Counted from the stretch's first letter, positions 1-64,000 are shown. The stretch: 64,000 nucleotides of DNA from Candidatus Poribacteria bacterium (GCA_965116925.1 OZ220744.1:3328001-3392000), one strand, 5' to 3'. Made by a program: numbers and translations. The notes: generated from the sequence alone by a model not told the origin.

Positions 1-227
1 TTAGCCTTTCTCACGTAATTGTCCGTGCAAATGACTAGCACCCAATCAAGATCCCTGACACCAGCCTCCATAAATTGTGTAAAATTGTCGCCCGGGGTGA
101 GATCCCACCGGTCAAGTACTACATCAACGCCCTTCTGAACAAGTTTTGTGCCGAGTTCTAATACCCATTGCTTGTGTTCAGGAGAATCGTGAGAATATGA
201 AATGAATACTTTAGGATGTTCCGCCAT
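1..227 (-). CDS. TIR/SEFIR-domain protein, 5' part only (runs off the window edge; absent from ORF track)
   Basis: Manual translation from ATG at 227: MAEHPKVFISYSHDSPEHKQWVLELGTKLVQKGVDVVLDRWDLTPGDNFTQFMEAGVRDLDWVLVICTDNYVRKA. VFISYSH, LDxWDL.PG and ME are typical bacterial TIR/SEFIR motifs. Start overlaps the hsdS stop. Confidence 0.85.
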   Translation of the reverse strand, partial: MAEHPKVFISYSHDSPEHKQWVLELGTKLVQKGVDVVLDRWDLTPGDNFTQFMEAGVRDLDWVLVICTDNYVRKA

Positions 228-1632
228 CTTTTACCTCTAATCTTTTATCTATATTGTCCACACGAATTTCCCCCGACAACAACTTCGGCAGCAGCGCGTC
301 CCGAATTTGGGAGAGGGTCCGGGATTGATGGATATTTTCGATAATTCTTTCGATGAATGGTCGTATGAACTCAGTATATTTTTGGGAAACCTCGACTTGG
401 GGAAGTGCGATCTCGTACCTCGACATATCTTTCCAATTGGTTCGTGGCATTCTTGTGCCCGCTGAGTAAGCATTAGTATAAGCGATGAATGCGTCGCTAG
501 AGACAAGACCTAAAACAATACCAAACCATTCTGAATCAATCGGTTGAATTACTAAAATGTCAGTTGAACAAACCCCATCAATCGGTGCAACACCGACCTT
601 GTGAAAGTAAGGTCGAAGTTTCCCAAAAAGGATTTCGCCTTTTCTGAAGCGGTACTTGTTACTGCCAAGTCCGTCGGCGGTTTGCCATTCAGAGAGCGTA
701 ATACTCCGTCTTGGCATGTGTTCCAAGCCGATGTAAAATTCATCAGAGTCAATTTCGCTAGCCTTTATACTTTGCCGAATATTTTTGGCAATCTCGCCGA
801 GTGTGCCAACTTTCCACCCCTCCGGAATCTCCCCCAACGGCGAGCCTTGGAATGCCGAGGGGAACAGGGTAGCAGTTGCGGCATCCATACCAGCGGGCAG
901 ACGTCCCTCCATCTTTGCTCGCACCGGGTCAAAGTTCACAAACCAAGACTTAAAAATCGCTTGCGCTATTGCTTCTAGCGTTTCATTCATCTGTCGGTTG
1001 AGTTCAATCTTATCATCAAGCGTGCCAAGGATGTGAGCGATGCGGCTTTGTTCATCAAGAGATGGAAGTGGAATTTTAACTTGTTTAAGTTCGCTTTGTC
1101 GAATCCCCAGTACCGTTGTACCTGTGGATCGGGCCTTCAACTGGTTTTGTACAAACGCTGATTGCATTGCAAACTTGAGGTAAGTGTTGTTTATTAGATC
1201 AGGCTTGCCTCGCAAAGTAATAAGCCGTTGTGCAAGAGCGACTTTACGACCATCAAGCTGGGCAACCTCACCCAAGGGGGCTTCCGTCGTCATAACAACA
1301 TCACCCGGTTCTGGCATTCCTCGACGCATCCATAAGTCATAATCCGCAGAAGCTATAAATTCATTTGGCGTCATTATCCGACCATCTCTGACAATCTTCG
1401 CTGTGATTAGCGGAATACCAAATAGAGTTTTACGGGGTGTCTTACCGCGATAATCAATGATTGCTTTCATGCTAGCTTCTATTGATTGAAGTTGCCAGCC
1501 AGCCGGAAAATCAAACATCATATCCTGTTTCTCGTAAATTTCTTCAGATTGTCTGCTTTCTTTAGCAGATTCCGCTTTCTGTATCACTGGGCATTTCTCC
1601 GCTATCCACCTTTTTAGATTTTTCCCCTTCAT
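211..1632 (-). CDS. hsdS: Type I restriction-modification specificity subunit
   Basis: Two TRDs separated by conserved PLPSLDEQSRIAHILGTLDDKIELNRQMNETLE; C-terminal LSQIRDALLPKLLSGE; near hsdM. Confidence 0.95.
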   Translation of the reverse strand: MKGKNLKRWIAEKCPVIQKAESAKESRQSEEIYEKQDMMFDFPAGWQLQSIEASMKAIIDYRGKTPRKTLFGIPLITAKIVRDGRIMTPNEFIASADYDLWMRRGMPEPGDVVMTTEAPLGEVAQLDGRKVALAQRLITLRGKPDLINNTYLKFAMQSAFVQNQLKARSTGTTVLGIRQSELKQVKIPLPSLDEQSRIAHILGTLDDKIELNRQMNETLEAIAQAIFKSWFVNFDPVRAKMEGRLPAGMDAATATLFPSAFQGSPLGEIPEGWKVGTLGEIAKNIRQSIKASEIDSDEFYIGLEHMPRRSITLSEWQTADGLGSNKYRFRKGEILFGKLRPYFHKVGVAPIDGVCSTDILVIQPIDSEWFGIVLGLVSSDAFIAYTNAYSAGTRMPRTNWKDMSRYEIALPQVEVSQKYTEFIRPFIERIIENIHQSRTLSQIRDALLPKLLSGEIRVDNIDKRLEVKDGGTS

Positions 1633-1868
1633 TGACGATGAAAAACCAAAGCCTCTACAATTTCGACATCGTCAGTTATTTCTGTCTCCGAACCGTGAAA
1701 ATCGCTGTGTTGGCCCTCCCAATCGTAGGTTTGGGTGTCCAGTTGGATCTTTATGACAGAAATCCGCTCTGGCAACACATCATCGAAGCCATCCTCATAG
1801 CCATTGACAACGACCCGCAAATCATTCGGATATTTTCTGAGGAGTTCCACTAATTCTTTCACTGTCAT
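1629..1868 (-). CDS. Small hypothetical protein (79 aa) within the type I RM operon
   Basis: AAGGAG RBS, ATG start, 4-bp overlap with hsdS start; a degenerate second copy of its 5' end lies at about 3765-3838. Confidence 0.7.
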   Translation of the reverse strand: MTVKELVELLRKYPNDLRVVVNGYEDGFDDVLPERISVIKIQLDTQTYDWEGQHSDFHGSETEITDDVEIVEALVFHRQ

Positions 1869-1948
1869 TTGTTATCTCCTTTGGTATAATGCCGAGACTC
1901 CACCAATGCCGCGGCACATTTAATGTCTGATAGCGTCGTCGCTGAAAT

Positions 1949-3622
1949 TCATGAATTATCTCCACTCCCAACTATTTCCAAATTCTCACTAATCGCGGCA
2001 TCCAACCACCGAGCTTCCGCCATCTGCTCGGTCAGTTTCTCCGTCAAGCGTGCCATCGTCTCCTCAAACGGTTCGCTGTCCTCCTCTTGAGCGGCTGCCC
2101 CAACGTAGCGACCCGGGGTCAAGACATGGCTATGCTTGCGTACCTCCTCTACGGTTGTGCTTTTGCAAAAACCGGGGGTATCGACATATTCACCCGCGCC
2201 CTCATCGCCTCGCCATGCCTGATAGGTATCAGCGATGCGCGTTATATCCTCACATGTTAATTCCCGGTGAACGCGATCCTTCATCACACCGAGTGAGCGA
2301 GCATCTATAAAAAGTATCTCGCCACGACGGTCACGGAGTCGCAGATGATTCCTTGTAGGGGCAACCCTTGTGGTTGCCCTACTCACCGGTGTTGCCCTCA
2401 TACCGGATCCGTGGCGGTTACGGGCAATAAACCAGAGGCAAACAGGGATTTGTGTGGAATAGAAAAGCTGCCCCGGCAACGCCACCATACAGTCCACCAA
2501 ATCAGCTTCAATGATGCTCTTGCGAATTTCACCTTCGGTAGCTGTGTTGGAGCTCATCGAACCGTTTGCCAACACAAATCCAGCCGTGCCGTTTGGCGCG
2601 AGATGATAGATAAAGTGCTGTACCCAAGCAAAATTGGCGTTTCCCACAGGCGGTACACCGTAATCCCAACGTCTATCTTGACGCAACCGGTCGCCACCCC
2701 AGTCGCTGTCATTAAAGGGCGGATTGGCAAGGATATAGTCCGCTTTCAGATCTGGATGCAGGTCGCGGTGGAAACTGTCGGCGTGCTCCTGTCCAAGATT
2801 GCCTTCAATGCCACGAATCGCGAGGTTCATCAGTGCCAACTGTCGTGTGGTTGGATTCGACTCCTGCCCATAGATGACGATATCGTCGCGCTGTCCACCG
2901 TGCGCTTCAACAAAGGTCTCACTCTGAACAAACATACCGCCAGAACCGCAGCACGGATCATAGACCCGTCCACTGTATGGCGCGAGCATCTCAACGAGGG
3001 TCCGCACTACACAGCGGGGGGTGTAGAATTGTCCGCCCCTTTTGCCCTCCTCGCTCGCGAATTCTGAGAGGAAGTATTCGTAGACCCTGCCCAATATATC
3101 TTTTGATCGATTTTCCTGCTCTCCCAGCCCGATTGTGCCAATCAAGTCAATCAGTTCGCCGAGTCGCTGCTTGTCAAGCCCCGGACGCGCATAGATTTTA
3201 GGAAGCACCCCTTTCAGAGGCGGGTTTTCCCGTTCAATCTCAATCATCGCATTATCAACCAACGTCCCAATTTCCGGACGCTTAGCGTTCGCTTGCAGAT
3301 AAGTCCAACGGGCTTTCTCCGGAACGTAGGGGATGTTTTCTGCTATATATTCATCGCGATCCTCAGCAATCTGATAGCGATCAGCTTCCTCTTTAATGTA
3401 GTATTCACTCTGAGGATTCGCAGATTCTTTAAGCAGCCAATCGCGTCGTTCCTCGAAAGCGTCCGAGATATACTTGAGGAAGATCAACCCTAACACCACA
3501 TGTTTATATTCGGCGGCATCAAGGTTATTACGGAGTTTGTCCGCTGCTTGATATAGCTTTGCTTCAAAGCCAAGCGTCGCACCGTTTTCATTCGATTTTG
3601 TATCTCGTTTCTTTTTTGCCAT
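1949..3622 (-). CDS. hsdM: Type I RM DNA methyltransferase subunit M
   Basis: [15 protein letters not shown] (SAM binding), [12 protein letters not shown]. Likely start MAKKKRD at 3622, because the ORF extension to 3697 is REP sequence. Confidence 0.96.
2355..2380. repeat. REP-like GTAG hairpin inside the hsdM coding sequence
   Basis: gtaggggcaacccttgtggttgccct, nearly identical to intergenic copies at about 3640-3664, 5704-5728 and 19776-19801. Confidence 0.85.
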
Positions 3623-3755
3623 GTCATTGATTGTTTTCTGTAGGGGCAACCCTCGTGGTTGCCCAATTCTATCCATCGGTGTGTAGGGCAGGTACAAGAC
3701 CTGCCCCTACGTTTTAATCGTTACAATTTTCGTTTGTTGATCCAAGATTTTATAT
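3610..3755. repeat. Direct repeat copy A (hsdM 5' end, paired REP, upstream region); copy B at about 5670-5805
   Basis: Both copies contain atgtcattg.ttg.tttctgtaggggcaaccctcgtggttgccc ... gggcaggtacaagacctgcccctacgttttaatc ... ttacaattttcgtttgtt ... tccaagattttata. Confidence 0.9.
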
Positions 3756-3835
3756 CGCTCAATCCTCATACCCATTGACAACGCCTCGCAAATCGTCTAG
3801 ATATTTTCCAAGGAGTTCCGCTAATCCTTTCACCG

Positions 3836-5590
3836 TTATTTTCCCTCTCCTTTGAGATAAGGACGATACTCCATCAGTGCCGCCCTGCCGACAATTTCGA
3901 CGATACGCACCATCAATTCTTTTCCATCGGCATCGGTGAGATGCAAATCCTCTCCGGGAATGAAATGAACAGGTTGCTGTTTGCCCTCGTTGATAGCGAT
4001 GTTAGAAGCATAGAGGTAGGCCCGGTCATGAGCATCACGTTTGGGATTCAAACGCCCCGACAAGCCCGGAAGAGAGCCAGTCGCCTCCGGAAAGATTACC
4101 GCCCCACCGTTAGGCAGGCTTTGCATTTCAATTGCAAGTTCCCCGTGCGCTGGCACCCAGTCATGCTCAAAGTGTGCAGTATAGCCTGCCACAGCTGCAA
4201 ATACCGTCATAGGAAAGCGCGTAGAATGCAAATTGACTAGTGCCCCCCCATTTTCATCGGTGGTTGTTTGTTTCCATGTCTTATCAGGGAACAGTACCAA
4301 CAATTCGACTCCCGGCACAGGGACGCCGTGATGGCGACACGTAATGACAGCAGATGCCGGTGTCGCATCCGTGGGAGCGGCAGGAATTGTGAGAACTAGG
4401 TCTGAATCATCAATCAGCCGATACACCGGGATTTTTCCACTCAAGGCTTCCGTTTCACGAAGGATGATTGGCACACCGTCCCCACGGCGCTCCATGAAAA
4501 ATTGCCGATCTCCCGAACCCCGAATCTCCCCAACCGGTATCCGTCCAAAGATTGAGGCAAGTGCTTCGTTTCGAGTGGATTGGCGGACCTCCATGCTGTC
4601 GATCGTTAGGTTATTTGGCAGCCCACCGGGTGAGTTTATTTCAAGGCGATCTGCAAACATTGAGAGTCGAATTCGGCTCCCACGAATCGAGTAGTCACGG
4701 TGAACTACGGCGTTGACGATTGCTTCAAACAAGGCGGCTTCACTATATTGGGGCAAGTCGGTCCGAGCCGGATTCTTGTAAGCACCAACCCGCATGTTGC
4801 GTACAGCAAAGGCAACCGCTTCAGTAATTTGTCGGTTCAACGGTCCAGTAATTGTTTGGGCATCTATCTGCCCGGAGGCACGATCGCTGCCTCGATAATA
4901 GGTCGCGACGATGCAAGCGTTGGGCAACCATTCTTCAGGCGACTGACTGCACAACAGAACGCCTGCTACCGTAGCCCGCGTTGTCCCATTTTCGTCACTC
5001 GTCAGTAGCCCCATCCTTTCCAGCGCAGATTCAGGATCCGCAGCACCTACGGTACTCAACAAAGGCTTCCAAAGCGATTCATCTAGGGATCCAAATCCAG
5101 TTCCCTCTACCGGCTGTTTGTCAAACCAGAGGAATCGTGCCTGTCCGCGCTGCTGTGCCAGACGCAGCCGCTCATCGCTCGTCATCCGACGTTTTGAGCT
5201 GCCGACCCGGTGGTAGCTGCCACCGGGGCTATCGTGCTGGGTGTGCCCCTGCGGCACCTCAACTAGCAAGAATGGCACTCCTTTCTCTGTTTCTCTCCGA
5301 AGGACGACAGGACGGATTGGAGGGGTAATCATGTCGGTGCACACTTCCACCAGGAGCCGTTCCAGTTCATCCATCTGCTCGCGCGACATACCTTGAACAT
5401 CGCCGCTGTCAGTCACACCACACAGCACCACACCGCCGTCCGCATTGGCGAATGCAGCGAGTTCATCCGCTAAATCACCGCGACGGGGACTCCTAGGAAC
5501 ATCCCCCACGAACTCAATCTCCTTGAATTCCCAGTGGCTATCTTCACCGAGGCGCATTTGGCGTCTGATATCTTCGTCGCTGAAATTCAT
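3836..5590 (-). CDS. Schlafen/AlbA_2-domain protein with HATPase_c_4-type middle domain
   Basis: N-terminal GEDSHWEFK...LAAFANADGG...GVTD; EAIVNAVVHRDYS...DRLEINSPGGL...RNEALA...MERRGDG. Confidence 0.85.
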   Translation of the reverse strand: MNFSDEDIRRQMRLGEDSHWEFKEIEFVGDVPRSPRRGDLADELAAFANADGGVVLCGVTDSGDVQGMSREQMDELERLLVEVCTDMITPPIRPVVLRRETEKGVPFLLVEVPQGHTQHDSPGGSYHRVGSSKRRMTSDERLRLAQQRGQARFLWFDKQPVEGTGFGSLDESLWKPLLSTVGAADPESALERMGLLTSDENGTTRATVAGVLLCSQSPEEWLPNACIVATYYRGSDRASGQIDAQTITGPLNRQITEAVAFAVRNMRVGAYKNPARTDLPQYSEAALFEAIVNAVVHRDYSIRGSRIRLSMFADRLEINSPGGLPNNLTIDSMEVRQSTRNEALASIFGRIPVGEIRGSGDRQFFMERRGDGVPIILRETEALSGKIPVYRLIDDSDLVLTIPAAPTDATPASAVITCRHHGVPVPGVELLVLFPDKTWKQTTTDENGGALVNLHSTRFPMTVFAAVAGYTAHFEHDWVPAHGELAIEMQSLPNGGAVIFPEATGSLPGLSGRLNPKRDAHDRAYLYASNIAINEGKQQPVHFIPGEDLHLTDADGKELMVRIVEIVGRAALMEYRPYLKGEGK

Positions 5591-5864
5591 GAATTATCTC
5601 CAATTTACCATTTCGCCTGCTGCTTAACCTTTACAATTTTCGTTTGTTATCTCCAAGATTTTATAGTCCCGTCTCTCTTTTGCAATGTCATTGGTTGCTT
5701 TCTGTAGGGGCAACCCTCGTGGTTGCCCGTTTTGGGCAGGTACAAGACCTGCCCCTACGTTTTAATCTTACAATTTTCGTTTGTTATATCCAAGATTTTA
5801 TAGTAACATAGGGGAAAAGATTTTAAGAATGCAGCCTTAAATCGTTCAGGTTCTAGGTGCAATG

Positions 5865-6494
5865 TTAAGAGGCAGGAGACAATACCCCCTTAAACTTTGG
5901 CAGCCACCGTGTAAACAACGCGACCGCGTCGGCATCTTGGCGATCCGGCGAAAGCATATGGGTGCCTTTACCCTCGTAAGATAGCGTGTAGACACCGCAG
6001 GCTTTGGGCCCGATGGCGATAACCCCAACCGCTCTACCGATGTCGAACCGTCCCCGAGGACCAACCGCGTACCCGTGGCGGGTGCCTGCCCCGATAGCGA
6101 TGATCCCAAACGAATTGCCGCCAAACGCAACAACACCGACAGAAAACGCACCGACCGCGACGATACCGACAGAGCATGCACCCATAGCAATCACACCGAC
6201 GGAACATGCACCGATAGAAACGACACCGAGGGTCAACGCACCAACAGCAATAAAGCCGATACCGATTGCATCGACTACTTTGTCATTCATCCAAGACCAA
6301 TATTCAAAAGTGACTATCGCACGGAGAAACGACGGAAGGGCTATGTCTAAATGTTTGTTGAGAATTCCGATTGTGTAGAGACCAAAAGCGAGCAGATAAA
6401 CGAGCAGCATAAAAATAGTAGCAGCTTTCCACCATTTTGAAAAATAGGCATCAAAGGTTTCCTGGAACTGTTCAAAGCTGGACGTTTCTGACAT
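5865..6494 (-). CDS. Membrane protein with about 10-residue Gly-rich repeats
   Basis: AAGGAGGT RBS; N-terminal hydrophobic helix; repeats such as GACSVGVIAM, GACSVGIVAV, GAFSVGVVAF. Confidence 0.7.
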   Translation of the reverse strand: MSETSSFEQFQETFDAYFSKWWKAATIFMLLVYLLAFGLYTIGILNKHLDIALPSFLRAIVTFEYWSWMNDKVVDAIGIGFIAVGALTLGVVSIGACSVGVIAMGACSVGIVAVGAFSVGVVAFGGNSFGIIAIGAGTRHGYAVGPRGRFDIGRAVGVIAIGPKACGVYTLSYEGKGTHMLSPDRQDADAVALFTRWLPKFKGVLSPAS

Positions 6495-6694
6495 CTGTTC
6501 ATACCTCCTTTGAAAAGTAGAGGCAACCCCCGATAGATCGGGATTAAGAAACTTGTGGTTGCCCTCTCTATCAACTTAATTTTATGCTACATTCTCAGAA
6601 ATTGTCAACCAAAAGCGGATAGATGAAACGTAAAAACGATTTGTTCATTGCTGCACTTAATGAACTAATGAACCAATAAGAAAGGGAAAATTTT

Positions 6695-7726
6695 ATGAGC
6701 CAAACATTTCGCGTGGGGCTCACCCGCGACATCCTAGCACCAGATGGAACAATCGGGTTCGGCGACATCGGTTTGAGCCTGTTAGACGAAGCAGCAGGGG
6801 TGGAGTGGGAGGTCTTGGCGGAAAACAGATCGCCGTTGCGCCGCGATCAGGTGCAAGACTATGATGCCCTGCTGGTACTGGGACCATCAATAACTACCGA
6901 GACCTTGCAAGGCGTTGACCGTCTGACTATTCTGGCACGGTTCGGCGTTGGGTATGATACAGTCGATGTGGACGCTTGTACCCAAAACGGCGTTCTGCTG
7001 ACCATCACACCCGACGGTGTGCGTCGACCTGTCGCAGCGGCCGTCATCACCTTCATCTTAGCACTCAGCCAGAAGTTGCTGATCAAAGACCGCCTCACCC
7101 GCGACGGACGTTGGGGCGAGAAATTGGACTATATGGGAATGGGCATCACCGGACGGACGCTCGGCTTGGTCGGACTGGGCAATATCGGGCACGAGGTGTT
7201 CAAACTTGCCCAACCGTTTGGGATGCGTCATCTGGCACACGATCCCTACGCAACATCGGAACAGGCGCAGGCTGCGGGGGTAAAGTTAGTTGATCTGGAA
7301 ACCCTGCTCCGCACGTCAGACTTCGTTTCCATCTGTTGCGCCCTGACCCCAGAGACACACCACTTGATTAACGCGGAACGACTCGCGCTGATGAAAGAGA
7401 CCGCTTATCTCATCAACGCCGCCCGCGGTCCCATCGTCGATCAGGCTGCGCTCACCGACGCATTGCGTGAACGACGCATTCAGGGGGCAGCACTCGATGT
7501 ATTTGAACAGGAGCCGGTAGATCCCAACGACCCGATCCTAACGCTGGATAACGTCATCGTCACGCCGCACGGCATCTGCTGGACGGACGAATGTTTCCTC
7601 GGCAATGGACGAAGCGCGTGCGAAAGCATCTTAGCTGTCGCAGCAGGACGGATTCCAGATAACATAGTCAACCGCGACGCGCTGGACAACCCACGCTTCC
7701 AAGAAAAATTGCGCCGATACGGGTAA
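6695..7726 (+). CDS. D-isomer-specific 2-hydroxyacid dehydrogenase
   Basis: GVGYD, GLGNIG Rossmann motif, INAARG, LDVFEQEP, TPH. Confidence 0.93.
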   Translation: MSQTFRVGLTRDILAPDGTIGFGDIGLSLLDEAAGVEWEVLAENRSPLRRDQVQDYDALLVLGPSITTETLQGVDRLTILARFGVGYDTVDVDACTQNGVLLTITPDGVRRPVAAAVITFILALSQKLLIKDRLTRDGRWGEKLDYMGMGITGRTLGLVGLGNIGHEVFKLAQPFGMRHLAHDPYATSEQAQAAGVKLVDLETLLRTSDFVSICCALTPETHHLINAERLALMKETAYLINAARGPIVDQAALTDALRERRIQGAALDVFEQEPVDPNDPILTLDNVIVTPHGICWTDECFLGNGRSACESILAVAAGRIPDNIVNRDALDNPRFQEKLRRYG

Positions 7727-7742
7727 TAAGTCAAAAGTTCCT

Positions 7743-7820
7743 GTAGGTCGAGATTCGCATCTCGACAACCCACTGCCACGCAGTCAAACGACCCCGTAGG
7801 TCGAGATTCACATCTCGACA
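7743..7820. repeat. Two GTAG-REP hairpins (gtaggtcgagattc.catctcgaca)
   Basis: Copies at 7743 and 7796; further copies near 46417 and 59427. Confidence 0.85.
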
Positions 7821-7853
7821 AAACAGTGTGTCAATCGAAAGGGAATTGTCAAT

Positions 7854-9818
7854 ATGAACCCACTGCCACTCAGGGTGTTGTATTACGGAAAAGACGAACC
7901 GCTGCCGGAACAAACACAGCTCCGTGCAGGTCCCTTATCCACGGTCTTTGAATCGGGCGACCTGCGCTACATTCGGTTCGATGACCATGAGATTCTCCGC
8001 CGGGTGTATGTCGCCGTCCGTGATCACAATTGGGACACGATACTCCCGCAACTCTCAAACGTTCAGATCGAGGGTGAGGGCGACGCATTCCGCATCACCT
8101 ACGATGTGGAGAACAAGCACAGAGAGGTCGATTTCTTCTGGCGGGGCACAATCACAGGGGACGCGAACGGGACCATCACCTTCTCGATGGACGGGGAAGC
8201 ACGGTCAACCTTCAGGCGTAACCGTATCGGCTTCTGTGTGTTGCACCCGATGAGTTGTGCCGGTGTCCCTTGCCGTATTGAGAAGGTAAATGGGACAGTC
8301 GAAGAGAGTGCCTATCCAATCTCCATTGCCCCTCAACATCTGATTGATGGCGAGATTAAGCCGGTCGCACCGTTCAACAATATGCGAGCGGTCAGCTACG
8401 AAGTCACCGCTGGAGTAGAGACGGAGGTGCGATTTGAGGGCGAAACCTTCGAGATGGAGGACCAGCGCAACTGGACTGACGCCTCCTACAAGACCTACGG
8501 CACACCGTTGAGCCAACCCTTTCCGGTGGAAGTTCCTGCGGGTACGAAAATCTCCCAGCGGATTACTTTAACCCTCAATACGAACAGCGGACTAAGCACC
8601 GAGGCACCAGATGCAGCGGCTCAACCGCTCACCTTGGAAATCTCATCTACCGATCTTCGACCACTTCCCCGTATAGGATTAGGCGTTGCCTCCCACGGCG
8701 AGCCACTCAACACAGAGGAGTTGGAACGCCTCAAGCGGCTCAATCTTTCGCATCTGCGCGTGGATATTGACCTGACGCAACCCGATTATGAATCCACCCT
8801 ACGCCGAGCGACCGACGAAGCACGGACGTTGGAGGTATCGCTGGAGCTTGCTCTATTCCTCACCGATGCAGCAGCGGAAGAATTACAGGCATTCGCCACA
8901 GTGGCAGATCGACTGAAACCACCGATTGAAACCTACCTTATCTTCCACAAAACGGAGGCTTCCACATCCGAGCAATGGGTTGACCTCGCACGACGTTATC
9001 TCACCGGTGCAAAAATCGGTGCTGGCACCAATGCGTATTTTACCGACCTGAATCGCAGCCGTCCCTCTGTGGACGCACTAGACCTCGTGTGCTATTCGAT
9101 CAATCCACAGGTGCACGCCTTTGACAATTCTTCACTGAAAGAGACACTCGAAGCACAAGCGGTGACCGTTGAAAGCACCCGGCAATTCACGGACGGATTG
9201 CCTATCGCAGTTACACCCGTTACGCTCTTGGCTCGTTTCAATCCCAACGCCACCGGACCTGAGCCTGCGCCCGCGCAGGGCGAGCTGCCCGCGCAAGTTG
9301 ACATACGACAGATGTCGCTATTTGGGGCGGGCTGGACGCTCGGCAGCATCAAGTATCTTTCCGAAAGCAGCGCATCGAGTGTAACCTACTACGAAACGAG
9401 TGGGTGGCGCGGTGTGATGGAAACCGCGAACGGTTCGCCGCTCCCAGAGAAATTCCGTTCTCTCCCCGGCGGGGTCTTTCCGCTCTATCACATTCTCGCT
9501 GATGTGGGCGAATTTGCCGGGGGCGAGGTCTTGCCCTCAAAATCGAGTGATCCGTTGAAGGCGGAGGGGATTGTCCTTCGCAAGAACGGCAAAATACGGA
9601 CACTACTTGCGAATTTAACCCCCAGCTCGCAACAGGTCAAGGTACAGGATCTGGCGGAAACTGTCCGGGTTCGCCATTTAGACGAAACCAACGCACACGA
9701 CGCAATGGCATTGTCCGAAGCCTTCCATCAGGAAAGGGGCGAACTTGTGCAGACCACTAATAGCACACTTGAACTCAACATGCTCCCCTACGCCATCGCT
9801 CAGATTGATAGCGACTAA
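7854..9818 (+). CDS. D-apionate lactonase-like protein (ApnL family)
   Basis: LRAGPLS...GDLRYIRF..EILRR..AVRD.NWDT and FEMEDQRNWTDASYKTY motifs match my recollection of the ApnL family. Confidence 0.7.
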   Translation: MNPLPLRVLYYGKDEPLPEQTQLRAGPLSTVFESGDLRYIRFDDHEILRRVYVAVRDHNWDTILPQLSNVQIEGEGDAFRITYDVENKHREVDFFWRGTITGDANGTITFSMDGEARSTFRRNRIGFCVLHPMSCAGVPCRIEKVNGTVEESAYPISIAPQHLIDGEIKPVAPFNNMRAVSYEVTAGVETEVRFEGETFEMEDQRNWTDASYKTYGTPLSQPFPVEVPAGTKISQRITLTLNTNSGLSTEAPDAAAQPLTLEISSTDLRPLPRIGLGVASHGEPLNTEELERLKRLNLSHLRVDIDLTQPDYESTLRRATDEARTLEVSLELALFLTDAAAEELQAFATVADRLKPPIETYLIFHKTEASTSEQWVDLARRYLTGAKIGAGTNAYFTDLNRSRPSVDALDLVCYSINPQVHAFDNSSLKETLEAQAVTVESTRQFTDGLPIAVTPVTLLARFNPNATGPEPAPAQGELPAQVDIRQMSLFGAGWTLGSIKYLSESSASSVTYYETSGWRGVMETANGSPLPEKFRSLPGGVFPLYHILADVGEFAGGEVLPSKSSDPLKAEGIVLRKNGKIRTLLANLTPSSQQVKVQDLAETVRVRHLDETNAHDAMALSEAFHQERGELVQTTNSTLELNMLPYAIAQIDSD

Positions 9819-9969
9819 CTGATTCATGAAACCAATTCTCACTCATGTTAAGAAATCGTGCAGAAAGCCGATTGAGCTCATTAATGAACCAATGAACTAG
9901 TGAACTAATGAACCAATATACATTTTGTACCTTCCTGTGATATGAACCTCAATACTTATGGAGAAAGCC

Positions 9970-11949
9970 ATGTCAAACACCGATCAACTTACCGATCTAT
10001 TCACCGGAGTCTCCCAAACGATAAACGATACACGGACCTATCAAACCCGAAATGTCCACACAGTCTACACCTTTCCCGGCTATACCAAAGCCGAATGGAC
10101 GGCGAAAGCGGCGGAGCTTCGGGAACATATTTTGGTCAGCAACGGACTGACCCCGATGCCCGAAAAAACGCCGTTGAATGCCCATATCTTCGGACGGGTT
10201 GAACGCGAAGATTATACCGTCGAGAAGGTCTACTTTGAAGCCTATCCCGGTTTCTTCACAACCGGAAACCTCTACCGTCCAAAAGGGGTGAAAGGACCGT
10301 TTCCGGGAATTGTCAGTCCGCACGGACATTGGGGCAGAGGACGGTTAGAGAACAGCGAAGCCGGTTCAGTCCCCGGTCGTTGTATCAACTTTGCCAAGCA
10401 GGGCTACGTGATCTTTTCGTATGACATGGTCGGACGCTGCGACAGCGGGAAGCAGATTGATCATGCCTACGGCGGAGAACGCGAAGCACTCTGGGGCTTG
10501 AGTCTGATGGCACTCCAGTTGCGGAACGCGATTCGAGCTGTTGATTTCCTAGAGACGTTGCCCGATGTGGACAACGATCGAATTGGCTGCACCGGCGCAT
10601 CGGGTGGCGGAACACAAACGTTCATGCTCACGGCAGTCGATGACCGTATCAAAGTGTCCGCCCCGGTCAACATGATCTCCGCACACATGCAGGGCGGTTG
10701 CCTCTGTGAAAACGCACCGAACCTGCGACTGGACATCAGTAACATCGAAATCGGTGCGCTGATGGCACCCAAGCCGCTGTTACTCGTTTCTGCGACGGGG
10801 GATTGGACGAAGGATACGCCCAAAGTCGAGTATCCGGCGATTCGTAGTATCTACGCGCATTTCGACGCAGAGGATAAGGTACATGAGGTGCAGATCGACG
10901 CAGACCATAACTACAACAAAGACAGCCGTGAGGCGGTCTATGCTTGGTTCGGCAAATGGTTCTTAGGCGAAGAAGACGCAACAAAATTCAAAGAGGTGCC
11001 CTTTGAGGTAGAACGAGACGAAGCCTTGCTGGTCTTTCATAGCCGAGAACTGCCTGAGAGCGCGCTTGATGCCGAAGGACTCACCCGTTCATGGATCGAA
11101 AGTGCCGAAAAACAACTCGCAGCGCGTAAACCAACCGACGCAGCATCACTTGGGCGATTCCGTGAAGAGATGGGAGCCGCGCTCCGGCGTTCGCTCGCAA
11201 TCTCTACCCCCGACTCGACCCGCCCCAATCCCCTTGAAGTGGGCGATTTCACCGCGCAACCCTTTCTGATTGGAGGGAATAATCCGCTTCCCTCACTGTT
11301 CTTGACACCCAAAGCGGGGCAAGAGAACAGTTCGACCACACTGATTGTCCACCCGCAAGGAGCGATGAATCTAATCAACCCTGAAACTGGTGAACCGACG
11401 CGGTTGGTGGCGGATCTCCTCGCGGTTGGGGAGTCGATCTTAGGGGTAGATCCGTTTCTGACCGGCGCATACAGTGCCGCGGACGGAAAAGTGATACGGG
11501 ATACGAATGACCGATACTTTACCACCTACAACCGCACCGACGCCGCTCTCCGAGTTCAGGATATTGTGACTGCATTAACATATCTGAAATCGCAGATAGC
11601 TGTGTCAAACCTTAACTTGATTGGACTTGGGGAAGCGGGCTTATGGTGCCTCCTCGCTGCCGGGTTTGCCGATGTAGACCGTACCGTTATTGATGCTAAT
11701 GGATTCGACAGCGATAACGACGCAGCGTACCTCCGTACCCTGCCTATTCCGAGCATTCGGCGTGTCGGCGATTTTCGCACGGCAGGAACGCTTGTTGCAC
11801 CACGCCATCTACTTATCCACAATACTAGCACCACCTTTCAGACCAATTGGATCAAGGATGTGTATCGTGCCGTTGATGCCGCAGATCGGCTACGAGTGGA
11901 GAAGGAAGCGATATCAGAGGCAGATATCGCAGCATGGCTTACAGAATAA
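9970..11949 (+). CDS. Acetylxylan esterase-like alpha/beta hydrolase
   Basis: GCTGASGGGTQT nucleophile elbow, GGCLCEN, HNYN; second degenerate hydrolase domain; GGAG RBS before ATG 9970. Confidence 0.8.
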   Translation: MSNTDQLTDLFTGVSQTINDTRTYQTRNVHTVYTFPGYTKAEWTAKAAELREHILVSNGLTPMPEKTPLNAHIFGRVEREDYTVEKVYFEAYPGFFTTGNLYRPKGVKGPFPGIVSPHGHWGRGRLENSEAGSVPGRCINFAKQGYVIFSYDMVGRCDSGKQIDHAYGGEREALWGLSLMALQLRNAIRAVDFLETLPDVDNDRIGCTGASGGGTQTFMLTAVDDRIKVSAPVNMISAHMQGGCLCENAPNLRLDISNIEIGALMAPKPLLLVSATGDWTKDTPKVEYPAIRSIYAHFDAEDKVHEVQIDADHNYNKDSREAVYAWFGKWFLGEEDATKFKEVPFEVERDEALLVFHSRELPESALDAEGLTRSWIESAEKQLAARKPTDAASLGRFREEMGAALRRSLAISTPDSTRPNPLEVGDFTAQPFLIGGNNPLPSLFLTPKAGQENSSTTLIVHPQGAMNLINPETGEPTRLVADLLAVGESILGVDPFLTGAYSAADGKVIRDTNDRYFTTYNRTDAALRVQDIVTALTYLKSQIAVSNLNLIGLGEAGLWCLLAAGFADVDRTVIDANGFDSDNDAAYLRTLPIPSIRRVGDFRTAGTLVAPRHLLIHNTSTTFQTNWIKDVYRAVDAADRLRVEKEAISEADIAAWLTE

Positions 11950-11974
11950 CACGGGGTTCTGTTGACATTTGACA

Positions 11975-12076
11975 CGTAGGTTGGGTTGAACGGTTAGCCG
12001 TCAATTCCTATCAAGCCCCATAGAGGCTCCGTCGTCCAACACCACCTGCTTATAGACAGATAAAGTGAAACCCAAC
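11975..12076. repeat. REP-like element cgtaggttgggttga...gaaacccaac with variable loop
   Basis: Same arms at about 17452-17554, 24723-24755 and 45833-45866. Confidence 0.8.
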
Positions 12077-12254
12077 TCCGTTTTGCATCGGGACGCTTCC
12101 CGTTCAAAAAACTGTTTCGTAAAAGTACGCTTTTGTACCACGATCTGTTAGATTGTGATCCCACCTTGCAAACTAACAGTTCGCGCTACATTTGGCAGAT
12201 TGCCTGATGATTACAGCGTTTGCCGAATTAGCAACATCAAAATCTCAACACGTC

Positions 12255-12373
12255 CTAGTACACTGTCAGGCAAATTATGATTGTCTATATGGATTGAGAC
12301 TCATAATACTTCGTAGGGGTCGGGTCACCCGACCCCCTTGTTGATATGCAAAACTTATATGACTGAGTACTAG
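12255..12373. mobile_element. CTAG-bounded MITE carrying a gtaggggtcgggtcacccgacccc hairpin
   Basis: Near-identical copy at 29477-29594; related inverted longer copy at 63547-63763; imperfect terminal IRs ctagtacactgtca / tgactgagtactag. Confidence 0.8.
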
Positions 12374-12597
12374 TAGCACAGGTTTCTTAACCTGCGAATC
12401 ACGTTTCACACATCACGCGTTATTCTCCATATTCACGGGGAAAACGGAGAGTTTTGCAGTAATTTGTTTTATCCTATGAAGTCAACTCCCGCAAAACAGG
12501 AAAGTATATACTTGACTGTGCCTCACTCTGATACTATAATTATCACTAGGTGAGAACTTTCCCTCGTAATCGTATGTTAGGAGACCAAAACAAAGAT

Positions 12598-12951
12598 ATG
12601 AACGACCACATTCAGCACTACGCAGATAAACTAAAATACGAAACGGACTCTTGGGACCTCAACGAAGCGATACAGAATGACGAACGAGTCGTCGTAATTG
12701 ATGCGCGATCCCCCGAAGCATTCGCAGAAGCACATATTCCGGGCGCAATCAGCTTCCCACATCGAACCATGAACGAGGATTCAACAGCGAATCTGGATCG
12801 AGACGCACTTTATGTGACATACTGCGACGGTATCGGCTGCAATGCGTCAACAAAGGGCGCGCTGAATATGGCACGATTAGGATTTCGTGTGAAAGAACTT
12901 ATGGGAGGTTTGGACTGGTGGAAGCGAGACGGTTACCCCATCGAAACTTGA
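12598..12951 (+). CDS. Rhodanese-like domain protein
   Basis: IDARSPEAFAEAHIPGA, YCDGIGCNAS, LMGGLDWW. Confidence 0.9.
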   Translation: MNDHIQHYADKLKYETDSWDLNEAIQNDERVVVIDARSPEAFAEAHIPGAISFPHRTMNEDSTANLDRDALYVTYCDGIGCNASTKGALNMARLGFRVKELMGGLDWWKRDGYPIET

Positions 12952-13041
12952 AAAGCAGATTCGGTGTGAAAATCCTGTGATTATAGCTGATTCACGCTGC
13001 TAAAAGGTAATTTCCCATCGGCTAGTGAAGCACAAACCCTT

Positions 13042-13860
13042 ATGAACTTTCAAACGAGGTCATTATCAGAAAACTTCGGTGCGGAAATCCTTGATGTAGA
13101 TTTAACGCAGATCGATGCGGATATGGCAGAGACCGTTCTATCTGCTGTCCATAAGCACGCGCTCCTGCTGTTGCGCCGACAGTCCCTGCACGACGAAGAC
13201 ATCTATCGGCTGAGTGCGGCACTCGGTCCAGTCGAAGAACCGCCTGCCGCCAAAGACAACCACAGTCCCGGTTTCAAATCAATCGTCTACCTTGCCAATA
13301 TCAATAGTCTGGACGGAAGGCTCATCAGAGGAAACTTTGTTGAGAATACGGATGGCGGCTGGCACTCCGATCAGGCGTATCGGAAAAATCCCGCCACCCT
13401 GTCCACCCTGTTCTGCGTTATTGCTCCGGAATCCGGCGGGAGTACGAGCTTCACTAGCACTCGGCTGGGATACGAATCCCTGCCACCTGAACTCAAAGAT
13501 CGTCTCAAAAACATGAAAGTGCGGTACAGTCCGGGGGCATCGCACGGCGTCCCGGATATCGAAGTTACCCATCCCGCTGTCCTCGTCAATCCTAAGAGCG
13601 GGATCAAAACCCTCTACGTCGGTCCCGGCGCACGGGGTTTTGAGGGACTGGACAATGCAGAAGGGCGTGCCCTTAAAGAAGAGTTGCTGTCGTATCAATT
13701 TCGACCTGAACACATCTATCGGCACAACTGGCGCATGGGAGACATGCTCATTTACGATAACGCACACTTCCTTCACAGACGGGACGCATTTGAAGGGATC
13801 CGATTTCACAAAGCAACCCGTCTGTACCTTTCACCCGATCGGTTTGCCGTGCCGGACTAG
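13042..13860 (+). CDS. TauD/TfdA-family 2-oxoglutarate-dependent dioxygenase
   Basis: WHSD (HxD), GGSTSF, WRMGDMLIYDN...HRR. Confidence 0.92.
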   Translation: MNFQTRSLSENFGAEILDVDLTQIDADMAETVLSAVHKHALLLLRRQSLHDEDIYRLSAALGPVEEPPAAKDNHSPGFKSIVYLANINSLDGRLIRGNFVENTDGGWHSDQAYRKNPATLSTLFCVIAPESGGSTSFTSTRLGYESLPPELKDRLKNMKVRYSPGASHGVPDIEVTHPAVLVNPKSGIKTLYVGPGARGFEGLDNAEGRALKEELLSYQFRPEHIYRHNWRMGDMLIYDNAHFLHRRDAFEGIRFHKATRLYLSPDRFAVPD

Positions 13861-13922
13861 CATAAGAATTGAATTCTTGAGGGCAACATTTTCAACTTGA
13901 GCAGAGCTTGATTGGATTGAAT

Positions 13923-14639
13923 ATGAATGAGAAAGAACCGTCACATTTGTCTTCAGATGAAATTGAAGAAATCGAAGAACTCACGCTACGCTGGATTTTT
14001 CAAGCGATTCTCGATTTTGGAATGGAAGCGCATGAGATATTCTTAAACTCGCCGGATAGTGTGAAAGATATTGCAGAAGATATTACAAGAGAATTGCTAG
14101 ACCGTCTTCCCGGATTTAATGTGCAACAAAGAATATACGGAACTGTTGATTATAAAAGGGCTAGATATATTATCTTACCAGAAAAAACGGTAAGGCAAGC
14201 CCTCTTTATAGATTCAAAAGCGGAGAAGGAGAATCGATCAGCGACTATACAAATGTCTCAAACCTCTATGTGGGTAAAACAGCGAAGAAGCGGTAGTCCT
14301 ATAAATGAGAAAGGTATCCTACCAGAAATATCTGAGTATGGAGGTAAAAATTACCTTACAACAACCTGTTTAGTACACTTTATGTACAGAGATGAATCGG
14401 GGATGCATCACTTAAAAGAAGTTAAAATTACATCAATTCCCAATGGAAAATTGCAAGACAGGTACAATCCAACTGTTGATGAAGGAATATGGCTAGCAGG
14501 ACGAAATGCTCCGACCCGTGGAGAAGATTTTAGGGTTCGAGTCAGTTTTGCTAAACTAAAACAAAAAGCGTCATGGCGAGTTCAAGTCATACATTATGAT
14601 GAAATTAACGGAGAGTGCAGAGGAAAATGGCAGTCATAG
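13923..14639 (+). CDS. SfiI-family type II restriction endonuclease
   Basis: IAEDITRE, GTVDYKRARY, FIDSKAE, LVHFMY, RYNP...GRNAPTRGEDFRVRV...WRVQ resemble R.SfiI; AT-rich; coupled to a methyltransferase. Confidence 0.85.
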   Translation: MNEKEPSHLSSDEIEEIEELTLRWIFQAILDFGMEAHEIFLNSPDSVKDIAEDITRELLDRLPGFNVQQRIYGTVDYKRARYIILPEKTVRQALFIDSKAEKENRSATIQMSQTSMWVKQRRSGSPINEKGILPEISEYGGKNYLTTTCLVHFMYRDESGMHHLKEVKITSIPNGKLQDRYNPTVDEGIWLAGRNAPTRGEDFRVRVSFAKLKQKASWRVQVIHYDEINGECRGKWQS

Positions 14640-15646
14640 GTATTAAAGAATTCCTAGAAGAAAACCATATTTATCATGGTGATTCCCGGGTACTTTTGAA
14701 GAATATTAAACCCGACTCAATCGCACTAAGCACTTGGTCCCCCCCATACTTTGTCGGGAAATCATACGAAAAAGATCTGTCCTTTACGGAATGGAAAAAT
14801 TTACTGCAAGAGGTAATCAAGCAACATTTTCCAATTATAAAACCGGGAGGATTCCTAGCTATCAATATCGCCGATATTTTATGCTTCAAAGATCAATCAA
14901 TGCCAAAAATCATGGCAGAAAATGTATCTCGAAGAAAAGTCGAACTCACTAAGGAACAAATAGTAGAAGTCAAGCGCAAACACCCCACATGGAATAGATA
15001 CGAACTCGCAGCATATTTTGGGTGCAGTGAACAAACCATTGATAGACGACTTAACGGAAATAACATTAGAGGTGGAAAGTATCAAACGCAGACACGAGTT
15101 TTTTTGGTTAGCGGTCTGATCGAGGAGGCGGCTAACGAAGCGGGTTTCTACTTGTACGATCGGCGCGTCTGGGTGAAAGATGCAGCATGGGAGAATTCAA
15201 AATGGCATACAATCTCTTATCGGTCTGTTGACGAGTTTGAATATATTTATATATTCTGGAAGCCAGGTATTACTAAGGTTGATCGTTTTCGACTGACGAA
15301 GCAAGAATGGGTCAACTGGGGTTCGAGAGCGGTTTGGGAAATCCCTTCAGTTCGCAGCAATACTGATCACGAATCAAAATTTCCTGTTGAACTACCGAGA
15401 AGAATCATAAGGTTATTGACAGAAACCGGTGATATTGTCCTTGATTGTTTTATTGGCAGTGGAACAACGGCACTGGCGGCAATTAGCGAAGGCAGGAAAT
15501 ATATCGGAATTGATAAAGAGAAAAAATCTGTGAAGATTGCATTAGATGCCGTTTCTTCTTTTGAACAACTCAGTAAGGAACCAGAACAGATGGATCTTTT
15601 CATTCGTGATATAGAAGAAAGATATGACACAAAGGCGCGTACCTAA
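14627..15646 (+). CDS. N4-cytosine DNA methyltransferase (beta class), partner of the SfiI-like nuclease
   Basis: SPPY catalytic motif precedes DCFIGSGTT SAM motif; overlaps the nuclease stop. Confidence 0.92.
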   Translation: MAVIGIKEFLEENHIYHGDSRVLLKNIKPDSIALSTWSPPYFVGKSYEKDLSFTEWKNLLQEVIKQHFPIIKPGGFLAINIADILCFKDQSMPKIMAENVSRRKVELTKEQIVEVKRKHPTWNRYELAAYFGCSEQTIDRRLNGNNIRGGKYQTQTRVFLVSGLIEEAANEAGFYLYDRRVWVKDAAWENSKWHTISYRSVDEFEYIYIFWKPGITKVDRFRLTKQEWVNWGSRAVWEIPSVRSNTDHESKFPVELPRRIIRLLTETGDIVLDCFIGSGTTALAAISEGRKYIGIDKEKKSVKIALDAVSSFEQLSKEPEQMDLFIRDIEERYDTKART

Positions 15647-15666
15647 GATAGTTGAGGTGATTATCA

Positions 15667-15876
15667 ATGATTCACAATGATCAAGAACTTGAAGTAACCA
15701 AGGAACGCATCAGGTACTTTCAGCAACAAGTCGAAAGGCTCCGACAGGTTGAAACAAAGCCGCAGAATTATCAATTATCAGCAGGGGGCTTTCTTGCGGA
15801 AATCGATCGGATGAATCTTGAAGTGAGAGAGTATCTTTCACTTCATCCAAGTGAACTGAAAGAACGGGTCGCTTGA
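15667..15876 (+). CDS. Small helical hypothetical protein
   Basis: GAGGT RBS; 69-aa ORF MIHNDQELEVTKERI... Confidence 0.65.
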   Translation: MIHNDQELEVTKERIRYFQQQVERLRQVETKPQNYQLSAGGFLAEIDRMNLEVREYLSLHPSELKERVA

Positions 15877-15954
15877 GTTGTCGATAAACTTCTGCCGTAC
15901 TTGACCGATTCATTGAAAGACTGAACACGCTTCGCTCAGAAATGGAGGAGACCA

Positions 15955-16404
15955 ATGAATATCCGCAGTCCCTATGACCAACTCGCTGGCTGCACATGGT
16001 TCGCAAGAATTGTTGACAAAATTCGGCGTGATCAGGAAGGCACTTTAAGCGAAGAGTATCAGGAATATCTCTGTAATCCGAGTGCAACGGATGGATTGTT
16101 CCTGTATTTTTTCGACATAGATTCCGATGAATTTGTCGACAATGTATGCAAACATTTGGCCGATGAGGATCTTGAGAGGTGGTTTTTGGGATTGCATAGT
16201 GTGACACCAGAAATAGTCAGTCAGTGGAACGATTTCGCTGTGTCGCTCGGATCTAATGGAGAGCGTTCCCGTTTAATGTTTGAAGAGGCTTTGAACAACA
16301 TCTACTCAGAGTGCGACGACCCTGAGGTTCAGACGTTCTATGACCTTATCGACTGGGATGAGGGCAAATTCCCCAACCCCAAAAGGGAACAGTATTTCGC
16401 TTAA
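15955..16404 (+). CDS. DUF5069-like protein
   Basis: RSPYDQLAG..W.ARIVDKIR and DLIDWDEG motifs; GGAGG RBS. Confidence 0.75.
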   Translation: MNIRSPYDQLAGCTWFARIVDKIRRDQEGTLSEEYQEYLCNPSATDGLFLYFFDIDSDEFVDNVCKHLADEDLERWFLGLHSVTPEIVSQWNDFAVSLGSNGERSRLMFEEALNNIYSECDDPEVQTFYDLIDWDEGKFPNPKREQYFA

Positions 16405-16446
16405 CTCGTTACTGAAGTCGATGTCGGGTGTCGTAGCTTTATCAAC

Positions 16447-16599
16447 AGGACTTACGCACCTCATATTGTAGTTGCCCGATTCATCGGGCGTTTCGGGTTA
16501 TGGTCAGAATCCATACCCATCGTAGGCGGGGCATCTTGCCCCGCGTTGGCGCTGAAGTATCAAACTACAAAACCTCAGCGTTCAACTGCGTAAGTCCTA
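16447..16599. mobile_element. MITE with aggacttacgca / tgcgtaagtcct terminal inverted repeats
   Basis: 12-bp IRs enclosing GTAG-REP hairpins; second family member at about 30772-30858. Confidence 0.75.
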
Positions 16600-16626
16600 A
16601 TCAATTTAGAATGGGGAGCTTTGAGC

Positions 16627-17358
16627 ATGAACAACGCAAAAGCCATTATACCATTCGGCTTCTTGCTCGCGCTCGGTCTTGTGATTTCGACACATCTCGT
16701 TACCAATGCGATGCGGGATATACGGATGTCTCACCAGATTATCAAGGTTAGGGGATATGCCGAGACTCAAGTCGAATCGGACTTGGCGATATGGAACATG
16801 ACGGTCAAAGCAAGGGATAGGGATATGGAAGACGCATATTCGGATCTTGCTAGATATCGTGAGAAGGTGTTAGATTTTCTAGAGGAGAGTGGTGTAGAAA
16901 CCCAACAGATAAAAATTCTCTCAGTCGATGTGGATGAACACAAGAAGTTAACGGAAAAGGGACACAAAACAAGCAAGACGGAGACATTTGAACTCTCTCA
17001 AGGAATCGAGGTTAAATCGAGGGATGTGCAAAAGGTATCCAAAATATCAACGGCGGTTGCAGATCTGCTGGGCAAAGGCATCGAATTACAGGCGGGAACG
17101 CCTCGCTATTATTACATGCAAGTGAACGAGTTGAAGAGTGAGTTACTGGTGGCAGCAACAAAAGACGCACGGATGCGAGCGCAGACACTCGCTGAAGGCA
17201 GTGGAGTAAAGCTGGGACCACTCCGCGCAGCGCGTCAGGGGGTATTCAGTGTGCGTTCTGCAGATTCCAGCAGTGTTTCCGAGAGAAGCCGTGATGATGT
17301 CTCGTCCATTTCCAAGAAGGTTACTGCTATAGTGACAGTCGATTACGCGATGCAATAG
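16627..17358 (+). CDS. SIMPL (DUF541) domain protein
   Basis: Signal anchor, IKVRGYAE...SDLAIW, ATKDARMRAQTLAEGSG.KLG.LR.ARQG. Confidence 0.88.
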   Translation: MNNAKAIIPFGFLLALGLVISTHLVTNAMRDIRMSHQIIKVRGYAETQVESDLAIWNMTVKARDRDMEDAYSDLARYREKVLDFLEESGVETQQIKILSVDVDEHKKLTEKGHKTSKTETFELSQGIEVKSRDVQKVSKISTAVADLLGKGIELQAGTPRYYYMQVNELKSELLVAATKDARMRAQTLAEGSGVKLGPLRAARQGVFSVRSADSSSVSERSRDDVSSISKKVTAIVTVDYAMQ

Positions 17359-17576
17359 AGTAAGGGAGTTGTAGCGCAGATTTCCCAATCTGCGATTGCC
17401 TTCGATGCAGAATCGGAGGAGGTTGTGTGTCAAGTGTGTAGTGCAACAGCGCGTAGGTTGGGTTGAACGGAAATCCATAAAGAATTGTACGCAGCAGAGA
17501 GGCTTTTGAGATTTCATGCCACTTGAAATTTCTGAGCTACGAGTGAAACCCAACGCCTCATCTAATTATCAGCTAT

Positions 17577-18113
17577 ATGTCAAACAACATGCCACAATCA
17601 GCACTCGGTGTCACTGTTCCAGAAGCGGAACCTTGGGTAAAAGATCTACGTGAACGCTACGATCCAACTGCTGCAGCTGGAGTGCCTGCACATGTCACAG
17701 TGCTTTTCCCGTTCATACCGCCTGATTTACTCACAGACAGCGATCTCGCTAAAACCACCAAAACATTTCAGCGTTTTCGACCCTTTGAGTTCAGGCTGGA
17801 GCAAGTTGGTCAATTCCCCGAATCCCTTTATCTTGTACCTGAACCCGATGAACCGTTCATTTCGCTCACCGAAGCGATTGTGCGCCAATTCCCTGAATAT
17901 CCACCTTACGGCGGCAAATTCACCGAGATCGTTCCACACCTGACAGTTGCGAACAGGAGTGCGAAGTTCTCAGCCATTGCAGAGATGGAGCTCTCGGCGA
18001 TAATGAAGGAGTTAGGACCAATCCATGCGGTTTGCAATGTTGTCGAATTATATGAAAACTCAAGCGGACACTGGAGGTGGGCGCAGTCCTTCCCTCTCCA
18101 AAATGGTGCCTAA
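17577..18113 (+). CDS. 2H phosphoesterase / 2'-5' RNA ligase family protein
   Basis: Two HxT motifs (AHVTVL, PHLTVA). Confidence 0.88.
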   Translation: MSNNMPQSALGVTVPEAEPWVKDLRERYDPTAAAGVPAHVTVLFPFIPPDLLTDSDLAKTTKTFQRFRPFEFRLEQVGQFPESLYLVPEPDEPFISLTEAIVRQFPEYPPYGGKFTEIVPHLTVANRSAKFSAIAEMELSAIMKELGPIHAVCNVVELYENSSGHWRWAQSFPLQNGA

Positions 18114-18129
18114 CAACACAAGCAAACCA

Positions 18130-18591
18130 ATGCTATATCGCATAATCTTACTATGCGCTACATTCTCCCTGCTGCTTGGTTGTATACTCAAAGACGATGA
18201 GCGATTGACTAATATTCAGTCGGAACTGGATCAGAATCGGAAGAGGTGGGCATCGGCGGTGGTGTCTAATTATGAATTTAATTTCCGATGGAAGTGTTAT
18301 TGCTCAGAGGAATTTGTGGAGCCAGTTAACATCTCCGTGCGTGAAAACAGGATTGTTGATGTCGCTTTTGTGGCAGATGATGTTCCATTTACCATGATAG
18401 GTCTCTGGGAGTACCAGACAGTTGATAAACTTTTTGATCTCCTGCAAGAGGCAGTTGATAAGAATGCACACAGCATTTCAGTTGACTATCACTCTGAATT
18501 AGGCTATCCCGTAAGGGCGTCAATTGATTATGAGGAGTACACCGTTGACGAAGAGAAAGGCTTTGAGATCGATAGTTTGTCTATAGAATGA
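18130..18591 (+). CDS. Putative lipoprotein (DUF6174-like)
   Basis: Lipobox LLGC; CYC; TVDKLF; Y...LGYP...IDY...DEE. Confidence 0.7.
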   Translation: MLYRIILLCATFSLLLGCILKDDERLTNIQSELDQNRKRWASAVVSNYEFNFRWKCYCSEEFVEPVNISVRENRIVDVAFVADDVPFTMIGLWEYQTVDKLFDLLQEAVDKNAHSISVDYHSELGYPVRASIDYEEYTVDEEKGFEIDSLSIE

Positions 18592-18627
18592 CTACAACCC
18601 TTACGACTGCCATAGAGAAGATATACA

Positions 18628-19071
18628 ATGCTCATCATCCAAAACATCGTTACGAAAGATACCAAACACTATCCACGAGAGCGAGACACCGTATATCTCA
18701 ATTGGGAGGCTCGCCAAAAATGCCGGCAGCGGCTCAGAACGAAAGCCGGACGAGAGATTGGGCTTGCACTACCCACCGGCACCCGCTTGTCGCCCGGCGA
18801 CGTTTTGTGTCGGGATGCGGACGTTGAAATCGTCGTCGAGGGAAAGCCAGAGAAGGTGTTTGCCCTTCGTCCTCAGAAACGCGAGACTTTCGGTCTCATC
18901 TGCTACCAGATCGGAAACCTGCATCGCCCCATCGGATTCGATGATGGCGCGATTCTTGTCCCTTACGAACCTGTTCTCGAAAAACAATTCACCCGGCTCG
19001 GATTCACCTATACCGTTGAGGAACGGGTATTCACAGGTGTCCCCCAACAATCACAGTCCCATGTCCACTGA
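18628..19071 (+). CDS. ureE: Urease accessory protein UreE
   Basis: RQRLRT..GREIGLAL, CYQIGNLH, C-terminal HVH. Confidence 0.9.
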   Translation: MLIIQNIVTKDTKHYPRERDTVYLNWEARQKCRQRLRTKAGREIGLALPTGTRLSPGDVLCRDADVEIVVEGKPEKVFALRPQKRETFGLICYQIGNLHRPIGFDDGAILVPYEPVLEKQFTRLGFTYTVEERVFTGVPQQSQSHVH

Positions 19072-19759
19072 TACCGCCCCACCGGGCAAATCCCTATTGA
19101 CACTCCTGCAGCTCACCGACAGTTTCTTTCCCACAGGTGCGTTCGCCCACTCCTTCGGTTTGGAAACCTACGTGCAGCATGAGCTTGTCAACGACCCTGA
19201 AACATTTGAGATGTTTCTCCGATCAACGCTCCATCACGGCGTCCGAAACGGTGATGCGGTTGCTATCGGGCTGACCTATAAGGCAATCGGGATCGAAGGG
19301 GTTGTTGACCTCGATGCGCGGCTCACTGCGATGAAGATTGCCCGTGAATTACGGGAGGGGAGCATCAAAATCGGCAAGCAATTCCTCCGAAACGCCGCGA
19401 TCCTTGAACGAAACGAAAAGCTAGACGAATATACCACGGAGGTTCGATCGGGCAGATGTACCGGACACCACGCAATCGCTTACGGCTTGGTCACGGCCGC
19501 AGCAAAGATTGACCTATTCTCAGCGGTACTCGGTTATCTGCACGCCCACATTGTCGGGCAGGTTTCCGCTGCGGTGCGATTGATTCCACTGAAGCCGACA
19601 GACGGACAAGGGATAATCCAAAGTATTCGCCCTGATCTTACTGACATCGCCCGGTTTGCTGAGGGAGCGGGCATGGACGATCTGGGCGGTTTTACACCGG
19701 GGCTTGATATCCGCGGTATGCAGCACGAAAGGCTATATTCAAGGCTATTTATCTCCTAA
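19061..19759 (+). CDS. ureF: Urease accessory protein UreF
   Basis: LLQLTDSFFPTGAFAHSFGLE, AAVRLIPL, HERLYSRLFIS; likely start ATG 19061 overlapping the ureE end. Confidence 0.93.
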   Translation: MSTDTAPPGKSLLTLLQLTDSFFPTGAFAHSFGLETYVQHELVNDPETFEMFLRSTLHHGVRNGDAVAIGLTYKAIGIEGVVDLDARLTAMKIARELREGSIKIGKQFLRNAAILERNEKLDEYTTEVRSGRCTGHHAIAYGLVTAAAKIDLFSAVLGYLHAHIVGQVSAAVRLIPLKPTDGQGIIQSIRPDLTDIARFAEGAGMDDLGGFTPGLDIRGMQHERLYSRLFIS

Positions 19760-19879
19760 CTCAGGGCAGACCAATGTAGGGGCAGCCCTTGTGGCTGCCC
19801 TTTTTCGGAAAACTTTCGCCCCCGGTAGGTGCGGTTTGCAACCGCACCGAATTCAATCAAACCCGGTAGGTGCGGTTTC

Positions 19880-19997
19880 ATGAGATTTAAGTATTTAAAT
19901 CGGTAATCCCTATTTTCCTCGAAACATACGGTAGGCGCGGTTTTCAACCGCGCCGGCATCGCTAGCAAATTACCGAATTATTTTTTTAATTTTCATC
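19880..19997. repeat. About 115-bp dispersed repeat with internal ggtaggcgcggttttcaaccgcgcc hairpin
   Basis: Near-identical second copy at about 43119-43235. Confidence 0.85.
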
Positions 19998-20059
19998 TAA
20001 CCGCACCGGTTTGGAGGGGCTCATTAATTCTCAGGTCCACTATAAAAGGACAGCGCTCC

Positions 20060-20686
20060 ATGAAACCGTTAAAAATCGGAATCGGCGGTCCCGTCGGATC
20101 GGGCAAGACTGCACTGATTGAGAAGTTGTGTAAAAGGATGCGGAACGCCTACGAATTGGCTGCAATCACGAATGACATCTTCACACGGGAAGATGCCGAG
20201 ATACTCACGCGCCTTGAGGCGTTACCACAAGAACGAATTCTCGGTGTCGAAACCGGCGGCTGCCCACATACCGCTATCCGCGAGGATATCTCCGCCAATC
20301 TTGAAGCGGTCGAACAGATAACAGCGGACTTTCCCAATCTTGATATTCTATTTCTTGAAAGTGGTGGGGACAACCTCGCCGCCTTCTTCAGTCCTGAGTT
20401 GGTTGATGCCGCGATCTATGTGATTGATGTCGCCGGCGGCGATAAGATCCCCCGAAAAGGCGGTCCGGGAATTACGCGCTCCGATCTACTAATTATCAAC
20501 AAGATAGATCTGGCGGAATATGTCGGTGCCGATCTCTCCGTCATGGCACGAGATACCAAGCGGATGCGCGGCGAAAAGCCTGCCGTGTTCACGGACCTGC
20601 GAAAATCGGAAGGACTTGAAGATGTCATCTCTTGGATACAGCGGGAATTGCTCTTTGAAGAGACAAAAACACACTGCGAGGCATAA
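20060..20686 (+). CDS. ureG: Urease accessory GTPase UreG
   Basis: [25 protein letters not shown]. Confidence 0.97.
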
Positions 20687-21352
20687 ATGCGAAAGAAACT
20701 TCTTAAACTATACGACAACCTCTATGCCGAATACGGTGAGCTACACTGGTGGCCCGCCGAAACACCCTTTGAGATTATTATCGGCGCAATCTTGGGGCAA
20801 GCGACCGCTTGGAGAAATGCCGCCAAGGCGATTAACAACCTCAAAGCGGCGAACCTACTGAATCCGGAGGGAATGAGCAAACTCTCCCAAGACGAACTAG
20901 AGACGCTCATCCTTCCGTCGGGTTACTATCGCGCCAAGGCGAAGAAGGTCCGGGCATTTCTAACACATCTGGGAGAACACCACAACAATCAGTTGAGTTC
21001 ACTATTTGCACAGGAACTGTCAGCACTTAGGGAAGAGCTGCTTTCGATTTACGGTATCGGTGAGGAAACCGCCGATTCGATTCTGCTTTACGCTGCCAAA
21101 AAGCCGAGCTTCGTCGTTGATACCTACACCTACCGCTTATTGGAGCGGTTGGGCTGGTTCAGCGGCAAGTTCCATTACGGCAGGCTGCGAGGGATGTTCA
21201 TGGAAAATCTCCCTCACGACTACCAGTTGTTCAATCAGTATCACGCCTTGATTGTGCGTCATGGGGCGCGGGTATGCCAGAAGACACCCCTATGTGATAG
21301 GTGTATGCTGCGAGCCGAATGCCCAACCGGAAATCAGTCCAGTAGCCATTGA
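20687..21352 (+). CDS. HhH-GPD endonuclease III-like DNA glycosylase with 4Fe-4S cluster
   Basis: LLSIYGIGEETADSILLY, VVDTY, C-x6-C-x2-C-x5-C. Confidence 0.9.
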   Translation: MRKKLLKLYDNLYAEYGELHWWPAETPFEIIIGAILGQATAWRNAAKAINNLKAANLLNPEGMSKLSQDELETLILPSGYYRAKAKKVRAFLTHLGEHHNNQLSSLFAQELSALREELLSIYGIGEETADSILLYAAKKPSFVVDTYTYRLLERLGWFSGKFHYGRLRGMFMENLPHDYQLFNQYHALIVRHGARVCQKTPLCDRCMLRAECPTGNQSSSH

Positions 21353-21466
21353 AAAGAATCGAAACAATTTTCACGTTTCACGCATTTTGCATTTTCTTTG
21401 AATATGAGTTTCCATCAATAGGTCTCACGTTTCTGCTAGCATTCCAACAAGGTAAGGTTATTCACA

Positions 21467-22138
21467 ATGCTTTTCCGCCGAAAAAATCCGCAGAATAGAC
21501 CGGTAGACGACGACTACGCCGATCTGCGCGAGAAGATGGTGGATCAACAGATCCGAAAGCGCGGGGTTAAAGACAAAAAAGTGCTAGAGGTCATGCGGCA
21601 AGTGCCACGGCATCTATTCGTCGATCCAGATAGTATGGACGCCGCTTACGAAGACAATGCAATGCCAATTCAGTGTGACCAAACAATCTCTCAGCCCTAC
21701 ATTGTCGCGCTGATGACCGAATTACTGGAGTTGGAACAATCGTCGAAAGTGTTGGAGATCGGCACCGGCTGTGGATATCAAACCGCTGTCTTAGCAGAGA
21801 TAGTTGAACAGGTCTACACCGTCGAGATTATCCTCGAACTTGCAGAAAGCGCGTCGAAACGATTTAAAGAATTCGGCTATCCAAATATCCATCAAAGATA
21901 CGGCAATGGCTACTACGGTTGGGAGAAATACGCCCCCTATGACCGGATAATTGTGACCGCTGCTCCGAAGAAGCTACCGAATCGTCTTATCAAGCAGTTG
22001 GCGGAGGACGGACTCATGATACTGCCGATCGGCGACTATCATCAAGATCTGGTTCGGATTCGCAGAGCCGAACACGGCATTGAGTGCAAAACCGTTAGTG
22101 GGGTTCGCTTTGTTCCGATGACCGGTGCCCCTAATTAA
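21467..22138 (+). CDS. pcm: Protein-L-isoaspartate O-methyltransferase
   Basis: VPRHLF, QTISQPY, VLEIGTGCGYQ, APYDRIIVTAA, VRFVPM. Confidence 0.96.
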   Translation: MLFRRKNPQNRPVDDDYADLREKMVDQQIRKRGVKDKKVLEVMRQVPRHLFVDPDSMDAAYEDNAMPIQCDQTISQPYIVALMTELLELEQSSKVLEIGTGCGYQTAVLAEIVEQVYTVEIILELAESASKRFKEFGYPNIHQRYGNGYYGWEKYAPYDRIIVTAAPKKLPNRLIKQLAEDGLMILPIGDYHQDLVRIRRAEHGIECKTVSGVRFVPMTGAPN

Positions 22139-22225
22139 GAAGCAAGTTCATGATCTCAGGCAAATCTGCCGCAGGATTACCACACAAAGTCCTATCAGTT
22201 CATACAAAAACCTAGAGGAGGCGAG

Positions 22226-22786
22226 GTGCTAGAACAAATATTCAAACAGCTACTCCAGTTCCTATCAACGCCAACAGGCCTCTGGACGCTTGTCGGCATC
22301 GGAGGATTTATCGCGTTTGCGGCTATCTATCATCAGAAACGCCAGATTCCCGGATTCACGATCGAAGCCATTACAGATGATACATGGTTTATCAACCGTG
22401 ATGATAACCATCGTATCGCAATCATCGTTTCCCTTCGGCTGATCAACAAGTCTGGTAGCCCGATACGGATTCAGCAATGCAAACTGAGCGGCTATTCGCC
22501 AAAGATCGCGCCACCGGAGTTGGTATTAGACGGCTACGACAAAATGATTGAACTTGAATATCCGAAGTATGATCCGTTTGAGCCGGGGCAGGAGTATATC
22601 GTCAATCCCTACACCGAACAGCAGATGTGGATCTTTTATCAATCGGGCGCAGTAACCATGACCAATATACTCCGTGCCCCAATCATCATCAAGGACGCCA
22701 ACCGACAACGGAAGGCGATCCAGCTTGAGATTCGTCGTAGTATGCAACAGATTACGCTCTATCGTGAAGCGGCAATGCGGTGGTAA
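22226..22786 (+). CDS. Hypothetical membrane-anchored protein
   Basis: GAGGAGG RBS, GTG start, one N-terminal TM helix. Confidence 0.7.
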   Translation: MLEQIFKQLLQFLSTPTGLWTLVGIGGFIAFAAIYHQKRQIPGFTIEAITDDTWFINRDDNHRIAIIVSLRLINKSGSPIRIQQCKLSGYSPKIAPPELVLDGYDKMIELEYPKYDPFEPGQEYIVNPYTEQQMWIFYQSGAVTMTNILRAPIIIKDANRQRKAIQLEIRRSMQQITLYREAAMRW

Positions 22787-22815
22787 ACGAACCACCGCCG
22801 AGCTACTCTGGAAAT

Positions 22816-22954
22816 TATGGTGAATTAGACAAATAAGTGAACATTTGCCAAAGTCCCCCTGACAAGGGGGATTTAGGGGGTTGTTTGTGGGTACAGATTT
22901 CCCAATCTGTACATCTGCATTGGAACTGTCTCAGTAATTCTAAAATCTACCATA
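22816..22954. mobile_element. MITE with TATRGTGAATT...AATCTACYATA ends
   Basis: Same ends at 25275-25464, 30658-30765, 48163-48268, 48354-48461 and 50730-50862; collapsed versions at 57458-57483 and 61535-61560. Confidence 0.8.
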
Positions 22955-23032
22955 GTAATTTTCCAATCCAATTGCAGGCAACAACAACCCATCGGCATGT
23001 ATGAAACGCCTTTAACAGATAGGAATTATACG

Positions 23033-23061
23033 TTGACATTTGTTAAAAAATTTGTTACAAT
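23033..23061 (+). promoter_or_regulatory. Sigma70-type promoter
   Basis: TTGACA (23033-38), 17-bp spacer, TACAAT (23056-61). Confidence 0.75.
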
Positions 23062-23348
23062 ATCAGAACTTAATCCCTGACATTTGGTACGGTTATGGTG
23101 CCATTTCAGTCAAAAACGATTCATAAGCAGTGCGTATTTGGCAGGTCAAAAAGCCGTTTGGGCACACCTGCTCTTGAGTGGTAAAAATCTACAAACGCTC
23201 TGAAGCTAGGCCCCATCAGGGTTCAGAGAGAAATCGGCTAATGATGAACCCTCGATTTGAAGTTGAATTTTTTTTTTGGACCTGCCAGTGCCCTGCCAAA
23301 TTGTGAATGAACTAATGAACCAATGAACCAAAATACTGGAGGAGGAAA

Positions 23349-24215
23349 ATGGCTGAAGATACGAAAAATGAACTTGTTCCGGTCGCGGACTACGAGGTCT
23401 TAGATCAGGTCGATGACCAAGCGATTGTTGAAATGATGACGGGGCAATCCATTCAAGATTACGTCTACTCGTTTAAGCAAGGTGGAAAAACAGTCGAGGG
23501 ATTAACGCTTGCAGGGATAAACGAAGCGGCAAATCGTCGAGGCGGGATTCAGGTTGACGATGTACAGTACGAAGAGCGGGAACATTCTTGGCTTGCAACT
23601 GCCAAGGCGACAGATACAGTCACCGGCTCATCGCGCTACGGGGCGTATGAGCAGCCGAAACGGATGGGCAATCGCGACGATCCCCATGCGTTCACGAAGG
23701 CAATCCACAAAGCGCAGCGCAACGCCGTCAAACAGCTACTCCCTGTCACGGTCATTAAAGAGGTACTGAACTTCTACCTCCATCGACAAGCAGGAGGTGA
23801 AACGGCTCAGATGGGCTTACCGAGCGCAGCTTCGACCAGCCAGATTTCTAACGCGCAGAAAGCAGCGTTTTCAATGGCTACCAAGTTGGAAGGCAAACTG
23901 GAAGAACAGCGCATCACAAAGTCCGATTTTTGGAACTATGTCAAACGTCGCTACGCTGTTGAATCCCGTAACGATATGACCGAATTACAGTGGACCCAAC
24001 TCTCTGCGGAACTACAAGCCGGTGCTTCTACGCCAGACCTTTTCAAGGAATTGGTGGAGCGTATCCGACAACTGGAGGCTGCCGCACAAACCAGTGAGGT
24101 CCCCGAAAGTTCTGAGCCGCCTCTCACACTGAATGAGGAAGGGGCTGATTCAGAATACGCTGAGTCAAAGACACCGTCTGAAGATTCGGATGCGGGAGAA
24201 AATACCCCCTTTTGA
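23349..24215 (+). CDS. Putative Rad52/Sak-like single-strand annealing protein with acidic tail
   Basis: GLTLAGINE, ATAKATD..TG...G and KAIHKAQRNAVKQLL resemble the Rad52/RecT-type SSAP fold; GGAGGAGG RBS. Confidence 0.5.
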   Translation: MAEDTKNELVPVADYEVLDQVDDQAIVEMMTGQSIQDYVYSFKQGGKTVEGLTLAGINEAANRRGGIQVDDVQYEEREHSWLATAKATDTVTGSSRYGAYEQPKRMGNRDDPHAFTKAIHKAQRNAVKQLLPVTVIKEVLNFYLHRQAGGETAQMGLPSAASTSQISNAQKAAFSMATKLEGKLEEQRITKSDFWNYVKRRYAVESRNDMTELQWTQLSAELQAGASTPDLFKELVERIRQLEAAAQTSEVPESSEPPLTLNEEGADSEYAESKTPSEDSDAGENTPF

Positions 24216-24291
24216 AAGCCGTTGGAACAATTGACTTTCTGCTGGGGTTTCACCTCGTACCCTACGATTTGTAGTTACAGAAGGAGAAGAT

Positions 24292-24660
24292 ATGTCACGC
24301 CTTTTCTTCGCGTTCGGTTCTGGCTTTGCACTGATCGCTGTGATAACAGGTGCCTTTGCCGCCCATACCCTGAAATCGAAGCTATCGCCGGATATGTTCC
24401 AAACCTTTGAGGTTGCCGCGCGCTATCAAATGTATCATGCGCTGGGACTAATCGCCGTAGCTTGGGCTGCATCGCAGTGGAGCAATCAACTAATCGCTGC
24501 ATCCGGCTGGCTGTTTGTGGCTGGCATCGTTATTTTTTCGGGCAGCCTCTATATCCTATCACTGACCGGCGTCCGCTGGCTCGGCGCAATAACACCAATC
24601 GGCGGCGTTGCCTTTATCATCGGTTGGGGCTGTCTCCTGTGGGCAGCAATCAGAAGTTGA
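24292..24660 (+). CDS. DUF423 (YgdD-like) membrane protein
   Basis: GAFAAH, RYQMYHAL, FSGSLY, GAITPIGG. Confidence 0.93.
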   Translation: MSRLFFAFGSGFALIAVITGAFAAHTLKSKLSPDMFQTFEVAARYQMYHALGLIAVAWAASQWSNQLIAASGWLFVAGIVIFSGSLYILSLTGVRWLGAITPIGGVAFIIGWGCLLWAAIRS

Positions 24661-24833
24661 GCGAGCAGCGCCTTTAGTTGATCAAAACACGAGATTTGTG
24701 CTATCATAAGCTATGACAGTGACGTAGGTTGGGTTGAACGACAGTGAAACCCAACACTCACGTTTCACGCATCACCTTTCACGTTCTACGAATGAACCAA
24801 TGAACTAATGAACTAATAAGCGAGGTAACAACT

Positions 24834-25250
24834 ATGGCAAAAATTACAATGTTCAAAGGTTACCAAGGCGAGCCACCATTCCCCAAACCGAGAGAGAAGG
24901 TGCTCCCCAATGTTGTCAGCGCACAAGATGGCGTGCCGGTGAAATATCCTGATTGCGAAGGAATTGGTGTGCGTGTCGTCCATCCCGCCAACCCGAAAGC
25001 CCCCGCTCAGAATCTCGGATTGGTGATGTTCTATATTCCCCCACACGTTGTGCTAGAACCGGGCAGCCACCACACCGAAGAGTGCTACGTTGTTATACGT
25101 GGAAAAGGCGTCATGACGCTCGCCGGCGAGAAAATTGATGTGGAGGAAGGCACCTTTATCCATCTGCCGCCATGGTGCGAACACGGCATTGAGAACACAG
25201 GAAATGAGACGATGGAGGTGCTCATCTGTACCTCACCACCAAATCCTTAA
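24834..25250 (+). CDS. Cupin-domain protein
   Basis: HHTEECY...G and PPWCEHGIEN cupin motifs. Confidence 0.88.
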   Translation: MAKITMFKGYQGEPPFPKPREKVLPNVVSAQDGVPVKYPDCEGIGVRVVHPANPKAPAQNLGLVMFYIPPHVVLEPGSHHTEECYVVIRGKGVMTLAGEKIDVEEGTFIHLPPWCEHGIENTGNETMEVLICTSPPNP

Positions 25251-25559
25251 CGCGCCGATTTCACTATTTGCATTTATGGTGAATTGTAAAAATAAATAGA
25301 CACTTTCGCCCCCCATGTTTGGTAGGCGCTGTTTCCAACTGCGCCGTTTCAACCCACACTACGGTCCCTATGCGGTGCGGTTTCTAACCGCTTTTGCTCC
25401 CCGGTAGGCGAGGTTTCCGACCTCGCCGATTGGCAGTGTCTCATTAATTCTAAAATCTACTATAATTTATCGCCTATCCGATGCGTAATGAATTTCACAG
25501 CTACTAACTGTCGGCTTCAGTCTTACTTGTCTGACAGGGTACTCACTAGGAGCTAACTT

Positions 25560-26303
25560 ATGCCAAAATTGACGGAAACAGAAATTTTAGAAGAATTGCG
25601 AAACTACGACACACCATCAATCACCAACGTTGTCGCCACCTACCCGAAAAACCCCCTTTGCCTTGGGCTTTATAACCCGTGGACGGAGAACTGGTATACC
25701 GACCAATCCATCCGTTGTATGTATCCCGAATTAGGTCCGCTCGTCGGATACGCCATCACATGCGTGTATGGGCTACCAGACCCGAATTACTCACGTTTAA
25801 CCTTTATGGATGTCATTGATGCACTCGACGCATCAAAGAAACCGACGGTTCTAGTCTTCCAGCAAAAGTGGCCCCCCGAACTCCACGCTAAAGCGGGACT
25901 AGCAGGCGGAAACATGACCGCTGCGATGAAAGCCGTCGGCTGTGTCGGTGCCATCTCCAACGGTCCGTCACGAGACATCGATGAAATTCGCCCCATGAAA
26001 TTTCAGTATATGCTCAGTGGCATATCGCCGGGACACGGCGATATGGCTGTACAAGCGGTCAATGTACCAGTCTCGGTGGGAGGGATGGATGTCTCTCCGG
26101 GCGAGCTTATCCACATGGACGAAAATGGTGCGTGTAAGTTTCCAGCCGATAAGGCGGAAGCGGTGCTGACCAACGTGAAGGCGTTGTTACAGGAAGAGGA
26201 AACGCGGATCAATGCGTTGAAAACTGCGAAAACCGCAGCGGACGTCCGAGCCGCCTTCGCAGGCCAATCATACGCCGCTAAAGACGAAGAAGATGACTCA
26301 TAA
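25560..26303 (+). CDS. RraA / HMG aldolase family protein
   Basis: NGPSRDIDEI, VSVGGMDVSPGELIHMDENG. Confidence 0.85.
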   Translation: MPKLTETEILEELRNYDTPSITNVVATYPKNPLCLGLYNPWTENWYTDQSIRCMYPELGPLVGYAITCVYGLPDPNYSRLTFMDVIDALDASKKPTVLVFQQKWPPELHAKAGLAGGNMTAAMKAVGCVGAISNGPSRDIDEIRPMKFQYMLSGISPGHGDMAVQAVNVPVSVGGMDVSPGELIHMDENGACKFPADKAEAVLTNVKALLQEEETRINALKTAKTAADVRAAFAGQSYAAKDEEDDS

Positions 26304-26446
26304 CAGCATCATTTTTGCCGCACTTCTACACCAAAGATTAGTTTTCCTGTAGGAGGAATCTCTGAATCCCGACTTATAGATTTCGGATCATCTATCGGAG
26401 ACGGGGCATCTGGTTTCCCCGCATTGACGACAGGAGGTGATACACA

Positions 26447-26758
26447 ATGGATTTGGGACCATGGTCTCCAGCACACACGATATTGGCTCTATTTATCGTC
26501 GCCGGTTTCATCGGGCAGGTGGCGGTCTATTTCCATCGCACCACGCAAAACGCTAAGAGAATAGAACGCCTCGAGGAACGGATGGATAAGCGGTTTGCTG
26601 ATCTCATCAACACGATGAATCAGGGCTTTTCTGATGTTCGATCGGAGATGAATCAAAGGCTTTCGGATATGCAAGTGGAAATCCGTGATGTGAGATTGGA
26701 GTTGAGCAAACTCAACCAGAATCACATTGACCACTTGAACCGGCACCACTCCGGTTAA
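26447..26758 (+). CDS. Small membrane-anchored coiled-coil protein
   Basis: AGGAGGT RBS; TM helix followed by MDKRF/MNQGF/MNQRL repeats. Confidence 0.7.
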   Translation: MDLGPWSPAHTILALFIVAGFIGQVAVYFHRTTQNAKRIERLEERMDKRFADLINTMNQGFSDVRSEMNQRLSDMQVEIRDVRLELSKLNQNHIDHLNRHHSG

Positions 26759-26891
26759 CATTTTGCGTTTATAGAAACAGCGAACCACCCAACACCTAAG
26801 CCCCAGCGGGGCGACATGTGCTTTGAAACGTCATACGTCAAGCATATCTTAATGCGATGACGAAAAAACGGTTCAATGAACCAATGAACTA

Positions 26892-28532
26892 ATGAACCAA
26901 ACACCGCTCTCATACCTATTTGCAGCACTTCTAATTGGGGTAATCTGTCCCCAAACTTCTGCCCTCACCAATCCAGGAATTGACACAATGATAGCCAAAA
27001 TGACAATCGAAGAAAAAGTCGGACAGCTCATCATGGTCGGCTTCAACGGGACCCAAGCCAACGAAGCCATCGAAACCCATATCCGCGAAAGGTTTGTCGG
27101 CGGGGTTGTCCTCTTCAGTCAGAACATCCAATCCCCGAGACAGACAGCAGAGTTGACGAACCAACTCCAGCGATTAGCGGAGGCGACAACACGTCAAATT
27201 CCCTTGTTCATTGGGATAGATCAGGAGGGCGGTTGGGTCATCCGCTTAAAGGAAGGCGCGACCGTGCTGCCCGGCAATATGGCGTTGGGTGCGACCGATT
27301 CGACCGAGCTGGCAGAACGGGCAGGCGAAATCACCGCCGTCGAACTCGCCGCGGTGGGGGTCAACCTCAACTTTGCGCCGGTCATGGATGTCAACAACAA
27401 TCCACAGAATCCCGTTATCGATCGCCGTTCCTTCGGCGAATCGCCGGAACTCGTCTCCCGTTTGGGCGTCGCTTACATCCACGGGTTACAGCGCAACGGC
27501 GTTTTGGGGACCGCAAAGCATTTCCCCGGACACGGAGACACCACCGTTGACTCCCACTTCGACCTGCCGACCGTGAACCATAACCGCGAGCGCATCCACG
27601 CCCTTGAGCTGCAACCCTTTCGCGCCGCGATTGATGCCGATGTTGCTGCAATCATGACGGCGCATATTGTCTATCCCGCCTTCGACACCGACCGACCCGC
27701 CACGCTCTCGCCGGCTATCTTGACAGATCTCTTGCGAAAGGAACTCCGCTTTGACGGCTTAATCATTACCGATGACATGGAGATGAAAGCGATTGATGAA
27801 CGCTACCGATCGGGCGAAGCTGCGGTCATGGCGGTTGAAGCCGGAGCAGACATCGTAATGGTGCTCTGGTCCCCCACAAAGCAGCTTGAGGTCTTTAACG
27901 CACTGCTATCGGCGGTCAAAAGCGGACGCATCTCCCAAGCCCGGTTGAATCAGTCTGTCAAGCGCATCCTGAAAAACAAAGCGGCAGCGTTCAACCAGCG
28001 TTTCGTTGATCCCGATGCGGTGGAAAAGATTGTCAGGACAGATGCACATCAGCAACTCGCCCAAACAATCGCATCGCAGGCAATCACAGTGGTGAGGAAT
28101 CGAGATAACCTTCTGCCCTTAAAATTAGAACCAGAGACCACCGTCTTGATCTTTAGTGCGTCATCGACTTTATTTGAGAACTTCAAAGCACACCACCCGA
28201 ATACATTTGAAGTAAGGATCCCAGAGAAACCGGCTGGTGCGCAACTTCAACTTCAGCTGCCCATTCGACCAGCAGACGCCGATGTCATCGTTGCTGGAAT
28301 CACGAGTAATGAGCAAGCAGGGTTCATCCACCAGATGAGCTTAGGGAAAACAACCCCTATCATCGTTGTCGCGCTCGGTTCACCCTATGTGCTGCGGCAC
28401 TGTCCCTTTGTCTCTATGCTCCTCGCCGCTTACGATATCCACGACGCCTCTGTATCCGCAGCCGTCAAGGTGATAATCGGAGCACAGGCGGCTCAAGGCA
28501 AGCTGCCAGTTCAATTGTCGATTGAAGACTAG
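26892..28532 (+). CDS. nagZ: GH3 beta-N-acetylhexosaminidase
   Basis: IDQEGG, KHFPGHGDTTVDSH, ITDDMEM; signal peptide; GH3 C-terminal domain. Confidence 0.92.
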   Translation: MNQTPLSYLFAALLIGVICPQTSALTNPGIDTMIAKMTIEEKVGQLIMVGFNGTQANEAIETHIRERFVGGVVLFSQNIQSPRQTAELTNQLQRLAEATTRQIPLFIGIDQEGGWVIRLKEGATVLPGNMALGATDSTELAERAGEITAVELAAVGVNLNFAPVMDVNNNPQNPVIDRRSFGESPELVSRLGVAYIHGLQRNGVLGTAKHFPGHGDTTVDSHFDLPTVNHNRERIHALELQPFRAAIDADVAAIMTAHIVYPAFDTDRPATLSPAILTDLLRKELRFDGLIITDDMEMKAIDERYRSGEAAVMAVEAGADIVMVLWSPTKQLEVFNALLSAVKSGRISQARLNQSVKRILKNKAAAFNQRFVDPDAVEKIVRTDAHQQLAQTIASQAITVVRNRDNLLPLKLEPETTVLIFSASSTLFENFKAHHPNTFEVRIPEKPAGAQLQLQLPIRPADADVIVAGITSNEQAGFIHQMSLGKTTPIIVVALGSPYVLRHCPFVSMLLAAYDIHDASVSAAVKVIIGAQAAQGKLPVQLSIED

Positions 28533-28700
28533 TAGATCCTCGGACCACCGTAGCTTCGTTTGTAGTAGGGCAATTTATTGCCCGTTCCGTTAAAATTTGA
28601 TTCGCCCTTTGAGCCGGAGGAACGTCAAAGACAATGATTTAGACCTTTCATTTCTGTGTCCCCGCACCGTGTCAGCGTGAAAATGGAAAGGATCGAACAG

Positions 28701-29015
28701 ATGAATAACGAAATCATCTCGACCATGACAGAGCGGATCGTGCGCGACTTTCACCCCGTGCAGATTATCCTCTTCGGTTCACATGCCCGTGGGGAGGCAC
28801 ACCCGCAAAGCGATGTAGATCTGCTTGTCGTCTTCTCCGAACTCGTTGATAAACGGAAAACTGCCGTTGACATCCGACGTGCCCTTGCTGACCTACCCAT
28901 GGCTAAAGATATCCTCGTAACGACACCTGAAGAATTAGCACGTCAGCGCAATCAGGTGGGTACAATCCTACGCGCCGCTCAACGAGAAGGGGAAATACTT
29001 TATGAACGCAACTGA
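28701..29015 (+). CDS. Minimal nucleotidyltransferase (MNT) antitoxin
   Basis: LFGSHARG...SDVDLLV. Confidence 0.92.
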   Translation: MNNEIISTMTERIVRDFHPVQIILFGSHARGEAHPQSDVDLLVVFSELVDKRKTAVDIRRALADLPMAKDILVTTPEELARQRNQVGTILRAAQREGEILYERN

Positions 29016-29421
29016 GCAATTTGCAGAAACCGATCGCTGGTTGCGTTATGCCGAAGAAGATTTGACAACAGCTGAAACTCTGTTAAGACAGCCACATATT
29101 GTCCCACGTCATGTCTGTTGGTTTGCTCAACAAGCTGCCGAAAAAACATTAAAGGCAGTGTTAGTCTTTCTACAGATTGATTTTCCACGAACCCACGACC
29201 TAGACGCCCTGCGTAATCTGGTGCCCGATGACTGGCAATTCAAAGGAGTGTGTCCGGACTTGGCTAGCTTAACCCAATGGGCAGTTGAAGCCCGCTATCC
29301 AGGGAACTGGACGGAAGCTACAGGCGCAGAAGCAAATACGGCTGTTGAACAAGCGCGAATTATCTATGAGTCAATATCTACTGAACTCGAACAACACACA
29401 GGATTACTACAGTCTATCTGA
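29002..29421 (+). CDS. HEPN-domain protein (MNT-HEPN pair)
   Basis: AEEDL, QQAAEK.LKA, RTHDL, ARYP; overlaps the MNT gene. Confidence 0.92.
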   Translation: MNATEQFAETDRWLRYAEEDLTTAETLLRQPHIVPRHVCWFAQQAAEKTLKAVLVFLQIDFPRTHDLDALRNLVPDDWQFKGVCPDLASLTQWAVEARYPGNWTEATGAEANTAVEQARIIYESISTELEQHTGLLQSI

Positions 29422-29464
29422 AAAACTGTAGGATTGACGCACTTGGTCAAAAAATAGGTTATAA

Positions 29465-30940
29465 TAACCCAAGTTGCTAGTACACTGTCAGACAAATTAT
29501 GATTGTCTATATGGATTGAGACTCATAATACTTCGTAGGGGTCGGGTCACCCGACCCCCTTGTTGTATGCAAAACTTATATGACTGAGCACTAGTGGTGT
29601 GCGGCACGATAGAAACCAACCCCCTATACCCGTAGGTTGGGCCTCCCCGGTCCCGCCTGTTCCGATTTATCGGAGATTTATCGAGGATTCATCGGGGTAG
29701 AGGGCAATGTGTGTCGCAGAGGATGTCTAATCCAAATCCTTAAAGCCCCAGAGGGGCGATATGTCTATAGCAATGCCAAATCCCCGTATACCCCAAGCCC
29801 CAGAGGGGCGACATGTGTGTCGTCTATTTGATTATCTCTAATAGGCGTTGGATCTAGAAACTTGATTCTTTCAATGCAGCATCCACCGATGATATGGTAA
29901 AATATCAGAATGTGACTGGTACAACCATTCGATTTGCTGCAAATAAGAAAATGGTCTTGTTATGAACGCATCAAAAGAGACCAAAATTCCGTGTAATTAA
30001 TTTCTAACTTTAACTGCCCCCTTGGCAAAATCTAACAAAATCTAACACTTTTACGATTTACGCTGCCAACCGCAGCTGCTCCGTTCCGAGAGTTTTTAAC
30101 TTGCATCCCGCCTGTCCCGGTCATCGGGGATTTATCGGGCGGAGCGCAATGTGTGTCGCAGAGGAGGTCTAATCCAAGTCTTAAAGCCCCAGAGGGGCGA
30201 CATGTCTATAGCAATGCCGAATCTCTACACCTCCAAAGCCCCAGAGGGGCGACATGTGTATCGTAAATGTGGCTATTTCTCATGGGTGTCGAGTATGAAA
30301 ACTCAATCTACAGGTTGTCTAGCAACTTGCGTTATATATAACCTAAGTTGCTAGTCGTTGAAAGTCCATCGTTTTTTGCCGGGGCGGGGGCTCCCCGACC
30401 ATCTGGCAGGCCCTTTGTCTTCCGCTCCAGAGGAGCGATATGTCTATAGAACCGCAATAGGATGGATATCCGCGCTCCAGAGGAGCGCAATGTGTATAGC
30501 TAGGGTCAAACTGCCGATAAATCGAAGTCCTAAGAACGGATTGGCGAAGTCGGAGCCGAGCAGGTTTTATAACTAGCAACTTGCGTTCAAATAAGAAAAT
30601 GGTCTTGTTATGAACGCATCAAAAGAGAGCAAAATAGAGAGCAAAATTCCGTGTAATTATAGTGAATTCAAAAAATAAATAAACACTTGCGCCCCCCATG
30701 TTTGGTAGGCGCTGTTTTCAACTGCGCCGATTTGGAGTGTCTCATTAATTCTAACATCTACTATAATTCTATAGGACTTACACAGCCAACTGTAGGCGGG
30801 GCATCCTGCCCCGCAACACCTGTCGAGAATCGGAATTCTCTCCGACTACATAAGTCCTAACTTTAACGGCACCCTTGGCAAAATCTAACAAAATCTAACA
30901 CTTTTAGGATTTACGCTGCCAACCGTAGGTGCTCCGTTTC
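29465..30940. repeat. 1.5-kb mosaic of nested MITEs, REP doublets and two tandemly duplicated blocks
   Basis: taac..aagttgcta / tagcaacttgcgtt IRs at 29465/30320 and 30339/30574; aagccccagaggggcga.atgt repeats; block 29640-29820 resembles 30105-30260; block 29940-30086 resembles 30588-30939. Confidence 0.85.
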
Positions 30941-30973
30941 TAGTTTAATCGTCTTCCAGCATTAGGGACAGAG

Positions 30974-33900
30974 ATGGCAAAGAAAAAGACGAAAAAACAA
31001 CGCAAAAGACATCGCCTAAACGCAAATCCCAAGCGTCAAGCAAATGATTCGCTAAGAGGCTACTATTATCAACTCTTGCACAGTGTGCATGCTTGGCTAA
31101 GCCTTGCTGATGATGAGATCCTCTACCTGGAAGGTGCAGAAGACTTTGATAGAATATCGCCTGAAACTGCTACAGCAACACAGGTCAAAGACACACAACA
31201 CAACATCACACTCAGATTTCAGGAGGTGATTGACGCGATCAACCACTATTGGGAATTGCAAGATAACCATCGTGATATGAGTGTGAAGTTCCGTTTTCTC
31301 ACACGCTCCCAAATAGGTGTGGAACGAGGAAACCCATTTGGAGAAGGGCAAGCCGGGCTTCATGTGTGGAAACGTTGTTCGGGTGACGAGGCAACTATCA
31401 CAAAAATTTCCGAATTTTTACAAACTGAGGAAAGAATATCAAAGAAAGTAACCGATTTTCTCAAAGGGGCAGGACCTCAACAAATTTATAAACAACTCAT
31501 TGAACCTATTACTTGGGAAACGGACAGCAAGGAAGCTAGTTATGTTGCAGAATCCATAAAAGCAAAACTAATTCTTCATGGCGATCGACAAATTATTCCG
31601 ATCCCCCCCTCTGATTCCGAGAAAGTTGTTGATTCTCTTCTCGCGGAAGCCTGGAAGGTCGCAACCCAAAAAGAGAACCGCTTGCTCACCCGAGTGCGCT
31701 TTCTTGAAATTTTCTGGGCACAAGTAACTAAAACGATCTCGGCTCAGCAGTGGCGACACTATCAACAAATGCTAGCTGCAACAAAGAGTTCTGGCGGGGC
31801 AGGATTCATCGGAGGCTCATCCGATATTACTATTCAATCTCAGTCTCCCATACAAACTGCTATACCTCCGCTCTATCGCGATGTTGTTCCAAGACGAGAA
31901 CTGCTTGAGAGCATCCAAACTATACTTCAATCAGAGGGAATTGCTGTCCTCCAAGGGGGGACGGGAAGAGGAAAAACAACCCTTGCAAACTTGACAGCAA
32001 ATACTATAAACGACTCATCATGGCTTTGGCTGAATTTCACACGTAAAAATTCATCTCAGGTTGTCCAACTGCTACAGCAGCTTGCTGTTGAAATAAGTAA
32101 TCAATATTCACCAGTCAACATCGTCCTTGATGACCTGGACTTGCAGCCTCAAGAATTGCGAGGATATGAAGAAGTCTTAGGTGTTGTGGTTTATAGAGTA
32201 CTGGAACGTGGTGCAAAATTGTTAATTACAAGTCAATATGAGCTGCCCGGCAGCCTCAGCCGTCTCCTCGGCATATCATCATCCGTAGCCATCCAAGTTC
32301 CTAACTTTACCATATCCGAAATTGAGCAATTTGTGCAACAATTAGGTTGCCCTACTAATAACACAAAGACTTGGGCAAAATTGACTCAATTGCATACAAG
32401 TGGGCATCCGAGGCTTGTACACGCTCGACTTGCCCGATTGCGTGAGAAAGGTTGGCAGCAAGATGGAGATGAAAGCATCTTTCAAACACCCCGAGAGGTG
32501 ATAGAAGAACGCGAAGAAGCGCGACGATTGCTCACAGACCTGCCAGAAGATCAGCAGGAATTCCTCTACAGGTTGAGCTTGATGCCTATGGAATTCACGA
32601 AAGATTGTGTGCTCAACATTGGCGACATACCAAAATCTATACTTCATCCAGGAGATATTTTTAGCCAGTTGGTTGGTCCTTGGATAGATGTAGTCGATGA
32701 AAATTATTACATAGTTTCATCTTTATTAACTAACGCAACCAGTCAAGTTTGGTCCGAGAGCAAGATAAAAGGTCTTCATGCCCAGATTGCAAATGCGATC
32801 CTCAAAGCAAAGGATCTGACCACGATAGAAGCACACGCGATTCTCTTTCATAGTATGTTTGGGCAGAATCAAACAGGTTTTATTACTGTTATTCAAGCAT
32901 TGGTGACCGTTCCAGAGGACAACTGGAGAAAACTCAGCCAAGAATTCTCGTGGCTGATATATCTTAAAACCGATTTTCTTGATGGATTATTTCCTGGGGA
33001 GGACTTTGTAAATTATCTGTTTCGGTCATTCCAATATCGTATCGCCGTTGAGGTAGAACCAGAGTTTGCATCGAAGATACTTGAAATTTGGGATAAAGAA
33101 ACCACGCCACACCAACCACGTCAACTATATTTGCTGTCCCGTTTAATGCTGGCGATGCAGGCATTGATATACTATCAAGTGTCATTGCCAGTCAAGCAGA
33201 TGGTGGGCTATCTTAAAGAAATTATTGATATCACAGACAGCGATAAAGAGCTCCAAGAAATATATGGTAATCTCAGTGGATCGCCAAAAGAATATAAAAC
33301 TGATAAAACCAACAGTTTCAGTATCCTATTTAAATTTATCTGTGCGCGTCGTCCTTTTTACGCTCCATTCCTCAGCGATCTTATTGATGCGCTGGATGAG
33401 TTTGACCCAAAAATTAGGACTTTATTACTGGCTGATTTCGAGGATGGTAGTGTTGACTCTCGAATTTTGATCGATAGTGTCTGGTTGGCGGAAGCAAAAC
33501 TTGAAAATCCGGATTGGACCAGATGCCTTCAGGTATTTGACAGAGTAATTGAAAGATCTCTCGCGTGGGGTTATCCTCATATTGCTGCGGCATCAGCAAG
33601 GGGTAAAGCAATCATCCACGATGAATACTTGCATGCCCCTGATACTGCTCATAAGGTTCTTCAAGATATTTTATCAAAGCTGGAGCCATCACCGGTAATA
33701 GAGGAAGAACAAGCGGTAATACATTTTCACCAGAAACACTACACAGAAGCACTCAATATTTATGAACGGATTCTCCCTAAGTGGAATCCACCATTAGCAG
33801 AATTAGACAACGGTCCCTTAGACGGGTATCGTCAAGCCGCAATTTGCGCTGCACATTTGGACGATTGGGAGAAAGCGGCGGTCCTTTTTGAAGATGGAGT

Positions 33901-35080
33901 AAAAAGAGCTCAAAGAGTCAACCGCACTGAAGAATATATCGGTTTGTATGCCGATGCGGGATTTGCACAGTTTAAGGCAGGCAATATGTTGAATAGCATA
34001 AAGCTGTGGCATCTGACATTGCAAAAATTTGAGACGCTTCCTCAAGATAATACAGATGTCAAGTATTTTACCTTAAAGAAACGTTTAGGACACACTATAG
34101 GTTGGATGGCTGGACATGAGCGTGAAAGTTATCCTTTAGACTTTGAAGAACCGCCGGTAGGTTTCTGTAGCAATCTGGAGACAAATGAAAAATTTTTAAC
34201 CCTCCCTGATTTTCCAATGGGATATTCTTGGCTCCACCTAGCGCAAATTGAGTACAAATTTGGACATGAAACAACAGCTTTGGAGTACGCATTGCAGATC
34301 TCAGACCGGGAGGCATATCCAGAATTAAACTTCTTTCTTGTTTTACTTGAAGTACAGTATGACTTTAGAAACAAAACTTTTGATAATCTGCCACAACGTA
34401 TACATCAAATGACGAACGCGTGTGACTCAATACGAGAGAATAACCAAAGCGAAAGCATGGAAGAAAATAGCGAAGACGCAATTTATTCATCTATTACCCA
34501 TGTACCTAATTTCGCTTCTGTTGAGAACATTACTGTTATGTTGGTAGCAGCCCTTCTTGTTCAACTCCCAACAAGCATAGATACACATAAAATTCTGACT
34601 ATATGGCGTATAAATTCATCAGAGCTGCCTATAAATGACAATATGATTATTGCTCTTGATCTGATTGAATCAATGTTATACGGAGATAAGAATAATGCCC
34701 TGACAGTGATGAGAAAACCAGAATCAAAATATGAAGAACGACTCGCAGCAGCATTAAAAATTGTTCATGATATCGAAATGAATCCAGAAAACCTCTTTTA
34801 TGCACACACACTTATTGTAACCTTCTTCACTGGTCAGACATGGCTAGATCCTGTCATGACAGGTTTAGCAGAACTTCTTTCTGTGCAATGGCTTAAAAAA
34901 ATGAAATTTCGAGCTATGTTAAAAGCACCTATGATTACGGTGCCTCAGATAGAACAAGCCTGTAACAGCAGTGAGACCGGCAAGAAAAAAGTCGGTCAGA
35001 TTCTACTCGCAGCACGTCAAGCGGTTTCAATCAGAGTAGCACCTGAGACTTTACAGCAATTCCGCAGTTGGTCAGAATGA
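30974..35080 (+). CDS. Avs-like protein: Cap4/DUF4297-type nuclease + STAND NTPase + TPR-like C-terminus
   Basis: N-terminal DSLRGYYYQ...EGAEDFD...QVKDT; Walker A GGTGRGKT; Walker B IVLDDL; GHP motif; long helical TPR-like C-terminus; AT-rich. Confidence 0.75.
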   Translation: MAKKKTKKQRKRHRLNANPKRQANDSLRGYYYQLLHSVHAWLSLADDEILYLEGAEDFDRISPETATATQVKDTQHNITLRFQEVIDAINHYWELQDNHRDMSVKFRFLTRSQIGVERGNPFGEGQAGLHVWKRCSGDEATITKISEFLQTEERISKKVTDFLKGAGPQQIYKQLIEPITWETDSKEASYVAESIKAKLILHGDRQIIPIPPSDSEKVVDSLLAEAWKVATQKENRLLTRVRFLEIFWAQVTKTISAQQWRHYQQMLAATKSSGGAGFIGGSSDITIQSQSPIQTAIPPLYRDVVPRRELLESIQTILQSEGIAVLQGGTGRGKTTLANLTANTINDSSWLWLNFTRKNSSQVVQLLQQLAVEISNQYSPVNIVLDDLDLQPQELRGYEEVLGVVVYRVLERGAKLLITSQYELPGSLSRLLGISSSVAIQVPNFTISEIEQFVQQLGCPTNNTKTWAKLTQLHTSGHPRLVHARLARLREKGWQQDGDESIFQTPREVIEEREEARRLLTDLPEDQQEFLYRLSLMPMEFTKDCVLNIGDIPKSILHPGDIFSQLVGPWIDVVDENYYIVSSLLTNATSQVWSESKIKGLHAQIANAILKAKDLTTIEAHAILFHSMFGQNQTGFITVIQALVTVPEDNWRKLSQEFSWLIYLKTDFLDGLFPGEDFVNYLFRSFQYRIAVEVEPEFASKILEIWDKETTPHQPRQLYLLSRLMLAMQALIYYQVSLPVKQMVGYLKEIIDITDSDKELQEIYGNLSGSPKEYKTDKTNSFSILFKFICARRPFYAPFLSDLIDALDEFDPKIRTLLLADFEDGSVDSRILIDSVWLAEAKLENPDWTRCLQVFDRVIERSLAWGYPHIAAASARGKAIIHDEYLHAPDTAHKVLQDILSKLEPSPVIEEEQAVIHFHQKHYTEALNIYERILPKWNPPLAELDNGPLDGYRQAAICAAHLDDWEKAAVLFEDGVKRAQRVNRTEEYIGLYADAGFAQFKAGNMLNSIKLWHLTLQKFETLPQDNTDVKYFTLKKRLGHTIGWMAGHERESYPLDFEEPPVGFCSNLETNEKFLTLPDFPMGYSWLHLAQIEYKFGHETTALEYALQISDREAYPELNFFLVLLEVQYDFRNKTFDNLPQRIHQMTNACDSIRENNQSESMEENSEDAIYSSITHVPNFASVENITVMLVAALLVQLPTSIDTHKILTIWRINSSELPINDNMIIALDLIESMLYGDKNNALTVMRKPESKYEERLAAALKIVHDIEMNPENLFYAHTLIVTFFTGQTWLDPVMTGLAELLSVQWLKKMKFRAMLKAPMITVPQIEQACNSSETGKKKVGQILLAARQAVSIRVAPETLQQFRSWSE

Positions 35081-35268
35081 AAAGCAAAGCAGAAACAGGA
35101 GCAAAAACAAAAAAGAATCCGATAGCACAACGCCTAATCACGGCGATGGAGAAACCCCCACACCTCACCCACGAAGATGTTGAAGCACTGCGTCAATCAA
35201 TTGAAGAAGGAAAATTGCCCGTAAGATTTGATTCATCCCTTGAGCCTGCTGAACGTCAAAAACAATGA
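35077..35268 (+). CDS. Small hypothetical protein (63 aa)
   Basis: ATGA overlap with the Avs-like gene stop. Confidence 0.55.
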   Translation: MKSKAETGAKTKKNPIAQRLITAMEKPPHLTHEDVEALRQSIEEGKLPVRFDSSLEPAERQKQ

Positions 35269-35325
35269 ATGAAGTATCCCGTTTCTGCAACTTTGCATTG
35301 TATCAGTATGAAAATGGAGGAAATT

Positions 35326-36183
35326 ATGGCTGAAACGACTCTGCCAAGGTTACGTGTGAGTGAAAAAGAAGCACGGCAGAAAATAGAAGCACGAATTGAG
35401 GAGGGACAACAACTCTGTGGTCGTCCGATAAATTCAGAAGGTGAATTGGACCAAGCAATTATGGAATCCGATAATTGGTCAAGCTACAACACGGATCTCT
35501 TGATGGGACTATTTGATAGCTCGGCACCAGCTGATCAATACACAAACTTCTGTTATTCGCGTCTTGACGATGAGGAAATATATGATCGCCGTATGCTCGA
35601 TATGCCCGTCCCAGACTTGAAAGATGAAGTGAAAGAATATCAAGAGCGTATGGCACGTAGCATAAGTAGCCTAAAGGGAATCTGTGAACGATTTGAACTA
35701 TACGCTGACCCCTCAAAAACGTCTGAGTCCACCTTGGGCAACGAAGTATTTATCGTGCACGGGCACGACGATGAAGCTAAGGAAACGGTTGCTAGATTCG
35801 TAGAGAATTTTGGCATTGAGGCAGCCATACTTCATGAGCAAGCAAACAGAGGTCAAACAATTCCTGAAAAATTTGAAGAACATGCTAGTAAAGCAGCTTT
35901 TGCGATTATCTTGCTCACACCCGACGATGTTGGCGCATCAAAAGATGAGATAGACAACCCCAAACCGAGGGCGCGTCAGAATGTTGTCTTAGAACTAGGC
36001 TATTTTTGGGGTAGGCTGGGACGTGGGCGTGTATGTGTTCTCCACAAAGGAGGAGTTGAGCTGCCCTCAGATATGCAGGGATTACTCTATGTGCCCATGA
36101 ACAGCCCAGATGAATGGCAATTGCAATTAGCTAGAGAAATGAAGCAGGCAGAACTACCTGTCGATCTGAACAAACTTGCCTAG
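35326..36183 (+). CDS. TIR-like nucleotide-binding domain protein (CAP12/Pycsar-effector type TIR)
   Basis: VFIVHGHD, ILHEQ..RGQTI.EKFE, LLTPDD, RARQNVVLELGYF, ELPSD; GGAGG RBS before ATG 35326. Confidence 0.88.
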   Translation: MAETTLPRLRVSEKEARQKIEARIEEGQQLCGRPINSEGELDQAIMESDNWSSYNTDLLMGLFDSSAPADQYTNFCYSRLDDEEIYDRRMLDMPVPDLKDEVKEYQERMARSISSLKGICERFELYADPSKTSESTLGNEVFIVHGHDDEAKETVARFVENFGIEAAILHEQANRGQTIPEKFEEHASKAAFAIILLTPDDVGASKDEIDNPKPRARQNVVLELGYFWGRLGRGRVCVLHKGGVELPSDMQGLLYVPMNSPDEWQLQLAREMKQAELPVDLNKLA

Positions 36184-36219
36184 GACCAATAAACTTTAGG
36201 AACTCAAAGGAATCTCACC

Positions 36220-37905
36220 ATGCCCACACTCGACTTCAAAGGAAAACAACACATCTACGCCCACCATCTCACCGTCCCCTACCGACCAATCGTACCGGAT
36301 GAAAGCCGCTCCTGTAATCCCTCCGGTGCCGACGACAATCTCATCATCCACGACGATAACCTACACGCCCTCAAAGCCCTACTACCCTGCTATGCGAACC
36401 GTATCAAGTGTATCTACATTGACCCACCCTACAACACCGGCAGCCAGGCTTGGGTATACAACGACCGCGTGAACAGCCCGTTAATGCAGGAGTGGTTTGC
36501 TCAAAATAGCCCGGTTGATGGTGAAGACCTTGAGCGACACGATAAGTGGCTCTGTATGATGTGGACGCGCCTGCACCTGCTACGAGAGTTATTATCCGAT
36601 GACGGCGTGATTTTTGTGTCCATTGATGACCACGAGCAGCACCATTTGCGGATGATAATGGACGAAATATTTGGGGCTGAAACATTTATTGCATGTCTTG
36701 CGGCAGTTCTGAATCTAAAGGGGAGTAGGGACAATCGAGGTTTCACCACTACACATGAAAGCGTACTTGTTTATGAGAAGGTTGCCAGATCAGCAACCTT
36801 GCATGAAGTACCTTTGCGTGATGACGACATTGATGACTGGCTTCAAGACGATGTGGGTTGGTATAAAAAAGGCGCAAATCTGAAGTACAGTGGGGAAAAC
36901 GCACCTAGAGAGAGAAGGCCAAATCTATTTTATCCAATATATGTACATGAAGATGGTACTGTTGGAGTCGAACCGCAATCTGATACATCGGAAGAACTTT
37001 GGCCGATCGCAGATGGTGGTCGTGAAGTGACTTGGCGCTGGAGTCGAGATACAGTTGCAGCAAATCCGAATGAGATCCTTGCTATTCGATCATTAATAGG
37101 TTGGACATTACATAAGAAACAACGACCACCGGTTGGGGTTGTTCCATCGAAAAAGCCCAAGTCAACATTCTATTCGCCTAAGTACTCTGCTACTACTGCT
37201 ACAACCATTGTTAAAGAAATTTTCGACAATACCAGAACATTTGATTATCCAAAATCGCCATATTTCTTAGCTGACCTGATAAGTATTGCCGGTGTTGGTA
37301 CTGACGACATAGTCCTTGACTCCTTTGCCGGCAGCGGCACCACCGCCCATGCTGTCTTGGAACTGAACAAGGAAGATGGTGGCAATCGAAAGTTTATCCT
37401 CATTGAGTGCGAGGATTATGCCGACACCATTACTGCCGAGCGGGTCCGCCGGGTCATCAATGGCGTTCCCAATGCCCGCGACGCTTCACTGCGCGAAGGC
37501 TTGGGCGGTTCCTTCACCTACGGCAGATTGGGCGAATCTATTGAAATGGAAGGTATGCTCACCGGGGAAGCACTTCCGTCTTACGAATCACTCGCTGCCT
37601 ATCTACTGTATATAGCTTCTGGAGTTTCTATCGGACCGAATGCGTTGGGACCAAGAAACGATGATGGACTCTTTCACAGCAATGATGGAACTGACTACTA
37701 CCTGCTCTACAAATCCGATCTCGAATACTTACGGAGCGACGAGGCGATGCTTAACCTTGAACGAGCGGAACGTATACGCGACGCTAACCATCAGAACGGG
37801 AGTAAAGCAATCGTTTACGCACCGGGCAAATACATCGGTCAGCGCGAACTCACAGGGATGGGCATTACATTCTGTCAACTTCCCCATGCGCTGCATGAAA
37901 GGTAA
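36220..37905 (+). CDS. mod: Type III RM methyltransferase
   Basis: MPTLDFKGK start, IYIDPPYNTG, FDYPK, LDSFAGSGTTAHAVL; directly upstream of res. Confidence 0.93.
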   Translation: MPTLDFKGKQHIYAHHLTVPYRPIVPDESRSCNPSGADDNLIIHDDNLHALKALLPCYANRIKCIYIDPPYNTGSQAWVYNDRVNSPLMQEWFAQNSPVDGEDLERHDKWLCMMWTRLHLLRELLSDDGVIFVSIDDHEQHHLRMIMDEIFGAETFIACLAAVLNLKGSRDNRGFTTTHESVLVYEKVARSATLHEVPLRDDDIDDWLQDDVGWYKKGANLKYSGENAPRERRPNLFYPIYVHEDGTVGVEPQSDTSEELWPIADGGREVTWRWSRDTVAANPNEILAIRSLIGWTLHKKQRPPVGVVPSKKPKSTFYSPKYSATTATTIVKEIFDNTRTFDYPKSPYFLADLISIAGVGTDDIVLDSFAGSGTTAHAVLELNKEDGGNRKFILIECEDYADTITAERVRRVINGVPNARDASLREGLGGSFTYGRLGESIEMEGMLTGEALPSYESLAAYLLYIASGVSIGPNALGPRNDDGLFHSNDGTDYYLLYKSDLEYLRSDEAMLNLERAERIRDANHQNGSKAIVYAPGKYIGQRELTGMGITFCQLPHALHER

Positions 37906-37917
37906 AAAGGTGCTGAC

Positions 37918-40464
37918 ATGATGGAATTGAAAACGTATCAACTCCGTACACTTGATACCTTTAGCCATTGGCTTGAGACACTTAAAGACGCACAGAATGA
38001 ATCAGATACTGCGATTGAGGCGTTGAGAGGGACGGGGATTGATATTTCAATCCTCAATGAAGCCCGTAATTATCCCAAAACGGCGTGGGAAAAACTGAGG
38101 GCAGATGGTGGTGTGGCAGAAAGTGCGAGCGAATATATCGATCGCACCGACGGCGCGGACCGTCCGATTCCGCATATCTGCTTCAAAGTACCGACAGGTG
38201 GTGGTAAAACCTTGCTCGCCGCCGCCGCTCTGGAACGCCGTCATCAGCAAACCGGACTGATATTGTGGGTTGTACCGAGCAAGGCTATCTACGCACAAAC
38301 AAAAGCCGCCCTGTGGAATCGGGAGCATCCCTATCGTCAAATGTTAGAGCGGGCAAGCGCGGGGCGCGTCAAAATGTTGGAAAAGGATGATTCATTCAAC
38401 AGTAACGATACTGCCAATTATCTGTGTGTTATGTTGCTAATGTTACCGGCGACAAACCGACAGAGAGGCAGAGAGTTTCTGCGTATGTTTAAGGATTCAG
38501 GGCGTTATCCAAGTTTTTTCCCTGATGGCGATGATCTCCTCAGTGACGGCCGCATGATGGAAACCTACCCCGATTTGGAGTGTAATTTTGAAGGCGGCAC
38601 AATCAAGCACAGTCTGTTTAATGTGTTTAAGATACTACGTCCCGTCGTCGTTCTCGACGAAGCACATAAAGCGTATGGAGCGAAAAGGAGGGAGGCAAAC
38701 GAAGAATTTGCCCGTTCCATCAATCGTCTGAACCCCCGGCTGGTTATTGAACTCTCTGCGACCCCGAACCGCGGCATAAGCAATCTTCTCGTCGATATCG
38801 AAGGACCCGACCTGAAAAAGGAGGAGATGATCAAACTGCCTGTGCAGGTGACATCATTTCCTAATGCTGAGTGGGGGTTAACGCTGGGGCAAGCGGTTGA
38901 AGAACTAGACCGCTTGGAAGCAGAAGCCAGATCCCTTGAGCACAGCACGGGCCGTTATATCCGTCCGATTGCCGTTGTGCGCGTTGAGCGGACGGGAAAC
39001 GATCAAAGAGATAATGAGCATATCCACGCAGAGGATGTGCGCGAATATCTCACGCAAAATTTACACGTGCCTTCGGATACAGTTCGCGTCAAATCTGCCA
39101 CAAACGATGAGCTCGGCAGAGAAAATCTACTCTCTGAATATTCAGAGGTGCGATGGATCATCACAAAATCCGCGCTGATGGAAGGTTGGGATTGTCCCTT
39201 TGCTTATCTGTTGGTGATGTTGGACAATACGCAAGCGCAACGCGCTATCACGCAACTGGTGGGGCGGGTGATGCGGCAACCGGGCGCGCAACTTACTGAT
39301 AGGGAATTACTTGATCAGTGTTATGTCTATTGCAATAACGTTGAGGTGGGCACTGTCGTCGAGCAGGTCAAAAAAGGCTTGGAAGCGGAGGGGCTAACGG
39401 GCTTGGGCGACGAAGTAATGGGTGGGTTGGGCTCACAGCAACAACAGGACGAGATGCAGCAACAGACCGTGTGCCGCCGCGAGCAGTTTCAAGGGCAGGA
39501 TATCTTTCTGCCGATGGTGCTCCATAAAAACGGCGACGATTGGGTGCAACTCGATTATCAATCTCATATCCTACCACATATAGATTGGTCAAAAATTAAA
39601 CCACCCGACCCAGAAGCATCAGCACCCGATGGTACAAGACAGCAATCCGCAGCAGTTAATTTCGATGAGATACCAGTTTACCATGCCGACCAAGCTTTGG
39701 ATATTGACAGAACGGTCAAAGTTTCCCACTTCACCCGTCATTTGTCCGACATTCTGCCCAATCCGTGGCAAGCTGCCCGAATTGTAGAGCAGCTGATTGA
39801 GGGCCAAAAACAGGAGGACAAAACTGACGCAGATATTTACGACCGACGTGCTTATCTCGCACATCTGCTGCGGGAACATGTCAAAAATGAACTGGAAACA
39901 CAGGCAGAGCAGGTCTTTCACGAAAAACTGAGGCAAGGCGAAATCCGCTTTGATTTGGAGGTCGGACAACCCAATTTCCGCATGAAACACCACTATGAGA
40001 TACAGGTTAGCTCCGATGATAGGCCATTATTAAGAAATTATGAACCTGTGCAGCTCACTCTATTTGAACCGATCTTTGAACGAGATTTCGCTAACGAATT
40101 GGAAAAGAAATTTGCCTGTTATCTTGATGAGCAGAGAGCAGTGCAATGGTGGCATCGAGTCGCAGCACGTCAACAGGGGGAGTATTATCTGCAAGGCTGG
40201 AAGAAGGGACGGATTTACCCCGACTTCGTTGCGATGGCGAGCGAAGAGCGTCTGCTAATTTTCGAGACAAAAGGCGAACACTTACTTTGCAACCCTGACA
40301 CCGAGTACAAGCGAAAGGTGTTGAAGGCACTTGAGGGGGCGTTCAATGAGGTCGGCACAATGAGGCTAGGCGAGTCACCCAACAGCATTTTTCGATTGGT
40401 ATTCAGCGAGCACGATTTCCCACAGATAGGCGCACAGTTGGGCGAACAATATTCGCATAGCTAA
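37918..40464 (+). CDS. res: Type III RM restriction subunit (SF2 helicase plus PD-(D/E)xK nuclease)
   Basis: VPTGGGKT, DEAH, SATP, EGWDCP, QLVGRVMR, C-terminal IYPDF...ETKG. Confidence 0.92.
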   Translation: MMELKTYQLRTLDTFSHWLETLKDAQNESDTAIEALRGTGIDISILNEARNYPKTAWEKLRADGGVAESASEYIDRTDGADRPIPHICFKVPTGGGKTLLAAAALERRHQQTGLILWVVPSKAIYAQTKAALWNREHPYRQMLERASAGRVKMLEKDDSFNSNDTANYLCVMLLMLPATNRQRGREFLRMFKDSGRYPSFFPDGDDLLSDGRMMETYPDLECNFEGGTIKHSLFNVFKILRPVVVLDEAHKAYGAKRREANEEFARSINRLNPRLVIELSATPNRGISNLLVDIEGPDLKKEEMIKLPVQVTSFPNAEWGLTLGQAVEELDRLEAEARSLEHSTGRYIRPIAVVRVERTGNDQRDNEHIHAEDVREYLTQNLHVPSDTVRVKSATNDELGRENLLSEYSEVRWIITKSALMEGWDCPFAYLLVMLDNTQAQRAITQLVGRVMRQPGAQLTDRELLDQCYVYCNNVEVGTVVEQVKKGLEAEGLTGLGDEVMGGLGSQQQQDEMQQQTVCRREQFQGQDIFLPMVLHKNGDDWVQLDYQSHILPHIDWSKIKPPDPEASAPDGTRQQSAAVNFDEIPVYHADQALDIDRTVKVSHFTRHLSDILPNPWQAARIVEQLIEGQKQEDKTDADIYDRRAYLAHLLREHVKNELETQAEQVFHEKLRQGEIRFDLEVGQPNFRMKHHYEIQVSSDDRPLLRNYEPVQLTLFEPIFERDFANELEKKFACYLDEQRAVQWWHRVAARQQGEYYLQGWKKGRIYPDFVAMASEERLLIFETKGEHLLCNPDTEYKRKVLKALEGAFNEVGTMRLGESPNSIFRLVFSEHDFPQIGAQLGEQYSHS

Positions 40465-40490
40465 AGGATAACAAGACACAATTGGTATTT

Positions 40491-40522
40491 GAAACCGAGT
40501 TTTTTCTTCAAAACTCGGTTTC
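40491..40522. repeat. Palindromic hairpin between res and the ATPase gene
   Basis: gaaaccgagtttt...aaaactcggtttc stem. Confidence 0.7.
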
Positions 40523-40568
40523 TTTGCACGATGAGCAAACTGCTTGATTCGCTCCTGGAGAAGCAACA

Positions 40569-42320
40569 ATGCTAACCAAATTGATTTGCCGTAATTTCAA
40601 AAACTTTGAGGACGTGGAAATTGAATTGGGAAATCCCGTCGTCTTCATCGGACCGAATAACTCCGGCAAAACAACCGCGTTACAGGCACTCGCTCTATGG
40701 GAAGTTGGTCTCAAACGTTGGAACGAATACCGTAGAGGAAGACCGCAGGCGGAAAGACGACGGAGCATTACTGTCAACCGTCGCGATCTCATATTTGTTC
40801 CTGTTCCAGATGCAAAATTGCTCTGGCGAAATTTACAAGTCCGAGATATTCAGAGGGAAGAGGGTAAGCAACAGACACAAAACGTTCGTATAGATATTAT
40901 TGTTGAAGGTGATACCACAGGCGAAAAATGGGAATGCGGTTTGGAGTTTGATTATGCCAATCAGGAATCCTTTTACTGCCGTCCCCTTCGATTATCAGAA
41001 GCGGAGGGTAAGGTGTTGGAACGAATGCCTTTTCCTGATGAAGCGTCAAACCTCAATGTCGCCTTTCTTCCACCGATGTCAGGACTTGCCTCCAATGAAA
41101 CCCGCCTTGGTACGGGTGCGATCAATGTCCGTGTGGGCGAGGGGCGGACCGCGGAGGTCCTCCGCAATCTCTGCTATCAGGTTTTACAAGAGAGAGAAGG
41201 CAACGAAAAATGGAAAACAATCTGTCAACAGATTAAAGATCTGTTCGGTGTTCAGCTTGACAAGCCAAATTACATCCTTGAGCGTGGGGAGATTGAGATG
41301 AGCTATCAAGATAGATTGGGGATCTCTCTCGACCTCTCTTCATCGGGACGTGGGCTGCAACAAACGCTACTTCTGCTCGCATATATCGTGTCCCATCCGG
41401 GATCAGTCCTCCTGCTAGATCCCGATGCACATCTGGAGATTCTTCGGCAAAGGCAGATTTACCAGAGACTTACTCAGTGGGCGGAGAAACATAACAGTCA
41501 AATTATCGCTGCCAGCCACTCTGAAGTCATTCTAAACGAAGCTGCCCAGCATGGTACTGTCATCGCCTTTTTTGGGGCACCCCATCCTATTCACGGTCAT
41601 GAGGACGAGGTTTTGAAATCGCTTACAGAGATTGGCTTTGAGCATTACTCTCAGGCGGAGCAGAAGGGCTGGGTCCTCTATCTTGAGGGTTCGACAGATT
41701 GGGCTATCTTAAAGGTATTTGCTGAAAAATTACAACACCCCGCGAAGGATATACTGGAACGTCCTTATATAGACTACGTTGGAAATCAACCGGGCAAAGC
41801 CCGCGAACGCTTTTATGGATTGCGAGAGGCAAAGCCCGATTTGGTCGGATTCTGTCTCTTTGATCGGATTGGGTCGGAGCTTCAAACAACTCCCGAATTA
41901 AGGGAGTATCAGTGGAAACGGCGCGAGATTGAGAATTACCTTTGCCAAAGAGAGGTGTTAATGGCATGGGCAGAAGCAGAAGGAAAAAAACACAGCACTG
42001 GATCACTATTTAATCAATTTACGAATCAATGGCAATGGTTGACTGCAATGGAAGAAGCAATTGATGAGGTTGAAAACGCTCTAGCAACACTTGGCAAAGG
42101 TTCACCTTGGTCCCCGGATACCAAAGTGAGCGATGATTTTCTGGATCCACTTTTTGATTCCTTTTACAAAAAATTGGGATTGGAGAATCTGATGCGAAAA
42201 ACTAATTATCACACCCTCGTCCGATATGTTCCCACAGATCAGATTGATCCAGAGGTATCCGAAGTACTTGATGGGATTCTGGAGATAGCAGAGCAAGCGA
42301 AACCGATGGGCGATGGGTAA
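40569..42320 (+). CDS. OLD-like ABC ATPase with C-terminal TOPRIM-like domain (Walker B Glu missing)
   Basis: GPNNSGKT, LSSSGRGLQQ signature, LLLDPDAHL, ASHS H-loop, LYLEGSTD, REIENY. Confidence 0.8.
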   Translation: MLTKLICRNFKNFEDVEIELGNPVVFIGPNNSGKTTALQALALWEVGLKRWNEYRRGRPQAERRRSITVNRRDLIFVPVPDAKLLWRNLQVRDIQREEGKQQTQNVRIDIIVEGDTTGEKWECGLEFDYANQESFYCRPLRLSEAEGKVLERMPFPDEASNLNVAFLPPMSGLASNETRLGTGAINVRVGEGRTAEVLRNLCYQVLQEREGNEKWKTICQQIKDLFGVQLDKPNYILERGEIEMSYQDRLGISLDLSSSGRGLQQTLLLLAYIVSHPGSVLLLDPDAHLEILRQRQIYQRLTQWAEKHNSQIIAASHSEVILNEAAQHGTVIAFFGAPHPIHGHEDEVLKSLTEIGFEHYSQAEQKGWVLYLEGSTDWAILKVFAEKLQHPAKDILERPYIDYVGNQPGKARERFYGLREAKPDLVGFCLFDRIGSELQTTPELREYQWKRREIENYLCQREVLMAWAEAEGKKHSTGSLFNQFTNQWQWLTAMEEAIDEVENALATLGKGSPWSPDTKVSDDFLDPLFDSFYKKLGLENLMRKTNYHTLVRYVPTDQIDPEVSEVLDGILEIAEQAKPMGDG

Positions 42321-42343
42321 GTCTATCACTACCTCACCGTCCC

Positions 42344-42967
42344 CTACCCGCCAAGTGGAGCGGACGAACGGAATCCACGGTAACCTCCAGCGTAGATTGT
42401 TATCATACCTGTCTTGAGGTGAAAAACCTTCGTCAAGACTGCTTCCGTCAACGCAGCAGCGGCTGATGTATCCGTTCCCAAGTCTGCCTCAAGGAATATA
42501 TGTGGTTCTGTTTTCGGATATGGGACTTCCCGCTCCGGTGCATCTTGGAGGGGTACAATCTGCGCCAGTTGTTCCTTTTCCCAAGAAGTTAGTCTGATAG
42601 TGTAGTATCGCTTTGATAGGAGAATAAGTCTAAACAGGGTGGTGGAGGAGATGTGTGGAACCGATGCAAATACTGGAACCTTTGCCACAAGACTACCATC
42701 TGCGCGGACTCGAAAAAGGACAAATCCCTTGCCGCCTTCAAAGACTACCTCACCTCCGCCAAACTGTTGTAGTTTTTCCAGCGTTGATTTAAAGCGGGAA
42801 AGACGTTGAGTTTTTGTTGAACGAAAGATAGTGGAATCCGTCTCATAAACCTGAGTTTTCTCTTTTTTGGGCGCATCGTATGTTTTTACAGCAAGGAGAT
42901 ACGCCAGTACGAGAAACACAACGGCTAGCATACAAACGATCAGCGCACGTTTAATATATTTGAGCAT
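42344..42967 (-). CDS. Hypothetical membrane-anchored or secreted protein
   Basis: GGAGG RBS before MLKYIKR (42967); N-terminal hydrophobic helix. Confidence 0.6.
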   Translation of the reverse strand: MLKYIKRALIVCMLAVVFLVLAYLLAVKTYDAPKKEKTQVYETDSTIFRSTKTQRLSRFKSTLEKLQQFGGGEVVFEGGKGFVLFRVRADGSLVAKVPVFASVPHISSTTLFRLILLSKRYYTIRLTSWEKEQLAQIVPLQDAPEREVPYPKTEPHIFLEADLGTDTSAAAALTEAVLTKVFHLKTGMITIYAGGYRGFRSSAPLGG

Positions 42968-43472
42968 CTCAATTCCTCCATTTCTGTGACCTCTGCATAC
43001 GTATAGATAATAACAAAACACACTTCAAGCGACAACGCAAAAAACGGAAGCGGGGCAGCGTTGCCACTTGACAAATGTAGCGCAAACTGTTAGTTTGCGA
43101 CCTGAGATCACAATCTAAATGAGATTTAAGTATTTAAATCGGTAATCCCGATTTTCCTCGAAACACACGGTAGGCGCGGTTTTCAACCGCGCCGGTGTCC
43201 ATAACAAATTACCGAATTATTTTTTTAATCTTCATACAGATTGTGCTACAAACGAACACTTTTATGAAATAAAAACTGTAGGTCGATTTTCCAAAATCGA
43301 CGATGTCTATATATGAATCTCGACTACTTACACACGAACCAGTGAACCAGCGAACCAACATAAGATTGGGTAGAGCGAGCAAAACCCAACAATCCTCTTA
43401 CGCATTACGTATTACGCCCTGTTCTTCTTACGCATCACGTTTCACTACTAATGCACCCATGAACTCTCGACA

Positions 43473-43985
43473 ATGGCACACGCATACATCGGATTTGGAT
43501 CCAACATCGACGACCGCCTCAATTATATCACACAAGCGTTGCAGATGCTGTTAGAACCAGATAGCGTCTCGCTGATACAGATCTCCTCCCTCTACGAAAC
43601 CGAACCTGTCGGCTATGAAGAACAGGCTTGGTTTCTGAACGGTGTCATCGCTGTCGAAACCCGGCTGTTAGCATATCCGTTGTTAAGATTTCTGAAAGCA
43701 ATTGAAGGGCTTGTTGGACGGCGGGATCGGACGCGTTGGGCACCACGAGAAGTAGACTTGGATCTCCTAATCTACGATCAAGATTGCATCAATACGCCGG
43801 ACCTGATCGTGCCGCACCCCGAAATGCACCAGCGCAGCTTTGTCCTTGTCCCGTTTGCCGAGATCGCCCCAGATGTCCGCCATCCAATCCTTGGACAAGA
43901 TATCCGAACCCTGCTCTCCAACCTAAACGACGAGAAAACCGTCAAACTCGCAGCACCTCCACCAAAAATTGATGCAAGGATTTGA
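43473..43985 (+). CDS. folK: 2-amino-4-hydroxy-6-hydroxymethyldihydropteridine diphosphokinase
   Basis: YIGFGSN, SSLYETEP, FLNGV, WAPREVDLDLL, VPHPEMHQRSFVLVP. Confidence 0.96.
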   Translation: MAHAYIGFGSNIDDRLNYITQALQMLLEPDSVSLIQISSLYETEPVGYEEQAWFLNGVIAVETRLLAYPLLRFLKAIEGLVGRRDRTRWAPREVDLDLLIYDQDCINTPDLIVPHPEMHQRSFVLVPFAEIAPDVRHPILGQDIRTLLSNLNDEKTVKLAAPPPKIDARI

Positions 43986-43988
43986 TCG

Positions 43989-45698
43989 ATGCCATACAAC
44001 CCACAAAACCCGTTAATCGTCCAGAGCGATCGGACAGTGCTCCTTGAAGTTGACAGCCCACTTTATGAGGGGGCGAGGGACGCACTCGCCAGCTTTGCAG
44101 AACTGGAAAAGAGCCCCGAACATATCCACACCTACCGCATCACACCCCTTTCGTTGTGGAATGCCGCCGCTGCGGGGATGGAAGTCGGGGACATCTTGGA
44201 CGCACTCGATGAGTATACCAAATATGATGTGCCACAAAACATAATTGCCGAAATCATCGATTATGTGTCGCGCTACGGACGGGTTAAGTTGATGAAGCAC
44301 ACCGACCTGAATCCCGATCGCGCTGAGGATAACGACCTAGTCCTGCACGCCGAAGATCCGGTGCTCATGGCTGAAATTGCTCACAGCGAATCGGTGAAAA
44401 ATCTGCTGGGGGAGCAGATCGACCCCCAGACCATCTCCGTCCCCTACCAGCTTCGCGGACACATCAAGCAAGCGTTAATCAAAATCGGCTTTCCCGTTGA
44501 AGACCTTGCGGGCTACGTCACCGGAAGCCATCTGGAGATTGCCCCCCGACCGATAACACTATCGGGGGCTGCCTTCGACCTACGCGACTACCAACGCGAT
44601 GCAACAGAGGTCTTTCATCTGGGAGGCGACGTGCGCGGCGGCAGCGGCGTAATCGTTCTCCCCTGTGGCGCGGGGAAGACCATCGTTGGGCTTGGCATTC
44701 TGTTCGAGACCAGGTGCCACACGCTAATCCTTTCGACAAACACAATCGCTGTGCGCCAGTGGATCGATGAATTCCTTGACAAGACGACGATTGCGCCGGA
44801 GGAGATCGGCGAATACACCGGCGACCGTAAGGAGATCCGCCCAATCACAGTGACCACCTATCAGATCCTAACCTATCGCAAGCGCAAATCGGAAGACTTC
44901 GTTCATCTAGGGCTTTTCGCTGAAATGGATTGGGGCTTGATTATCTATGACGAGGTTCACCTGTTACCCGCCCCCGTCTTCCGGATGACTGCGGAGATTC
45001 AAGGGAAACGGCGCCTCGGATTGACCGCAACGCTGGTACGGGAAGATGGCAGAGAGGACGATGTCTTCAGCCTGATTGGACCAAAAAAGTATGATGTCCC
45101 GTGGCGAGAATTGGAGCAGCAGGGCTGGATCGCGACCGCCGAGTGCACCGAAATCCGCGTAGACCTACCCGAACACCTGCGAATGAGTTACGCCGTCGCC
45201 GGTGCGAGACAGAAGTTCCGCATCGCTTCCGAGAATCCGGATAAGTTTCCCGTTGTGTGCGAACTGATTAATCGACACGAAGGGGATCAGATCCTTGTGA
45301 TTGGACAGTATATTGAGCAACTCAAGGGGATAGCCGCGAGCCTGAACGCGCCGCTAATCACGGGGCAAACCCCGAACCTTGAGCGTGGCAAACTGTACGA
45401 CCAGTTTCGGCAAGGCGAGATTAAGTTGCTCGTCGTTTCCAAAGTTGCCAACTTCGCGATTGACCTCCCCGATGCAAACGTTGCGATTCAGATTTCCGGC
45501 ACCTTCGGCTCACGCCAAGAGGAGGCACAACGTCTCGGACGCATCCTCCGTCCCAAAACCGACGGTTCACTCGCGCACTTCTACTCAATCGTCACCCGCG
45601 ATTCACGCGATCAGGAGTTCGCAATCAACCGCCAGCTCTTCCTCACCGAACAAGGCTACCGCTACACCATCCGCTACGGTGATGAGTATAATCCGTGA
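43989..45698 (+). CDS. XPB/Ssl2-family DNA repair helicase
   Basis: PLIVQSDRTVLLE, LPCGAGKT, DEVH, RED motif, QRLGRILR. Confidence 0.94.
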   Translation: MPYNPQNPLIVQSDRTVLLEVDSPLYEGARDALASFAELEKSPEHIHTYRITPLSLWNAAAAGMEVGDILDALDEYTKYDVPQNIIAEIIDYVSRYGRVKLMKHTDLNPDRAEDNDLVLHAEDPVLMAEIAHSESVKNLLGEQIDPQTISVPYQLRGHIKQALIKIGFPVEDLAGYVTGSHLEIAPRPITLSGAAFDLRDYQRDATEVFHLGGDVRGGSGVIVLPCGAGKTIVGLGILFETRCHTLILSTNTIAVRQWIDEFLDKTTIAPEEIGEYTGDRKEIRPITVTTYQILTYRKRKSEDFVHLGLFAEMDWGLIIYDEVHLLPAPVFRMTAEIQGKRRLGLTATLVREDGREDDVFSLIGPKKYDVPWRELEQQGWIATAECTEIRVDLPEHLRMSYAVAGARQKFRIASENPDKFPVVCELINRHEGDQILVIGQYIEQLKGIAASLNAPLITGQTPNLERGKLYDQFRQGEIKLLVVSKVANFAIDLPDANVAIQISGTFGSRQEEAQRLGRILRPKTDGSLAHFYSIVTRDSRDQEFAINRQLFLTEQGYRYTIRYGDEYNP

Positions 45699-46031
45699 AA
45701 GATGAATCAGGTCGTGTATCTTGATAGTTTCATCTCTGTTTATCTCCTTGACTAAATTGCCACTATGACACTATAATTGCCCAAATTAATAGTAGTAGGC
45801 ATACTCCGTATGCCGTAACTTGCACACACCCCCGTAGGTTGGGTTGAGCACCAGCGAAACCCAACACCGATGAATCACAAGTAACCAGAATGAACCAACG
45901 TAGCCCCAGCGGGGCGACATGTTTATAGCACACGGGATGGACAAATATCCTAAAGCCCCAGCGGGGCGACATGTGCAACTGGTTTAGTTGACATCTGAGG
46001 TTCCTGTGTTGATTGCGGGAGGAGACATTGA

Positions 46032-46310
46032 ATGGGAACGCACCTAACATTTCAGTATGACCGTGAAGCGGATATTCTATACATAAATACCTGTGCCCCG
46101 TATCCAGAACAGGAGAGCGAAGAACTTGAGGATGAAGTCATCGCACGATTTAATCCTGAGACCGACGAAATCGAAAATCTTGAGGTTCTGTTTTTTTCCA
46201 CGCGATTATTGCGTCAGGAACTTTTTCAATTACCAATTTCGGCTCATCTGTGGAAGCAATCAGCAGATAGGTCAACCCAAAATCAAACCTTACATAACGC
46301 AAGTTGCTAG
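46032..46310 (+). CDS. DUF2283-like small protein
   Basis: YDREADILYI motif. Confidence 0.7.
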   Translation: MGTHLTFQYDREADILYINTCAPYPEQESEELEDEVIARFNPETDEIENLEVLFFSTRLLRQELFQLPISAHLWKQSADRSTQNQTLHNASC

Positions 46311-46729
46311 GGCGTGTTGACATTTGTGTGAAATTGTTCGTAATCGTAGGGGCGAGGTTTCCTCGCCCATCGCCAACGCGGATTGGGTGCCTCAAATCAT
46401 ACAGGTTAAGTCAATTGTAGGTCGAGATTCATATCTCGACAAAATACTAACAGTATATAATGGATTGAGCCAAAACTATCGCTAGGTATTGTCAATTTTG
46501 GAAAATCGACCTACAGAGGTCCAAACAAAGGGTTGGGAGACCCAACCCCTACGAAGGACGATACGTCTGTGCACCGTCCTTGATTATCTGGTTGTGATGA
46601 AATGTCAACAGAACCAATTAATAAACCAAGCGTCAGAAAGCAATAGTCGGGAATTGGAATTTCCTCCTACACATAACACACAGTAGGGGCGTCCCCTCCG
46701 AATCACGCCCTCTGACTCAGGAGCAAAAA

Positions 46730-47584
46730 ATGGATCAAGATATACAGGACTATCTATTTGATCTCCAAGGTTATCTGGTCTTAGAAAACGCAATCTCGGC
46801 GGAAGATCTGGACGAGATGAACCAGTGGATAGACGACCACGAGGCTTACGTCGAGGAGCCGTGGGTCGCCAATGCGAATCCCCGTGAAAGAAGCCGTTGG
46901 ATTGGGAATGTGGAAACGCACACCTACAACGAAGAAAACGGCGTCAACTTCCAGAATATCATTGAGGGCGGCTCCGTCTTTGAGCGATTGATAGACTACC
47001 CCGCTTGGATCGACTTGGTCAAGACGTACATCCACGCTTCCGTAAACGGGGTTTCCATCCACGAAAACTTTCTCAATATGCGTGGACCCGGTGGTTACAT
47101 CCACATTCACTGTGGCGGACATGTCCCGCTTAGTTATTTGACGTTCCGCCAGAACAATACCGGGGAATGGCTAGTGGGTCAAATTAACGTCCTGATGGCA
47201 CTCCACGATATCGGCGAAGGCGACGGTCCACCTGTCCTCATACCGGGCAGCCACAAGTGTACTGAAATCCACCCACGACTGCATGTAGACGGACGGGGCT
47301 TGGTGTATGACGGTGTGAGCGGTAAACCCGCTGGGACAGCTGTCGCTGTGAAAGAGATGTATCTGAAGGCGGGAGATGTTCTGTTTTTCACCGATGCGAT
47401 AACACACGGCTCCGCGGAACGCACCAATCCCGGCTACCGTCGGACAGTTGTTTACCGCTACTCCCCAAAATATGTGCGCGAGCGATTCAACTATCAGACC
47501 TCAGAAGGGCTGCTACAACGCTTGACCCCCGAAAGACGGACGATTATTGAACCCATGGCACCGCGACGACCGCCAACCGTATAG
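46730..47584 (+). CDS. Phytanoyl-CoA dioxygenase (PhyH) family protein
   Basis: YLFDLQGYLVL, LIPGSHK, KAGDVLFF...THG...R. Confidence 0.88.
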   Translation: MDQDIQDYLFDLQGYLVLENAISAEDLDEMNQWIDDHEAYVEEPWVANANPRERSRWIGNVETHTYNEENGVNFQNIIEGGSVFERLIDYPAWIDLVKTYIHASVNGVSIHENFLNMRGPGGYIHIHCGGHVPLSYLTFRQNNTGEWLVGQINVLMALHDIGEGDGPPVLIPGSHKCTEIHPRLHVDGRGLVYDGVSGKPAGTAVAVKEMYLKAGDVLFFTDAITHGSAERTNPGYRRTVVYRYSPKYVRERFNYQTSEGLLQRLTPERRTIIEPMAPRRPPTV

Positions 47585-47596
47585 TGGTCCAGTTCA

Positions 47597-48070
47597 ATGG
47601 CAGAGACCGAACCGATGAGATATGGAATCAGTGCCGCTGCATTGATAGTACAGCAGAAACGACTGCTGTTAGTCAATCACAGGGAGCGTGGTCAGTACGA
47701 TTTTTGGGTGCCGCCGGGCGGGAAACTACAGGGGAGTGAATCCATCTTCGACTGTGCGCGGCGTGAGACGATGGAGGAAACAGGGCTATCCGTTGTGCTG
47801 GATCGTATCATCTACATCGTCGAATATGCCGAACCGAGCTACCACTTCTGCAAGTTTTTCATTCGGTGCAAAACGTTCGGCGGCAATCTCACCCTCGCCA
47901 ACCGGGAACAAGCGGAGACCTTTCTCGTCAGTGCACGTTTCTTTTTAAAGGCGGATATGGCAGGCTTGGATGTGCGCCCCACAATTCTGAAAGATCGCTT
48001 TTGGGACGACCTTGAGGCAGGATTTCCAGAGACTCGGTACTTGGGGCTTGAAAAGATAAAGACCCGCTAA
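47597..48070 (+). CDS. Nudix hydrolase
   Basis: GGKLQGSESIFDCARRETMEETGL Nudix box. Confidence 0.92.
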   Translation: MAETEPMRYGISAAALIVQQKRLLLVNHRERGQYDFWVPPGGKLQGSESIFDCARRETMEETGLSVVLDRIIYIVEYAEPSYHFCKFFIRCKTFGGNLTLANREQAETFLVSARFFLKADMAGLDVRPTILKDRFWDDLEAGFPETRYLGLEKIKTR

Positions 48071-48700
48071 AATTACTGTCCCCAACCTATCGTTTCACGT
48101 TTCACGCATCACGTTTCACTTTTGGTCTTTGACCAGAGTGGTCGCAAACTAGTGCTATCAGTTATAGTGAATAATAAAAATAAACAGACACTTTCGCTCC
48201 TCATCTAGTAGGCGCTGTTTCCAACTGCGCCGATTTGCAGTGTCTCAGTAATTCTAAAATCTACTATAAATAGACATTAAAAGTAGTAGGCACACTCCGT
48301 GTGCCGTAACTCCGCGAACAAAGTCCTGACCTCGCTCGTTTACGGTGTCTAATTATGGTGAATGATAAAAATAAATGGACACTTTCGCTTCCCATGTTTG
48401 GTAGGCGCTGTTTCCAACTGCGCCGATTTGCAGTGTCCAATTAATTCTAAAATCTACCATAATTCTGAAATCTACTATAAGTAGACATTAAAAGCAGATA
48501 GTTTTTCGTACCACAATCTGTTAGATTGTGATCCCAGCCTGCAAACTAACAGTTCGCGCTACTTATGGCAGATTGTCCTTTACATCGGAGGCGGGCACCG
48601 TGTGCCGTAACCCTGCCAACAAGTTTCTGACCGTACTCGTTCATAGTGTCCAATTGATTCTAAAATCTACTATAAATGTAAAGTAAACTCAATAAATCCC

Positions 48701-50317
48701 ATGTCAAAGACCGGCGCAGAACTGCTGATAGAATCCTTGATTTCCGCGGGAGTCAAACATCTCTTCTCGCTCTCCGGCAACCAGATCCTCTCCCTATACG
48801 ATGCGATTATCGGGCGTGATATTAATCTCATTCACACACGCCACGAAGCGGCAGCAGTGCACATGGCAGACGGATGGGGACGCTTGACCGAACAGCCGGG
48901 CGTCGCACTGCTGACCGCAGGACCCGGTCACTGCAACGCCATCTCCGCGCTCTACGGCACGCTGATGGCAGAATCGCCGGTGGTGCTATTAAGCGGACAC
49001 TCCCCTTACGCACAGATCGGCAGCGGCGCGTTTCAGGAGATAGACCAAGTCGCTACCGCCAACCCGGTCACAAAAGCAGCATGGCTGGTAGAAGATGCCG
49101 ACCACTTGGACAAAGCAATCGCTACCGCCCTCTCTCTGGCGTGCGAGGGACGCCCCGGCCCAGTCCACCTCAGTCTACCCTCCGATGTCTTAGAAGCTGC
49201 CGTTTCTCCCCAACCCCCTCGTGGAACGGATAAAGATAATACCTCCACAGGTATCCCTCCAACAAGCGACGTGGACGAGATACTCCACCAACTGACCGAA
49301 GCAAAGTGCCCACTCATCTTAGCAGGTCCCGCAATGGGACGCCCCTTGCGCTGGACAGAGGTCGAGCAGCTATCGGAGGCGACAGGTATCCCCGCCCTCC
49401 CGATGGAAAGCCCACGCGGCGTCAATGATCCATGGCTGCATCAGGCGACGAATTGCTTGAGCAAAGCAGACCTTGTCCTGTTGGTGGGTAAGAAATTAGA
49501 CTTCTCGTTACAGTTCGGGCAGCCCCCCTTTTTCTCGGAAAGGTGCCGCTTCATCCAGATTGATGCCGATCCGTCCCAGCTACGTTCAGAAAAGCCGAGC
49601 GTCTTGGCGATACACGCCGAACCAACGGACACAGTGCGTCAGTTGACAGCCGCAGCACAAGCCCTTGAGGGTTCACAAGGGGAAGGACAACACGATCCTT
49701 GGCGGATGGAGGTTATGGCAGCGCGAAAAGCTACCCCTGCCGAATGGGAACAAATACGGACTTCTGTGGACCAGCCCATTCACCCGTTACGGGTATGCGA
49801 GGCATTTCAACCGTTTCTTGATGACGGTGCAGTATTTGTCAGCGACGGTGGGGAGTTTGGGCAGTGGGTACAGGCAGGCTTGGAAGCGCAGTATCGTCTC
49901 ATCAATGGACCCGCAGGCTCAATCGGTAGTGCTATCCCGATGGGACTCGCAGCGAAGCTAGCACATCCGCAACGTCCCGTCTTCGTTTTCCTAGGCGATG
50001 GCACATTCGGCTACCACGCGATGGAATTCGATACCGCGCTACGCTACCGTCTACCTATCATCACGGTTGTCGGAAACGACGCCCGTTGGAATGCAGAGCA
50101 TCAGTTACAGATTCAAAATTATGGGGAGGACCGCACGGTCGGTTGTGAGTTGTTGCCGTCACGGTACGACAAAATGATCGAGGCGTTAGGAGGGCATGGC
50201 GCGTTTGTCCAGCAGCCAGACGACCTCGCCCCAGCGATTGAGCGGGCACTGGCATCGGGATTGCCAGCGTGCATCAACGTTGCCATCGAAAGTGTAAGCG
50301 CACCAACATTCCGGTAA
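48701..50317 (+). CDS. Thiamine-diphosphate-dependent enzyme (acetolactate synthase / 2-hydroxyacyl-CoA lyase-like)
   Basis: RHEAAA, GAFQE, GRPGPV, GDG...ND ThDP motif. Confidence 0.92.
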   Translation: MSKTGAELLIESLISAGVKHLFSLSGNQILSLYDAIIGRDINLIHTRHEAAAVHMADGWGRLTEQPGVALLTAGPGHCNAISALYGTLMAESPVVLLSGHSPYAQIGSGAFQEIDQVATANPVTKAAWLVEDADHLDKAIATALSLACEGRPGPVHLSLPSDVLEAAVSPQPPRGTDKDNTSTGIPPTSDVDEILHQLTEAKCPLILAGPAMGRPLRWTEVEQLSEATGIPALPMESPRGVNDPWLHQATNCLSKADLVLLVGKKLDFSLQFGQPPFFSERCRFIQIDADPSQLRSEKPSVLAIHAEPTDTVRQLTAAAQALEGSQGEGQHDPWRMEVMAARKATPAEWEQIRTSVDQPIHPLRVCEAFQPFLDDGAVFVSDGGEFGQWVQAGLEAQYRLINGPAGSIGSAIPMGLAAKLAHPQRPVFVFLGDGTFGYHAMEFDTALRYRLPIITVVGNDARWNAEHQLQIQNYGEDRTVGCELLPSRYDKMIEALGGHGAFVQQPDDLAPAIERALASGLPACINVAIESVSAPTFR

Positions 50318-50896
50318 GTCCTTCATCGGTTCATTAATCTACCAATAATGCAATATGTGTCGATTCAAAAAACTCGACCTACAGATTATCTCGCAACTTG
50401 CGTTACTATAACGTAAGTTGCTAGTGGTATGCCTATTGCTCTGAATTCCAATTACAAGATTTCCTATCCCGTAACCGCCCTCTCGTAGCCACAGATTTCC
50501 TAATCTGTAATCTGCCCATACAGCCCGTACCCAATCTAACTAGGGAATGCTAATTTGCAATCACAGCATATAATTGGACACATGGGTTCGTAGTAGCGCA
50601 ATTCATTGCGCGTTACTTTTCGCTCAAGTCCGCGTGACAAATGGTGATTGCTCCCATTTCCATTGACTTGTGAGCACAGTTAAATCTGTAGGGATTGATG
50701 TTTTGCCTATAAGTAGCAACTTGCGTTACTATAGTGAATTTTAAAAATAAGCAGTCATTAAAAGTCGATAGTTTTTTGTACCACAATCTGTTAGATTGTG
50801 ATCCCAAGCCGCAAACTAACAGTTTGCGCTACAGTGTCTCATTAATTCTGAGATCCACTATAATTCTAAAATCTACCATTAGGAGGTAATTCCAAA

Positions 50897-51502
50897 ATGA
50901 ATCAACGCTTGGGCATCGTCCCTATAGTCGTGTTCCTTGCAGGTACATTTCTTGCGACTACTGTGCAGGGGTGCGGTCCCACTCCCTATGCTGCCGGAAA
51001 ACAACACTATGCAGCCGGCAATTATGATGAAGCGATCGCCGCCTATACCCAGGCGATAAAACGCCAGCCGGCGAATGCGAGGGCATATTTCGATCGGGGG
51101 TTAGCCTACTATGACAAGAAAGAGTATGACCGTGCGCTGAGCGATTATAACCGAGCGATAGAACTCCAGCTTGATGATGTAGAGGTTTATAAAATGCGTG
51201 CGTCTTTTTACCATGAAAGATCGGATTATGACCGTGCCATTGCGGACTATACGCAAGTGATAGCCCGGCAACCCGATGACGGCATGGTTTATTTTGGTCG
51301 CGGTATAGCCTACTACGACAAGAAAGAGTATGACCGTGCCATCGCAGATCTTACCCACGCGATTGAACTCAAGCCTGATTTTGCCACTGCTTATTCGATA
51401 CGCGGACTGGCTTACTTTGACAATGGCGATCCCGTCCGTGGTCAAAAAGACTTCGATAAAGCCGATGCGATTCAACACCCCCGGCAAGAAACGGACGATT
51501 AA
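50897..51502 (+). CDS. TPR-repeat lipoprotein
   Basis: Lipobox VQGC; about 5 TPRs (AYFDRGLAYY...YDRA..DY). Confidence 0.9.
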   Translation: MNQRLGIVPIVVFLAGTFLATTVQGCGPTPYAAGKQHYAAGNYDEAIAAYTQAIKRQPANARAYFDRGLAYYDKKEYDRALSDYNRAIELQLDDVEVYKMRASFYHERSDYDRAIADYTQVIARQPDDGMVYFGRGIAYYDKKEYDRAIADLTHAIELKPDFATAYSIRGLAYFDNGDPVRGQKDFDKADAIQHPRQETDD

Positions 51503-51576
51503 TTGCAATAACGTTTTATGAGGCTTGAGTCAATATGAAATGGCAGTCAACTAAGATGAAAGGAGACTCAAATAAA

Positions 51577-52191
51577 ATGGCATACATCTTCGTTGTTATC
51601 GGGGTAATCTTGGTGCTGGTTGTTGCTTGGTTTTTAGTGGGTTGTATTCGAGTGCCGTCCACGTATGTAATTGATATTGATAAATTGCTGGACACTGAGC
51701 CGGAGATGTGCGATCAGCAGTTGACGAAAATAGCGGGCTGTCGGTTGTCCCATACAGATTACCGGCAGGAAGGGATCGACGATGCAAAGGGCACGACCGG
51801 CGATATTGCCACCATGACGTATGAGAAAGTTCGTGGCATTGTTAATAAATCCGGGAGTTACCCACGCATCGAGATCGGCTTCAATGCGGAGCAGCATTCC
51901 GAAAATATCACTGTGTACTTTGGCGAGTATGTTGACAGAATGGAAGCACTCCGGCGGGTGGGGTTTGAGGAGAAGGATCTTTTTGACTCAGGCTACGCAC
52001 CGTATAGACTGGAAACCTACACTCAGAAAAGCATCTACCTAATCTATGAAAACGCGGATTTTGCTGGCGGGATCTTTGCAGCACCATCCGTCGAGTGGAA
52101 AAAGCGCTACTGGATAAGTTGGGAGCAATTCGATGATGGCAGAACTACAGGGATAAACGTCCGTTTGTGGACTGGTACACCAGCCCGTTAG
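51577..52191 (+). CDS. Hypothetical membrane-anchored protein or lipoprotein
   Basis: AAGGAG upstream; hydrophobic N-terminus ending LVGC. Confidence 0.65.
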   Translation: MAYIFVVIGVILVLVVAWFLVGCIRVPSTYVIDIDKLLDTEPEMCDQQLTKIAGCRLSHTDYRQEGIDDAKGTTGDIATMTYEKVRGIVNKSGSYPRIEIGFNAEQHSENITVYFGEYVDRMEALRRVGFEEKDLFDSGYAPYRLETYTQKSIYLIYENADFAGGIFAAPSVEWKKRYWISWEQFDDGRTTGINVRLWTGTPAR

Positions 52192-52228
52192 ACAGACCCC
52201 GCGCTAAAGTTTATAAAATAAGGAGGCG

Positions 52229-53803
52229 TTGATGGGAAAAATAGAGCCGATTGAGGACGTTGGCCGCAGACAAGAAATACGGCAAATTTATAAACGCCTT
52301 ATTAAGTCAATCAATCCTCTGGAGGTCTTGTTTCAGCCAGAAATTGAAGGGTGTATTATGTTTTATCCTTTTGTCGATGGTGCTAGGCTGGAAAAAGGTC
52401 AATATGAGGCTGTCACCGCGGCTGCAAAACTTTTAGGCGATGAAGGTTTTGTCCTGTCACAACTCTATGGTGATTCCGGGCATCGTAAGATCTCTCCTGA
52501 TTTTGAATACAAAGGATTTCCTCCGACAGATGACGATTGGGTTGAGATAGATGGAGAAACGGTTTCCGAGCCGCATTGGTGTGAATTTCCAACGTATAAA
52601 GATTACGGTGCCGTGGGATATGTTCCCCTACTCGACCATGTGCTTTACTCTATTAATGGTTCTTGGGCGGTCGTCTGTGCGTATGAAGAACATGCCCTTG
52701 TCGGTGGTTCCATTGACTTTATCAGAGCTGTTGACCAAATATATCCACAATGGCGAATTAGCATACTAAAAATGATTGATAATTTAAGCAGAATAGCGAC
52801 AAGAGAATGGCCGCAGGTTAAACTGCTGTTTGAACTGATTCAATACTGGAAAACGTATCCCGCAGATGCGTGGGTCGAGACGGTCACGGACAAGTTGAAT
52901 CGCAAATTGGACGGACGGAGTGAAATTCGTTACGCTAATGGCGCCCGCCCTCAGCAAGTGCCGATGGGAAAAATAGAGTCGATTGAGGACGTTGACCGCA
53001 GACAAGAAATAGCGAAAATTGGGCAAAGCCTTTTTCAGTCGCAAAATCCTCATAAGATGACTTTTAAGCCAGAGGTTGAGGCGTGTCTTATGTTTCATAC
53101 CCTTGATGCTGACGATCCTTATTATCCCAATTCTCCGCTTGACTATCTGACAAGGGATCAATACCAAGCAATCATCGCGGCTGCAAAACGGGCGCGTGAT
53201 ACCGGGTTTGTCCTGTCCGATCCCCACGGTAGCTTGATGAATGACACCGATTATTGGCGGCGTACAATCGCTCCTGGGGCTGCCGCAGACACAAATTGGG
53301 CGGATCTGGAGCATCACTGGTGGTGTGAATTCCCGACCTATGAAGATTACCTTACAATCGGACCGGTCGGCATACTGGACGTTGCCCTGTTTTCTATTCA
53401 CGGACACTGGGGCGTTTTCACTTCAACTGGAGGGTATACCGTTGTAGGTGGGAATATAGATTTTATTCGTCATGTAGACAAAATGTATCCCGCATGGCGA
53501 AACGAAGTGATGGAACGGATTGATAATTGGGAAGGACAGATCAAAAGAGATGATCCGAGGGTTAATCTGTTGATTGAACTACTCGAATACTGGAAACGGT
53601 ATCCCGCAGATGAGTGGGTCGAGACAGTCGCTGACAAGTTGAGTCGCAAATTGGAATATAGGGTCGCCCCTTTTTTCCGTGCATTTTATTTAACTGTGTC
53701 GCACGGTCTCTTAATCTTGACCGAGCAGAACTTTGTAGAATCTTTTCGTGGCTTGATGTGGTCCAAATCTATTGTCTCCTTTTTTCCCCGGTGCGACAAA
53801 TAG
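52229..53803 (+). CDS. Hypothetical protein made of two tandem homologous domains
   Basis: MGKIEPIEDVGRRQEI vs MGKIESIEDVDRRQEI; WCEFPTY twice; YWK.YPAD.WVETV.DKL.RKL twice. Confidence 0.75.
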   Translation: MMGKIEPIEDVGRRQEIRQIYKRLIKSINPLEVLFQPEIEGCIMFYPFVDGARLEKGQYEAVTAAAKLLGDEGFVLSQLYGDSGHRKISPDFEYKGFPPTDDDWVEIDGETVSEPHWCEFPTYKDYGAVGYVPLLDHVLYSINGSWAVVCAYEEHALVGGSIDFIRAVDQIYPQWRISILKMIDNLSRIATREWPQVKLLFELIQYWKTYPADAWVETVTDKLNRKLDGRSEIRYANGARPQQVPMGKIESIEDVDRRQEIAKIGQSLFQSQNPHKMTFKPEVEACLMFHTLDADDPYYPNSPLDYLTRDQYQAIIAAAKRARDTGFVLSDPHGSLMNDTDYWRRTIAPGAAADTNWADLEHHWWCEFPTYEDYLTIGPVGILDVALFSIHGHWGVFTSTGGYTVVGGNIDFIRHVDKMYPAWRNEVMERIDNWEGQIKRDDPRVNLLIELLEYWKRYPADEWVETVADKLSRKLEYRVAPFFRAFYLTVSHGLLILTEQNFVESFRGLMWSKSIVSFFPRCDK

Positions 53804-53893
53804 AAAGATCACCCCCACGATAAACAGCCCCAGAAACAGCCAATAGAAAGAACCGATACGAGTGGGTATAAAAGCGTTAAAATCAGAACTCAA
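53711..53893 (-). pseudogene. Possible 3' remnant of a DUF805-like membrane gene cut by a MITE
   Basis: Hydrophobic helix then PGKKGDNRFGP, similar to the DUF805 C-terminal G..G.NR(Y/F)GP motif; 5' side abuts the MITE at 53895. Confidence 0.4.
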
Positions 53894-53894
53894 T

Positions 53895-54071
53895 CTAGTA
53901 CATTGTCAGATAAATGTAGAGCAAACTGTTAGTTTGCGGACTCGGATCACAATCTAACAGATTGTGGTACAAAAGCCTCTGTTAGATACTTCCCCCCACA
54001 AAGCGGCTTGGCTATGGCTATCCAAGCCGAGCGGTGAGTGCCTTATCATGATTTATTTGACGGAGCACTAG
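53895..54071. mobile_element. CTAG-bounded MITE (about 177 bp); inverted copy at 60127-60302
   Basis: ctagtacattgtcagataaat ... atttatttgacggagcactag; the reverse complement matches 60127-60302 along its length. Confidence 0.85.
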
Positions 54072-54199
54072 TGTTTTTATGTAATGATGCGTTTAAAAAT
54101 AAAAACAACACTAAAGGTAGGAGCGGAGGATTTGATTCAGATCAGGAAATTAGAGACACATCAACCGACAACGTAATGTCGAGATAAATGGAGGTCAAA

Positions 54200-56569
54200 A
54201 TGCAAAACCGTAGACGGTCGTTCTTTTTGATGGGTATTATTATCTTTTTGGTGGTGGGTGCGCTTGAAGCGTATGTAGTGCGTCACTTTGAAGGGACAGA
54301 CGACACTCTGGATATCTTTATCCTCCGACTTGGTGATGAGCATGATCGTCAAGAAGCGATTGCGGCGATCAAAAGGTTGGATGTGCCTGATGACAAGATA
54401 GTGTTAGCGTGGGCGAATCTTGCGAGGTTATTAATTAAGAGTCGAATAATGGAGGAAGGGTCTGATCAACTCAGCCATTGGGAGCAAACGACAGATGCAG
54501 TTTTTGGGTTAATAGACGTTGATAAGGCATTGGCGGGATTGCTACATTTGTCGGAAAGTGGCAACAGAGATGAATCAATCCTTGCGCGGTATGCTATCAA
54601 GGTGATTACCGATAGACTGAGGAACGCTGCTGTGGAACCGGTTCCCGGCACGGTTTCACACTTTGAAGGCACCGGCGAAACTCTGGATAGCTTTATTCTC
54701 CGACTTGGTAGTGACCATGAGCATGTTCGTCAAGAAGCGATTGCGGCGATCGAAAGACTAGATGTGCCTGATGACAAGATAGTGTTGGCGTGGGCGAATC
54801 TTACGAGGTTATTAGGTAGAGGCGGGCTGCTCCCTTATCTCCGTTGGGAGCAGATAGATGGAGTTTTAGGTTTAATAGACCTTAATAAGGCATTGGCGGG
54901 ATTGCTAGATTCGTTGAAAGGTGACAACAGAGATGAATCAATCCTTGCGCGGTTTGCTATCAAGGAGATCGCCTTTGGACTGAGGAACGCTACTCTGGAA
55001 CCGCCCCCCGGCACGGTTCCGTTGCTCGTCGAGGCACTCCAAGATGAAGACGTGCATATCCGTGAAATTGTGTCTCACCTCTTAGCGGATATACCGAGCC
55101 ACGCTTTAGCGAACATACCGAGCGAGGCTAAAGCCGCTGTGCCGAAATTAATCCATGTACTGACCGATGAAAGTGAAGATGTCCGATCCGCTATTGTTTA
55201 CGCATTAGGAAATATTGCTGTCGCGACGCCGGGGGTTCAGCTTAAAATTACCGAGAAATTGATCGAAGTGCTGAACGCTCCCAACTTTGTTATCTACGGG
55301 CATCGCCAGGACAGCAACTTTCATGTCCGAGTGGCGGAGCACCTTGCATCTATTGGTCCTGCGGCGGTGCCATCGTTACTCAAGGCTCTGAACGCGACAG
55401 ACGCTGGCGTACGGCATCATGCGGCAATTGCTTTGGCAAAAATGGATTCCCAAACCGCTGAAGTGACCATGCCGATCCTCATTCAAGCATTGGCATCTCC
55501 CCATCCTTATACACGGTGGACAGCTGTCTACGCGCTGGTGAAGATGGCAAGGCAGCCGACGCGCGTTAATCAGATTGTACAAGCCCTCGGGCAGGTGTTA
55601 GCCGGACCTGAAGATACGGTTGAAAATCGGGTTGCCCGACCCGAGGCAGCTTACACATTAAGAGGGATTGCAGTTGAGATTCCAGCGGTTCAGCTTGAAA
55701 TTACTGAGAAACTGATTGCAGCACTCCACACGCCCAACTTTGTGTCGGGGCATTTCGGTGACGACCGTAGCGATCTGAGCAATTTTCACGTTGACGTGGC
55801 GAACAGACTTGCGTCTATACGGTCTACTGCGGTGCCATCATTACTCAAGGCTTTGAACGCAGCAGATGCTGGCGTGCGGCATCATGCGGCAATTGCATTG
55901 GCACACATCCATTCCCAAACCGATGAAAAGATCATTCCGATCATTCCGATACTGACCGAAGCATTAGCGTCGCCATATCTTCATACGCGGGCAGCTGCTG
56001 TCGCCGCATTAACAAGATTGGGAGAGCGACCAACGCTTGTTGGTCAGATTGCGCCAATTTTTGTGAAGGTGTTGGAAACTACGATAGATACGGAACCGAT
56101 ATATTACGATTTGACGTTTCATGACATCGTTGCAGATGCCTTGGTTTCCATAGATCTATCAGAAACAATCAAGGTGCTTCGGTCTGAAAACCCTTATGTG
56201 CAGGGACCCGTCGTTGCTGCTATCGCGCCGAAGAACGGTCCGGCGGTGGACGAGGCGGTGCCGATAGTCATCGAACTGTTATGTAGTGATAATAGATATG
56301 TCCGTCAAGCAGCAGCTGAAACCCTAATTCAGTTGCGCCAATTTTCGACCGATGATTTGATTGCCGCCCTCACCGACGAAAACGGATGTATTCGCACACG
56401 GGCAGCGATAGTTCTCGTTGAAATGGGACCGCAGGCGATGGCTGTGCTAGCAGCGACACTGCCAAATCAATCACCAGAGACCAATCGGCAAATCATAGAA
56501 ATCCTTGAAACAGTTGCGACGCCAGCAGTTCGGAAGGCGATTTCTGCCCTCCAACGCTCTGGGCAGTAA
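54200..56569 (+). CDS. Membrane-anchored HEAT-repeat protein with internal duplications
   Basis: N-terminal TM; duplicated HFEGT..LD.FILRLG...WANL block; HEAT-like AVPSLLKAL...VRHHAAIALA repeats. Confidence 0.88.
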   Translation: MQNRRRSFFLMGIIIFLVVGALEAYVVRHFEGTDDTLDIFILRLGDEHDRQEAIAAIKRLDVPDDKIVLAWANLARLLIKSRIMEEGSDQLSHWEQTTDAVFGLIDVDKALAGLLHLSESGNRDESILARYAIKVITDRLRNAAVEPVPGTVSHFEGTGETLDSFILRLGSDHEHVRQEAIAAIERLDVPDDKIVLAWANLTRLLGRGGLLPYLRWEQIDGVLGLIDLNKALAGLLDSLKGDNRDESILARFAIKEIAFGLRNATLEPPPGTVPLLVEALQDEDVHIREIVSHLLADIPSHALANIPSEAKAAVPKLIHVLTDESEDVRSAIVYALGNIAVATPGVQLKITEKLIEVLNAPNFVIYGHRQDSNFHVRVAEHLASIGPAAVPSLLKALNATDAGVRHHAAIALAKMDSQTAEVTMPILIQALASPHPYTRWTAVYALVKMARQPTRVNQIVQALGQVLAGPEDTVENRVARPEAAYTLRGIAVEIPAVQLEITEKLIAALHTPNFVSGHFGDDRSDLSNFHVDVANRLASIRSTAVPSLLKALNAADAGVRHHAAIALAHIHSQTDEKIIPIIPILTEALASPYLHTRAAAVAALTRLGERPTLVGQIAPIFVKVLETTIDTEPIYYDLTFHDIVADALVSIDLSETIKVLRSENPYVQGPVVAAIAPKNGPAVDEAVPIVIELLCSDNRYVRQAAAETLIQLRQFSTDDLIAALTDENGCIRTRAAIVLVEMGPQAMAVLAATLPNQSPETNRQIIEILETVATPAVRKAISALQRSGQ

Positions 56570-56744
56570 CATCGTCTTAACCGATGATAACCAGAACGTC
56601 CTGGTCCGCTATGAATATGAAGTTTTTGGCGCAATACGCAACCAAACAGGCACAAGCGATAACACCCGCAAGTTCACCGGCAAGGAATGGGACGCCGGTA
56701 GCAACCTATACATACTACGCCGCTCGACAGTACGACCCATACAT
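56552..56744 (+). pseudogene. Rhs repeat-associated core fragment (frameshifted)
   Basis: NALGSNIVLTDDNQNVLVRYEYEVFGAIRNQTGTSDNTRKFTGKEWDAGSNLY, frameshift, YYAARQYDPYI: matches Rhs core xLGS...Y.Y..FG...FTGKE.D..S.LYY..AR.YDP. Confidence 0.9.
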
Positions 56745-56758
56745 CAAGGAGAAATACA

Positions 56759-57430
56759 ATGAAAAATTGTCAAATAACCTGCACCCTCGTGTTGTTGATG
56801 TTGATAGTGTTGATAACAGCCTGTGGTGACGAGCAGGTTGACGACGATGATGTTGTCTATGACTTTTGCCCAGAGGGCGATTCGGAGGGCGAATTAAGTT
56901 CCATTGAAATAGGATTACTGAAAGCACTAGAAGCAGATAGGTGTGCCAAGATCACAAGAACCGACTTGGCGAATATAACTCATCTTGATGCATCTGTGGA
57001 AGGTTTTGTTGGTGCTTGGGGCGGCGTGGACATAGAGTTGTTGCAGTATTGTATCAACCTCCAAGTGTTGGATCTGAGTGGTATCCAGCTTAGTCGCTTC
57101 TGGGTACTAGATAAACTAAAGTCTCTACAGGAATTATACCTGCAAGACAACTTCATCTCTGACATCGACTCCCTCGGTGTTGTGCCCCAGCTCCGAAGAC
57201 TAAATCTTGCATCTAACCGCATCTGCGACATCTTTCCGCTTCAACAGTTGGTTCAGCTAGAGTACCTTAATCTCGTCGAAAACAAGGTTACGGATATAGA
57301 GCCGTTAGTAAATAATGTTGGGTTGTCTCAGGGGGACATTGTAATACTGGAAGATAATCCGTTGAGTGAGGTTTCGGTTGAACAACACATTCCCGCCCTA
57401 GAGGCACGAGGGGTCATTGTGAAGTGGTGA
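56759..57430 (+). CDS. Leucine-rich-repeat (internalin-like) lipoprotein
   Basis: Lipobox ITAC; LxxLxLxxNxIxDI repeats; C-terminal NPLSE...IPALEARGV. Confidence 0.9.
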   Translation: MKNCQITCTLVLLMLIVLITACGDEQVDDDDVVYDFCPEGDSEGELSSIEIGLLKALEADRCAKITRTDLANITHLDASVEGFVGAWGGVDIELLQYCINLQVLDLSGIQLSRFWVLDKLKSLQELYLQDNFISDIDSLGVVPQLRRLNLASNRICDIFPLQQLVQLEYLNLVENKVTDIEPLVNNVGLSQGDIVILEDNPLSEVSVEQHIPALEARGVIVKW

Positions 57431-57631
57431 GCCTCCTCTTCTTATCTGACACACAATTATGGTAGATTCTAAGATCCACTATAGATATGATGACCTTCCA
57501 CGACAAATGCCCTGGGATGAAGCACCAACAATGTTACAGCATTTCGGTCCTTTGCTCAATAATTTACACGATCCAATCAAAGAACTTCCGTTGGGAGCTA
57601 TTAAAGCGGGAATCGAATAATCGAAAGGTAA

Positions 57632-58399
57632 TTGACAATGAACTTAGTTAGGAACTGGAGGCAGATGAGTCTATATCCGTTACATATTTCTTCAATTGCA
57701 CTCCTCCTGCTCATAATCGCAAGCTGTGCAGAAACAGATGATAAAACAGTAAAGATTCAAGAGACAACAGATAACGACATGCTGCAGGTGACGGAAATCC
57801 ATATGCTGCAGGTGACGGAAATCCAGCCAGAACCTGGCACCTGGATTGGACCAGAAGAACAATTCACGGTTCGGTTTAGTACGCCAATTGTGCCTAATTC
57901 AGGCAATATCACATTCGGCGATTGGTCATTCAAACTCCCATATACCGAACCATCTGCCACAATTACGTGGAATAGATGTTTTACCCGATCTATACCATTT
58001 GACGAGCAGGTCACTTTAACGGTAAGTGGTTTTGAAGATGTTGACGGCAGCATACAAGCTGAACCATTTCAAGCATCTTTCCACCAAGCTGGTGTAGACA
58101 TTGCTCCCCCCGAAATTGTAACGTATCAGCCAATGGGTGACAAAGTAGATCCTGCGATCACAAGGGCAATTCGTGTGACGCTTAACCGTCCAGTGGCGCC
58201 AATCAATTTTGAGATTTCCCCGCATATAAATGGCACAATTCAAATCGCTAACGATGAGATTCAGTGCACAAGTATAGTCATTTACCATTTCATGGCTGAC
58301 GAGCAATTACAGGCTGATACGGAGTATCATATTGTATTACCTCTTGTCGATATAGTCGGCAATCAAATCACACACGATTTTCGCTTTGCGACACAATAA
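57632..58399 (+). CDS. Lipoprotein with Ig-like (Big_5-type) domains; start uncertain
   Basis: Lipobox IASC; VRFSTPI, LQADTEYHI...DIVGN...FRFAT; 24-bp tandem duplication (MLQVTEI twice). Confidence 0.7.
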   Translation: MTMNLVRNWRQMSLYPLHISSIALLLLIIASCAETDDKTVKIQETTDNDMLQVTEIHMLQVTEIQPEPGTWIGPEEQFTVRFSTPIVPNSGNITFGDWSFKLPYTEPSATITWNRCFTRSIPFDEQVTLTVSGFEDVDGSIQAEPFQASFHQAGVDIAPPEIVTYQPMGDKVDPAITRAIRVTLNRPVAPINFEISPHINGTIQIANDEIQCTSIVIYHFMADEQLQADTEYHIVLPLVDIVGNQITHDFRFATQ

Positions 58400-58570
58400 T
58401 AATCCGGGGGTTATTGCCGTGAATAACCAATGGTGCTAGTTTGCAGCTGTTGATAACGTAAAACGTGATGCGTGCAACGTAAAAATCATTGGTCCAGCGA
58501 TTCATTTAGCCCCAGTTGCTCTGAATCCCGATATTTCTTAACATGAGCCAGAACAGTAAGGAGGCATTCG

Positions 58571-59344
58571 ATGCGTTATAGGAGATTGAAATTGAGATTC
58601 GTGATTCTCTGTTGGTGTCTATTTCTGCTGATTGGCTGTCAGGGGGATTCGGGTGTCGAGATGCCTGTCGTTGACGAGATGCCTGTCAACGAAATCGAAC
58701 CGAAACCGACACAGCTTCTCGGATTCTCCCGATTTAGCCTGCTTCAACATCTGGCATTGGGGTTTAAGGACCCTGTGCTGAAGGTCAGTGTAGCTCTTGA
58801 GACAGAACGCCGGGGGGTGAGCCCCACCATTGATGCCATCCCCGCGTCCGTGCCCCCTGTCAAGCAGTGGAAAGTCCTGCGTAAGGATTTGCAGGTGGCT
58901 GCGAGCTATCTGGGACTATACCCCTACTACCGCAAACTCACCCCCCAACCCCTTAATTTAATCGTTTTTTATGAGGACGCCGTTGGCGTCCATCAACGAG
59001 TCATTCGCACGCAGACAGACCACATAAACGTAGATAGATTCCAGTTACACATCATCGCATCCTCCGTCGGTGATGGCAAAAACGTGTCCGTTGAACCGCT
59101 GAATCGGGACGGCATCCGTATCGACTTCACCGATCCGGTGATTGGTCAGGTTAGCATCAGACCCCTTGGTGGCGAGCCTCTCAATTGGATTTCCAAAGTG
59201 GAGGGGCAGACTGCGCTTTTGATTCCCCAAGCAGGCGAGGAGCTTGTTGGTGGAACCGTCTACATCATTACGATTAATGTTGAGACAAGTGGCGGAGTCA
59301 CTTTGGAACCAAATTGTAATCAAATCATATTTATTACAGCGTAG
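58571..59344 (+). CDS. Lipoprotein with C-terminal Ig-like domain
   Basis: AAGGAGG RBS; lipobox LIGC; IRIDFTDPV...LVGGTVYIIT...F.T. Confidence 0.7.
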   Translation: MRYRRLKLRFVILCWCLFLLIGCQGDSGVEMPVVDEMPVNEIEPKPTQLLGFSRFSLLQHLALGFKDPVLKVSVALETERRGVSPTIDAIPASVPPVKQWKVLRKDLQVAASYLGLYPYYRKLTPQPLNLIVFYEDAVGVHQRVIRTQTDHINVDRFQLHIIASSVGDGKNVSVEPLNRDGIRIDFTDPVIGQVSIRPLGGEPLNWISKVEGQTALLIPQAGEELVGGTVYIITINVETSGGVTLEPNCNQIIFITA

Positions 59345-59504
59345 CCCGTATTGAAGGCGGTAAAAGTAATGTCAAAGAAACCTCTCCCATTATCGAGCAA
59401 GGAGTCGCAAGATGCGGGAGTAAATTGTAGGTCGAGATTCACATCTCGACAAAACACCCGGACTCTACGGAGAGTCGCAAGATGCAGGAGTAGGAGGAAG
59501 ACTG

Positions 59505-60035
59505 ATGGTTCGTCAAAAAATTGGAATTTTGCTGTTAATCTGTCTCTTTTTGCTTTTTATCAAACAAGAGATAGCTGCTGAGACAGATTCAAGCCAAAAG
59601 GATGGAGCATTCGTCATCGCAGGTCAAATAGGCGGTGGGTTTCTCGCACAAGGTACTGGCAGCTTGATTGGTGTAACCCTCGTCTTTCCTTTTCTTATGA
59701 TGCTAGACGAACCAGAAGGCGCGGTATTGCCCTTCTTCTGGTTCGGCATAGGAACAGGCGGCATATTTGGATGCGCTGGTGGTGTTTATGCAGTTGGGGA
59801 GATATTTGGTAGCGGAGGTGGCTCTTTTAAGGAAACCTTAAAATGGTCATTATTGACGCCTATCGGTGCCACAATCGGCTATCAACGGTCAAAGCGGAAG
59901 CAGCCGCCCAGCGTTTCATTGGCTAACGGTAAATTCACACTCCACTTGCCAGCGGTGAGTATACAAAGTTCACGGCTCCCCTATCATCAGCCCCAAACGG
60001 ATTACATGGTACGGTTGGTCAATGTTAGATTTTAG
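59505..60035 (+). CDS. Secreted or membrane Gly-rich hypothetical protein
   Basis: Signal peptide, Gly-rich hydrophobic helices, terminal Phe. Confidence 0.65.
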   Translation: MVRQKIGILLLICLFLLFIKQEIAAETDSSQKDGAFVIAGQIGGGFLAQGTGSLIGVTLVFPFLMMLDEPEGAVLPFFWFGIGTGGIFGCAGGVYAVGEIFGSGGGSFKETLKWSLLTPIGATIGYQRSKRKQPPSVSLANGKFTLHLPAVSIQSSRLPYHQPQTDYMVRLVNVRF

Positions 60036-60354
60036 AATGTGCGATGTATGCTGTTGAGGTATAGAGAGGTTCCAAATGAAATGGATGAATGACTTTAACA
60101 TTTCGGCAGCGATTTTCAAAGCGATTGTAGTGCTCTATCAAATAAATCATGATAAGGCACTCACCGCTCGGCTTGGATAGCCATAGCCAAGCCGCTTTGT
60201 GGGGGAAGTGTCTAAAGGAGCCTTTTGTACCACAATCTGTTAGATTGTGATCCGAGCTCGCAAACTAACAGTTTGCGCTACATTTATCTGACAATGTAAT
60301 AGTCAAGTCGGTGACTTTGGAATTGGAGGTAACTCGGAAAAGGGAAGTGATTCT

Positions 60355-60786
60355 ATGGTATTGATAAAGAGACTGTTTGTTATTTTGGTCTTGATAGCAG
60401 GGCAAGGGTGTTATATCGAAGAAGAAATTTATCTTCAGACTGAGCTTCCGCCTAAGTATCTCCCTGTTTTTTTGATAAGCAGGGATGAGAATTTTCAGAG
60501 CCCCGGTGCGATAACCTATCTGCGGGTATATGTTCGCGGGGACGAGCCGTTGGAGGATAGAATATATTGGGATATTTCGGTGCCTTTAACGGGACCGCGT
60601 CACCGTGGATTTGGGAAACGAACACCCATGGAGGTCTCAAGAATCACTTACGGCATTCCACCATACTGGGAATTTGAGGAGGAGACCCCACCTCGAAAGC
60701 TGGAGCGCGGTGTTGAATATTGCGTTACAATATGGGGGCATGGTGCGTCTGAAAATCCAATTGACTGTTTTATCTATCGCCCTTAA
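60355..60786 (+). CDS. Lipoprotein, paralog 1 of a tandem pair
   Basis: Lipobox GQGC; shares LRVYVRGD...DR.YW and GVEYCVTI.GH...CFIY.P with the next gene. Confidence 0.75.
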   Translation: MVLIKRLFVILVLIAGQGCYIEEEIYLQTELPPKYLPVFLISRDENFQSPGAITYLRVYVRGDEPLEDRIYWDISVPLTGPRHRGFGKRTPMEVSRITYGIPPYWEFEEETPPRKLERGVEYCVTIWGHGASENPIDCFIYRP

Positions 60787-60810
60787 TCCGTGTAAAAGGG
60801 AACAGCTGAA

Positions 60811-61236
60811 ATGGTATCGATAAAAAGACTGCTCGCTGTTTTGGTCTTGATAGCCGTTCAAGGCTGTAGTGAAGAAAATTATCTTCAGGTCGCGCTTCAC
60901 CCTGACTATCTCCCTATTTTTTGGGTGAGCGAGGATGAGGATTTTCAGTCCTACGGTTTTATAACCTCTCTGCGGGTATACGTTCGCGGTGATGGTTCGA
61001 TAGCTGATAGAACATATTGGTATATTGAGGTGCCATACAGTGGACCGCATGACCCTCCTGGGAGTCGCACACAAACCCCCGTGAAACTCTCAAGAGTTAT
61101 TTACAGCGTTGTACCACAAGGATTTAACCAGAAGATCTCCGCTCGACCGCTGGAGCCTGGGGTTGAATATTGCGTCACAATACGGGGGCACCCAACCACG
61201 GAAGATCTGGTTGAGTGTTTTATCTATGAACCGTAA
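60811..61236 (+). CDS. Lipoprotein, paralog 2 of a tandem pair
   Basis: Lipobox VQGC; homologous to 60355-60786. Confidence 0.75.
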   Translation: MVSIKRLLAVLVLIAVQGCSEENYLQVALHPDYLPIFWVSEDEDFQSYGFITSLRVYVRGDGSIADRTYWYIEVPYSGPHDPPGSRTQTPVKLSRVIYSVVPQGFNQKISARPLEPGVEYCVTIRGHPTTEDLVECFIYEP

Positions 61237-61260
61237 TCCAAAGTATTTCTAACAATCAAA

Positions 61261-61302
61261 GGCAAGCCGCAGAGACGCTTGGACTTGTGGCTTGCCTTTT
61301 TT
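61261..61302 (+). terminator. Rho-independent terminator
   Basis: ggcaagccgca...tgtggcttgcc stem followed by tttttt. Confidence 0.7.
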
Positions 61303-61330
61303 GGTTGTGGTAGGCGTGTCGCCCCTACAT

Positions 61331-61522
61331 CAACGCTTTGGGGGGTAACATCGTCTTAACCGATGGCAACCAGAACGTCCTTTAGCGAATTGGAGGATCT
61401 TGCCACCTCGAAAGGCTGGACAAAATCACAATCGTGTGCGGGGCCAAAAATACGCCGTGATAAGAATGGCACCAAGCGACTCAAAACAGGGTAGCCCGCA
61501 AACTCTTGGCAATCACACGCCT
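61331..61522 (+). pseudogene. Rhs-core fragment joined to a decayed toxin C-terminal tip
   Basis: 61331-61381 repeats the 56552 fragment; then FSELEDLATSKGWTKSQSCAGPKIRRDKNG...GNHTP with a stop and frame change. Confidence 0.7.
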
Positions 61523-61587
61523 TGCAGTGGGATTTATAGTGAATTCTAAGATCTGCCATAGATTGACTTAAAAAAGACATAAAGAGG

Positions 61588-61968
61588 ATGGAGCAGATGA
61601 AACAGTACTACGAATTCCATAGCCTTGAGCATGTTTATCTAGAAGATAGTTGGGTACTTGATATTCAAACTGAACCTGACTCCGTGGAAATAATCCTTGA
61701 GACAGTTCTCACGGCAAATCATCCGCAGTATAGTGCCCCGCTGCCGAATGAGCAATACTGCTATCGAAACGGGCGAATCCGCTTTCAAAATGCGAAGAGT
61801 GTCACTTGGGTCAATAAGAGTATGATTCCTAATCTCGAGCCGGGGAGTCCACCTGACTATGGAAATATAGACGTATTTTACTTCTCTGAAGGTAGCTACC
61901 ACCTGATTGGAGAGTGGGGAGAGTTAGAGATTGTCTCATGCGAACCGCTGTTTGAATTGGTCGAATAA
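61588..61968 (+). CDS. Putative polymorphic-toxin immunity protein
   Basis: YLEDSWVL...HPQY..P.PNEQYCY..G.I.F...D.G.ID....G.WG pattern, which I recall downstream of toxin genes; follows the toxin-tip relic. Confidence 0.6.
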   Translation: MEQMKQYYEFHSLEHVYLEDSWVLDIQTEPDSVEIILETVLTANHPQYSAPLPNEQYCYRNGRIRFQNAKSVTWVNKSMIPNLEPGSPPDYGNIDVFYFSEGSYHLIGEWGELEIVSCEPLFELVE

Positions 61969-62012
61969 CACGAAACAGGTCGCTAATCACTTTGAGCCTC
62001 CCCGTCGTTTAG

Positions 62013-62103
62013 CACACCAATGCTTTGGGGGGTAACATCGTCTTAACCGATGACAACCAGAACCCCTCGTCCGGTATGAGTACGGTGTCTGCGGCGCTAT
62101 CCG
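62013..62103 (+). pseudogene. Third Rhs-core fragment
   Basis: cacaccaatgctttggggggtaacatcgtcttaaccgatgacaaccagaac...gtccggtatgagtacggtgtc (HTNALGGNIVLTDDNQN...RYEY). Confidence 0.85.
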
Positions 62104-62198
62104 ACAACGAGCACAACCCTGACCGCCTCTAAAAATTTTACACCATTGCCCTATGATCTCAAGAAGTTACCCATACCAAATCAAGATGGAGGATAAAA

Positions 62199-63266
62199 AT
62201 GGACAAACCGCATAGATGCCGTCTGTCTCAAATCCATGTGATAATTTTCCTGATCAGTTGCTTCATTTTAAGTGGGTGTGAAAAACGCTCCGATTGGGCG
62301 GATAAAGATGTAAATTTCCTGATTACCCAACTCAAAAGTAACCGATCCGACGGTAAACGGGGTTGGGCGGCTTACTGGTTGAGAAAAAAGACTGAGAAAC
62401 GAGATAAAGTGATACCCGCATTGACACAAGCGTTATTAAACGATGAGAATCGACGGGTTCGAGTAAGGGCGGTTTGGGCGTTAGGAGACATGAAACCGCC
62501 GGCTGTCTCTGCCATTCCTGCAATGATGGAGGCGTTGCAACACGAAGATACGGGCTGGCTAGAGCCGACAGCGAGTGAAGAGTGGGATCTTCACTGGGAG
62601 GTGGTCAAAGCATTGGGCGACATGGGAACCGAGGCGATACCCGCATTGATACAGGTTTTGCATAGTGACCTGAAGATTTGGCGCAACGCGGGCGTGGAAA
62701 TCTGCCAAATTGACCCTTCTATGCAAGACACTGTCATCGAGGCGATTGTTGGAAAACTGAGTCATGAAGACGGGGATATCCGCTCAAGCGCAATCTATGC
62801 ATTACAGAAGATTGACGAGTTGGCTCTACAGGAGATTGATGACTCGTTTCTGATCTCCATTTTTATTAAAGCGTTTAATGACCCGCACGCCGAGGTTCGC
62901 TGGAGAGCCATCAATGCGTTACAGAAATTTAATGATGTGTCTCTGGTTCCTGTTTTTGCCAAAGCGTTGAGCGACCCGGACCGTAACATCCGCAAACGTG
63001 CGATTGATGCTTTAGAAGAGATCGAACCGGCGGCGACAAAAGCCGCGGTGCCGGCGTTGATAGTAGCACTCAACGATGAATATCCTAGGGTTCGTCGTCA
63101 AGCGGCTAGAGCGTTAGGGAAGATTGGAGACCCTGCCGCTGTACCAATGCTGATAGAGAACTTGACTCATCAGGATCAATGGGTCCGCGAAGCGACGATT
63201 GACGCACTCAAAAAGATTGGCACCCCAGAAGCCCTGAAAGCCGTTCAGGAATTTGATAGCAAATAA
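62199..63266 (+). CDS. HEAT-repeat lipoprotein
   Basis: Lipobox LSGC; repeated VR..A..ALG and AVPALI.ALND HEAT units. Confidence 0.9.
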   Translation: MDKPHRCRLSQIHVIIFLISCFILSGCEKRSDWADKDVNFLITQLKSNRSDGKRGWAAYWLRKKTEKRDKVIPALTQALLNDENRRVRVRAVWALGDMKPPAVSAIPAMMEALQHEDTGWLEPTASEEWDLHWEVVKALGDMGTEAIPALIQVLHSDLKIWRNAGVEICQIDPSMQDTVIEAIVGKLSHEDGDIRSSAIYALQKIDELALQEIDDSFLISIFIKAFNDPHAEVRWRAINALQKFNDVSLVPVFAKALSDPDRNIRKRAIDALEEIEPAATKAAVPALIVALNDEYPRVRRQAARALGKIGDPAAVPMLIENLTHQDQWVREATIDALKKIGTPEALKAVQEFDSK

Positions 63267-63546
63267 CAGGATTGAGACAACCCCCGCTGTGCCCTTAATT
63301 CCTGAAAGACTTTATACCGCTTTTATTGGGGACAACTCAAAACGGTCGGCGGGGCTTGTGTTGTTTATCATCCGCTCATCTGACACCGGTAGCCCTATAA
63401 AATTGGAATATAGTATCGACCCTATTCATTATCACGGTGTTCGCATCATAAATAATCGAGGGGGAACAGACCAATGAAGTACGCTATCGTTTATGTCATC
63501 TGTATTATTTGTTTAATTGGAGTGGGTGTGTTAATGTGGCGCGTAG

Positions 63547-63763
63547 CTAGTACTCAGTCATATAAGTTTTGGAATTATTATATATGTTATCGTTTGCTTT
63601 CAATCAGGGCTCATGTAGAAAGTGCAAAGCACGAAAATAAATTGTAGGGGCGGGGTCTCCCCGCCCTTATTTGCCAGTGCGGGGGTCGGGTGACCCGACC
63701 CCTACGAAGTATTATGAGTCTCGATCCATATAGACAATCATAATTTGCCTGACAATGTACTAG
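63547..63763. mobile_element. CTAG-bounded MITE interrupting a short membrane-protein ORF that starts at 63474
   Basis: ctagtactcagtcatataagttt ... tgacaatgtactag, inverted relative to 12255-12373. Confidence 0.75.
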
Positions 63764-63788
63764 ACCTACCCCCCATTCAGAAAGGGGA

Positions 63789-64000
63789 TTGACAATAACG
63801 CTTCAGACGCTAGTCGAAAGCTGGAAAACGTCAGGAGCGTATAATAGCGTAGTGGACCCAGCGACCAAAGCAGACGTTAAAAAAGCGGAGACGACAATCG
63901 GCGCACAACTACCGACTTCATTGCGTGAAGCCTATCAGTTATTCGATGGAGGTTGGATGTGGGATTTAGATTTTTATCAACTTGACTTCAATGAACACGG
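63789..64000 (+). CDS. SMI1/KNR4 (SUKH) family immunity protein, 5' part only (absent from ORF track)
   Basis: Manual translation from TTG 63789: LTITLQTLVESWKTSGAYNSVVDPATKADVKKAETTIGAQLPTSLREAYQLFDGG; PAT...V...E..IG..LP..L..Y...DG is the SUKH signature. Confidence 0.8.
   Translation, partial: MTITLQTLVESWKTSGAYNSVVDPATKADVKKAETTIGAQLPTSLREAYQLFDGGWMWDLDFYQLDFNEH

Follow-up and report, generated by a model that had tools for sequence, protein, structure and literature searches.

An array of exported repeat proteins in Candidatus Poribacteria, probably left by the loss of toxin halves from Rhs cassettes

Polyimmunity loci are tandem, co-oriented and strain-variable series of immunity genes of unrelated folds, SUKH genes included. 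The available text of the survey by Zhang et al. 2012 (PMC3482391) already lists LRR and HEAT immunity proteins, describes nearly all immunity proteins as cytoplasmic with one lipoprotein family, Imm65, notes that Ig and propeller folds had not turned up as immunity, and lists no immunity protein for Tox-MPTase1-5. Displacement of Rhs C-terminal ends yields strings of core fragment, orphan tip and downstream gene, with enterobacterial core fragments of varying length (PMC2935791), and Vibrio T6SS orphan immunity arrays keep old immunity genes after effector loss (PMC5361080). VgrG2b is a periplasmic toxin, also reported to act on eukaryotic cells, whose C-terminal metallopeptidase domain has an HExxH motif and a third Glu, and whose PA0261-family immunity proteins are located in the envelope and are lipoproteins in some genera; domains of this type occur on VgrG, PAAR or T6SS cargo in proteobacteria (PMC6899460). 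Lipocone polymorphic toxins have lipid-acting tips and immunity proteins that are all membrane proteins or lipoproteins, with no HEAT-repeat type listed in the main text (PMC12419801). Bacterial teneurin-like proteins are YD-shell toxins of the Sec type, whose variable tips are followed by a cognate gene (PMC13018210). In Poribacteria, TPR, LRR and Ig-like domain proteins with signal peptides have been read as host-interaction factors, in a paper that does not use the word toxin (PMC3909097). Literature searches returned no study of Rhs or immunity genes in Poribacteria, though such loci could appear in the supplements of PMC3482391 and PMC12419801.

We analyzed a window of 64,000 nt from Candidatus Poribacteria bacterium (GCA_965116925.1 OZ220744.1:3328001-3392000; its genome is G000). 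A preliminary description had reported 13 co-oriented genes, eight of them with lipoboxes, and all 13 ORFs were found on the + strand from 50897 to the window end, the lipoboxes reading VQGC, LVGC, ITAC, IASC, LIGC, GQGC, VQGC and LSGC (Table 1). Pfam identified TPR (50897), HEAT (54188, 62199), LRR (56759), Big_5 (57632, E 7e-6) and, as claimed for the array end, SUKH (63789; PF09346, E 1e-10); seven window proteins and most tips gave no match to any Pfam or NCBIfam family. The array exceeds the window by about 6.6 kb, to G000:C1:3398608 (~70,600), and comprises 20 genes on the + strand, including two SUKH genes. Its tandem, co-oriented immunity-type genes with short spacing are among the defining traits of a polyimmunity locus in Zhang 2012. 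Unlike in the available part of that survey (PMC3482391), most partners here are exported, some have Ig/FN3-like or propeller folds, and core and tip stumps stand between the genes. The array holds no intact tip, but four core relics and three tip stumps. The array is likely to have been left by deletion of the toxin halves from Rhs cassettes, with its exported LRR, HEAT and Ig-like proteins as candidate immunity against envelope-acting enzymes of competing Poribacteria.

Table 1 Features of the array in window coordinates, with the closest matches in relatives
Feature	Position	Strand	Evidence
TPR lipoprotein, 201 aa	50897..51502	+	Pfam TPR
Lipoprotein, 218 aa	51535..52191	+	No Pfam/NCBIfam match
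Two fused copies of a cytoplasmic partner family	52229..53803	+	Internal repeat; no export signal
Last codons of E-type HExxH tip	54159..54187	+	82% DNA to G007 across tip end and gene start
Exported HEAT-repeat protein, 793 aa, E-type tip partner	54188..56569	+	79% ortholog abuts intact 1658-aa Rhs, G007
Rhs core relic 1	56553-56745	+	Frameshift near 56712; stops before autoprotease motif; 87-91% aa identity to intact cores
LRR lipoprotein, 223 aa, B-type HExxH tip partner	56759..57430	+	85% ortholog 11 nt behind intact 1611-aa Rhs, G018
C-terminal 55 codons of A-type HExxH tip	57453..57620	+	58% over 55 aa to end of core+tip protein P0161, E 2e-16
Big_5 (Ig-like) lipoprotein, A-type tip partner	57632..58399	+	Pfam Big_5; 32-35% homolog behind intact G023 Rhs
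Ig-like lipoprotein, L-type tip partner	58571..59344	+	78% ortholog behind truncated G007 tip
Exported glycine-rich hydrophobic protein, G-type HExxH tip partner	59505..60035	+	81% ortholog 161 nt behind G007 orphan tip
5' remnant of another 60355-family gene	60076..60135	+	68-74% to N-termini in G004, G008; cut by dispersed repeat
Lipoprotein, predicted FN3/Ig-like sandwich, K-type HExxH tip partner	60355..60786	+	79% ortholog 22 nt behind G008 orphan tip
Tandem paralog of 60355	60811..61236	+	76% DNA repeat; tandem pair in G005, G008 too
Rhs core relic 2	61327-61381	+	Terminator-like hairpin just before
Broken frame, possibly tip remnant	61387..61527	+	93% DNA to G005
Small cytoplasmic all-orphan protein, immunity-like	61588..61968	+	5/71 genomes
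Rhs core relic 3	62013-62110	+	Homologous to other relics
Last codons of F-type (lipocone-like) tip	62108..62196	+	84% DNA to G004 tip end
HEAT-repeat lipoprotein, 355 aa, F-type tip partner	62199..63266	+	67% ortholog 2 nt behind G004 Rhs
3' remnant of 67650-family partner gene	63269..63477	+	94% to intact gene in G005
SUKH immunity gene, 237 aa	63789..64000, ends 64502	+	PF09346
Relic 4, two HEAT genes, two FN3-like lipoproteins, second SUKH, two small genes	beyond window, to 70608		

The three Rhs-core fragments previously claimed (56552, 61331, 62013) are present and mutually homologous, with 87-91% protein identity to intact Rhs cores; the DPxG core end is deleted from the window relics. 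A search against the RHS-associated core model TIGR03696, as had been suggested, succeeded for relic 4, located just past the window end and outside the three claimed relics (41.7 bits, above the cut-off), and failed for relic 1 alone (16.9 bits, below it). Contigs from two public runs of two studies, one of which may be the source sample, match 56646-57452 exactly; this letter-for-letter agreement indicates that the junction between relic 1 and the LRR gene is real and rules out an assembly artefact. Core fragments begin within 18 nt of one codon in 22 of 60 partial-core rows, whereas those of enterobacteria vary in length. In G002, a core relic is fused onto the 3' end of the TPR-gene ortholog. 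Unlike Rhs orphan modules, the array lacks a parent Rhs in its genome: no intact Rhs was found in G000, and no N-terminal Rhs part in G000 or at the corresponding sites of G005 and G018. There is no sign that the array site once contained an intact Rhs.

Four short ORF tails had been described upstream of array genes. Those at 54159, 57453 and 62108 are true tip ends, each belonging to the tip family expected for the next gene, and the final seven residues of the first are identical to those of P0248. The tail at 63253-63477 is instead a partner-gene remnant, ruled out as a tip by a 94% match to an intact partner gene in G005. The claimed toxin-tip relic at 61387 gave no Pfam family match. At the array site of G005, both LRR genes stand behind B-tip remnants. 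G000 holds the partners but only stumps of cores and tips, which supports the earlier proposal that toxin halves were deleted and downstream partners kept.

Intact Rhs proteins are present in other Candidatus Poribacteria genomes. They are about 1,610-1,710 aa long; their N-terminus resembles a signal peptide, and they combine DUF6531, RHS repeats and a LamG insert with a tip that can be swapped. The relatives and a second G000 locus contain 38 frames with a core end (DPxG motifs) and a variable tip, of which 33 cassettes entered the pairing statistics, five with tips <130 aa being left out; an AHH-like tip in G051, missed by the motif, is outside the count. Homologs of 8 of the 13 window genes lie directly downstream of tips in relatives, with gaps of 0-11 nt between polymorphic tips and LRR or HEAT genes in G018, G007 and G004. 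Tip similarity predicts partner similarity (r 0.82 over the 33 cassettes; 0/5000 free shuffles and 0/5000 within-genome shuffles), and the correlation over 485 cross-genome pairs is 0.80, with genome sharing giving 0.15; since kin cassettes are inherited as blocks, this denotes fixed pairing, not binding. A given tip family retains its own partner family whether the tip belongs to a full Rhs, an orphan or a mini-Rhs, or stands alone. For the seven Rhs-borne B tips, the partner is an LRR protein in four, a propeller in two and a small Ig-like protein in one, and in the database 7 of 13 B-tip matches are on contigs equal in size to one among 36 LRR matches. A metagenome scan returned 64 loci, nearly all distant Rhs proteins, of which four were inspected.

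An exported partner follows 29 of 29 HExxH or lipocone-like tips and 0 of 4 nuclease-type tips, where export was called by a hydrophobicity rule and lipobox pattern (18/29) rather than a trained predictor, and the nuclease-type class comprises only four cassettes, one placed by resemblance only. All Imm-LRR- and Imm-HEAT-like partners have a lipobox or hydrophobic N-terminus, and are hence not cytoplasmic by the same rule. The same Rhs scaffold also bears a barnase-type RNase followed by barstar, which identifies the tip position as a toxin position. The association of the partner with the tip, and not with the Rhs scaffold, favors immunity rather than cargo, and the array proteins are likely antitoxins rather than host-contact proteins because relatives carry most of them right behind intact toxin-like enzyme domains. 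The preliminary suggestion that these repeat proteins are cassette cargo or immunity rather than host-interaction factors is supported by the homologs behind tips and by the prediction of partner family from tip family.

Among individual window genes, homologs of 52229 (40-47%) are found directly behind a G057 tip and as the second gene behind a PT-TG tip of G055; this family goes with non-HExxH, nuclease-type tips. Homologs of 62199 (38-39%) lie behind both F tips of G027. The 58571 protein has a 98% profile match to other Big_5-like partners, and 60355 a 96% profile match to the modeled 67650 family, the pairwise BLAST between these two being negative. The 67650-family model gave FN3/Ig-like matches of only middling strength (Z 6.0-7.7), so its FN3/Ig-like label is a prediction. 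The TPR gene has an ortholog in G005 only, among 29 genomes (E<=1e-55; among 110 candidates scored per genome), and 51535 occurs in 4/71 genomes, one copy being inside another Rhs-relic array. Every copy of 61588 is at the array site or in Rhs-relic arrays, and the Atlas links its protein only weakly to Imm50 (score 0.86). No cognate tip for the TPR gene, 51535 or 61588 was found among the relatives searched.

Most tips in relatives carry HExxH. In B tips, H75, E76, H79 and E112 are nearly invariant, giving HExxH with a downstream Glu as in a thermolysin-like core. A structure model was built for the B tip only among the tips (pLDDT 93), and its best match is the VgrG2b effector domain 6h56 (Z 10.0, rmsd 3.1, 128 aligned; next Z 6.5), to which a sequence profile also relates it (E 6.5e-5); Foldseek returned no match at E<=0.001 for the B-tip and 67650-family models. 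Intact F tips gave weak, sub-cut-off matches to DUF4056 (E 0.003-0.2), DUF2279 (E 0.03-0.14) and YfiM (E 0.027), making them weak-match candidates for lipocone-type tips, here with a HEAT partner. The T6SS markers VipB, PAAR, sheath and GPD/VgrG family were not found in the five genomes searched, in which positive controls were detected. Unlike the VgrG2b-type domains of proteobacteria, those seen here form the tips of signal-peptide Rhs proteins, and their partners are of the LRR, HEAT, Ig-like or propeller type; the teneurin-like proteins differ in N-terminal architecture, and the available text on them mentions neither orphan arrays nor metallopeptidase tips (PMC13018210).

In the proposed pathway, Rhs would be exported by Sec and then cleave off its own tip, which may damage the envelope of a neighboring cell as VgrG2b does. 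The partner would be held by its anchor in the periplasm or outer membrane and would bind and inhibit the tip. Cassettes would move by recombination within the conserved core, and loss of core and tip would leave protection without the weapon. It is an even call whether Poribacteria of this family practice injection-free Rhs kin fighting, mostly with putative envelope metallopeptidases, have repeatedly recruited LRR, HEAT, Ig/FN3-like and propeller lipoproteins to inhibit these specifically in the periplasm, and keep the inhibitors in swappable arrays built at a fixed junction. The same balance applies to the shell-less mini-toxins that this scheme includes, consisting of a signal peptide, 38 core residues and a tip.

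The partners could instead assist secreted feeding or matrix-remodeling peptidases as accessory subunits, whether as surface anchor, chaperone or substrate adaptor, and so be cargo rather than antitoxins. Fixed pairing and export would suit any obligatory partner, some tips are in mini-Rhs or stand alone without an Rhs shell, no injection machine was found in the five genomes, and DUF4157-like domains, proposed for toxin loading or maturation, may be processing domains (PMC8213781, in its available part). A subunit is useless after loss of its enzyme, yet the partners here are intact beside broken cores and tips, and several have no toxin of their own to serve, as none of the five tip families E, F, G, L and M was found elsewhere in G000. 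HExxH tips also swap with the RNase-barstar pair on one scaffold, the partners are mixed with SUKH genes, and the B tip is closest in fold to a toxin known to act in the periplasm; we consider the accessory role unlikely. It is highly improbable that the LRR, HEAT, TPR and Ig-like lipoproteins are host-interaction surface proteins hitch-hiking on Rhs recombination. TPR, LRR and Ig-like proteins interpreted in this way abound in Poribacteria (PMC3909097), 21 of 27 LRR-profile matches in G000 are far from any tip or relic, and the TPR gene lacks a cognate tip. Hitch-hiking, however, does not explain why a tip family keeps to one partner family in different genera and on different scaffolds, most of the distant LRR proteins belong to another, large type (19/21 at least 500 aa), and 16 of 19 congeneric genomes have an empty site in place of the array.

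Former immunity genes could also persist as neutral debris of a dying Rhs locus, protecting against nothing. Three array partner genes are broken (60076, 63269, 67439), dispersed repeats break into the array, and dN/dS is far above that of flanking genes, reaching 0.79-0.98 for the TPR gene and 61588. A promoter/terminator pattern scan was uninformative (promoter-like sites 34 vs 22 expected, terminator-like 9 vs 13 expected), and none among the runs listed as holding array sequence is an RNA run. Every core and tip piece is broken, but the 13 window genes are whole, with dN/dS mostly 0.2-0.7 and <0.75 in 23 of 26 pairs. Array content varies between genomes, a comparison proposed at the outset, and also within read sets, the LRR cassette (56759) being bypassed by a joint in two of three. 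It is reshuffled in the nearest congener. In G005 the array site has acquired a related array of 28 kb in reshuffled form, and in G018 a subset of four genes. Median dS to G005 is 0.15 for the array vs 0.29-0.32 for four flanking genes, as expected of recent exchange. Debris is thus quite unlikely, and we retain candidate immunity as the preferred reading.

The link between such repeat proteins and Rhs cassettes had been thought undescribed. This holds in part: LRR and HEAT immunity was already listed (PMC3482391), so repeat-type immunity itself is known, and the main texts searched contained no report of exported LRR, HEAT, Ig/FN3-like or propeller proteins as partners in a T6SS-free Poribacteria Rhs system. 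The named pairs, such as the G018 tip and its LRR protein, are candidates for the Rhs metallopeptidase tips without immunity in the available part of the 2012 survey. The LRR, HEAT and Ig-like scaffolds are candidate natural gluzincin inhibitors.

Host interaction in sponge symbionts is widely read from the numbers of LRR, TPR and Ig-like domains that they encode. The short LRR lipoproteins (6 of 27 LRR matches in G000), some HEAT proteins and two Ig-like families are associated one-to-one with toxin-like tips, which points to a different job. These findings point to kin competition within dense symbiont communities. If the injection-free Rhs scheme above is true, for which we see an even chance, a defined share of the eukaryote-like repertoire of a major sponge symbiont would serve antibacterial defence rather than dialogue with the host.

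The genome under study (G000) is a single contig of 6.47 Mb, of which the window covers G000:C1:3328001-3392000. Sequence analysis and domain searches bore out all 13 genes, eight lipoboxes and the domain labels of the preliminary description, and the array was found to continue beyond the window to hisF. This extension contains one more core relic (making four), a second SUKH gene, two HEAT genes, two further lipoproteins and two small genes. The relics are Rhs cores, as proposed, with 87-91% identity to intact ones. Three of the four short ORF tails are the ends of the expected tips (the variable C-terminal Rhs domains); the remaining tail belongs to a broken partner gene, the partner being the gene next downstream of a tip. 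Elsewhere in G000 there is one more Rhs piece, a gene that has lost its 5' part but kept its HExxH tip whole, with an Ig-like lipoprotein gene directly behind it; no Rhs N-terminus was found in this genome. Repeats dispersed through the genome, in as many as about 130 copies, break into the array, and one family occupies an identical core position in four relics of the related genomes G004 and G008. One repeat lies between a short hydrophobic frame and the SUKH gene; public read run X2 has the joined form, and the two are fused in G005; the fusion may be a chimera that arose by chance, or else a SUKH protein anchored in the membrane.

Rhs cores were present in 23/176 genomes of the phylum (14/28 in the family of G000; 1/112 in the largest other family), with intact genes of about 1,610-1,710 aa in G007, G018, G023, G027, G051 and G055. 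These comprise a signal-peptide-like start, DUF6531, RHS repeats, a LamG insert and the tip. Searches of G000 and four Rhs-bearing genomes detected the control families but no VipB, PAAR, sheath or GPD family, and we therefore infer Sec export of Rhs. One tip of this system is a barnase-type RNase, with a barstar gene next. An exported protein of 375-420 aa lies upstream of intact Rhs in four genomes (no Pfam match for the G018 copy), and a different 250-aa protein takes this position in G004 and G007; these upstream proteins are possibly accessory for export or anchoring. The more distant G067 has an Rhs with an Amidase_6 tip (E 1e-28); behind it lie genes for membrane-anchored, HEAT-repeat and lipoprotein products as well as an HExxH remnant. 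Behind the AHH-like tip of G051 stand five cytoplasmic paralogs in tandem, with a weak match to Gmx_para_CXXCG.

A motif search returned 38 core ends, of which 33 were kept (tip of at least 130 aa, next gene no more than 260 nt away): 27 HExxH tips, 2 lipocone-like and 4 nuclease-type (an RNase, two PT-TG tips and one assigned by resemblance). Across these cassettes, tip likeness predicted partner likeness (r 0.82, matched in 0/5000 free and 0/5000 within-genome shuffles); the correlation was 0.80 across genomes, against 0.15 for sharing a genome. Since kin are not independent, this is read as fixed pairing, not co-evolution. The partner family stays the same whether a tip sits on a full Rhs, an orphan or a mini-Rhs or stands alone, the usual one being kept by 7/8 C tips, 6/6 D tips and 3/3 F tips. 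B tips are the exception, their Rhs-borne cases preceding LRR (4/7), propeller (2/7) or small Ig-like (1/7) proteins. By a hydrophobicity rule, partners were exported behind 29/29 HExxH or lipocone-like tips (18 with a lipobox pattern) versus 0/4 nuclease-type tips. The suspected adjacency to Rhs tips was recovered for eight window genes, each having a homolog as the next gene; the TPR gene, 51535 and 61588 were without a known tip in the relatives compared.

Positions of features discussed in the text
Feature	Position	Remark
Core relics 1-3 (inverted repeat at junction)	window 56553, 61327, 62013	plus 20 places in relatives
LRR gene		homolog behind tip, 85% identity
HEAT genes		homologs behind tips, 79% and 67%
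59505	window	homolog behind tip, 81%
58571	window	homolog behind tip, 78%
60355	window	homolog behind tip, 79%
57632	window	homolog behind tip, 32%
52229	window	homolog behind tip, 40%
Dispersed repeats	window 48477-48562, 50747-50832, 53895-54070, 60128-60302, 63650-63760	
Frame-repeat-SUKH	window 63474-63789	
Frame-SUKH fusion	L075:4870-5685	G005
kbl hot spot	G000:C1:3010610-3012699 (L212); L042; L060	
Exported pre-Rhs protein	L042:18145-19299, L044:18480-19751, L049:2403-3605, L053:332-1459	
Rhs, Amidase_6 tip	L202:2589-10018	G067
Rhs, AHH-like tip	L055:9907-18809	G051
Mini-Rhs genes	L056:11703-12566; L046:6987-7826, 10713-11540; L052:6813-7643; L044:11392-12192	
Mini-Rhs database proteins	P0002-P0004, P0009, P0248, P0252, P0275, P0280	
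Stand-alone tip arrays	G000:C1:3462870-3481901, 3522749-3532355 (L213)	
Prophage-like block	G000 3484000-3522300	
A-tip-Ig/PKD fusions	L071:3801-17400; G000:C1:5924003-5927493	

The B tip was modelled with a pLDDT of 93. Foldseek returned no significant match for the model; in a full structure comparison the top match was the effector domain of VgrG2b (Z 10.0, rmsd 3.1, 128 residues, 25%; next Z 6.5), and the sequence profile also matches this domain (E 6.5e-5). PMC6899460 describes VgrG2b-Cter as a zinc gluzincin that is toxic when in the periplasm, and its immunity protein as located in the envelope, in some genera as a lipoprotein. The remaining tips gave weak matches to eCIS_core/DUF4157 or lipocone families. 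The 67650 partner family, from the array beyond the window, is homologous to lipoprotein 60355 by profile comparison and is predicted to adopt an FN3/Ig-like sandwich (Z 6.0-7.7, middling).

The array is flanked by a thiamine-enzyme gene and hisF, which are <400 nt apart in 16/19 congeneric genomes, unlinked in one, and separated by 4.6 kb in G018 and 28.5 kb in G005. Array content differs between relatives, as anticipated: the site is near-empty in most congeners, holds four of the G000 families in G018, and has mostly the same families in a different order in G005. In contigs from two of three public runs (two studies), the relic-LRR junction is unchanged; the same two runs also have a version in which 56711 is joined to 57619, leaving out the LRR gene, likely from a sister strain because contig likeness was 90. 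The array genes are whole, with dN/dS of 0.21-0.98 over 26 pairs (flanks, 0.02-0.17); dS to G005 was 0.06-0.33 (median 0.15) for ten array orthologs versus 0.29-0.32 for four flanking genes. The higher dN/dS and lower dS thus argue for weak constraint and recent exchange. The kbl neighbourhood is a second hot spot, with an intact Rhs array in G018, a relic array in G002 and, in G000, a stand-alone D tip with a HEAT+Ig partner.

Enterobacterial Rhs fragments vary in length (PMC2935791), whereas Poribacteria partial cores begin at a near-fixed point: 22/60 rows (about 56 distinct) start between -12 and +6 nt relative to a single codon, and two at +7 to +60 nt. One ancestral junction could have been copied by homologous recombination, or a site-specific step is possible; no recombinase common to the partial-core loci was seen. 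A terminator-like hairpin stands 24-29 nt upstream of 13 of the 23 junctions, the other 10 lying in five different contexts. A small inverted repeat was also observed at the junction.

Mini-Rhs genes, which encode a signal peptide, roughly the final 38 residues of the core, and a tip, occur in G008, G023 and G027 and as 13 database proteins spanning several tip families. Both DPxG motifs are kept without the Rhs shell, and the usual partner gene is next in each case. G000 also has arrays in which HExxH tips stand alone and lack a signal peptide; their partners are Ig-like, LRR and FN3-like lipoproteins, and some tip paralogs are without HExxH. The arrays border a prophage-like block, and the Rhs locus of G004 and G007 lies inside or beside that same block. 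A-type tips fused to Ig/PKD-like repeats share a basic N-terminal leader without a hydrophobic stretch, possibly a further export route, and convergent Ig-like lipoprotein genes lie opposite.

Beyond the tip-partner pairing, location signals, core and tip loss and variation established by comparison, a mechanism can be proposed in which Rhs would leave the cell via Sec, cleave itself and damage the envelope of a neighbour cell, the anchored partner would inhibit the tip, and cassettes would spread through recombination in the core. E, F, G, L and M tips were not detected in G000, and their partners would therefore guard against the toxins of others. The array resembles in its working the polyimmunity loci and orphan Rhs modules described in PMC3482391, PMC5361080 and PMC2935791. 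Comparative evidence supports this reading well: the array probably functions as a polyimmunity locus that arose from orphan Rhs modules, with putative toxicity of the tips and putative binding by the partners.

The link of LRR and HEAT proteins to Rhs is not new in kind because PMC3482391 already catalogues immunity proteins built of LRR or HEAT repeats; there are likewise known cases in which immunity to toxins that act on the envelope is exported (PMC6899460 and PMC12419801). For the Poribacteria version, no description of such an Rhs/partner system was found in the literature searched. What appears new is the lineage, an apparently injection-free Rhs with tips predicted to be mostly metallopeptidases, and partners that are exported LRR, HEAT, Ig/FN3-like and propeller proteins. 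Poribacteria are mainly sponge symbionts, in which such folds have been taken as host-interaction factors (PMC3909097). Near tips or relics in G000 lie 6/27 LRR-profile matches, all of the short lipoprotein type, and 8/8 FN3-like matches; the reinterpretation covers these tip-linked subfamilies only, not every Poribacteria repeat protein.
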